The notes under the pieces are model-generated. The model did not search any database. It was not told where the DNA came from and worked only from the letters and a program-made list of their open reading frames with translations. Below, piece by piece: positions 1 through 27,278 of a stretch of DNA of 27,278 nt. Numbering within the stretch: the first letter of the stretch is position 1; every line of letters begins with the position of its first letter. Made by a program: the position numbers and the translations under genes. This DNA comes from a virus. Taxonomy: Duplodnaviria; Caudoviricetes. The stretch lies in the IMG/VR virus record IMGVR_UViG_3300019784_003551, positions 1 through 27,278 of that record. The stretch is one strand, 5' to 3'.

Positions 1-88
1 GCCCAATCTCGCCATGCGCTGCCATGAGTGCCATTGTGGAGCTTTGCACGCCAGCCCCCAAGCTGATAATGTGGATTGGTTCAGTCAT
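1..88 (-). CDS. PAPS reductase-like / PP-loop adenine nucleotide alpha-hydrolase (N-terminal part, runs off window)
   Basis: Manual translation from ATG at 88: MTEPIHIISLGAGVQSSTMALMAAHGEIG. SLGAGVQS is a PP-loop variant (SxGxDS-like) seen in phage PAPS-reductase-like proteins. Confidence 0.75.
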   Translation of the reverse strand, partial: MTEPIHIISLGAGVQSSTMALMAAHGEIG

Positions 89-270
89 ATTGTTTCTCGT
101 CTTGGTGTTTTGGTTTTCATTGGTTCGTAAAAAGGTCGCGCCAGCCAACTTTCGTTGCAACTGCTTTGCCAAGAACTTTACCACCATTATTTATCTCCGT
201 GACTCTTTTCATTAGCCGGAAATACCTACTAGCGGACAAGGCAAAGGTGCGTATGCACAGCGCGGTTTTG

Positions 271-705
271 TTAAGGGTAAGTTATCGTGATTTGCGTGTG
301 CTCTTCCTCGCCTTTCGCGGCTTTGCGCTGGCTCGTTTCAACTTTGCACAGTTCCGGCGAGTCGTCTGGTATGAGGCCAGCGTATCGGCAGCAATCGAGA
401 ACGTATTTTTCACACAGCCCGTCCTCGTCTGCCAGTCTTTTGCGGACGCTTTCAACGCGGACAAGAAATCTTCCATCTGTGCGTCTTTGAACTTCTTTCG
501 CTTCCAATGGTGCATCGCTAGGATCGCGTTCCAGAGCGGCAATCGTCCCGGTATTTTGAGTGTCAGTGTTTGCATAAATTTCAATCTTCGCATCCCAAAC
601 GTCGCGCACCTTCCCGCCTTCCTTGGTCGGCGCGTTCACGTCCACGGCCTCACGATGCACGGGCTTTCGCTCTATCGCTCGGCGGATTTCTGGCGTTAGG
701 TTCAT
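271..705 (-). CDS. RusA-like Holliday junction resolvase, catalytic half
   Basis: RKRLADEDGLCEKYVLDCCRYAGLIPDDS matches the RusA R-x-D-x-D-N...K...D...G...DD pattern; ATGA overlap with the mom-like stop. The first ~75 aa do not look RusA-like. Confidence 0.7.
   Translation of the reverse strand: MNLTPEIRRAIERKPVHREAVDVNAPTKEGGKVRDVWDAKIEIYANTDTQNTGTIAALERDPSDAPLEAKEVQRRTDGRFLVRVESVRKRLADEDGLCEKYVLDCCRYAGLIPDDSPELCKVETSQRKAAKGEEEHTQITITYP
282..575 (-). CDS. Overlapping-frame ORF carrying a RusA-like N-terminal strand, PxxN motif and helix
   Basis: MQTLTLKIPGRLPLWNAILAMHHWKRKKFK resembles RusA-family N-termini (xxIPGxxPSxN...basic helix). Nested within 271..705 in another frame. Confidence 0.5.
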   Translation of the reverse strand: MQTLTLKIPGRLPLWNAILAMHHWKRKKFKDAQMEDFLSALKASAKDWQTRTGCVKNTFSIAADTLASYQTTRRNCAKLKRASAKPRKARKSTRKSR

Positions 706-1433
706 AGGTAGTGTTTTTTGATCGCCATCCGTATCCAGCGATACTTTGCCGCCGTTTGGACGCGCTTTAGTTTCAGTTCATCGCGGCTTTCCGCGACCGT
801 CTTTCCGTTTCTCCGGGCGTGCCGGAAGGCAAAACGGCGGTGACGCTTTTCGCCGTTCTCGTCTTCCAGATGCCACTCGGCATTTGTCATCCCGTGCAGC
901 TTGAAGCCGCTCGCTTTATAGACCGTTCCTTCGTGGCCTTGCTCTGGGTCTGCGAAGGCTATCAGGCAGTCATACGGGTATTCTTTCGCGGCCATCTTCG
1001 ACGTGAGCGCGATGAAGCGGGACAGCGGGTAGTTCAGCGGCGGCTCGGCTCTGCACATCCGTTTGATTTCCAGCACGCGCTCGACGCCGAGGAATTTTGC
1101 CTGATACGGATTCACGCCGATTCCATAGACGATGACGGCATACAGTTCGTTGCTCGCGTAGAGTCCGAAGCAGATGTTTTTGCCAGTCGGGATTCGGTGC
1201 GAGTAGTGCCAGCGCACCACCCATTGCTCCGCCGTTTCATTTCTGATTGGCCGGATTCGGAATTGGAGCGGTGAGGTCGGGTGCGAGCCGCCATCATCCC
1301 CTTGGAACAGGGGAAGCTCTGCGTTTGAGCTATCACCGCATAAATTTGGCCGTGTCCCCGAACCACCGGATGCAGCGAATGAGTGCCGCGCGAGCGGTTC
1401 AGGCAATTCGGACATTGTGGGAGCGGCACTCAT
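702..1433 (-). CDS. Mom-like DNA adenine modification protein (GNAT fold); true start uncertain
   Basis: Motifs IRPI...WHYSH, FGLY...AVIVYG, LEIKRMC, SRFI, LIAFADPEQGHEGTVYKASGF match the Mu Mom family (HY..., ELxR, S/A-F/Y-AD...GHxGxxYxAxxF). Confidence 0.85.
   Translation of the reverse strand: MSAAPTMSELPEPLARHSFAASGGSGTRPNLCGDSSNAELPLFQGDDGGSHPTSPLQFRIRPIRNETAEQWVVRWHYSHRIPTGKNICFGLYASNELYAVIVYGIGVNPYQAKFLGVERVLEIKRMCRAEPPLNYPLSRFIALTSKMAAKEYPYDCLIAFADPEQGHEGTVYKASGFKLHGMTNAEWHLEDENGEKRHRRFAFRHARRNGKTVAESRDELKLKRVQTAAKYRWIRMAIKKHYL
1264..1339 (-). tRNA. Non-canonical tRNA-Gly(UCC)-like element inside the mom-like ORF
   Basis: GCGGTGA-TA-GCTC-AAACGCA-GAGC-T-TCCCC-TGTTCCAA-GGGGA-TGAT-GGCGG-CTCGCAC-CCGACC-TCACCGC-T-CCA: 7-bp acceptor, 4-bp D stem, 5-bp anticodon stem, bulged T stem, U73, encoded CCA; 76 nt. 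Confidence 0.85.
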
Positions 1434-1454
1434 CGCTGATCCGGGACGCTAAGT
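1357..1454 (+). mobile_element. Integron attC-like site (degenerate)
   Basis: R''-like CCCGAAC; left arm CCGGAT[G]CAGCGA[A]TGAGTGCCGC pairs with GCGGCACTCATCGCTGATCCGG leaving two extrahelical bases; R'-like GCTAAGT (one mismatch to GTTRRRY). Confidence 0.65.
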
Positions 1455-1467
1455 GAAGTAAATGCGC

Positions 1468-1770
1468 TCATGCCGCCCTCCAAACGATTGCCTGTTTCCC
1501 GCTTTCGTTCTTTCGTGTCGTGCCCGTGTCGGCTATCTTACCAAGCGCGAGCAATTCAGTCAGGCGAGGTCGGATTGACAAAAGCGACTTGCCAACTTCC
1601 GCCGCGCACTCGTCAGCGGTCAAGTCTTGATGGAAGAGAACATCTAGCACCTTTTGCCGCAACGTGGGCGCTTTCTCTTTCATCGAATCCGCCGCCGCCT
1701 TGGATGTGCCGCCGCGCTTGTAGCCGGGGGCAGCGGGGTATCGGGCAAAGTCTAGTTCTGGATGGTTCAT
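1468..1770 (-). CDS. Winged helix-turn-helix DNA-binding protein
   Basis: TSKAAA...RQKVLDVL...LTADECAAEVGKSLLSIRPRLTEL...GKIADTG...GKQAIVWRA, a common phage wHTH pattern. Confidence 0.8.
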   Translation of the reverse strand: MNHPELDFARYPAAPGYKRGGTSKAAADSMKEKAPTLRQKVLDVLFHQDLTADECAAEVGKSLLSIRPRLTELLALGKIADTGTTRKNESGKQAIVWRAA

Positions 1771-1952
1771 TTGGTTATTTCCTTCTTCAATGCTTCAAAC
1801 ATCAAATCGCATTTCCCCCTTCCGACTTGGGCGATAAACAGCGGCATTTCGAGGAGTGACTTTATGCGATCCATTTGGTTCTGAGATTCGCCCATTTCTA
1901 CAAGTCTGCGAAATATTCTTAGCTGCGCCTTGGTGTATGACTTAGGTTTCAT
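1767..1952 (-). CDS. Hypothetical protein
   Basis: ATGA-coupled at both ends; MKPKSYTKAQ... Confidence 0.65.
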   Translation of the reverse strand: MKPKSYTKAQLRIFRRLVEMGESQNQMDRIKSLLEMPLFIAQVGRGKCDLMFEALKKEITK

Positions 1953-2164
1953 TTGACTCCTTTCTTTTGCTTCTTTTTCCACTTTAAAACGTCATCGCGG
2001 ACAAGCTCATCCGCGTCTGGAAAGTAGGCGTAAGTTTCGCCGTTAAACTTGATTGCCCCATAGTGCCTAGCGATGCTGAATTGCGTCTGGCTCACACCCT
2101 TGATCCCGTATGGAGTGCGCGTGTGAAGTTCACAGCCTTCTAACCCGTCTAGGTGTGTGCTCAT
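1949..2164 (-). CDS. Hypothetical phage protein
   Basis: 71 aa, ATGA overlaps with both neighbours. Confidence 0.7.
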   Translation of the reverse strand: MSTHLDGLEGCELHTRTPYGIKGVSQTQFSIARHYGAIKFNGETYAYFPDADELVRDDVLKWKKKQKKGVK

Positions 2165-2340
2165 TTGATGACTCCCTTCTTTTTGGTAATCTTGACAATG
2201 GCCGATCCGTAATCTCCAAAACTAGCTACGCCCTTCTGGCAATCCATGACGTGCTTTATGCACTGGCGCCTTCCCTTCGAGGTGTCGTATTCGATTTTGA
2301 ACTTAAACGTGGCTTCGATTATTTCGGTTTTGGTGCTCAT
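2161..2340 (-). CDS. Hypothetical protein
   Basis: MSTKTEIIEATF..., ATGA-coupled. Confidence 0.6.
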   Translation of the reverse strand: MSTKTEIIEATFKFKIEYDTSKGRRQCIKHVMDCQKGVASFGDYGSAIVKITKKKGVIK

Positions 2341-2519
2341 TTGATAGTCCTCCCCCATGCTGCCTTGCGCGGAGACTGGCACCCCTGCGCCTGTCGCTTT
2401 GGAAAAATCGCCTCGTAAAGGTAGTTGGTTTCTTTCTTGCGCGGGATGCCGCTTTTGCGATGCCCCGCAGCAGTGCCCGTGCGACGGGAATTAGCTGGTG
2501 ATGGTGTGGCGATGCTCAT
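2337..2519 (-). CDS. Hypothetical protein
   Basis: 60 aa, fills the gap with ATGA overlaps at both ends. Confidence 0.5.
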   Translation of the reverse strand: MSIATPSPANSRRTGTAAGHRKSGIPRKKETNYLYEAIFPKRQAQGCQSPRKAAWGRTIK

Positions 2520-3187
2520 ATCAGGCTTTCCGCCAGCCGCATTTCAACGGCAAGGTCGTCTCGGTTGTATTGCAGCGCGGCTTTTTGGTCGCTCGCCCAG
2601 AGAGTGCCAAAGTCCGCACCTGTTCCGCTCTTTTCGGGAAGCCCTAGCTCGCGCAGGACGGTTGCCAGCGATACGCGGGTGCCAAATTGCGCCCCGCTCC
2701 CCGCCAGCCAAATCTCTTGGAGGCAGCAAATCGCGTCGCTCCAAGGATAGCGCGGTTTGAAGGCGTTAAACACCCGCGCCGGCACTTTGATGCCCAAAAT
2801 CCAAGCGCGCTGAATGAGGAATGGCAAATCGAAGCCCTTGATAAAGTAGCCGCTGACAATGATTCCCTTGTCAAGTGCTCGCAGGATTTCAGCGAATGAC
2901 GCCTCGATGATAGCCGCTTCCGTCATATCGCCGATGTGATACTGCATCACGTTTTCGCCGTGACGGAAGCCGACGATTGCCAGCGTGCCGGATGTGGCGT
3001 GGAGTGCGCCGTTCGCAACTTCGTCGTTGCCGTAGTTGGCGCGGGCTTCTTCAATCTTCGCCGCGATTTTCGCCTCGTCCTTGAGCACGCCCAGCTTCAC
3101 TTTGGCGGGGTCAAACGGAGGTAGCTTGGCGCGAATGTCCGCTTCCGGCATTGTCAGTGTTTCGATGTCTATAATGGTTACATTCAT
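2516..3187 (-). CDS. DnaQ/PolB-type 3'-5' exonuclease
   Basis: ExoI IDIET, ExoII GYFIKGFDLPFL, ExoIII YNRDD. Confidence 0.85.
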   Translation of the reverse strand: MNVTIIDIETLTMPEADIRAKLPPFDPAKVKLGVLKDEAKIAAKIEEARANYGNDEVANGALHATSGTLAIVGFRHGENVMQYHIGDMTEAAIIEASFAEILRALDKGIIVSGYFIKGFDLPFLIQRAWILGIKVPARVFNAFKPRYPWSDAICCLQEIWLAGSGAQFGTRVSLATVLRELGLPEKSGTGADFGTLWASDQKAALQYNRDDLAVEMRLAESLI

Positions 3188-3206
3188 TGGTTTGTATTGG
3201 TAGAAG

Positions 3207-3238
3207 TTCCCGCCGCCGTTGGCTACGCACGGCGGGAA
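3207..3238. terminator. GC-rich hairpin between SSB-like and exonuclease genes
   Basis: TTCCCGCCG ... CGGCGGGAA 9-bp inverted repeat just after the SSB-like stop codon; weak U tail. Confidence 0.4.
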
Positions 3239-3247
3239 TTATAATTA

Positions 3248-3661
3248 CTAGAACGGGATGTCGTCCGGCTCGATGTCGGTCTTTTCCGGCTCCGTTGGTT
3301 TTGCGGGCGCGGCTTTCTGAGGTGCTGGTGCAGCCGATCCCTGCTTAGGAGCACGAACGCGGATGCCGCCGACGAGCTTTCCGCCCATGCTCACGTTTGG
3401 TTCATCGTAGGCAACGAGTTTGACGCCAGCCCAAAGGTCAGAGTCGCGCTGTCCCGTGAACTGGGCGATGATTTGGGCGTTCGTGCTGTTGAGCACCATT
3501 CCCTTTTCTTCTTCGTCAAAGTGAAGCACCCATTTTTCTTCGGGGCCGGAATCGCCCTTGATGATTTCTTGGATGCACTCACGAATTGTCAGCAGCTTTC
3601 CGCGCCCAAGGTCAGAGCGTTTAAGGTAGCTGGATTTTGTCATTTGTCCGATGTCAGGCAT
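3248..3661 (-). CDS. Putative single-stranded DNA-binding protein
   Basis: SSYLKRSDL...KGMVLNSTN...DSDLWAG...GGIRVR phage family pattern, Pro/Ala linker and SSB-type acidic tail DDIPF; adjacent to exonuclease. Confidence 0.7.
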   Translation of the reverse strand: MPDIGQMTKSSYLKRSDLGRGKLLTIRECIQEIIKGDSGPEEKWVLHFDEEEKGMVLNSTNAQIIAQFTGQRDSDLWAGVKLVAYDEPNVSMGGKLVGGIRVRAPKQGSAAPAPQKAAPAKPTEPEKTDIEPDDIPF

Positions 3662-3712
3662 ATATTTGATGTGTTATTGGTTTTGTGTTGTTTGTGTATT
3701 CTAGGGAAAGTG

Positions 3713-4261
3713 TTAAAAAAGAACTGGCTCTTTGATTTGCTGATTCCATTCAGAAATTGGAGCTGCCTGTTTCCTAAGATTGCACTTGGCGCATGAAACC
3801 ACTAGATTTTCGATGCTGTGACTTCCGCCCTTTGATAATGCTATAATGTGATCGGTGTGGCACAATTTTGTGGGCACTCGATTGCAGCACCAATAACAGA
3901 CGGAAAATCTCTTTCGCCTCCATTCCCTATCCCATTCGGACATAACTTTCTGATTTCCTATGGATGCGTTCTTTTTTCTTGCTCGGCGGGTTCTGCATCT
4001 TTCCCTGACTTTTTCTGGATTGGCTGCATTTAGTGCTTTCGCCCTATCCTTATTTGCGCTGTGATATTCAGCATTGTATTTACGAAGTTTTTCTTTGTTA
4101 GCTGCGGCCCAAGCTCTATTTAAGGCCAACATTCTGACTTTATGGGCATTGTAATAATCGGAGTTTCGCACCCTTACAGCCTGCGGGTCGGATGCTTTAA
4201 GCCGCTGATAGCGATCTGCATCGTATAGCTTTTTAGATTCTATTTCCTCTTTAGTTTTCAT
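3713..4261 (-). CDS. HNH endonuclease
   Basis: CYWC...HTDHIIALSKGGSHSIENLVVSCAKCNLRK; visibly more AT-rich than flanks. Confidence 0.9.
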   Translation of the reverse strand: MKTKEEIESKKLYDADRYQRLKASDPQAVRVRNSDYYNAHKVRMLALNRAWAAANKEKLRKYNAEYHSANKDRAKALNAANPEKVRERCRTRRARKKNASIGNQKVMSEWDREWRRKRFSVCYWCCNRVPTKLCHTDHIIALSKGGSHSIENLVVSCAKCNLRKQAAPISEWNQQIKEPVLF

Positions 4262-4383
4262 TTCGCCTCCTTCCGCTTCGCCGCCAGCGCGGCGCGAGCC
4301 TTCACAATGCTTTGAGCGAGCGCGGCCTTGCGCTTCTCGGTCATCGTTTTGCCTCCCTTAGAACTGAATTGCTTGTGAGTCAT
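4258..4383 (-). CDS. Small basic protein with KGG motif
   Basis: MTHKQFSSKGGKTMTEKRKAALAQSIVKARAA..., ATGA-coupled to the HNH gene. Confidence 0.55.
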   Translation of the reverse strand: MTHKQFSSKGGKTMTEKRKAALAQSIVKARAALAAKRKEAK

Positions 4384-4408
4384 TTGCGCTAAAGTATAGA
4401 AAGCGGCT

Positions 4409-4618
4409 TCAATGTAAATCCCTATTTTGTTCCGGGGTGAAAGGTTTCGGCTCATCGTTCGGGCGCAGCAGTTCCGCCTTGTCAAAGCAGGCTTTCATTG
4501 ACACGCGGCCAAGGGTGAACGCCATGATAAAGTCGGCGCGAGTTGTCGTCTGTCGCTTCTCGTATGGGATCGCGCTCCATACTTCATCGGCGGCTAGTTG
4601 GTGTTGATCGGGAGTCAT
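4409..4618 (-). CDS. Hypothetical protein
   Basis: 69 aa ORF with A/C-rich leader like neighbouring genes. Confidence 0.6.
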   Translation of the reverse strand: MTPDQHQLAADEVWSAIPYEKRQTTTRADFIMAFTLGRVSMKACFDKAELLRPNDEPKPFTPEQNRDLH

Positions 4619-4640
4619 TGGTTTGGTTTTTTGTTAGTTC

Positions 4641-4808
4641 TCAATTCAGCGGGCCGGACGCTACTACGGCGCGGAGGTTGTATTCACTACCCCCCAAAGA
4701 TGGCTTCCGCACAAAGCTAGTAGCGGTTGCGATATTTCTGCCGCTGGAACTAAACCAGCCATATTTCTAGTTTCTGCGTGTCTGCTTTCCACGCCGCCGC
4801 TGAATTGA
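4641..4808 (-). ncRNA. Candidate structured ncRNA with tRNA-like closing domain
   Basis: 12-bp terminal stem TCAATTCAGCGG/CCGCTGAATTGA enclosing several internal hairpins; intergenic. Confidence 0.55.
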
Positions 4809-4825
4809 AAGCTATGTTTCATTTG

Positions 4826-4963
4826 TTAAAGTAGGCTGGCAAAAGCGAGTGCCGCGACTATCAGCGCGATACAAAAGCACAGCACAGCGCGGTGAAATTG
4901 TGTTGCGCGCCAGTTGCACATATTGGCGGCGGTTTCCTCTGCGATTTGATAGGGTGTTTTCAT
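4826..4963 (-). CDS. Small membrane protein (45 aa)
   Basis: Manual translation MKTPYQIAEETAANMCNWRATQFHRAVLCFCIALIVAALAFASLL; C-terminal hydrophobic helix; too short for the ORF track. Confidence 0.6.
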   Translation of the reverse strand: MKTPYQIAEETAANMCNWRATQFHRAVLCFCIALIVAALAFASLL

Positions 4964-4966
4964 TGG

Positions 4967-5209
4967 TTAATGTTTTGTGAGCTTAGCAACCGCGTCCCGA
5001 TACTGGCGAACGCGAGCCGTGGTGATTGTCGCCTTGCCGGATTCCATCAGCGAGATATAGCCGTGCGAGACGCTGAGATAGTCCTTTATCGCCGTCAGGG
5101 ATAGGCCAGCGTCTTTGCGGAGCCGCTTGAGACGTTTGCCAATCGTGGCAGGGTTTGAGACTTGGCCGGAGCCAAGGCATTTCGGACAGTTGATTGAATC
5201 GGGTTTCAT
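4967..5209 (-). CDS. XRE/Cro-C1-type HTH regulator with N-terminal CxxCxGxG motif
   Basis: CPKCLGSG then GKRLKRLRKDAGLSL...SVSHGYISLMESGK. Confidence 0.85.
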   Translation of the reverse strand: MKPDSINCPKCLGSGQVSNPATIGKRLKRLRKDAGLSLTAIKDYLSVSHGYISLMESGKATITTARVRQYRDAVAKLTKH

Positions 5210-5276
5210 CGGTGATTTGAAGTTGTATCTAGTTAGTAACGGAGCGCAAGAAAAAAGTGAAAGTTTCTGCTTTTAC

Positions 5277-5414
5277 CTACGTAAAAAAGAGTTTGGCGAG
5301 CGCGAAAAAGGCGAGGTAGCACGCTGCCGCCGCAACGGGGCCAAGCGTTGCGCCGAGAATGACGGCGCGCACGTTGTCGCGGAGGTCGGCGGATCGAGAG
5401 CGGGTGGTTTTCAT
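5277..5414 (-). CDS. Small membrane protein
   Basis: MKTTRSRSADLRDNVRAVILGATLGPVAAAACYLAFFALAKLFFT; A/C-rich leader. Confidence 0.6.
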   Translation of the reverse strand: MKTTRSRSADLRDNVRAVILGATLGPVAAAACYLAFFALAKLFFT

Positions 5415-5458
5415 TGGTTGTGTTATTTTTGTGGTTAATGGTGACTTGTTGGGTGAGA

Positions 5459-5659
5459 TTACCAAGTTGCACGGCGCACAGAGTTTTTCTTGTGCCGCCC
5501 GGTTTTGGTGAGTGTGTTGGTGTATTCAGTGCCTCCGATAAAGAAGCTAAGGAAGCCCCCGCAATCGCGGACGTTGTTGATGTGCTCGCGGGAAACATTG
5601 ATTTCCGCCGCAATTTCAATCAGGTGTTTTGTGCTGTCGTAGGTGCTGGTGTTTTTCAT
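5459..5659 (-). CDS. Hypothetical protein
   Basis: 66 aa, directly downstream of a sigma70-like promoter. Confidence 0.65.
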   Translation of the reverse strand: MKNTSTYDSTKHLIEIAAEINVSREHINNVRDCGGFLSFFIGGTEYTNTLTKTGRHKKNSVRRATW

Positions 5660-5665
5660 GTTTTT

Positions 5666-5694
5666 ATAAAACCATCCTTCCCCGATTCATGCAA
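5666..5694 (-). promoter_or_regulatory. Sigma70-like promoter, probably leaderless
   Basis: TTGCAT-N17-TTTTAT with upstream TG; ATG 6 nt after the -10 box. Confidence 0.5.
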
Positions 5695-6454
5695 GCATTA
5701 TTTTAGCAATCGCTAACGGTTTCTCCAATTTACCTACGCAAAGCGGGGCGAAGATTGTTTTAATGGATGGGGGTTTTGTCCCCGCCGATGGTATATCCCC
5801 GCCACCGGGCGAAGATTTTGATTGCATCGTCCCCGCCAGTCCGTATTCTCCCGCCAGATCGCAAGCCGATGTCGAGCAAGCGAGCAAAGCACTGACGCCT
5901 TGGGTAACTGAGGCTAACCGCAGTTGAAGCCCACACCGTCTCGACATCGGTGTGGGTTTCGTTGTTTTCGGGCTTCTAACCTTCCCGCACTCACGCAAAC
6001 CAACGGCGGTTTCGTGAACCTTGGTGGCGTAATTGCCAAGGCGTGCAAAGCTGGTATCCGCAGCCCTGAAACATGGTGAAGGCGGCAATTCAGCAACAGG
6101 CTCTTCGTGCGCAAGCTCCGAAGATGGAAAGGTCAACCGATGAGGCTGGTCTTTTAGGGTCAACCGTTGAGGTTGAGAGTGCCGTGAGTGGCTACGCAAG
6201 CCAAGGAGGGCAAAGGCGAAACCTGCTCCAGACTCACGCCCGGTGACGGGATGACGGAAACCACAGCGAGGCTTTAAGCGGGCTAGTTCCTTCATGGCAG
6301 GCTCGGAAGCGGGCTTGCTATGCCGTGGTTCCAAGCTCCGCATTATCAGGCTAAGTCCTTCCCGCCACTCCCCATCATAAAGGCCAAGACTCCCCGCCAA
6401 GAGCAGGACACCCCGCCGATCCGGGTAGCAAGTGACGAAGAAGGGCGGTTTCAT
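5687..6454 (-). CDS. Doubtful 255-aa ORF
   Basis: ATGA-coupled start, but no recognisable motif; it spans hairpins, repeats and the downstream promoter. Confidence 0.25.
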   Translation of the reverse strand: MKPPFFVTCYPDRRGVLLLAGSLGLYDGEWREGLSLIMRSLEPRHSKPASEPAMKELARLKPRCGFRHPVTGRESGAGFAFALLGLRSHSRHSQPQRLTLKDQPHRLTFPSSELAHEEPVAELPPSPCFRAADTSFARLGNYATKVHETAVGLRECGKVRSPKTTKPTPMSRRCGLQLRLASVTQGVSALLACSTSACDLAGEYGLAGTMQSKSSPGGGDIPSAGTKPPSIKTIFAPLCVGKLEKPLAIAKIMLA

Positions 6455-6636
6455 CGCTTTCCCCGCCCCGCCAAGGCTGCTTTCGCTTCATCCCGGCACA
6501 GTCGAGCGGCGAAAAGGAAAGCATCGCGCTTGCCCTCGAAATACTCCGTGAGCTTGTCATCGCCAACTTTCCGCCAACGGCATCGGGCTTCGTGTGCAAA
6601 CCATGCGAGGGCGATGAAGGTGGATGCGAGGTTCAT
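6451..6636 (-). CDS. Hypothetical protein
   Basis: MNLASTFIALAWF..., ATGA-coupled. Confidence 0.6.
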   Translation of the reverse strand: MNLASTFIALAWFAHEARCRWRKVGDDKLTEYFEGKRDAFLFAARLCRDEAKAALAGRGKR

Positions 6637-6860
6637 GGCTTCGCTCCTTCCCCGCCAAGAAATCGGATGATTGTGGCAAAGTCCCAAAGTGTTTGACTGC
6701 TGCTGATTTCGATCCCGCAAAAGGCGGTTTCTCCAACTTGTGTGATGCGCGTCTCGGAAAGAGTCGCCTTGTATGTTTTCCCCTTGCGTGTTTTTACAAG
6801 CACCCGGCGCTTGTCCTCGCCAAGGGTGATTCCGCTCAATGGTAGTGTCTGTGTTTTCAT
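6633..6860 (-). CDS. Hypothetical protein
   Basis: 75 aa, A/C-rich leader. Confidence 0.65.
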   Translation of the reverse strand: MKTQTLPLSGITLGEDKRRVLVKTRKGKTYKATLSETRITQVGETAFCGIEISSSQTLWDFATIIRFLGGEGAKP

Positions 6861-6899
6861 TGTATTAGTTTGGTGTTTATTTGTTGTTTTCTGTGTAAA

Positions 6900-7097
6900 T
6901 TATTGCTCCCCGCCGACGATGGTAAGTGCTCCCCGCCGCTGGTGGTAAAGCCTAAGCACGCGGTCTTTGCTCGCATCCGCGCAAGGCCTGCAATGGTTTT
7001 TAGTCGCCAGCGGACGCTTGCCACACTGGCAACAGAGCTCGCGCGCCTTTCGAGCGGCTTGCCAAAGGGCTTGCCGGGATTTGAGCTTGCGGTTCAT
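6900..7097 (-). CDS. Small zinc-finger protein
   Basis: LCCQCGKRP...HCRPC; ATGA-coupled. Confidence 0.7.
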   Translation of the reverse strand: MNRKLKSRQALWQAARKARELCCQCGKRPLATKNHCRPCADASKDRVLRLYHQRRGALTIVGGEQ

Positions 7098-7393
7098 GCG
7101 AGCACCTCCGCGTAATTCTCGGCTGGCATTTTGATCGCACCGATGGAAAGACACGCGCAAAAGTCGCCAGTGCTCATGTATTCGCGGGACGTGTAGAAGG
7201 GCGCGAATCCAACGCGCTCGGCAATCCACTCATGCCGCGCCCTATTGTCCGCGCTGTGCTCGCCAGTGAAGGCGAATGGGGCCGCAATGCTGATTTTGAT
7301 ATACTGCCGCATTGATCCGGCTCCGATCCGGCATCGTTTCAGCTTCACGCCTAGCATATGCTCAAGTGTTGCCTTGTAGTGGATCGCGTTCAT
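7094..7393 (-). CDS. Hypothetical protein
   Basis: 99 aa, coupled at both ends. Confidence 0.65.
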   Translation of the reverse strand: MNAIHYKATLEHMLGVKLKRCRIGAGSMRQYIKISIAAPFAFTGEHSADNRARHEWIAERVGFAPFYTSREYMSTGDFCACLSIGAIKMPAENYAEVLA

Positions 7394-7746
7394 GCTGTTG
7401 CTCCTTTCTTCTCGAAAATGTCTGCTAGTTCCGCCTCGTATTGCGCTGCATCGTCAAAAGTCTCGATGTATCGGGCAAAGGTCGGGTAATGGGGTGCGCT
7501 TGCCGTTTGGCGATGCCAGTGAATAGACTTCTCGCGGGCTGTGCATGAGACTTCGCGGAAGCTAGGGATTCGCCCCGCATAGTTTTTCTGCTTTTCAACT
7601 GTCGCCCATGCAACCTCGTCGCCGGGTTGCCCCGCCCCGCAAAAGCTGAAAACGGTTTCCGCTCCTGCGATGCAACCTCCGCAACTTGTTCCGGCGATTC
7701 CCCATAGCTTGCGCTTGATCCGCCTTGTGAGGATATAGGTGATCAT
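7390..7746 (-). CDS. Hypothetical protein
   Basis: 118 aa, coupled at both ends. Confidence 0.65.
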   Translation of the reverse strand: MITYILTRRIKRKLWGIAGTSCGGCIAGAETVFSFCGAGQPGDEVAWATVEKQKNYAGRIPSFREVSCTAREKSIHWHRQTASAPHYPTFARYIETFDDAAQYEAELADIFEKKGATA

Positions 7747-8261
7747 TTGGTCGCTCCTTTCAAGGCTGCGCGGGCTGCGATGACTAGCGGGTGATGCTCG
7801 CTAGTCGTGATCTGTGGCGCGTTAATGAGTGCCCGCAATGCGGTTTCCACTCCCCGCAACGCCTTGATCTCTGCTGCCGGGTCAATCATCCCGGCGCAAG
7901 CGTTCACGGCTGCGACTATGCGTTCGGCGTTGTCGTGCATCGTGTGTTCATTCCATGCCATAACGGCAACAGGAACGCCCGCTTTCGTCTGTATCTCCAT
8001 AGAGAGATCGGGTCGTGTGTCTGTTTTCCACGGCTCCGGCGTGTGACCGGGTGAAGCTGGCGCGGTGTCCCCGCCAGTGGCGCGATCTGTTGTGCTATCT
8101 CCGGCGATCTGCTGGTAGGATTTCGGCGCGGGTTCTTCGATGATCTTGCCGTCCAGCCCTAGCTGCCGCGCTTCCCAGCTGTCCGCTTTGGCTGCTGCGT
8201 GTGTCGTGGCTGTGCTGAATGGGGGCATTCCTGGTTTGCTGGTTATCGTGTATTTTTTCAT
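7743..8261 (-). CDS. Hypothetical phage early protein (HTPxPW...NAxRIVAAVN motif)
   Basis: GHTPEPWK...NAERIVAAVNACAG motif common in phage early genes; start at MKKYTI after an A/C-rich leader. Confidence 0.7.
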   Translation of the reverse strand: MKKYTITSKPGMPPFSTATTHAAAKADSWEARQLGLDGKIIEEPAPKSYQQIAGDSTTDRATGGDTAPASPGHTPEPWKTDTRPDLSMEIQTKAGVPVAVMAWNEHTMHDNAERIVAAVNACAGMIDPAAEIKALRGVETALRALINAPQITTSEHHPLVIAARAALKGATK

Positions 8262-8290
8262 TGTTGTGTTGTTGTGGTGTTGTTGTTGGT

Positions 8291-8491
8291 TTAGTGCTGG
8301 GGTGAAAGGGTTTTGTGATAGGGGTTCGGCTTGATTGCGTTCGGCCGTGCTGGAAGCTGCCAAGTGCCGCAAATTACGCGCACGTAACTGCCGCAAAAGT
8401 CCGACATCTTCCAAAGCACTCCCCGCCCATCGCGGAAGTGCGTTGCTCCTGGTGCAAAGGTCGTGCGGGTGCTTGTTGTCATCGGGTGCAT
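8291..8491 (-). CDS. Hypothetical protein
   Basis: 66 aa filling the gap in a co-directional gene run. Confidence 0.5.
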   Translation of the reverse strand: MHPMTTSTRTTFAPGATHFRDGRGVLWKMSDFCGSYVRVICGTWQLPARPNAIKPNPYHKTLSPQH

Positions 8492-8498
8492 GGTAGTT

Positions 8499-8918
8499 TT
8501 AGGCCAAGATTAACTCCCGCACCTTTACGGAGACGGAAAACAAATGGTGGTTGAGTCCGTGGTAATCTAGCTGCCGCTCTACTTTTTTGCGGGCGGTTTC
8601 TCCGTCTTTCGCTGTGACAATAAAAGAAAAGGATCGCCCGGTGGGAGATAACACGCTGCCGCGCTCGTCAATCTTCTGCGCGTATTCGTTCGCCTCGATA
8701 ATAAAGAAGAAATCGGTTTTCGGGTATTCGTTCGGCGGGCGCGTGTCTTTTGAATCAACGCGCATTTGCCACAAGTCGAACTCGGTCTCTAGGACTGCCG
8801 GAAGTGCTGCGATCAGTGTCGCGAATCGTTCCCGGTCACGGGTTGCCCAGTGGGTTGATCGTATGCCGTCGTAATTTATCGGCGGGGGTGCTGTTGGTGC
8901 TGGTGTTGTCGTGTGCAT
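8499..8918 (-). CDS. Hypothetical protein
   Basis: 139 aa, A/C-rich leader. Confidence 0.7.
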   Translation of the reverse strand: MHTTTPAPTAPPPINYDGIRSTHWATRDRERFATLIAALPAVLETEFDLWQMRVDSKDTRPPNEYPKTDFFFIIEANEYAQKIDERGSVLSPTGRSFSFIVTAKDGETARKKVERQLDYHGLNHHLFSVSVKVRELILA

Positions 8919-8966
8919 GGTCTTGATGTGGTGGTTTGTGTTGTTTCGGTTGCCGGGTTAATCCCC

Positions 8967-9019
8967 GCCCCGCTTCCGCCCTCCGCCCCGGTGACGGGGA
9001 AAAGGGCGGTGTGCGGGGC
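8967..9019. other. Long interrupted GC-rich hairpin (terminator or processing site)
   Basis: GCCCCGC/GCGGGGC, CCGCCCT/AGGGCGG and CCCCG-GTGA-CGGGG nested stems directly after the 9019..9600 stop. Confidence 0.5.
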
Positions 9020-9600
9020 TAGCGTTTGTGTTTGTCGGTGTGCGCGGCTTTGTCGTGCGGGTCTGCAATTCCGCGCAAGGTGTATTGCTCCGGGTGCATC
9101 GGCGTTCCGTATGCGGTGATCTCGTCCAGTTCTGCGCGTGCTGCTGCTAAAGCGTCAATCGCTGCTGTGTATTTGTTCAGAGCGGCGGCGGCTTTCTTTA
9201 GCATCTCCGGATCGTTCAATGCCTGCTGGCGTGCTGCGTTGCGCTCCCGGCGTGCGGAAAAGTAAGCGGGGTTTTCTTCGTGTCCGCTCTTTATCCCAGC
9301 GACATATTCAAGATCAAGCGGCACGCTCGCCTCGGTGCGGGTCAAGATTAAGTCTAAGCTGGTTTTGTCGGCATAGCCTTGGGGCGTGCAATAGGTGGAC
9401 GTCTGGAGGCAAGTCCAGCCGTAATGTCGGACAAGTCGCCATGTCGCTCCGTTGGGGAGCGGCGGCAATGCGTCTAAAATGCGCGTGGTGATGTTTTTGC
9501 CGTCATAGGGGCGCAATGCTTCGATTACGCGATCCGGCAAGTCGCTTTCAAGGTTTGCGGTGATGATGGCGGCAATGGTTTTTGCGGTGTGTTTTTTCAT
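9019..9600 (-). CDS. Hypothetical protein
   Basis: 193 aa, protein-like composition, A/C-rich leader. Confidence 0.75.
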   Translation of the reverse strand: MKKHTAKTIAAIITANLESDLPDRVIEALRPYDGKNITTRILDALPPLPNGATWRLVRHYGWTCLQTSTYCTPQGYADKTSLDLILTRTEASVPLDLEYVAGIKSGHEENPAYFSARRERNAARQQALNDPEMLKKAAAALNKYTAAIDALAAARAELDEITAYGTPMHPEQYTLRGIADPHDKAAHTDKHKR

Positions 9601-9627
9601 TTGGTGCGGTGTTGTTGGTTTGTTGGA

Positions 9628-10152
9628 TTAAACTTGCTCTACGCTGACAACAGGCGCGGTTTTCGTTTCGTCTGATCTGGTGAAAACCTGCCCGATAAAG
9701 TAAGCGTAGGCGTCTGCCAGTGTTATGCCGTGCGCCATGCTGGTTACATAGTGATATCCGTCTGCATAGGTCACGCGAAAGGCGGGAAGCTCGGCCTTTC
9801 GCTCTTTGATCTGTTGTGCTGCTTCTTTTAAAATACAGACTCCGGTGCTTGCGCTGTTGTTTTCGCCTGCTTCTTTCAAAAGTGCCTCCACGATTGCGCC
9901 GGGATAAATGCGCATTCTGTTGCCTATTCTGCGGATCCATATTGCATCCCATTTGGCAAGGGGGATGTCATTAAAGTGCGGATCGTTGCTGCTCTGGATC
10001 GCTTTTAATCCGATCCGGCTTTCGACAAGCTCAAGCGTTGCAGGGGTCACAAATTGCGCATAGAAGGCGCGGTGTGCGTCTTTGCTTTCCGCTGTGCCGT
10101 ATTTGGGCAAGCTGTTCATGTATTGGGTGCGGGTGATGGTGATCTTGTTCAT
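9628..10152 (-). CDS. Hypothetical two-domain phage early protein
   Basis: 174 aa; HRAFYAQFVTP...HFNDIPLAKWD N-domain and FRVTYADG...VTSM...AYAYFIGQVF C-domain. Confidence 0.75.
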   Translation of the reverse strand: MNKITITRTQYMNSLPKYGTAESKDAHRAFYAQFVTPATLELVESRIGLKAIQSSNDPHFNDIPLAKWDAIWIRRIGNRMRIYPGAIVEALLKEAGENNSASTGVCILKEAAQQIKERKAELPAFRVTYADGYHYVTSMAHGITLADAYAYFIGQVFTRSDETKTAPVVSVEQV

Positions 10153-10194
10153 GGTTTTCGTGGTGTTGGTTTTGTTGTTGTTGCGCTCTAGGGG

Positions 10195-10326
10195 CTACAG
10201 GGTCGCCGCAATGATAGCGGCAATGCTCAAAAGGGTGATGCCGATGATCGCCCGGTGGATCGCCTGTGCGCGGCGATATCTGGCGAGGTTGTGACGGATG
10301 CGGGGTGTGGTGGTGATGGGTTTCAT
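10195..10326 (-). CDS. Small membrane protein
   Basis: Basic N-terminus plus AIIGITLLSIAAIIAATL; ATGA-coupled. Confidence 0.6.
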   Translation of the reverse strand: MKPITTTPRIRHNLARYRRAQAIHRAIIGITLLSIAAIIAATL

Positions 10327-10658
10327 GCTTCTGATCCTTCCTCGGTTGCGTTCCATCCTGTTTGCCATTCGGCCGGGGCCGAGCAACATTGTTCGGCGGC
10401 ATCTTGTCCCAGATAGGACTGACCGCATTCGCGGCATTCCCAAGCCTCGTGTTCGGGGTGGTGTCGTCCGGTGCTTGCGCTGTAAACGTCTGAGACGATT
10501 GAGACCGGGTCGTTGGTGCTGCCCATACGCTCGGCACGCTTGGCAAGGGTCAATGCGGACGCACCTCCGTGGATGGTGTTTGCGCGTGCTACTGCCGCGA
10601 AGTGTGCGCGGGTTCGCTCGTTGTGGTCGGTCAATGTGCTGTAATGTGCTGCTTTCAT
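10323..10658 (-). CDS. Hypothetical protein with CxxC...CC zinc-binding motif
   Basis: WECRECGQSYLGQDAAEQCC. Confidence 0.7.
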   Translation of the reverse strand: MKAAHYSTLTDHNERTRAHFAAVARANTIHGGASALTLAKRAERMGSTNDPVSIVSDVYSASTGRHHPEHEAWECRECGQSYLGQDAAEQCCSAPAEWQTGWNATEEGSEA

Positions 10659-10680
10659 TGTGGTGATGTGGTGCGGTGGT

Positions 10681-11055
10681 TTAGTTGCTCAAAATTGCGC
10701 GAGCGGTGGCGCGGAGTGATTCCGTGTCGCGGTTTAGCTTGCGACGTTGTTCCTCGGTTGCTGCTGTTGCTGCTGCTGTGATTTGCTTAGCCTCGCGCAT
10801 CGCCTGGGCTTTGATCTGCTCGGCGTCGGCTTTCGCGCTTTCGCGGATTTGCTTCGCGTGCTTCGCTGCATGGGCCGGAAGTGCATCGGGGAAAATGTCA
10901 CTTGTGATCGCCTGGATGATTGAGGGGATCGCGTAGTTCAGCCATTCGGCAAGATAGCTGTTCTCTGGCAGGGATTTGGAGAATGCGACTAGTGCGGCGA
11001 TCTCCTGGCTTTTGGTGGGTTCGGTTGGTGCGGTTGTTTTGGATAGTGTAATCAT
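10681..11055 (-). CDS. Hypothetical protein with Ala-rich coiled coil
   Basis: AKQIRESAKADAEQIKAQAMREAKQI repeats. Confidence 0.7.
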   Translation of the reverse strand: MITLSKTTAPTEPTKSQEIAALVAFSKSLPENSYLAEWLNYAIPSIIQAITSDIFPDALPAHAAKHAKQIRESAKADAEQIKAQAMREAKQITAAATAATEEQRRKLNRDTESLRATARAILSN

Positions 11056-11075
11056 TGTGGTGTTTGGTTGTTGGT

Positions 11076-11393
11076 TTAGTGTTTGCGGGCGCGGCTTCCG
11101 TCTGGAACTTCGCGGTAAATTGGATCGCGCTTGTAGTTGATCTGGCTTAGGCGAAATTCGTCGCGCTCCCTATCCTCTGCGCTTGTCAGGCAATTATATT
11201 CCGCGAGGCTGTAAGCGTCATCGTCTGCGATTTGCTCTAATGTGCGGGTGTCGGGGCGTGCGTAGATCGCTGCAATGTCGGCAAGCGTATTGTTCCAATT
11301 ATAGGCGGACTTCATCGCGTCCGCGATGATGTCGGCTAGTTGGGTGGAATGTTTCATGAGTGGTTTTTGTTGGTGTAGGTTGAATGTGCGCAT
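11076..11393 (-). CDS. Hypothetical protein (start may be 11357)
   Basis: 105 aa ORF in the early gene run. Confidence 0.65.
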   Translation of the reverse strand: MRTFNLHQQKPLMKHSTQLADIIADAMKSAYNWNNTLADIAAIYARPDTRTLEQIADDDAYSLAEYNCLTSAEDRERDEFRLSQINYKRDPIYREVPDGSRARKH

Positions 11394-11663
11394 TTAGTCT
11401 TGGATGCTGGCGTTTTGGCATTCTTCGCACCATTGCCCGCCACCGTTCAGATCGCGGAGCGGAAACTCCTGCTTGCAGTCGCGGCACTTGCATTTGATTT
11501 CGGATAGCCATGCGTCGGGGCCAACGCATAGCCCGGCGATGTCTGCTGGGATGATGTTGCCGTTTGCCAGCCGCACTGCGCGGTTGCCGTTGCTGTCTTT
11601 AACGATTTTATATGCGGGCTGCATCGCGTCCGCTGCGTTGGTGGTGGTGGTGGTCTTAGGCAT
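11394..11663 (-). CDS. Zinc-ribbon protein, first gene of leftward operon
   Basis: CRDC...CEEC; ATG 6 nt after the -10 box. Confidence 0.7.
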   Translation of the reverse strand: MPKTTTTTNAADAMQPAYKIVKDSNGNRAVRLANGNIIPADIAGLCVGPDAWLSEIKCKCRDCKQEFPLRDLNGGGQWCEECQNASIQD

Positions 11664-11669
11664 GGACGG

Positions 11670-11698
11670 AGTAAAAGCTATTTCCGCCTTCGTGTCAA
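11670..11698 (-). promoter_or_regulatory. Sigma70-like early promoter, probably leaderless
   Basis: TTGACA-N17-TTTACT-N6-ATG with T-rich upstream segment. Confidence 0.6.
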
Positions 11699-12842
11699 AA
11701 GAAATGTTTTCAAGTGGTAACGGAAAAGCCTGTTTCACCTACGCAAAGGAGCACGAAAATAAATTGAACCGGGGCGAAAAACAGAGCGGGAAAAGGGCTG
11801 GAATTGCAGGCTCGCAATGGGGCGCGTGTTGCCATACCTTGCCAGCATGAGACACACGCGAACAACCAGCGCAGGCACCAGATGCTAAGCACAAGCTGAT
11901 TATCAGCAGCGACAAGAATCTAGCTCACAGCGATGTTCTATGCACGCAAATGTTCCACGGATTGAGAGGGATTGAAGCAAGTGCTGGATTTTTAGCACTT
12001 GGCGCGTCGCCAGATGATCGCGCTCCGAACATCGCAAGCACCTGAACTCCACGGGCTTCCCGCTCGTCCCGCTCCCACCTCTGTTCCTGTTCCTATTTCG
12101 GATGAGTTATATTGTCGGATGTTGTGAAGCAATGGCCTGAGACATAGCCACTTGCGCGGCTCGCGCTAGGTTGCTCGTATGCTCGCACCCAGATCCGGCC
12201 TGCTCGCGTGTCTGCTACTACTCTGGTCTGGTCGTGCTCTGCTGCTGCCATGCCTGCTGCACGCACGTAGCAGGCCAGTGCTCGCGTCCTGTGCTCAATC
12301 AGGCACCGGGAGGCAAACAATCCCTTTGCCGGGGCAGGAGGGCGACCCCACCCCGGCGGAGGGGGCGGACTAGCGGATGCGTAGTTACGTAGGAACCCAC
12401 GTATAGATTTTACCTCAAAAACGGAAAAAGCTGATTTTGCTTGTGAACCTATTGCTATCCTTGGATCAGCCTTGTTCCTGCGATATGGCTGTGTTCCTTG
12501 TTCTGAGTCTGCTGTGGATACGATGTATCACGTAGGAACAATGATTACTTGGACACAAAGCTGTCTGGTATTGGCTGTGACTGCTTCACTCCGCTAAGCG
12601 TTCGCAAGCTCACTAAAGATGGTTGAAGCTGGCTTGCGTTTTAAATGAGCACGCGAGGTGTGAGAGAAAAAGTTTTTGTGTCAAGATTATTCTTCTCCAA
12701 CAGGGGAAAATACTTTTGAAGTGCTGCTTTTTTAGCAGGTTATTTTCACTGGTATGGCAACCATGCCATACTGTTTTATGGGCAAAAAGAAACGCCAGCC
12801 ACGAGGATGAAAATCCACAAAGACCCCATGACTGGCGAAAGT

Positions 12843-12917
12843 TGGTTGCGGGTGCGGGAATTGAACCCGCTGCTTTCAGGTTATGGGCCTGAATTTCTAC
12901 CGATGAATTAACCCGCG
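12843..12917 (-). tRNA. tRNA-Met(CAT), initiator type
   Basis: CGCGGGT-TA-ATTC-ATCGGTA-GAAA-T-TCAGG-CCCATAA-CCTGA-AAGCA-GCGGG-TTCAATT-CCCGC-ACCCGCA-A-CCA; C1:A72 mismatch, A73, encoded CCA. Confidence 0.9.
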
Positions 12918-13010
12918 ATTAGAACTGTCTGTGCAATACGCCAAGACGCGGAAACGTGTCAAACAATTTCGTGGTTGACAACTCAACGTGTATTGATAAT
13001 AAACGTGTTC

Positions 13011-13163
13011 ATGGAACTTCCCATAGACATAGTAACGGCGAACCTGACGGATGCGGAGCTTGATGCTCTTGCGGACGAGGTTCTTTTGCGTGAGCAAGAG
13101 GACAAGTTTCTGGCGTGCCTTGAAGCTGCCTTGGTGCATACCGTGAACACGTATTCGATTTGA
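13011..13163 (+). CDS. Small acidic hypothetical protein
   Basis: MELPIDIVTANLTDAELDALADE..., TGATG-coupled to the next gene. Confidence 0.55.
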   Translation: MELPIDIVTANLTDAELDALADEVLLREQEDKFLACLEAALVHTVNTYSI

Positions 13164-14014
13164 TGGCTACGCTTGCACAAACGCAAAGCCGGGATTGCGT
13201 TGGATTGACGAAGTATGGGGAGAAGCAGTGCGGGGCGATGGTGCGACACGTCAAGCAGCGCGGGCTGCTCAATAGCGATTGTCCTGAGTGCGCTGGCGAT
13301 GGCATTGTGATAGCGGGTGGTGGCAAGTATCTGTCTTGGGCTTGGGTGCTGTGCAAGAGGCTACGGGATTTGGGGTGTCAGTTGCCCGTTCAGGTGTGGT
13401 ATTTAGGGCAAGTGGAGATGCCGGATTCGGCCAAGCCCCGGTTCACTGCGCTGGGCGTGGAGTTGGTGGACGCGCATCTGGTGATGAAACAGCATCCAGT
13501 GCGGCAGATGAGTGGATGGCTGTTAAAGAACTATGCGATAGTTCATTGCCCGTGGCAGAGGGTGCTGTTTTTGGATGCGGATTGCTTTCCCGTGAGCGAC
13601 CCGACACCGTTGCTTGGCGTAGGAAACCTGTTTTTCCATGATGTAAAGCCGTGTCACCCGTCACGTTGGGGATACACATACTGCGGTCTTTTGCCGGGGA
13701 TCGAATGGGAGACGGGCCAATTCGTGGTGGACAAGAAAACGGCTTGGATGGGGCTTAGGTGGACGGGCTGGATGAACGAGAGCGCGGATACGTGGTTCCG
13801 GCTTTTTATGGGGGACAAAGGGACGTTCGAGGCTGGTTTCAGGGTAGCGGAAGTGCCGCTAGTGATGGGGGATTTGCCAACTTGGGGCGGTTACGGTATT
13901 GCACATTCGTATCAGGGGATGCCGGTGTTCGAGCACGCTATGGCGATCAAGAGAGGCGAGCATCCGATGTTTCCGTGGATGACGGAGCTTTTTTGGGAGT
14001 GGGAGAAGGGGTAG
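13163..14014 (+). CDS. GT-A glycosyltransferase, alpha-mannosyltransferase (GT71/MNN2)-like
   Basis: GIVIAGGG, LRDLGCQLPVQVW, KNYAI...VLFLDADCFPVSDP, ETGQFVVDK, GDKGTF motifs in the GT71 order. Confidence 0.8.
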   Translation: MATLAQTQSRDCVGLTKYGEKQCGAMVRHVKQRGLLNSDCPECAGDGIVIAGGGKYLSWAWVLCKRLRDLGCQLPVQVWYLGQVEMPDSAKPRFTALGVELVDAHLVMKQHPVRQMSGWLLKNYAIVHCPWQRVLFLDADCFPVSDPTPLLGVGNLFFHDVKPCHPSRWGYTYCGLLPGIEWETGQFVVDKKTAWMGLRWTGWMNESADTWFRLFMGDKGTFEAGFRVAEVPLVMGDLPTWGGYGIAHSYQGMPVFEHAMAIKRGEHPMFPWMTELFWEWEKG

Positions 14015-14173
14015 AGAATTATTCTTGCCAGTCTCTAGGAGAAGTGTATTTTAGATAAATCAGCACACGCTGATTGTCCGATTAAGCCGGATGAACAAAA
14101 ACAAATGCCCATCGGTGCTGTTGCTCTTTCGAGCGCAGGCTTAACACCGATAGGGCACCTTTTGACAAAAACA

Positions 14174-14641
14174 ATGAAAACGATACAATTAACACAGGGC
14201 AAGGTCGCGCTAGTAGATGACGAGGATTTTGAGGCGTTGAATCAGTTCAGGTGGTATGCAGATAAGGCTCACGGTAATCGCTTTTACGCTTGTCGCGATG
14301 ACCGTGATGGTGCGAAGCAGACGAAGATTTATATGCACGCCCACATCATTCAGACGCCTCGCAAAATGCACACCGATCACATCAACGGAGAAGGACTCGA
14401 CAACCGACGCGCAAACTTGCGGGTCGCCACACCTTCGCAGAACTTAATGAATCGCGGCAGCAATAAAAACAGCAAGCTCGGCGTTAAGGGAGTGAGTCCT
14501 CATCGAAGAAGATATATGGCGATGATCAAAATTAACGGAAAGTCCAAGTATCTCGGACTCTTCCTCACCATCGAAGCCGCTTCTGCCGCATACCAAGCCG
14601 CTTCACAGCAAGTCCACGGCGAGTTTGCAAAAATCACTTAA
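14174..14641 (+). CDS. HNH-AP2 homing endonuclease
   Basis: MKTIQLTQGKVALVDDEDFE, IYMH...TDHINGEGLDNRRANLR, then AP2 domain GVKGVS...YLGLF...AASAAY...HGEFA. Confidence 0.92.
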   Translation: MKTIQLTQGKVALVDDEDFEALNQFRWYADKAHGNRFYACRDDRDGAKQTKIYMHAHIIQTPRKMHTDHINGEGLDNRRANLRVATPSQNLMNRGSNKNSKLGVKGVSPHRRRYMAMIKINGKSKYLGLFLTIEAASAAYQAASQQVHGEFAKIT

Positions 14642-16809
14642 CGCCCTGCATACCGAGTCTGCTTCGTGTGAGCATCGTATCGCTTTGGCTGTTGTTCGTG
14701 CAAAAAGGTTTCTGGATTAAACGGTTTGGCGGGCATTGGAGGGGAGTAGCCAGATAGACCGTTGCGCGTAGCTATGTGGCAAAGCAGGCAAAAGGCGTCT
14801 GCGTGATCCGGCGAGCGGCGGATACGCTGCTTCATATCGCTTTTCTTTTCAATGGTCATCCTTTTACGATCATCGGTTCCCATTTTCCTAGCGCAAAGCT
14901 GTTTGGAGATATTGCTCTGACTATTAATGCCACCAACGGCCTTGTTTATTACCGCAAGGCGAGCCGTTCCCCAAATCATGCAAACCATGCTGGCGAACAT
15001 TTCACGCGCCTTACGCTTTTCGCCCGGTATCACAATGCGATTCTCTGCGATACCGCTGAATGACACAGCAAGCACATTCAGCGTGTAGTTCTGATTGCGC
15101 GCCTCTCTCTCGATGTGTTGAAGCAGTATCCCGCCGTCGCCCGTCACATCCAGAGCAAGTTCGTGGCATTGCCGCTTCCTGCACTCCACAACGACCATGA
15201 GGGCGATTTGAACCTCGAAAGCCTCACTAGAGCCTTGCTTTGGCACCAGCGCGAAGGCGTCCCGCTCGCAGCCGAGCATCTTCTTGTATTTTCCGTCTAT
15301 GTCGTCCTCATGCTTCCCGCTGCCCAGCTTGCCGAATACGATGACACAGGGATCGCCACCCGCACGAAAGCCAAGGTCAAGGCCAGCGTAGGTTTTCTGC
15401 TCGTTATCCTGCCAGATGATACTCTGAAAAGCACCGCAGTTTTCCATGAGCTTCACGGAGAGAATCTTGTCGGAAACATCCACGGATGGCGGGAACCCGT
15501 AGAACTGCTTCCAATACATCGGCGTATCTTCGCCTCGCGCATCCGCCAGAATCTCCTTTCGGAAGTTCTCATTCATCAACTTCGGGAACGGCGTCTTGCC
15601 CTCCACTTTGAAGTTTGGAGACTTTGCGCCATTGAAATACAGGCAAAGGCCGGATTCAGTCGGCCAGCTTTCCTCTGTGTCCTTGTCCACGGAACGCCAG
15701 CCGTCCGGGTATTTCTCGCCAAACGGCATGGCATCAATATACATCGGGTCGCCCTCTTCCGGCGCATTGCCGAGGCCGATGAACTGCGAGAACGGGTTTG
15801 TGTTCAAGTTCACGCGAGCGGACAGCACGCCAATATCCATAAATGGAAGTTCATCGCAAAGCCAAATCACATTGTCGTTCTTGCGGCCCACGATGGATGC
15901 CATCACGTTTTTTCCCTCCTGACCGGGCTTGATGTTGATGCACTTGATTACGTCCCGGAAATCGCGCTCCTTCACGCCGTCATCATCGCGCACTTCCTCG
16001 TCCAAAGTGATTAAGTGAAGTGAATCAATTCGCTTTCCGATCTTGAACTTGTCCGCTTTGTGCAGGTCTTTTACCGCGCCCCATGTTCTCGATTCGCCAG
16101 CTTCCGCAGAGGTAGTGGACAGGAATACGGAAGTGTTGAACGGGCGCGCTTTCCACATGGTATATCCATAAGCGGCAGATACTTGGGTTTTACCGCTCGA
16201 TCCGCAGCCAAGAAATGTCAGGCGTTTTCCCCAGCAAAAGCCTTTTGCCATTCGGAAAAGCCAGCTATTGAGCACGCCATCATTCTCAAACTTGATGGTG
16301 TCCGGCCATTGTAACTGCCAGCACAGAACCAGAAACTCCCATTTCAGCGGGTGCTTGTGCGGCAGCGAGCCGAAGGTGGACAGGATGATCTCGTAAGGCT
16401 TGGCTGCGCGCCCTTCTTTCTGCTTAATCTTTGAGGCCAGAGCTTCCCATTGCTTCTGGTAGAGCAATTCAGCGGCGGCAGAGGGCGTCCAGAGCGTTGT
16501 GATACAGGGCAACGGCTCATACTCATCCTCCGCAGGCTCATCAGGTGCCTCGTCCTGCTCGCGTCCTTCATCTTCGCGGGGCGCAGGGGCGTAACGCTCC
16601 GGGGCGTCCCTTGTGGTGTCCTTTTCTGGGTAAGGGGCAAACTTGCCCTGCGCGGCCCGCCTTGCCGCTTTCTTTGCGGCAGCGAGCTTGATCTTGCGAT
16701 TCTTTTTCTTCCTTTCGCGCCCGGCTTTTCGGCACGCCAATTTCCTGTCTTTTATCCTTTGCTTCTCAGCAAGCCACTGAACGCTACCCGGTCTAAAATT
16801 GGACTTCAT
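14638..16809 (-). CDS. terL: Terminase large subunit
   Basis: Walker A GCGSSGKT, Walker B IWLCDE, coupling motif GLGN, nuclease AGLDLG...GDPC and RSPDHADA. Confidence 0.9.
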   Translation of the reverse strand: MKSNFRPGSVQWLAEKQRIKDRKLACRKAGRERKKKNRKIKLAAAKKAARRAAQGKFAPYPEKDTTRDAPERYAPAPREDEGREQDEAPDEPAEDEYEPLPCITTLWTPSAAAELLYQKQWEALASKIKQKEGRAAKPYEIILSTFGSLPHKHPLKWEFLVLCWQLQWPDTIKFENDGVLNSWLFRMAKGFCWGKRLTFLGCGSSGKTQVSAAYGYTMWKARPFNTSVFLSTTSAEAGESRTWGAVKDLHKADKFKIGKRIDSLHLITLDEEVRDDDGVKERDFRDVIKCINIKPGQEGKNVMASIVGRKNDNVIWLCDELPFMDIGVLSARVNLNTNPFSQFIGLGNAPEEGDPMYIDAMPFGEKYPDGWRSVDKDTEESWPTESGLCLYFNGAKSPNFKVEGKTPFPKLMNENFRKEILADARGEDTPMYWKQFYGFPPSVDVSDKILSVKLMENCGAFQSIIWQDNEQKTYAGLDLGFRAGGDPCVIVFGKLGSGKHEDDIDGKYKKMLGCERDAFALVPKQGSSEAFEVQIALMVVVECRKRQCHELALDVTGDGGILLQHIEREARNQNYTLNVLAVSFSGIAENRIVIPGEKRKAREMFASMVCMIWGTARLAVINKAVGGINSQSNISKQLCARKMGTDDRKRMTIEKKSDMKQRIRRSPDHADAFCLLCHIATRNGLSGYSPPMPAKPFNPETFLHEQQPKRYDAHTKQTRYAGR

Positions 16810-17633
16810 GCGACCGCCGCGTGCTTCTTCCTGTAAAGCGCGTGTGCAATCGTGAGCCGGTGCATCCCGTTTGGATTGATGCCGAGGCGAATGGCTTCTT
16901 GTCCCATGCCTTCAACGCCCATTGCGAGAATGGCCTTGAACTCAGCGGTGGATGTTACAAGGCCAGATGCGGATTTCTTTTGGGGCGATACGGGAGCTTT
17001 CGTGGACGGCGCTGGCGCGGGCGCAGGAGCAGGAGCGGCAACTGGCGCAGGCACTGGCGCGGCGGCAACTGAAGGCGGTGCAGGCTGTGCTTTCACCGTC
17101 TCCTTCACGGGCTGTGCTGCCTTCGACATTCCCACAAAGCTGGATGCCCAAGCCACGGAGAACGACCCCGGCGTGAACGGAGCAAACCAAACTGATTTCA
17201 TGCTATTGAGCAGTTCGATCCAGTTAGAGGGTTCGTAGTGGTCAGATAGTTGAGTGATCTTGATATTCTGGCACGGCTTACTATCAATGAAGGCGTTGAA
17301 GATGCGGGAGTAGGCGGCGTCCTGATCTTCCTTGGACAACCGCTTGTAGGCGGACTTTACGCTTTCGGCCTTGTCCAAAATTGCCCCATCGAGCTTGAGC
17401 TTGTAGGCAGCAGCCCCGGCGAAGTCGAGACGGTTCGCGCAATCCTTCATCGCGCCTTCAATGTCACGAATGGCAATGTCGTGCTCGCGGGATGCGGTGG
17501 CAGTATCGGTGAGAATGGCCGGACTGAACAAGAGCCAGACGCCCTCGGTGCCGAGTTTCTTGATTTCAGACGAGGCGGCGGGAAGCGCGGCAACGTCTGC
17601 TTGATTTTGAACGAGTAAGATAATTTGTTTCAT
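16806..17633 (-). CDS. Hypothetical protein with UVR-like helical hairpin and Pro/Ala linker
   Basis: Start MKQIILL; IEGAMKDCANRLDFAGAAAYK resembles the UvrB/UvrC motif; APAPAP linker; ATGA-coupled to terL. Confidence 0.7.
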   Translation of the reverse strand: MKQIILLVQNQADVAALPAASSEIKKLGTEGVWLLFSPAILTDTATASREHDIAIRDIEGAMKDCANRLDFAGAAAYKLKLDGAILDKAESVKSAYKRLSKEDQDAAYSRIFNAFIDSKPCQNIKITQLSDHYEPSNWIELLNSMKSVWFAPFTPGSFSVAWASSFVGMSKAAQPVKETVKAQPAPPSVAAAPVPAPVAAPAPAPAPAPSTKAPVSPQKKSASGLVTSTAEFKAILAMGVEGMGQEAIRLGINPNGMHRLTIAHALYRKKHAAVA

Positions 17634-17715
17634 CGGCGTTGAAAATATGCACGATGAAAATTTAGGTAAAGAAAAGATTGACGTGCATTGAATGAATGTG
17701 TTATTTGCTAAATCC

Positions 17716-18087
17716 ATGAACGAAGCATCCGAAAAACTCATCCGCGAACTTGCGGAAAAACTAGGAACAACCGCTGAACACCTATGGGGCGTCTTGATAC
17801 GCCAAGCCGCAATCAGCGGAATCACCAACCTGTTTGTCTGCGCCGCGTGGTGCGCGCTGCTTATTTGGGCATACAAGCTCGTGTGTCGAAAAACCACTGT
17901 TCCGATGAAAACCGAAGAAAATCAATACCCATACTCCGAGTGGAACCAAGAAGGAGGGGCGTTGGCATGGTTAGTTTTGGGAATCACAGTCGCAATTACG
18001 ATTGGCGCCATTGGCCTTAACCTTGAGTATATTGTTGGTGCTCTCGCAAATCCTGAATACTGGGCGCTCAAGCAAATAGTGCGATAG
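17716..18087 (+). CDS. Conserved phage two-TM membrane protein
   Basis: LAEKLGTTAEHLWGVLIRQA, two hydrophobic helices, C-terminal NPEYWALKQI. Confidence 0.8.
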   Translation: MNEASEKLIRELAEKLGTTAEHLWGVLIRQAAISGITNLFVCAAWCALLIWAYKLVCRKTTVPMKTEENQYPYSEWNQEGGALAWLVLGITVAITIGAIGLNLEYIVGALANPEYWALKQIVR

Positions 18088-18094
18088 AATTTCG

Positions 18095-18328
18095 ATGAGC
18101 AAGCTTCCAGCATATTCAGAAAAGCCGATGCCAGATGCCGCGCCGATTACTTCTTTCGGCGAGATAATCAATGCGCGTGAAGCAATTCGGAATTGTCAGC
18201 CGGGGTTTTCGTTCACGGTGGACACGGGCAATCATCGCCAGCGCATCATCGGGTTTGCCCACCGACTAGGAATAGAAGTTCGCACGAAGAAAAATGACGC
18301 GGGTAGGTATGACATTTGGCGGATATGA
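18095..18328 (+). CDS. Small hypothetical protein, possibly DNA-binding
   Basis: 77 aa, ends GRYDIWRI, ATGA-coupled to next gene. Confidence 0.65.
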   Translation: MSKLPAYSEKPMPDAAPITSFGEIINAREAIRNCQPGFSFTVDTGNHRQRIIGFAHRLGIEVRTKKNDAGRYDIWRI

Positions 18329-19128
18329 AAAACATCTGGACGCACAACAAATTCCATCTTGGCGATAGCATGATCTCGCTGCACTTGCTTCGTGCGCTGG
18401 CTAAGCGGAACGAAGGAATCGTGTTAAACTTTTTCACCAACGCCTGCAATATCCCGCAGCTTGCGGCGATGGTTGAAGATGTCGCCAACATCCAGCTACA
18501 CGATTTCGAGTCTGCGCTTTGGAAGGGGCATCGGGCCGAATCATGCGATATGTGGAAAAACCACGCGGACTTTTGGGTGAAGTCTGCGAATCGCTGGAAT
18601 TGGAGCGCGTTTCACTTGGAGCACGCGGCATGGACAACGCATCGCCTTGGACTTGGTGAATCTCCATTTACTATTCGTGAGCATTTACTATTCGACTATC
18701 CCGCGCTGGAAACCGCTGCGATTAGTGATGAGAAATACGCCTTCCTTTTGGTAAATTCAGAACCGCACAGTGGGCAGTTTGCGCCGATGGCAAAGCATGG
18801 CAGCGGCTATCTGAACAGCTTCATCCGGCAACTCGCCAAGGATCACAGCGTCATCACGACTGAGAAAGTGGACGACCTGCCATGCACGCGGGACTGCGGC
18901 TACTTGCTGACACAGATCGGCGCGCTTTCCACTCGCTGCGCGCATCACATCATGATCGCAACGGGGCCGATGTGGCCGACACTGAACACGCACAACCATC
19001 ATCGCGGAAATTCCTGCAAGCGGATTGTGCTTTTGGACACGGAGGAAAGAATCAGGATGCCGTTTATCGAACAGTGCGCGAGTGAACATCATCTGTTTGA
19101 AATTGCAGGAAGAGAGGGATGGCTATGA
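18325..19128 (+). CDS. Putative GT-B glycosyltransferase (GT9-like)
   Basis: N-terminal FHLGD motif, late IGALS...IATGP segment, position in the glycan cluster. Confidence 0.5.
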   Translation: MKNIWTHNKFHLGDSMISLHLLRALAKRNEGIVLNFFTNACNIPQLAAMVEDVANIQLHDFESALWKGHRAESCDMWKNHADFWVKSANRWNWSAFHLEHAAWTTHRLGLGESPFTIREHLLFDYPALETAAISDEKYAFLLVNSEPHSGQFAPMAKHGSGYLNSFIRQLAKDHSVITTEKVDDLPCTRDCGYLLTQIGALSTRCAHHIMIATGPMWPTLNTHNHHRGNSCKRIVLLDTEERIRMPFIEQCASEHHLFEIAGREGWL

Positions 19129-19655
19129 CCTACAAAAAAGCACTCATCGCCGCAATGACGCAGTTCAACGCCGATCCGCTGGCTCGCATCGTTGGCTATG
19201 GCTTGCGCGACGGCAAAGGCGGCAACGGAACGCTCAAGATGTTCTCGAATGAAAAGACTGTTGAGGTTACTGTTGCAGAGAACTTGATGATGGGCATCGG
19301 CATGGGACTGGCAATGGCTGGCTTGCGCCCGCTGGTGTTCTTGGAAAGAATGGATTTCATCGGCAACTGCTTCGATGCGCTGGTCAACCACGTTGACAAG
19401 GCCAAGCAGATTAGCCGTGGCGAGTGGAATCCATGCGTCATCGTGCGCGTGGTTGTCGGCAACAAAACGAAGCCGCTGTTCACGGGGCCAACCCACGTTC
19501 AGGATATGTCAGAAGCCTTTCGTAAGATTCTCAGGATGCCAGTGTATCGCGTGACTACGCCGGGCGAAGTTGAGGCCGCATATCACGTCGCCATGCACGA
19601 TCAGCGCGAGGGAATCGGAAGCTCGATGGTGGTCGAGAGCAAAGACCTACTCTAA
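19119..19655 (+). CDS. Transketolase/PDH E1-beta-like pyrimidine-binding domain protein
   Basis: VAENLMMGIGMGLAMAGLRP...RMDF...LVNH...GPTHVQD; lacks the E1-beta C-terminal domain. Confidence 0.85.
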   Translation: MAMTYKKALIAAMTQFNADPLARIVGYGLRDGKGGNGTLKMFSNEKTVEVTVAENLMMGIGMGLAMAGLRPLVFLERMDFIGNCFDALVNHVDKAKQISRGEWNPCVIVRVVVGNKTKPLFTGPTHVQDMSEAFRKILRMPVYRVTTPGEVEAAYHVAMHDQREGIGSSMVVESKDLL

Positions 19656-19658
19656 AAT

Positions 19659-20702
19659 ATGCACAAAGCCGCAATCCTAACACAAATCAACGCCCCGCTG
19701 GAAATATGGGAATTGGAGCACTGCGCTACGTCTTTCGAGAAAACGTGCGGGCCGGGACAGGTGCGCGTTTCCATGAATCTCAGCGGCATCTGCGGGGCGC
19801 AACTCATGGAGATTTCAGGCACAAAGAATCCAGAGGCACCAGTGCCGCGTCTCATAGGGCACGAAGGCAGCGGTATCGTGCGCGAAGTGGGCGCGGGAGT
19901 CAGCGTGCAGATGCTTGGCAAGAAAGTCGTCTGCCACTGGCGGAAGGGAGACGGCGCGGAAGCCTTCATGCCAGCGCGATACGACACCAAAGACGGAAAC
20001 ACAGTTGGCGGCGGTCACATCACGACACTCACGGAATCCGCCGTAATCAGCCGGAATCGTGTTACCGAGGTTGATGACGATGTTCCTGACGAACTATGCG
20101 CCCTACTCGGTTGCGGACTCAGCACGGCCCTTGGCACGATTGAGCAGGAAGCCAAGTTGAAGTTTGGCGAGAGCATCCTGATTATTGGATGCGGCGGGGT
20201 GGGGACGAATCTCATTCAGGCCGCAAAACTAGCGTGTGCTTATCCGATCATGGCGTGTGATGTGAATGATGACAAGCGGGAGGCGGCAATGAAAAGCGGA
20301 GCCACGCGATATGTTAATATAAACAAAAGTTCAGTGCATCTTAATCTAAAGTATGATGTGATAGTTGATACCACGGGAAACATCGAGGCGATAGAGACTG
20401 GCATACGCAGACTTGCTGGCGGTGGCAGGTTTATCATGGTAGGGCAACCAAAGCCGGATGAGTCGTTCAGGGTGCTATCCGCACTCGATATGTTTTGTGG
20501 CGAGGGCAAGACAATCATCGCCACGCAGGGCGGCGGCTTCCGTCCGCATCTGGATATTCCGCGCTACGTGAACCTGTGGCGCGCTGGCAGGCTCGATTTG
20601 AAAAGCATCGTCTCGCACACAATCGGCTTGGCAGAAATTAACGATGGCATTGACCTTGTGCGAAAGGGACTGGCCGGAAGGGTAATGGTAAAAATGAAAT
20701 GA
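19659..20702 (+). CDS. Zn-dependent medium-chain dehydrogenase/reductase
   Basis: SGICGAQ, GHEGSGIV, LGCGLSTA, GCGGVG Rossmann motif. Confidence 0.92.
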   Translation: MHKAAILTQINAPLEIWELEHCATSFEKTCGPGQVRVSMNLSGICGAQLMEISGTKNPEAPVPRLIGHEGSGIVREVGAGVSVQMLGKKVVCHWRKGDGAEAFMPARYDTKDGNTVGGGHITTLTESAVISRNRVTEVDDDVPDELCALLGCGLSTALGTIEQEAKLKFGESILIIGCGGVGTNLIQAAKLACAYPIMACDVNDDKREAAMKSGATRYVNINKSSVHLNLKYDVIVDTTGNIEAIETGIRRLAGGGRFIMVGQPKPDESFRVLSALDMFCGEGKTIIATQGGGFRPHLDIPRYVNLWRAGRLDLKSIVSHTIGLAEINDGIDLVRKGLAGRVMVKMK

Positions 20703-20953
20703 AACGCTATTATTACAAACTCAGGATTGCAAAATACATCAGGGCATACGGGTGCATAAGATGCTCGGCGGACATTTCAAAAATGTTCACAGAAGCACAA
20801 CACTTGATAAGCCGGGTATTCGACAATCTGAATGGAATGAGGGGAGTATTCAGCGACATGATTCCGGGCACGTTTCCCGAAAACTCTGGATTTTGTTCTC
20901 GAATTACAACCGTTTCAGGAACACTGGCAGATCGCGGCATTGATTTGACATGA
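20699..20953 (+). CDS. Hypothetical protein
   Basis: 84 aa, ATGA-coupled at both ends. Confidence 0.5.
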   Translation: MKRYYYKLRIAKYIRAYGCIRCSADISKMFTEAQHLISRVFDNLNGMRGVFSDMIPGTFPENSGFCSRITTVSGTLADRGIDLT

Positions 20954-21585
20954 ATCTTCACACGAAAGAATCCCTGATCGCCTTCGAGCTTCGCATGAAG
21001 AAATTATGGGAAGATGGCGAACTGCCGTCTCTCTTGCATTTCAGCGGCGGAAACGAGGATCAGCTAATCGAGATTTTCCAGCGCATCCAGCCAGAGGATT
21101 ACATCTTCACAAGTCACCGTTCGCATTATCACAATTTACTGAAAGGCATGAGTGAAGGGGAGCTTGAGTCTCACATCCGCGAGGATCGTTCGATGTTCGT
21201 GTTCAGCAAGAAACTACGCATCTACCAGAGCGCGATTCTCGGCGGTTGCTGTGGCATCGCGGCGGGCGTTGCGAAGGCGATTAAGGACGCGGGAGGCAAG
21301 GAGCGTGTTTGGTGCTTCCTCGGTGATGGCGCATACGAAAATGGGCATCTATTCGAGGCCGCGCTTTACGTCACGGGGCACGAACTGCCATGCACCTACA
21401 TTGTGGAGAACAATGACAGACAGGTGGACACGCGCATCATTGATAGGCGCGGGCCGAATCATCTTTCGTGCTCGCTTACCGCTCCGTGCATTGAGGAATA
21501 CCACTATCAGCATGACTGGCCTCACGCCGGAAGCGGCTGTAAGAATCAGATCACTTTCAAACGAACACACTCTTTGACTCCATGA
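20950..21585 (+). CDS. TPP-dependent PDH E1-alpha-like protein
   Basis: HFSGGNE, SHRSHYH, TPP motif GDGA...ENN. Confidence 0.88.
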   Translation: MNLHTKESLIAFELRMKKLWEDGELPSLLHFSGGNEDQLIEIFQRIQPEDYIFTSHRSHYHNLLKGMSEGELESHIREDRSMFVFSKKLRIYQSAILGGCCGIAAGVAKAIKDAGGKERVWCFLGDGAYENGHLFEAALYVTGHELPCTYIVENNDRQVDTRIIDRRGPNHLSCSLTAPCIEEYHYQHDWPHAGSGCKNQITFKRTHSLTP

Positions 21586-22436
21586 AAACACTAATTGGAA
21601 TAGTATCCTATGGGAATCTTGAGTTCCTAGAGCTGGCCTTGCGCGGCATCCAAGAAACACTCACCAAGCAGGCGGATATTCTCGTCGTGATTGCGCGCCC
21701 AGACGATACGCAGATGCAGGCGTTTCTTAACGAGCGCGGTATCCGATACATTCAGAATCACGCGAACATCGGATTTGCTGGCAGCATCAATGACATTTTT
21801 GAAGCGGCATGGGTGAATGGCGATTACGACAACGTGATTATCATGGGCAACGATGTAATCCCGTATCCTCGCGCATTGGACAGCATGATTGAGTGTGCCG
21901 AGACAACCGATTGGGAGTGGATTTGCGCCTCGCAATTTGATTCCAAGGCACTTGTCGAGCGGTATCCAGAGGTTCGCCAATACTTCCAAGGCGACGGGCT
22001 GGTATTTACCGATTTCAGCGCAAGACCGTGGGAACTTCACAAGGACTTTCACGCAGACAACATCGAACCAGATTCACTAAAAGACGTTCGCAATCTCGCG
22101 CTTTTCAAACGTAGCGTGTTTGAAAAAATCGGCTACGCGGATGTGAACTTCTGGCCCAATGGCTATTTCGAGGATAACGATGCTGCGCGAAGGGCGAACA
22201 TTGCAGGAGTAAAGTCATGCGGGCTGAGCCACGCGGCCTACTTTCACTTTTGGAGCCGGACAATTCATCAGGGCGAAGATCGGGGGCACGCAAAGTATTT
22301 CATCCGAAACATGGATTACTACAAACTGAAATGGGGCGGAGCAGTTGGAAGCGAGAGCGCATCGCCCGTTACGTCGCTAAAGATTCCATCGCGTGAAGGC
22401 GAAGAGCAAACGATCAATTATTGGAGACAAAAATGA
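21582..22436 (+). CDS. GT2 family glycosyltransferase
   Basis: IGIVSY, NIGFAGSIN, MGNDV, FEKIGYAD...YFEDND, HFWSRT. Confidence 0.88.
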   Translation: MKTLIGIVSYGNLEFLELALRGIQETLTKQADILVVIARPDDTQMQAFLNERGIRYIQNHANIGFAGSINDIFEAAWVNGDYDNVIIMGNDVIPYPRALDSMIECAETTDWEWICASQFDSKALVERYPEVRQYFQGDGLVFTDFSARPWELHKDFHADNIEPDSLKDVRNLALFKRSVFEKIGYADVNFWPNGYFEDNDAARRANIAGVKSCGLSHAAYFHFWSRTIHQGEDRGHAKYFIRNMDYYKLKWGGAVGSESASPVTSLKIPSREGEEQTINYWRQK

Positions 22437-23059
22437 GCGTTCCTCGCATAATCTCCCAAATCTGGATCGGCAACAATCCCATCCCTGAGCGCGAAGCCGC
22501 TTGGTGCAAAGCGATGGCTGCGATGAATCCGACTTGGGAAACCACGTTGCATGGCAATCGCCTGCTCGAAACTTACGGCCAAGACCCCTACATCCGATAT
22601 ATGCTATCGAAAGGCGAGCGCACCGCCTTCATCACGGATCGCTTACGCGTGCTGCTGCTACAAGAGCACGGTGGCCTCTACGTGGACGCCGACGCGGAGC
22701 CGGTGAATCCCTTCGATTCGCTGCCGATTTGGGACAAGTTTGATTTTGTGGCAGGGATGCGCTCGCCATTCCGCAAGGATGTGGCACTCCATCGCGCCGT
22801 GCCGATTATTGATAACACTTTTATGGCATCCGCTAAGAACGGGCGCATGATCGGCATCATCGCCGCGCTGTGGACGCCGGGACAGGTCACATCATCGAAT
22901 CACGCGATCAACGGGCACAGAACCGGGCTTGCAATTATCGAGAATTGCGATTACACGACCGCATTACTAAACCAGCGTTACATATATTGTGAGCAGAAAT
23001 ATCCTGAGACGTTGATATTCCACGATGCTCATAATCTAGGCAGTTGGTCATCTAAATAG
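22433..23059 (+). CDS. DXD-motif glycosyltransferase (GT32/OCH1-like)
   Basis: VPRIISQIWIG, TDRLRVLLLQEHGGLYVDAD, NTFMAS. Confidence 0.88.
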   Translation: MSVPRIISQIWIGNNPIPEREAAWCKAMAAMNPTWETTLHGNRLLETYGQDPYIRYMLSKGERTAFITDRLRVLLLQEHGGLYVDADAEPVNPFDSLPIWDKFDFVAGMRSPFRKDVALHRAVPIIDNTFMASAKNGRMIGIIAALWTPGQVTSSNHAINGHRTGLAIIENCDYTTALLNQRYIYCEQKYPETLIFHDAHNLGSWSSK

Positions 23060-23061
23060 CT

Positions 23062-23355
23062 ATGGCGCGCATCAAAAACAGATCAATGGTTCCTTCAACG
23101 CCCGTTCAATGGCGTTCCGGGAATAAGCACATGGTAGAGTGGCGCACCGCTCACGAACCATTTAGTCAATGGGTTTCAAAGGTGCAAACGTATTGCAGCG
23201 CGAACGGACTCACGGCACCGACTGAGGATGAACTGGATGAAATCGCCTGCGAACAATTCCCGCGCTTTGTTTGCACTGGCAACACGCACTTTCACGCGCC
23301 AGCAATGCGAAGGAGCACGGGCGGCTGTTCTTCGTGCGGAGGGAGGAAAAAATGA
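23062..23355 (+). CDS. Hypothetical protein with C-terminal CSSCGG
   Basis: 97 aa, Cys-containing, coupled to next gene. Confidence 0.65.
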   Translation: MARIKNRSMVPSTPVQWRSGNKHMVEWRTAHEPFSQWVSKVQTYCSANGLTAPTEDELDEIACEQFPRFVCTGNTHFHAPAMRRSTGGCSSCGGRKK

Positions 23356-23642
23356 ACTTCTTTGAACAACTAATTATCGGTGTCCTTTTCATTTCCGGGC
23401 TGTGGGCAGCGTGCGCTGAGGGTATGATATTCGGTGAACTAGCGGACATGGCGGAAAAGCTACTGCCGCGCGAGCTATGCAAACCGCTGTTCGTTTGCCC
23501 GGCGTGTATGTCGAGCATTTGGGGCACGGCAATCTGGTTTTATACAGGCGGAACACTTCACGGGTGGCCGCTCTACATTTTCGCCCTATGCGGGGCAATG
23601 CACTTAGTTTCCATCCATCTTCTACAAAAAAATGAGCGATAA
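23352..23642 (+). CDS. Membrane protein with CPxCM motif (DUF1360-like)
   Basis: KPLFVCPACMSSIWG flanked by hydrophobic helices. Confidence 0.7.
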   Translation: MNFFEQLIIGVLFISGLWAACAEGMIFGELADMAEKLLPRELCKPLFVCPACMSSIWGTAIWFYTGGTLHGWPLYIFALCGAMHLVSIHLLQKNER

Positions 23643-26103
23643 CAATTCACCAGCCGACACGACGCCACTGAGCGTTCAAACAATCAGCGCAGAGGGAACG
23701 CCACCGAAACGCCGCGTCGCCACCATTACAGCCGCGTGGTCGGCCTACAAGAAAGCGAAGGACTCCAACTTGAAGCGCGATCAACGGTTCTCGGATATTG
23801 CGGGCATCTACGCCGGGTTTCCGCCCACTCCACCAGCTACACAAGAGCGCAATGGCATGGCGGATATGCCCAACATTAACACGAAACAATTTCAGGCGAA
23901 AGTGGACACGTATCGCAATACATGGATGGCGATGGCGGCGCAGGGCGATGGCTACGTGGAAGTGCTCGCGGAGCACGATGACCCGATGGAAGCGGAGCGC
24001 AGGGGCAAGGTGCTCACGGAAGAAATGAACTCGGCAATTCGTCGGTGGGATAACCCCGATTTCGAGCAGGGCAATCAATACATCCTCGAAACCGCCGCAC
24101 GCGATACGCAAATGGGGCTTTACGGCATTGGCATTGCTTTCTTTCCAGACTCCATTGATTTCAGGTTCAAGATGATTCCGACACGGCGCGTGCTGTTGCC
24201 GGATGGCACCCGGCTTTCGATGGACAACACATCGGCCATGTGGATTGAGGATCAAATGTCAGTGACCGATCTTTATGCCAAGCGAAAGCTGCCCGGCTGG
24301 AACGAAAACGCGATCCTGAGAAACCTCTACGCACACGTAGAACTTGTGTCACAAAACAGATACACAGGATACGCGGAATGGGTGAATCAGATTCGCAATA
24401 ATGACGCATGGCTACTGAGCGAGTTTCAGCCCGTGCGACTCATTCACATGTTCACCAAGGAGTTTGACGGCACGATCACGCACTCCATGTTCACGGATTT
24501 ATTCGGCAACCTTGGCGCGGATGAATTGGCGAAAAGGAAAGACGCGGATTCATTCATTTACGACAAGCTGAAAGTGGCAAAACGCTGGCAGCAAGTGCTG
24601 ATTCCGTTCGCCGATAACGCAGGGCCGGAGTGCGACTGGCACGGCGTAAAGGGCTTTGGCGATCTCATCTTTGACGGGTGTCATTTGAACAATTTGATGT
24701 TCAACCGAGGGGCGGCTGGCTCGGTTATTTCAAATATGCTCATGTTTAAGGGAATGAGCGAGTCGGACACGCAAAAGCTGGATCAGATCACGATGACGCA
24801 TCTAGGCATCATGGCTCCCGGACTGGAATTGGAGCAGGTTCGTTTTCAGGCGGATATTGAAGGTGCGCTTTCCATCGTCGGCATGGGCAGTCAGTTGCTC
24901 GCGGAAAACACTCGTATCTCTCCGCAGAACGATAAAACGACGACTGGCGAACAGCCAACAGCAACGCAGGTAACGGCGGATCGTGCGGACAGAGCGCAAT
25001 TCTCCACGCTACAAATCATGGTGTATCGCAGCGTCGGCTTGGACGTGCTTTTCAGTGAGATGTATCGGCGTCTCGCGCAACCCGCGAGCAAGTATCCGCC
25101 AGCGTGGGGCGGCGGCGAAGTGGCAAAACGATTCCGTGACCGATGCGCCAAGCGCGGTATCCCGGACGGCGAATTGATGGACGTGAAATGCGTGCGGGCA
25201 AATCGCAACATCGGCAGTGGCGATCTCGCGCTGGATTTGATGAAGGGCAAGGAACTCATGGGCATTGCTACGCCCGGTAAAGGGCAACTGAACGCCCGCA
25301 AAGAAATTGCCGCCGCACTCAAGGGCGTCGAAATGATCTCGGCGTTTGTGGAGGAAGCAGAACCGCAACCCGGACAGGACGAAGTTCAAATTGACAACGA
25401 AAACAACCTGATTCAACTCGGACAGCCGCCCATTGCGTTTGGATTCCAAGATCAGGAAAGGCACGTTGCGAAGCACATGGAGCTTCTTTCGCAGGCCGCG
25501 CAGATGATTCCGCAGTTGATGCAGCAAGGGATCGGGCCGCAAAACTTGGAGGGAGCCAAGAAGCTCAGCAACCTCATGGCGGCTGGCGTCGCGCACGTAG
25601 GGCAACACGTTCAACTCATGGCATCCATCCCGCGCACAGGAACCGCGCCAGCGATGTATGAGCAGGTAGTCGCGGAGATCACCAAACAGTTGCATAATTT
25701 GCAACAGTTGGGTCAATCGCTCGAAGAAGATGTTCAGAAAGCAGATGTTCAGGCGCAGCCGCAGATGACGCCTGAGATGATGAAAGCGCAGCAGGATATG
25801 CAGATCAAACAGGCGCAAGCCGAACAGGACATGGCGTTGAAAGAAAAAGCGCATCAGGCCAAGCTCGGCAATCTCGCTGTCACTACGCAGGCGAGAACGC
25901 AGATGAAGGAAATGGATCACGCGATGACCAAGCAGCAACAGGACGAGCAGAAACGCCAACAGCTATTCCATGAAGAGGCGCAGAGCGCGCAAGACCTGAC
26001 GCTCAATGAGGCGTTTGCCGCGCAAGAACTCCGCGCAGCCGAAGAGAAAGCCGCCGCAATGAAGAAAGCAGAAGCCAAAAAACCCAAACCCAAAAAGAAA
26101 TGA
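23632..26103 (+). CDS. Portal protein (podovirus-like, long Gln-rich C-terminal coiled coil)
   Basis: 823 aa, TATQV motif (TATE-like), Q/M/A-rich helical tail, position before small ORF and scaffold-like gene. Confidence 0.8.
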   Translation: MSDNNSPADTTPLSVQTISAEGTPPKRRVATITAAWSAYKKAKDSNLKRDQRFSDIAGIYAGFPPTPPATQERNGMADMPNINTKQFQAKVDTYRNTWMAMAAQGDGYVEVLAEHDDPMEAERRGKVLTEEMNSAIRRWDNPDFEQGNQYILETAARDTQMGLYGIGIAFFPDSIDFRFKMIPTRRVLLPDGTRLSMDNTSAMWIEDQMSVTDLYAKRKLPGWNENAILRNLYAHVELVSQNRYTGYAEWVNQIRNNDAWLLSEFQPVRLIHMFTKEFDGTITHSMFTDLFGNLGADELAKRKDADSFIYDKLKVAKRWQQVLIPFADNAGPECDWHGVKGFGDLIFDGCHLNNLMFNRGAAGSVISNMLMFKGMSESDTQKLDQITMTHLGIMAPGLELEQVRFQADIEGALSIVGMGSQLLAENTRISPQNDKTTTGEQPTATQVTADRADRAQFSTLQIMVYRSVGLDVLFSEMYRRLAQPASKYPPAWGGGEVAKRFRDRCAKRGIPDGELMDVKCVRANRNIGSGDLALDLMKGKELMGIATPGKGQLNARKEIAAALKGVEMISAFVEEAEPQPGQDEVQIDNENNLIQLGQPPIAFGFQDQERHVAKHMELLSQAAQMIPQLMQQGIGPQNLEGAKKLSNLMAAGVAHVGQHVQLMASIPRTGTAPAMYEQVVAEITKQLHNLQQLGQSLEEDVQKADVQAQPQMTPEMMKAQQDMQIKQAQAEQDMALKEKAHQAKLGNLAVTTQARTQMKEMDHAMTKQQQDEQKRQQLFHEEAQSAQDLTLNEAFAAQELRAAEEKAAAMKKAEAKKPKPKKK

Positions 26104-26381
26104 CCAAGAAAGAACTCCACTCACACATCGGGCCAAAAGTCATCACCATGATTTCCGATCCGACATTCGCGCATATCATCGAGTGTGCCCGCGAAGAAAT
26201 GCCGATGGGAATTATCAGCGGCGATCCAACATCCATCATCCGCAACGAAGGAAAGATGCAGGGCTGGATCGGTTGCCTGCACTTCCTGAAAACCATCGGG
26301 AAATTAAAGACGGAAGAACCGCAAGTGACAACGCACCAGCTTTACGCAGACCCAAACACAGAAAATCAACCCAAGAAATAA
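26100..26381 (+). CDS. Small protein downstream of portal
   Basis: 93 aa with NEGKMQGW; typical position between portal and scaffold. Confidence 0.7.
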   Translation: MTKKELHSHIGPKVITMISDPTFAHIIECAREEMPMGIISGDPTSIIRNEGKMQGWIGCLHFLKTIGKLKTEEPQVTTHQLYADPNTENQPKK

Positions 26382-26384
26382 ATT

Positions 26385-26627
26385 ATGATCATCCACACAA
26401 TATCAGACGCCAACTCTTGGATGGAGCATATCGAGCGAGTTCGATTATTGCCCGATCCTACGCTTCAAAAACTAGCTACCGGCCACCTTCCTTTTGAATC
26501 CAATCAATCAGCCAGTCATCAAGTATCAGGGAAAAGCTCTGAGTTATCTAATTTGATGGGAAGATGGGCGGCAACATTTTTGAAACAAAAAGAAAACCCA
26601 ACCACAAAACCAATACAACTGATATGA
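26385..26627 (+). CDS. Hypothetical protein
   Basis: 80 aa, ATGA-coupled to next gene. Confidence 0.5.
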   Translation: MIIHTISDANSWMEHIERVRLLPDPTLQKLATGHLPFESNQSASHQVSGKSSELSNLMGRWAATFLKQKENPTTKPIQLI

Positions 26628-27278
26628 ACGCTACCATCGAAGCACCAACCGAAACGAAACCCGCAACAGAAACATCAGCCGCCACTCCACCGCCAGCGGA
26701 AACGCCATCGGTAATGACGCCGGAACAGGTGGATGCAGTTGTCGGGAATCTGCTTAAACCCAAAGTCACAAAGCTGCCTGAAATCCAGCAGCAACAGCCC
26801 GCGAAGCCCAAGGAGAAACCGCCCGAAAAGGCTCCCGATAAACCCGCTGACGACAAGGAAATCAACTTCGCCAATCTTCGCAAGAAAGCGGAGGAATCGG
26901 AGAAACGTGCGGCTGAACGCGAGGCTGAATTGACGAAGATTCGTGAGGAATACGACACGTTCAAAAAGAACCCGATTCCAAAGGAGTTTGAGGAAAAGCT
27001 GACGGCGGCAGAGAAGCGCGCACTGGAGGCCGATGAACGTGCATCCCGCGCTGACTTGAGCGAAAGCCCTGCTTTCCAAGCGCAGTTTCAGCCGGGCATC
27101 CAAGAGGCCGCTGGCATCATGGTTGAAGAATTGAAGGAGCTTGGCGTTGAACCAGCCGACATCAATTCGGCAATCGCTTCTTGGAATAAAGAGCAGTTCG
27201 CAGAGTGGGCGGATTCAATGCCCGCGCTGTCCCGTGACCGCTTTTTACGCGCTCACACGGAGGCTGTGAATCTCGTCT
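26624..27278 (+). CDS. Putative capsid scaffolding protein (runs off window)
   Basis: Manual translation MNATIEAPTETKPATETSAATPPP...KEINFANLRKKAEESEKRAAEREAELTKIREE: disordered P/E/K N-terminus then coiled coil. Confidence 0.7.
   Translation, partial: MNATIEAPTETKPATETSAATPPPAETPSVMTPEQVDAVVGNLLKPKVTKLPEIQQQQPAKPKEKPPEKAPDKPADDKEINFANLRKKAEESEKRAAEREAELTKIREEYDTFKKNPIPKEFEEKLTAAEKRALEADERASRADLSESPAFQAQFQPGIQEAAGIMVEELKELGVEPADINSAIASWNKEQFAEWADSMPALSRDRFLRAHTEAVNLV

What the first reader, a model, noticed from the sequence alone, without database searches (positions are those of the whole stretch)
702..1339. Mom-like DNA hypermodification gene carrying its own non-canonical tRNA-Gly: candidate dedicated glycyl-donor system
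Seen: 1339..1264 (minus) folds into a full 76-nt cloverleaf with G1-C72, C2-G71, G3-C70, U73, a UCC-containing anticodon loop and encoded CCA. It departs from translating tRNAs in an 8-nt anticodon loop (UGUUCCAA), a D loop without G18G19, a T loop CUCGCAC without T54/A58, and a bulged A in the T stem. It directly abuts the Mom domain. Established: those acceptor, discriminator and C35/C36 bases are the bacterial GlyRS identity set; the T-stem pairs 49-65 to 51-63 tune EF-Tu binding; the Mu Mom product is a purinyl-glycinamide (N6-carbamoylmethyladenine); staphylococcal FemXAB (GNAT fold) use non-proteinogenic tRNA-Gly with altered D/T arms. From memory, not checkable here, recent work reports Gly-tRNA(Gly) as the Mom co-substrate. 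Inference: the phage supplies a chargeable but ribosome-evading tRNA-Gly that channels glycine to DNA modification, i.e. an enzyme plus cosubstrate-RNA unit in one locus.
Basis: partly seen in the sequence, partly recalled or inferred. Interest (0 to 1): 0.95.

Follow-up and report, generated by a model that had tools for sequence, protein, structure and literature searches.

The report
Glycine tRNA hidden inside phage Mom
A phage gene for a Mom-family DNA-modifying enzyme holds, inside its own protein-coding sequence, a conserved, oddly built glycine-tRNA-like RNA that likely supplies the activated glycine the enzyme is predicted to put on DNA, and the same overlooked pairing recurs at most related phage genes examined.

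Summary
Confirmed and extended. The 76-nt cloverleaf at 1339..1264(-) is real, and ARAGORN and Rfam miss it. It lies inside the Mom ORF (702-1433), encoding residues 32-57, a predicted disordered stretch ahead of the GNAT domain.

It belongs to a strongly covarying viral RNA family with an A bulge in the T stem and bacterial glycine identity bases. The family has three builds, one D-armless. It lies at 87 of 113 non-redundant Mom loci picked by protein. An RNA-only scan found Mom beside 68 of 70 elements with full flanks. It sits at the 5' or 3' end of mom, in any frame, in tandem, or stand-alone with its own promoter, so selection acts on the RNA. Mu itself lacks it.

Mom's use of Gly-tRNA-Gly is published (PMC13219725); ten literature searches found no phage-encoded donor. 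Best reading (0.62): a GlyRS-charged, largely non-translating glycyl donor for Mom, cut from mom mRNA. Expression, charging and EF-Tu avoidance are untested. This scan earlier noted odd tRNA-Gly genes beside mom in three other genomes.

The parts
1264..1339 (-). 76-nt tRNA-Gly-like RNA (G1-C72, C2-G71, G3-C70, U73, encoded CCA); also encodes residues 32-57 of the Mom ORF
1304..1306 (-). UCC anticodon (C35, C36) in a 6-nt loop on a 6-bp stem
1277..1277 (-). Bulged A in the T stem between pairs 50-64 and 51-63; the family signature
   Evidence: 82 of 87 protein-picked elements
702..1433 (-). Mom-family GNAT ORF, 243 aa from the first ATG; the true start (1433, 1415, or TTG 1406) is not determined
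   Evidence: Pfam PF25680 E 2.5e-33; phrog_1384 E 7.7e-37
717..1262 (-). Mom catalytic domain (residues 58-239); H76, Y77, R125, S138, D162, Y172 match Mu H58, Y59, R111, S124, D149, Y159; E164 stands where Mu has R151
1366..1444 (-). Long hairpin that buries the ATG at 1433; attC-like in close relatives; weak statistical support; role unknown
   Evidence: (z -2.2, 8 of 200 shuffles as stable)
1430..1471 (-). 13-codon mini-ORF whose ATG overlaps the upstream gene's stop and whose TGA overlaps the Mom ATG at 1433 (possible translational coupling; inference)

Best explanation
The locus is a Mom-family DNA-modification gene whose coding sequence contains a conserved tRNA-Gly-like RNA, which is likely cut out, charged by host GlyRS and used as a largely non-translating glycyl donor for the enzyme's predicted adenine modification. 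Shown: the RNA structure, its glycine identity bases, the overlap with the ORF, the linkage to Mom genes, and Mom-family membership of the protein. Established elsewhere: Mu Mom uses Gly-tRNA-Gly (PMC13219725); EF-Tu sequesters ordinary Gly-tRNA-Gly away from transferases, and staphylococci solve this with non-proteogenic tRNA-Gly (PMC7826273). Inferred: (1) host RNase P and 3' nucleases release the RNA; (2) GlyRS charges it through G1-C72/C2-G71/G3-C70/U73/C35/C36; (3) the T-stem bulge at the EF-Tu contact pairs and the irregular anticodon arm keep it off the ribosome; (4) Mom takes the glycine to make 6-NcmdA; (5) because excision cuts the start codon from the catalytic domain, each transcript would yield either enzyme or donor, setting a high donor-to-enzyme ratio.
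For: Structure under selection: 5'-type set 97.5% of cells paired, 14 of 22 pairs with double changes; 3'-type set 98.3%, 16 of 22; protein-picked metagenome set 97.0%, 19 of 22, including 4 of 5 T-stem pairs in the bulged register; 0 of 500 shuffles reach these. D-armless set: 14 of 21 pairs with double changes.

Glycine identity in 87 distinct protein-picked elements: all three acceptor pairs 83, U73 85, NCC 87 (by a parser that favours CC; 7 have weak stems), CCA 72, bulge 82. With the acceptor left free in the pattern, 81 of 82 hits with a good acceptor stem had G1-C72/C2-G71.

Linkage: 87 of 113 non-redundant Mom loci carry the element. Of 70 RNA-picked elements with enough flank, 68 have Mom, 1 has another GNAT and 1 has none. 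The pattern is found in 0 of 401 genomes of one bacterial phylum.

Acts as a free RNA: it sits 5', 3', across the stop, in all three frames, in tandem, and stand-alone with promoter-like sites (L080: 12/12 promoter plus terminator; L129). A tRNA-Gly on the opposite strand flanks mom in Microbacterium phages Antuna and Appa.

Poorly suited to decoding: anticodons UCC 59, ACC 20, CCC 4, GCC 4; U33 in only 49 of 87; 15 of 88 D-armless.

Overlap is real: the Mom frame is open across 75 of 78 5' elements (other frames 12 and 18); an ATG follows the CCA in 1 of 78 and lies within 30 nt upstream in 51 of 78. The encoded peptide is predicted disordered and is absent in element-less kin.
Against: No expression, processing or charging data: the RNA runs were contigs with small shares. 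Mu Mom works with all three E. coli isoacceptors, and no element was found in Mu, in 7 Mu-like loci (7 of 44 tested), in 15 full-flank Mom loci, or in 16 of 22 named records, so it is dispensable. A T-stem bulge need not block translation: selC* tRNA-Cys with bulge A51a is reported to function in translation (PMC5389517 passages). The Arthrobacter and Microbacterium neighbours lack the bulge, and the Microbacterium tRNA looks near-canonical. GGA+GGG are 158 of 395 Gly codons in 20 window ORFs, so a UCC decoder could be useful. Mu's essential R151 is not conserved. The models were seeded from pattern-picked sequences, so feature counts are partly selected. The scans cover the same part of the collection and are not independent.
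Confidence: 0.62

Rival explanations
1. It is a dual-use or translating phage tRNA-Gly that refills the Gly-tRNA pool which Mom drains (or which host defences cut), and is not reserved for Mom.
For: Linkage to mom fits this too. Most 5' relatives keep T54, C56, A58 and often the D-loop GG. Antuna/Appa tRNA-Gly(CCC) is near-canonical. A bulged selC* tRNA translates. GGA/GGG make up 40% of window Gly codons. Earlier scan note e1-5818277 reads a different Mom-adjacent tRNA this way (unchecked here).
Against: 6-nt or 5-nt anticodon loops, 20 of 87 ACC anticodons, U33 in 49 of 87, D-armless forms, and a bulge in 82 of 87 at the EF-Tu-determining pairs (PMC7826273). This bulged family almost never occurs away from Mom.
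Confidence: 0.17
2. It is a cis-acting tRNA mimic or processing signal in mom mRNA that is bound by Mom, GlyRS or RNase P to limit synthesis of a harmful enzyme; no charged RNA is used.
For: Nearly always overlaps an end of the mom ORF, and cleavage would destroy the message. In the window the first ATG is also buried in a hairpin.
Against: Position, frame and strand vary; there are stand-alone copies with their own promoter-like sites and tandem copies. The discriminator, CCA end and C35/C36 are kept together in all placements. This role may coexist with the donor role.
Confidence: 0.13
3. It is a decoy for tRNA-targeting host defences (anticodon nucleases, acetylating toxins) or a +1 frameshift suppressor, and sits by mom only as part of a counter-defence module.
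For: Altered anticodon loop; the window subclass has one extra loop base.
Against: Only glycine identity was found. The 3'-type and D-armless builds lack the extra base. Linkage is to Mom, not to counter-defence genes in general.
Confidence: 0.05
4. The conserved unit is the encoded peptide (GG[SA]xPT..L[QH]) or a dead relic or attachment site, and the cloverleaf is incidental.
For: The same reading phase is preferred at both ends (open in 75 of 78 5' and 76 of 96 3' elements).
Against: Compensatory changes in all stems. Other frames, stops within the element (20 of 96 3' elements) and untranslated copies exist. The peptide is predicted disordered. No integrase match among the 26 window ORFs scanned.
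Confidence: 0.03

Closest known systems
Phage Mu Mom (PF25680; PDB 8BV8; PMC13219725)
   Same: Same family and fold; H58/Y59/R111/S124/D149/Y159 conserved; uses Gly-tRNA-Gly as co-substrate.
   Different: Mu uses host tRNA and has no such RNA in its genome; 23% identity; R151 not conserved; activity of the window enzyme untested.
Staphylococcus aureus non-proteogenic tRNA-Gly NP1-NP3 serving FmhB/FemA/FemB (PMC7826273)
   Same: tRNA-Gly with GlyRS identity and an altered T arm, paired with a GNAT-type aminoacyl transferase: the working model for this RNA.
   Different: Chromosomal stand-alone genes using weak A49-U65/U50-A64/A51-U63 pairs. Here G49-C65/G50-C64/bulged A/C51-G63, phage-borne, overlapping the transferase ORF, with D-armless forms; the target is DNA. 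The paper says such tRNAs were detected only in staphylococci.
selC* tRNA-Cys and (8/4) tRNA-Sec with bulge A51a; allo-tRNAs (PMC5389517)
   Same: Irregular bacterial and phage cloverleafs with a bulged A in the T arm, found by metagenome mining.
   Different: Those have 8/4 or 9/3 branches and translate; this has a 7-bp acceptor, 5 T-stem pairs around a 3'-strand bulge, and glycine identity.
Annotated tRNA-Gly next to the Mom-like gene in Salinibacter phage B2_17 and Microbacterium phages Antuna/Appa; unannotated one spanning the stop of gp71/72 in Arthrobacter phages Martha, BarretLemon, Sicarius2
   Same: tRNA-Gly is adjacent to a Mom-like gene; in Antuna, Martha and B2_17 it is the only model hit in the whole record. 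B2_17 has the bulge (90 bits).
   Different: The actinophage RNAs lack the bulge; B2_17 and the Arthrobacter copies lack an encoded CCA; none is 5'-embedded. No paper found links them to Mom.

Membership tests
Mom family (PF25680) | Profile match above the curated cut-off | tested here: met
   115.9 bits vs cut-off 27.1; phrog_1384
Mom family (PF25680) | Mom GNAT fold | tested here: met
   AF2 model mean pLDDT 85.8; best Foldseek hits are 8BV8, E 2.9e-11; HMM hit to 8BV8 E 3e-13
Mom family (PF25680) | Catalytic residues H58, Y59, R111, S124, D149, Y159 | tested here: met
   H76, Y77, R125, S138, D162, Y172
Mom family (PF25680) | Mu R151 (essential in Mu) | tested here: not met
   E164 at that column; also absent in 13 of the 14 non-Mu rows of the alignment, kept only in JD024
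Mom family (PF25680) | Forms 6-NcmdA on dsDNA | not testable with these tools
   needs LC-MS
Canonical translating bacterial tRNA-Gly | Cloverleaf with covarying stems | tested here: met
Canonical translating bacterial tRNA-Gly | Identity set U73, G1-C72, C2-G71, G3-C70, C35, C36 (PMC9976931 Table 1) | tested here: met
   all present in the window; all three acceptor pairs in 83 of 87 and U73 in 85 of 87 relatives
Canonical translating bacterial tRNA-Gly | 7-nt anticodon loop | tested here: not met
   8 nt between the 5-bp stem, i.e. 6-bp stem plus 6-nt loop
Canonical translating bacterial tRNA-Gly | Unbroken 5-bp T stem; T54/A58; G18G19 | tested here: not met
   bulged A at 1277; C54, C58; no D-loop GG; ARAGORN and Rfam miss it
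Canonical translating bacterial tRNA-Gly | Charged by GlyRS, delivered by EF-Tu, decodes on the ribosome | not testable with these tools
   bench assay needed
Staphylococcal non-proteogenic tRNA-Gly (NP1-NP3) | Weak EF-Tu pair set A49-U65, U50-A64, A51-U63 | tested here: not met
   G49-C65, G50-C64, bulge, C51-G63: works like, is not a member
Staphylococcal non-proteogenic tRNA-Gly (NP1-NP3) | Co-occurs with an aminoacyl-tRNA-dependent transferase | tested here: met
   Mom beside 68 of 70 evaluable elements; the partner is Mom, not Fem
Staphylococcal non-proteogenic tRNA-Gly (NP1-NP3) | Preferred by the transferase and poorly bound by EF-Tu | not testable with these tools
   bench assay needed
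allo-tRNA / selC* (8/4 or 9/3) | 8- or 9-bp acceptor stem with a shortened T stem | tested here: not met
   7-bp acceptor and 5 T-stem pairs supported by covariation
Any Rfam 15 family | Match at E <= 1 | tested here: not met
   no hit at 1264-1339

The most novel reading that the evidence does not exclude
A widespread, unannotated class of phage 'enzyme plus co-substrate' genes: one transcript is either translated into the Mom DNA aminoacyltransferase or cut to release a ribosome-excluded, GlyRS-charged donor tRNA written into the enzyme's own reading frame. The class includes D-armless tRNA-like RNAs outside mitochondria, and the T-stem bulge acts as an EF-Tu block and/or a Mom recognition mark.
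Probability: 0.45. Interest if true: 0.93.

Novelty: new variant of a known kind. Interest (0 to 1): 0.86.

Why it matters
Mom's donor was identified only recently and is assumed to be scavenged host tRNA. This family suggests that many Mom-like phage enzymes bring their own donor, hidden from tRNA finders and read by gene callers as protein tails (about 1200 IMG/VR stretches match one strict pattern). It would extend dedicated non-translating tRNAs beyond staphylococcal cell-wall synthesis to DNA modification. It would also give a natural case of a tRNA and a protein encoded by the same bases in one gene, and of D-armless tRNA-like RNAs in phages. It is directly testable with GlyRS, EF-Tu and the published Mom assay, and in culturable Arthrobacter, Microbacterium and Salinibacter phages.

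Tried and rejected
- ARAGORN and Rfam miss the element. Across 60 related loci ARAGORN called only 7 elements (4 undetermined, 3 Gly) plus one tRNA-Met.
- Expression: 24 runs were listed, all with small shares and held as contigs; 4 of 24 were laid and show nothing on RNA ends or level.
- Prokaryote genome scan with the clade alignment gave one locus, without the element. The profile search of protein representatives was unavailable, so family-wide prevalence outside my 113 loci is open.
- Other amino-acid versions of the bulged RNA: none found. The one non-Gly, non-Mom hit with a passable acceptor stem (L372) looks like chance. The non-U73 scan returned mostly chance matches plus 15 A73 variants.
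- Elements elsewhere in the genome for element-less mom genes: 0 of 5 records, 2 of them near complete.
- No promoter or terminator above chance on the minus strand near the window element; no repeat family of the upstream hairpin in window 1-14000.
- My first alignment mixed two registers and was split before counting pairs.
- One search mislabelled L196's second copy (it is the 5' element of a second mom gene) and L023 (element ends a second mom gene); corrected. The tree still labels L023 'none'.
- L080's neighbour is a generic GNAT, not Pfam Mom, so it was removed from the Mom count.
- Peptide-only, attachment-site and frameshift-suppressor readings were considered and scored low.

Full report
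OBSERVATION. ARAGORN and Rfam do not report it. A covariance model built from 26 sequences of another subclass, without the window, finds it as the only hit in the 27 kb window (56.4 bits, E 1.6e-12). It lies inside ORF 702..1433 and encodes residues 32-57; the Mom domain starts at residue 58, two bases after the CCA.

THE PROTEIN. It matches Pfam Mom (E 2.5e-33) and phrog_1384. The predicted structure has mean pLDDT 85.8, with residues 1-57 lacking secondary structure and mostly of low confidence, and its best match is Mu Mom 8BV8. Six Mu active-site residues are conserved; R151 is not. The window is the whole held record, a viral contig with HNH nucleases and glycosyltransferases; the host is unknown.

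THE RNA FAMILY. Most of the top 120 homologous proteins carry the same tRNA-encoded peptide; some start at the domain without it (read by eye, not counted). An RNA-only pattern gave 120 loci from 7 of 64 parts of IMG/VR, about 1200 stretches in all by the tool's estimate. The elements fall into three builds: 76 nt with a 6-nt anticodon loop, mostly at the 5' end of mom (the window's type); 76 nt with a 5-nt loop, mostly at the 3' end; and 68-70 nt without a D arm, at the 3' end. Pair counts: 97.5% paired and 14 of 22 pairs with double changes (29 sequences); 98.3% and 16 of 22 (26 sequences); 14 of 21 for the D-armless set (31 sequences). In 53 distinct elements from protein-picked metagenome loci, 97.0% and 19 of 22, including 4 of 5 T-stem pairs in the bulged register (this alignment was fitted to the model). 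No shuffle of 500 reached these values; the shuffles ignore relatedness.

IDENTITY. In 87 distinct elements from protein-picked loci (two ordinary tRNAs dropped): all three acceptor pairs 83, U73 85, NCC 87, encoded CCA 72, bulge 82; anticodons UCC 59, ACC 20, CCC 4, GCC 4; U33 49. These match the bacterial glycine identity set (PMC9976931, passages and Table 1). The models were seeded from pattern-picked sequences and the parser favours CC, so the counts are partly selected. As a control, a pattern that left the acceptor free returned G1-C72/C2-G71 in 81 of 82 hits with a good acceptor stem (same part of the collection). T54, A58 and the D-loop GG, which the window lacks, are kept in 39, 42 and 29 of 46 5'-type relatives.

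LINKAGE TO MOM. From the protein side: of 150 loci, 113 non-redundant; 87 have the element adjacent, 15 lack it with full flanks, 11 are truncated (corrected for L023). From the RNA side: of 77 distinct elements in loci fetched with 900-nt flanks, 68 have a Mom ORF by an in-session profile, 1 has a different GNAT, 1 has none, 7 are truncated. The pattern occurs in 0 of 401 genomes of one bacterial phylum. On a 167-protein FastTree, 5' versus 3' placement needs 2 changes and absence 13, so placement is stable within clades and absence is scattered (L023 mislabelled there). Among 22 named records, six have a tRNA-Gly beside mom: Salinibacter B2_17 (bulged), Arthrobacter Martha, Sicarius2 and BarretLemon (unannotated, spanning the stop, no bulge), and Microbacterium Antuna and Appa (opposite strand, no bulge). 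Sixteen, including Mu, have none, nor do 7 Mu-like loci tested of 44. In whole records of Antuna, Martha and B2_17 that RNA is the only model hit; Mu has none.

RNA OR PEPTIDE, CIS OR TRANS. In protein-picked loci, 3' elements inside the ORF end in all three frames (18, 13, 3). Others span or follow the stop, occur in tandem (L021, L140), or stand alone. L080 has a 12/12 promoter match and a terminator; L129 has a promoter match, with mom starting after the RNA. L196 has two mom genes, each with its own 5' element. So the RNA is the selected unit and can act in trans. In the 5' class it is also likely translated: the Mom frame is open in 75 of 78 (other frames 12 and 18), an ATG follows the CCA in 1 of 78, and an in-frame ATG lies within 30 nt upstream in 51 of 78. 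In the window the candidate starts are 1433 and 1415; the first overlaps the stop of a 13-codon mini-ORF and lies in a long hairpin.

MECHANISM. Mu Mom transfers glycine from Gly-tRNA-Gly to N6 of dA and accepts all three E. coli isoacceptors but not mischarged tRNA-Ala (PMC13219725: I read parts 1-2 of 12, the Discussion and passages; two supplements were searched and one could not be read). In S. aureus, EF-Tu sequesters ordinary Gly-tRNA-Gly from FmhB, EF-Tu affinity is set by the first three T-stem pairs, and non-proteogenic tRNA-Gly escape it (PMC7826273, abstract and passages). The bulge here sits between the second and third of those pairs. I infer release by host tRNA processing, charging by GlyRS, weak EF-Tu binding and donation to Mom. 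I further infer that excision destroys that copy of the message, biasing output towards donor. That RNase P and 3' nucleases would process it, that ACC is rare as a bacterial Gly anticodon, and that D-armless tRNAs are typical of mitochondria are recalled, not from a call.

AGAINST. Nothing shows expression or charging. The RNA is dispensable for many Mom enzymes. A bulged selC* tRNA-Cys is reported to translate (PMC5389517, abstract and passages). The actinophage neighbours lack the bulge. GGA and GGG are 158 of 395 Gly codons in the window. A cis role may coexist with the donor role.

NOVELTY. Ten full-text searches found no report of a Mom-linked phage tRNA. The Nat Commun paper has no occurrence of 'tRNA-like', 'overlap' or 'upstream'. 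The 2023 preprint (passages) and the jumbo-phage review PMC7824862 (passages) do not mention it in what I saw. Subscription journals, the bioRxiv supplements and the unread supplementary PDF could hold a mention. Earlier notes of this scan raised the idea for three other genomes; they are unchecked, and one concerns a family said to occur mostly without Mom, unlike this bulged family.

VERDICT. The feature is real and conserved. It works like a staphylococcal donor tRNA but is not a member of that family, and it is not a canonical tRNA-Gly. New variant of a known kind with an unusual gene architecture; interest 0.86.

Noticed in passing
window 1366-1444 (-); L002, L003, L193, L195, L196, L198, L234 upstream of the element: Long hairpin with attC-like GTT...AAC ends just upstream of the tRNA-mom unit in close relatives (paired motif in 7 of 42 5'-type and 0 of 42 3'-type elements); may mark a mobile gene cassette. 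In the window it buries the first ATG.
   Followed up: partly
window 12843-12917 (-): tRNA-Met(CAU) with a C1-A72 mismatch (initiator-like) but without three consecutive G-C pairs in the anticodon stem.
   Followed up: no
L080 558-631 (-) / L353 17-553 (+): Stand-alone element with a perfect sigma-70 match and terminator, convergent on a generic GNAT (PF00583) that is not Pfam Mom: a candidate new Gly-tRNA-dependent transferase.
   Followed up: partly
L096 901-975 (-) / L365: The one full-flank element with no Mom nearby; neighbours are a glycosyltransferase-like and an HTH ORF.
   Followed up: partly
L433, L435, L436, L441, L443, L450, L460, L462, L467, L523, L544 and others: 15 elements with an A73 discriminator, 11 beside Mom; may reflect hosts with a different GlyRS preference.
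   Followed up: no
L196 1016-2642, L023 1246-2678: Tandem pairs of divergent mom genes; in L196 each has its own 5' element.
   Followed up: partly
L021 1373-1517, L140 335-472: Two D-armless elements in tandem at the 3' end of mom; in L021 both lie inside the ORF.
   Followed up: partly
L324 1780-1853, L325 1783-1856, L553 1580-1653: Unannotated tRNA-Gly(UCC)-like gene spanning the stop of the Mom-like acetyltransferase in Arthrobacter phages Martha, Sicarius2 and BarretLemon.
   Followed up: partly
L273, L323, L325, L551, L552, L553: 3'-type mom genes are often preceded by a ParB-like nuclease-domain gene.
   Followed up: no
window 13160-14014 and 19119-23059 (+): Sugar-modification cluster: mannosyltransferase-like, split transketolase-like pair, zinc dehydrogenase and two glycosyltransferases.
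   Followed up: no
L277 1001-1450: Mom-like match in Edwardsiella phage ET-ABTNL-9 where the record annotates no gene.
   Followed up: no

Follow-up and report, generated by a model that had tools for sequence, protein, structure and literature searches.

A mom-like gene in a caudoviricete virus record (IMG/VR IMGVR_UViG_3300019784_003551; the window, meaning the whole linear stretch of 27,278 nt that was analysed) carries, inside its own reading frame, a sequence predicted to fold as a deformed glycine tRNA, and this nesting of cloverleaf and mom is shared by over a hundred related genes. Across the family the cloverleaf covaries, retains the bases by which glycine tRNAs are recognized and has a bulged T stem, and the mom frame is held open across it by selection. 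We lean slightly towards a reading in which each transcript gives one product only: either the enzyme, with the codons of the element translated as a disposable tail, or an excised RNA which would serve the enzyme as a private glycine donor.

The cloverleaf within the window mom gene

The window enzyme matches the Pfam Mom family (PF25680) over residues 58-239 (E 2.5e-33; 115.9 bits against a curated cut-off of 27.1) as well as phrog_1384, and its best PDB match, both by sequence and by fold, is the Mom protein of phage Mu (8bv8; fold E 4.7e-11). By alignment, six of the seven catalytic residues of Mu Mom are identical, H58/Y59, R111, S124, D149 and Y159 corresponding to H76/Y77, R125, S138, D162 and Y172, and the seventh, R151, which is essential in Mu, is replaced by E164. 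The clade of the window enzyme is a putative Gly-tRNA-dependent modifier of adenine N6 in double-stranded DNA. AlphaFold2, given an 89-sequence alignment, predicts residues 1-57 to be unstructured or disordered (block pLDDT 50-67), followed by a first strand at residues 58-62 and helix 1 at residues 65-75. Promoter and terminator scans of the window remained at chance level.

Table 1. Features of the mom region of the window
Feature	Position	Strand	Remarks
100-aa gene of unknown function, phrog_1123	1468..1770	-	upstream of mom
13-codon ORF, MSAFTSLSVPDQR	1430..1471	-	preceded by GGAGG; ATGA junctions at both ends
Imperfect long hairpin, two bulged bases	1366..1444	-	contains ATG 1433, ATG 1415 and TTG 1406
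mom-like ORF	702..1433	-	243 aa from ATG 1433; GNAT fold from residue 58
tRNA-Gly-like cloverleaf, 76 nt	1264..1339	-	in frame, mom codons 32-57
Anticodon loop GUUCCA, 6 nt	1303..1308	-	U34-C35-C36 at 1306-1304, the glycine identity bases
T arm, 5-bp stem with bulged A at 1277	1275..1292	-	T loop CUCGCAC, without U54 and A58
U73 discriminator and encoded CCA	1264..1267	-	translated as Leu56-Gln57

The cloverleaf is the minimum-free-energy fold of positions 1339-1264 (z -3.13, one of 200 shuffles being equally good) and scores 80.8 bits with a covariance model that was built with the window copy included. It comprises a 7-bp acceptor stem, a D stem of 4 bp that closes a loop of 7 nt, a 6-bp anticodon stem with its 6-nt loop, a 4-nt variable loop and a T arm whose bulged A separates the counterparts of pairs 50-64 and 51-63. 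The glycine identity set of PMC7826273, as given in the parts of that paper devoted to it, is complete in this copy, with G1-C72, C2-G71, U73, C35, C36 and the CCA end all present. The preliminary description had spoken of a plain tRNA with two extra bases, in the anticodon loop and in a T-stem bulge, that affect both frame and structure. The bulge is there, and the extra base of the anticodon arm yields the 6-nt loop, but this base is offset by the short 7-nt D loop, leaving an ordinary total of 76 nt, and the RNA is better described as structurally altered and probably non-translating. Relative to a canonical translating tRNA it departs in the 6-nt loop, the bulged A, the T loop and the D loop (AAACGCA, without GG). 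Degeneracy in its T and D loops goes beyond what is average in the family, and this may impair or slow processing by RNase P.

Neither ARAGORN nor Rfam called the window element, a snoRNA match of the Rfam type at E 2 being attributable to chance, and a blastn search with it against cultured phages gave no match; the same search with two other elements returned mostly ordinary tRNAs, plus Salinibacter phage B2_17. An alternative fold, with a 7-nt loop and a UUC (Glu) anticodon, was ruled out by pairing counts. Elsewhere in the window, a canonical tRNA-Met(CAT) (12843-12917, minus strand) is called by both ARAGORN and Rfam, and a phage-borne sugar-metabolism cluster (13160-14014 and 19119-23059, plus strand) holds a putative mannosyltransferase, transketolase-like halves, a zinc dehydrogenase, and GT2 and DXD glycosyltransferases.

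As first described, the mom frame (ORF 1433-702) is open through the entire cloverleaf, reading CGDSSNAELPLFQGDDGGSHPTSPLQ and then FRIRPI. The window cloverleaf has a second open frame as well, so that little is proved by this single locus, and the evidence is that of the family. Three in-frame starts lie upstream of the cloverleaf; the preliminary description had correctly placed ATG 1433 and ATG 1415 within a hairpin, and had missed the third, TTG 1406. It had also been right that no in-frame ATG, GTG or TTG occurs between the CCA end and the first strand, the first such codon being GTG 1220, at residue 72 and thus inside the predicted helix at 65-75. ATG 1433 is the likely start. The 13-codon ORF immediately before it, which at its start shares bases with the stop of ORF 1770-1468 and at its stop with ATG 1433, is likely a leader for translational coupling, and a relative (L236) has a similar 13-codon ORF that ends on an ATG at -94. 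A ribosome finishing this leader would open the hairpin and could then restart at ATG 1433. The stretch 1445-1340 folds well (z -3.75, with none of 200 shuffles equally good), and the hairpin within it may, by its resemblance to the attC site of integrons, be attC-like; a repeat search found no second copy of it among the listed repeats. Among 12 close relatives inspected, several have hairpins of their own together with starts at -70 to -94 from G1. As these hairpins are unrelated, and as the usual ATG of the family stands at -7 to -13, the hairpin is a feature of the sub-lineage, outside the system. An out-of-frame mini-ORF, ATG-CGG-TGA, overlaps the element at its 5' end in the window (1342-1334, minus strand) and in several close relatives, and is probably a by-product of the bases that precede G1.

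Association with mom and selection on the open frame

For a family-wide view, 455 Mom-anchored loci were fetched with five alignments. A covariance-model search of these loci gave 272 matches, and 211 distinct elements were kept once duplicates had been removed, along with one weak match and three antisense tRNAs; 86 lie 5' of the enzyme core and 125 are others, two elements (in L211 and L331) being mislabelled owing to tandem mom genes. Elements are present in 54/101, 69/69, 35/69, 61/71 and 6/78 distinct loci of the five sets, frequencies which are biased, since for four of the alignments, seeded from element-bearing loci, the best 80 of 480-597 matches were taken. In L211 each of the tandem mom genes has its own element in frame at its head (1127-1202 and 1860-1935).

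A search independent of the protein, with an RNA-only pattern made of the bulged T arm and the 3' end, found at least 120 viral loci. Among the 80 with full flanks, Pfam Mom scored above its cut-off in 70 and a truncated piece of it was seen in one, while Mom of this type was matched in only 267 of 50,697 cultured-phage records. In GTDB the pattern gave 111 matches, with Mom (by our own profiles) at 56 of the 80 loci with full flanks; Pfam found no Mom on the 83 ORFs of the other 24. The tRNA-Gly-like element is thus tightly associated with mom. The 70 viral Mom loci divide into 40 with the element nested 5' in frame, two with it free at the 5' side, 23 read through at the 3' end and five with a stop before or inside it. 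Which arrangement is found depends on the clade, as the element is 5'-nested in some Mom clades and 3'-nested or free-standing in others. On a tree of Mom proteins (169 of 316) the labels change 18 times, against 75 when shuffled; its deep support is weak and it has no outgroup, and the order of events is not readable from it. The neighbourhoods of these genes offer two further observations. At five loci (L018, L020, L030, L046 and L083) and several of the 3' class, the element and mom often adjoin parB-like and terminase genes, which suggests expression together with the packaging module. Four GTDB loci (L626, L627, L650 and L635; elements ending at 929 on the plus or 901 on the minus strand), from Acidobacteriota and a Moranbacteria genome, have the same bulged RNA with no Mom within 900 nt, beside genes for glycosyltransferase, YdjC and sugar aminotransferase; a different transferase that depends on glycyl-tRNA may be served by these Mom-less elements.

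Of the 86 elements of the 5' class, 83 have no stop in the mom frame, whereas the other two frames are open in 18 and 9. Stops are absent from all 74 aligned copies, where 11.7 would be expected from column shuffles that preserve pairing, and the result withstands collapsing at 80% protein identity (55/58) and at 65% (17/18, versus 2 and 1). The three exceptions are 77-nt copies, in which a start codon in the D loop lies just past the stop. The 5'-nested set from GTDB behaves alike, with 33 of 33 open (12 and 17 in the other frames) and 32 continuous with mom, bearing out the earlier expectation that homologues keep this frame open. The preliminary description had further anticipated a conserved peptide (GGSxPTxxLQ), and a GGSxPT-type peptide does precede the fold in 107 of the 120 homologues listed (of 238 found), but it is a mere by-product of RNA conservation: in seven of the 33 GTDB cases the RNA is read in a different register and the resulting peptide is unrelated, and it is therefore open reading that is selected and not the peptide sequence. 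Element length modulo three was also considered as a test of frame; it is 1 in 80 of 86 5' elements, but 74 of these are simply 76 nt long, other lengths give 6/12 (5') versus 16/70, and GTDB has seven open 77-nt cases. This test, weak and dominated by the 76-nt copies, was set aside.

Start codons lie where translation through the element would need them. An in-frame ATG occurs no more than 33 nt upstream in 55 of 85 5'-class elements (19 and 21 in the other frames) and just 3' of the CCA in one of 85; among the 63 with an upstream ATG, the nearest in-frame one is 7-13 nt before G1 in 44. A start codon falls inside the D loop in 32 of 85. Element-less relatives in the window clade begin at about the position of the CCA (36/40). 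Several in another clade have kept a tRNA-derived N-terminal peptide (MPLFR; L365, L369, L387, L389 and L422) over a decayed cloverleaf, C35 having been lost through synonymous change in L389 and L369; in these it is possible that the tRNA has turned into coding sequence. From frame selection, the element-less starts at the CCA and the kept peptides, it follows that the element segment is very probably translated, and that it is dispensable. Thus the central proposal of the preliminary description, translation of mom through the cloverleaf, is upheld by the open frames, upstream starts, second register and peptide vestiges, and on this comparative evidence is very probably correct.

Read-through at the other end of the gene is less marked. 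In the 3' class, where 52 of 124 elements are forms of 66-70 nt, the mom frame is open in 102 of 124 (68 and 43 in the other frames) and all three registers are used; collapsed at 65%, the counts are 23/34 versus 15 and 15, a weak to modest enrichment. Among 11 cultured-phage mom loci examined, Psychrobacter phage Y8A (L139:1356-1423 and 1428-1496) has two tandem copies of 68-69 nt with a reduced D arm just past the mom stop, a single free copy lies 33 nt beyond the stop in Salinibacter phage B2_17, and Microbacterium phage Antuna has a canonical tRNA-Gly(CCC) convergent to mom; the other eight, Mu included, have no element. The existence of free copies beside mom points to an RNA that acts in trans, with nesting optional and not a requirement. 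Fourteen public sequencing runs were all contigs, with a best share of sampled words of 0.11 and none reaching half; four of them contained relatives or 151-nt pieces, which are silent on RNA ends, strand and expression.

A candidate glycine donor, released or translated

Selection at the RNA level is also apparent. In the 74-sequence alignment 86.9% of cells are paired, compared with 70.7% after shuffling and 40.7-49.8% when the controls are slid, and changes on both sides are seen in 15 of 22 pairs. This excess is understated because the alignment mixes two registers, one with a 7-nt D loop and a 6-nt anticodon loop (mainly 5' class), the other, found mainly in the 3' class, with D and anticodon arms of canonical form. 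Residues 31 and 38 form a Watson-Crick pair in 65 of 74 relatives, giving an anticodon stem of 5-6 bp. G1-C72 is present in 206, C2-G71 in 203, U73 in 199 and an encoded CCA in 176 of the 211 elements, and the 76-nt copies have C35 in 128/128 and C36 in 125/128; as C35 is a third codon position, its invariance is not due to protein selection. A73 replaces U73 in eight of 211, all of the 5' class (L238, L382, L384, L402, L412, L435, L440 and one more), and may reflect hosts with a different type of GlyRS; archaeal hosts, considered as an explanation, are unsupported, and all 111 GTDB matches have U73.

In 197 of 211 elements the T stem carries the bulge with all its pairs intact, and in three it is canonical, a count from a covariance model that favours bulged forms, at loci which were, however, chosen by protein. 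Only 66 of 200 retain TTC in the T loop, and U33 is present in 83 of 128; the anticodon is mostly UCC, with position 34 variable, in loops of 5-6 nt. The element is therefore best seen as a structurally altered tRNA-Gly that is probably non-translating. Two of the three pairs named as determinants of EF-Tu specificity, in the relevant section of PMC3239215, are those that flank the bulge, 50-64 and 51-63, and a bulged A among these contacts would weaken EF-Tu binding, although no measurement of the effect of such a T-stem bulge on EF-Tu was found in the literature searched. The bulged A is thus a candidate EF-Tu antideterminant.

According to the sections of PMC13219725 that deal with its substrates, Mu Mom uses Gly-tRNA-Gly as the source of the glycine that it attaches to adenine N6, can work with each of the three tRNA-Gly isoacceptors of E. 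coli and probably reads the acceptor end of the tRNA. Since Mom uses Gly-tRNA-Gly, the element is likely a dedicated, non-translating glycine donor for it, a conclusion we hold with some assurance; the link to the cosubstrate of Mom made in the preliminary description is supported by this activity and by the retained identity bases. Excision by RNase P and 3' nucleases is the established pathway for tRNAs. A folded cloverleaf would be cut from the mom transcript in this way, be charged with glycine by the host GlyRS, bind EF-Tu and ribosome poorly and so spare Mom competition with translation, and be used by the window Mom as its private donor. If left in place, its codons would be translated as the unstructured N-terminal tail. 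Glycine tRNA that escapes EF-Tu is described as avoiding competition with translation in staphylococcal cell-wall synthesis (PMC7826273, in part). Excision in the 5' class would part the start codon from the enzyme core, destroying that copy of the message, and in the 3' class would leave a non-stop message; either way a transcript would give enzyme or donor, with a dosage-limiting effect. Such a switch per transcript is plausible; expression of Mu mom is reported (PMC3299994) to be harmful to the host and under tight, including translational, control. That the switch was selected for dosage is a more tentative suggestion, on which we remain somewhat sceptical. We are similarly hesitant about the fullest version, in which mom genes would be the precursors of their own cosubstrate, the bulged-A RNA an orthogonal tRNA, and RNase P the setter of a self-limiting ratio of enzyme to donor.

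Several observations weigh against this reading as a whole. Copies stand free beside mom in Y8A and B2_17, and in 7/70 of the viral loci retrieved by the pattern the element stands free or contains a stop. Many Moms, that of Mu among them, lack an element (6/78 loci of one clade have one), and for the Mu enzyme any of the three isoacceptors of the host suffices (PMC13219725, in the parts cited above). The 3'-class enrichment is weak after collapsing, and the window copy itself has degenerate T and D loops and an E164 in place of R151. Some of these would fit rather well with a dedicated donor nested purely for linkage and coupling, with the loss of message having no selected role in dosage. 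Free-standing and tandem copies, the convergent tRNA of Antuna, the modest 3' read-through and the frequent coupling of upstream starts to the preceding gene (near starts overlap an upstream stop in 31/60, versus 6/35 controls) all point in that direction, but nesting occurs at both gene ends and in two reading registers, and an element standing free on the 5' side, with mom having a start of its own, is possible (L019, L034) but rare (2/42). We regard linkage alone as rather unlikely, with perhaps the best claim on our attention among the alternatives.

An operator acting in cis, that is, a tRNA mimic never released from the mRNA, to which Mom or GlyRS would bind and so repress initiation, is less probable again. 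The position of 5'-class start codons, shortly before G1 or within the D loop, would suit such an operator, as folding would occlude initiation, and translational control of Mu mom (PMC3299994, as above) offers a parallel; yet 3'-nested, free-standing and tandem copies would go unexplained, the conserved U73-CCA end matters mainly for a free charged end, and the window start lies 67-94 nt upstream of the element. An ordinary decoding tRNA-Gly, a frameshift suppressor or an integration-site remnant that overlaps mom by chance would suit the mostly UCC anticodon and the clean ARAGORN calls at some loci, but is very improbable given the near-invariant bulge, the variable U33 and position 34, the short loops, the loss of TTC, covariation along the full length, and mom at 70/80 loci despite its rarity among phage records. 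Just as improbable is a start of Mom at the non-canonical ATC 1256 (with ATC 1247 and ACG 1235 the only near-start codons between the CCA and GTG 1220), the RNA being an untranslated leader, for although element-less relatives begin about there and the tail is dispensable, none of the three codons has an SD-like sequence, a start at residue 60 would delete the first two residues of strand 58-62, and the family as a whole, with its selected frame and its excess of upstream ATGs, speaks against it.

Precedents and significance

Both halves of the arrangement have precedents, the embedded tRNA since 2011 (with no function attached) and the either/or model as a proposal for selB and selC. In the passages of McMurdie 2011 (PMC3146451) concerned with it, a 76-bp tRNA-Gly-like 'pseudo-tRNA' with anticodon DCC lies inside the opening 150 bp of a mom homologue in ssrA islands of Dehalococcoides; matched by this description it is almost certainly of the same family, and the 5'-nested copies from our GTDB scan include some in genomes of Dehalococcoidia. 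Those passages cover one genus and one fosmid, treat the element as a primer target, and contain no function, frame analysis, bulge, or 3' or free-standing forms. Mukai 2021 (PMC8124441, in the sections drawn on here) described selC, encoding tRNA-Sec, nested in selB of Alphaproteobacteria, and offered either/or processing as a hypothesis. As with mom, a protein has the whole of the tRNA that it uses within its own ORF, at a frame-preserving length and with remnants elsewhere, but selC, placed at the 3' end of the gene for an elongation factor, gives a translating tRNA, whereas the mom element is probably non-translating, occurs at either gene end and in several frames, and belongs to a DNA-modifying enzyme of phages.

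The closest functional parallel is the staphylococcal tRNA-Gly NP1-3, donors for Fem enzymes, which in the portions of PMC7826273 consulted share with the element a retained glycine identity, a reduced anticodon loop, frequent T-loop TGC for TTC and a partner transferase of GNAT fold, but are stand-alone chromosomal genes with demonstrated weak EF-Tu binding and no described bulge or nesting. Mu Mom itself (Silva 2026, PMC13219725, main text) shares with the window enzyme its fold and most catalytic positions, but draws on host tRNA-Gly, has no element and is under Com control; the words 'tRNA-like', 'overlap' and 'upstream' are absent from that main text. Literature searches outside the subscription journals turned up no link between the embedded RNA and the cosubstrate of Mom, and no description of the bulge, of the 3' class or of free-standing copies.

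The conserved N- and C-terminal 'motifs' of many Moms, such as GGSxPTxxLQ, are translated RNA structure and not protein motifs. If the reading preferred here is true, the orphan observation of 2011 would be explained by the finding of 2026 that Mom consumes Gly-tRNA-Gly, and phages would harbour a widespread class of non-translating tRNAs, in which ARAGORN cleanly calls tRNA-Gly at only 10 of 60 loci. The mom genes would then also provide a small system in which the model of tRNA or protein from one transcript could be tested by synonymous changes.
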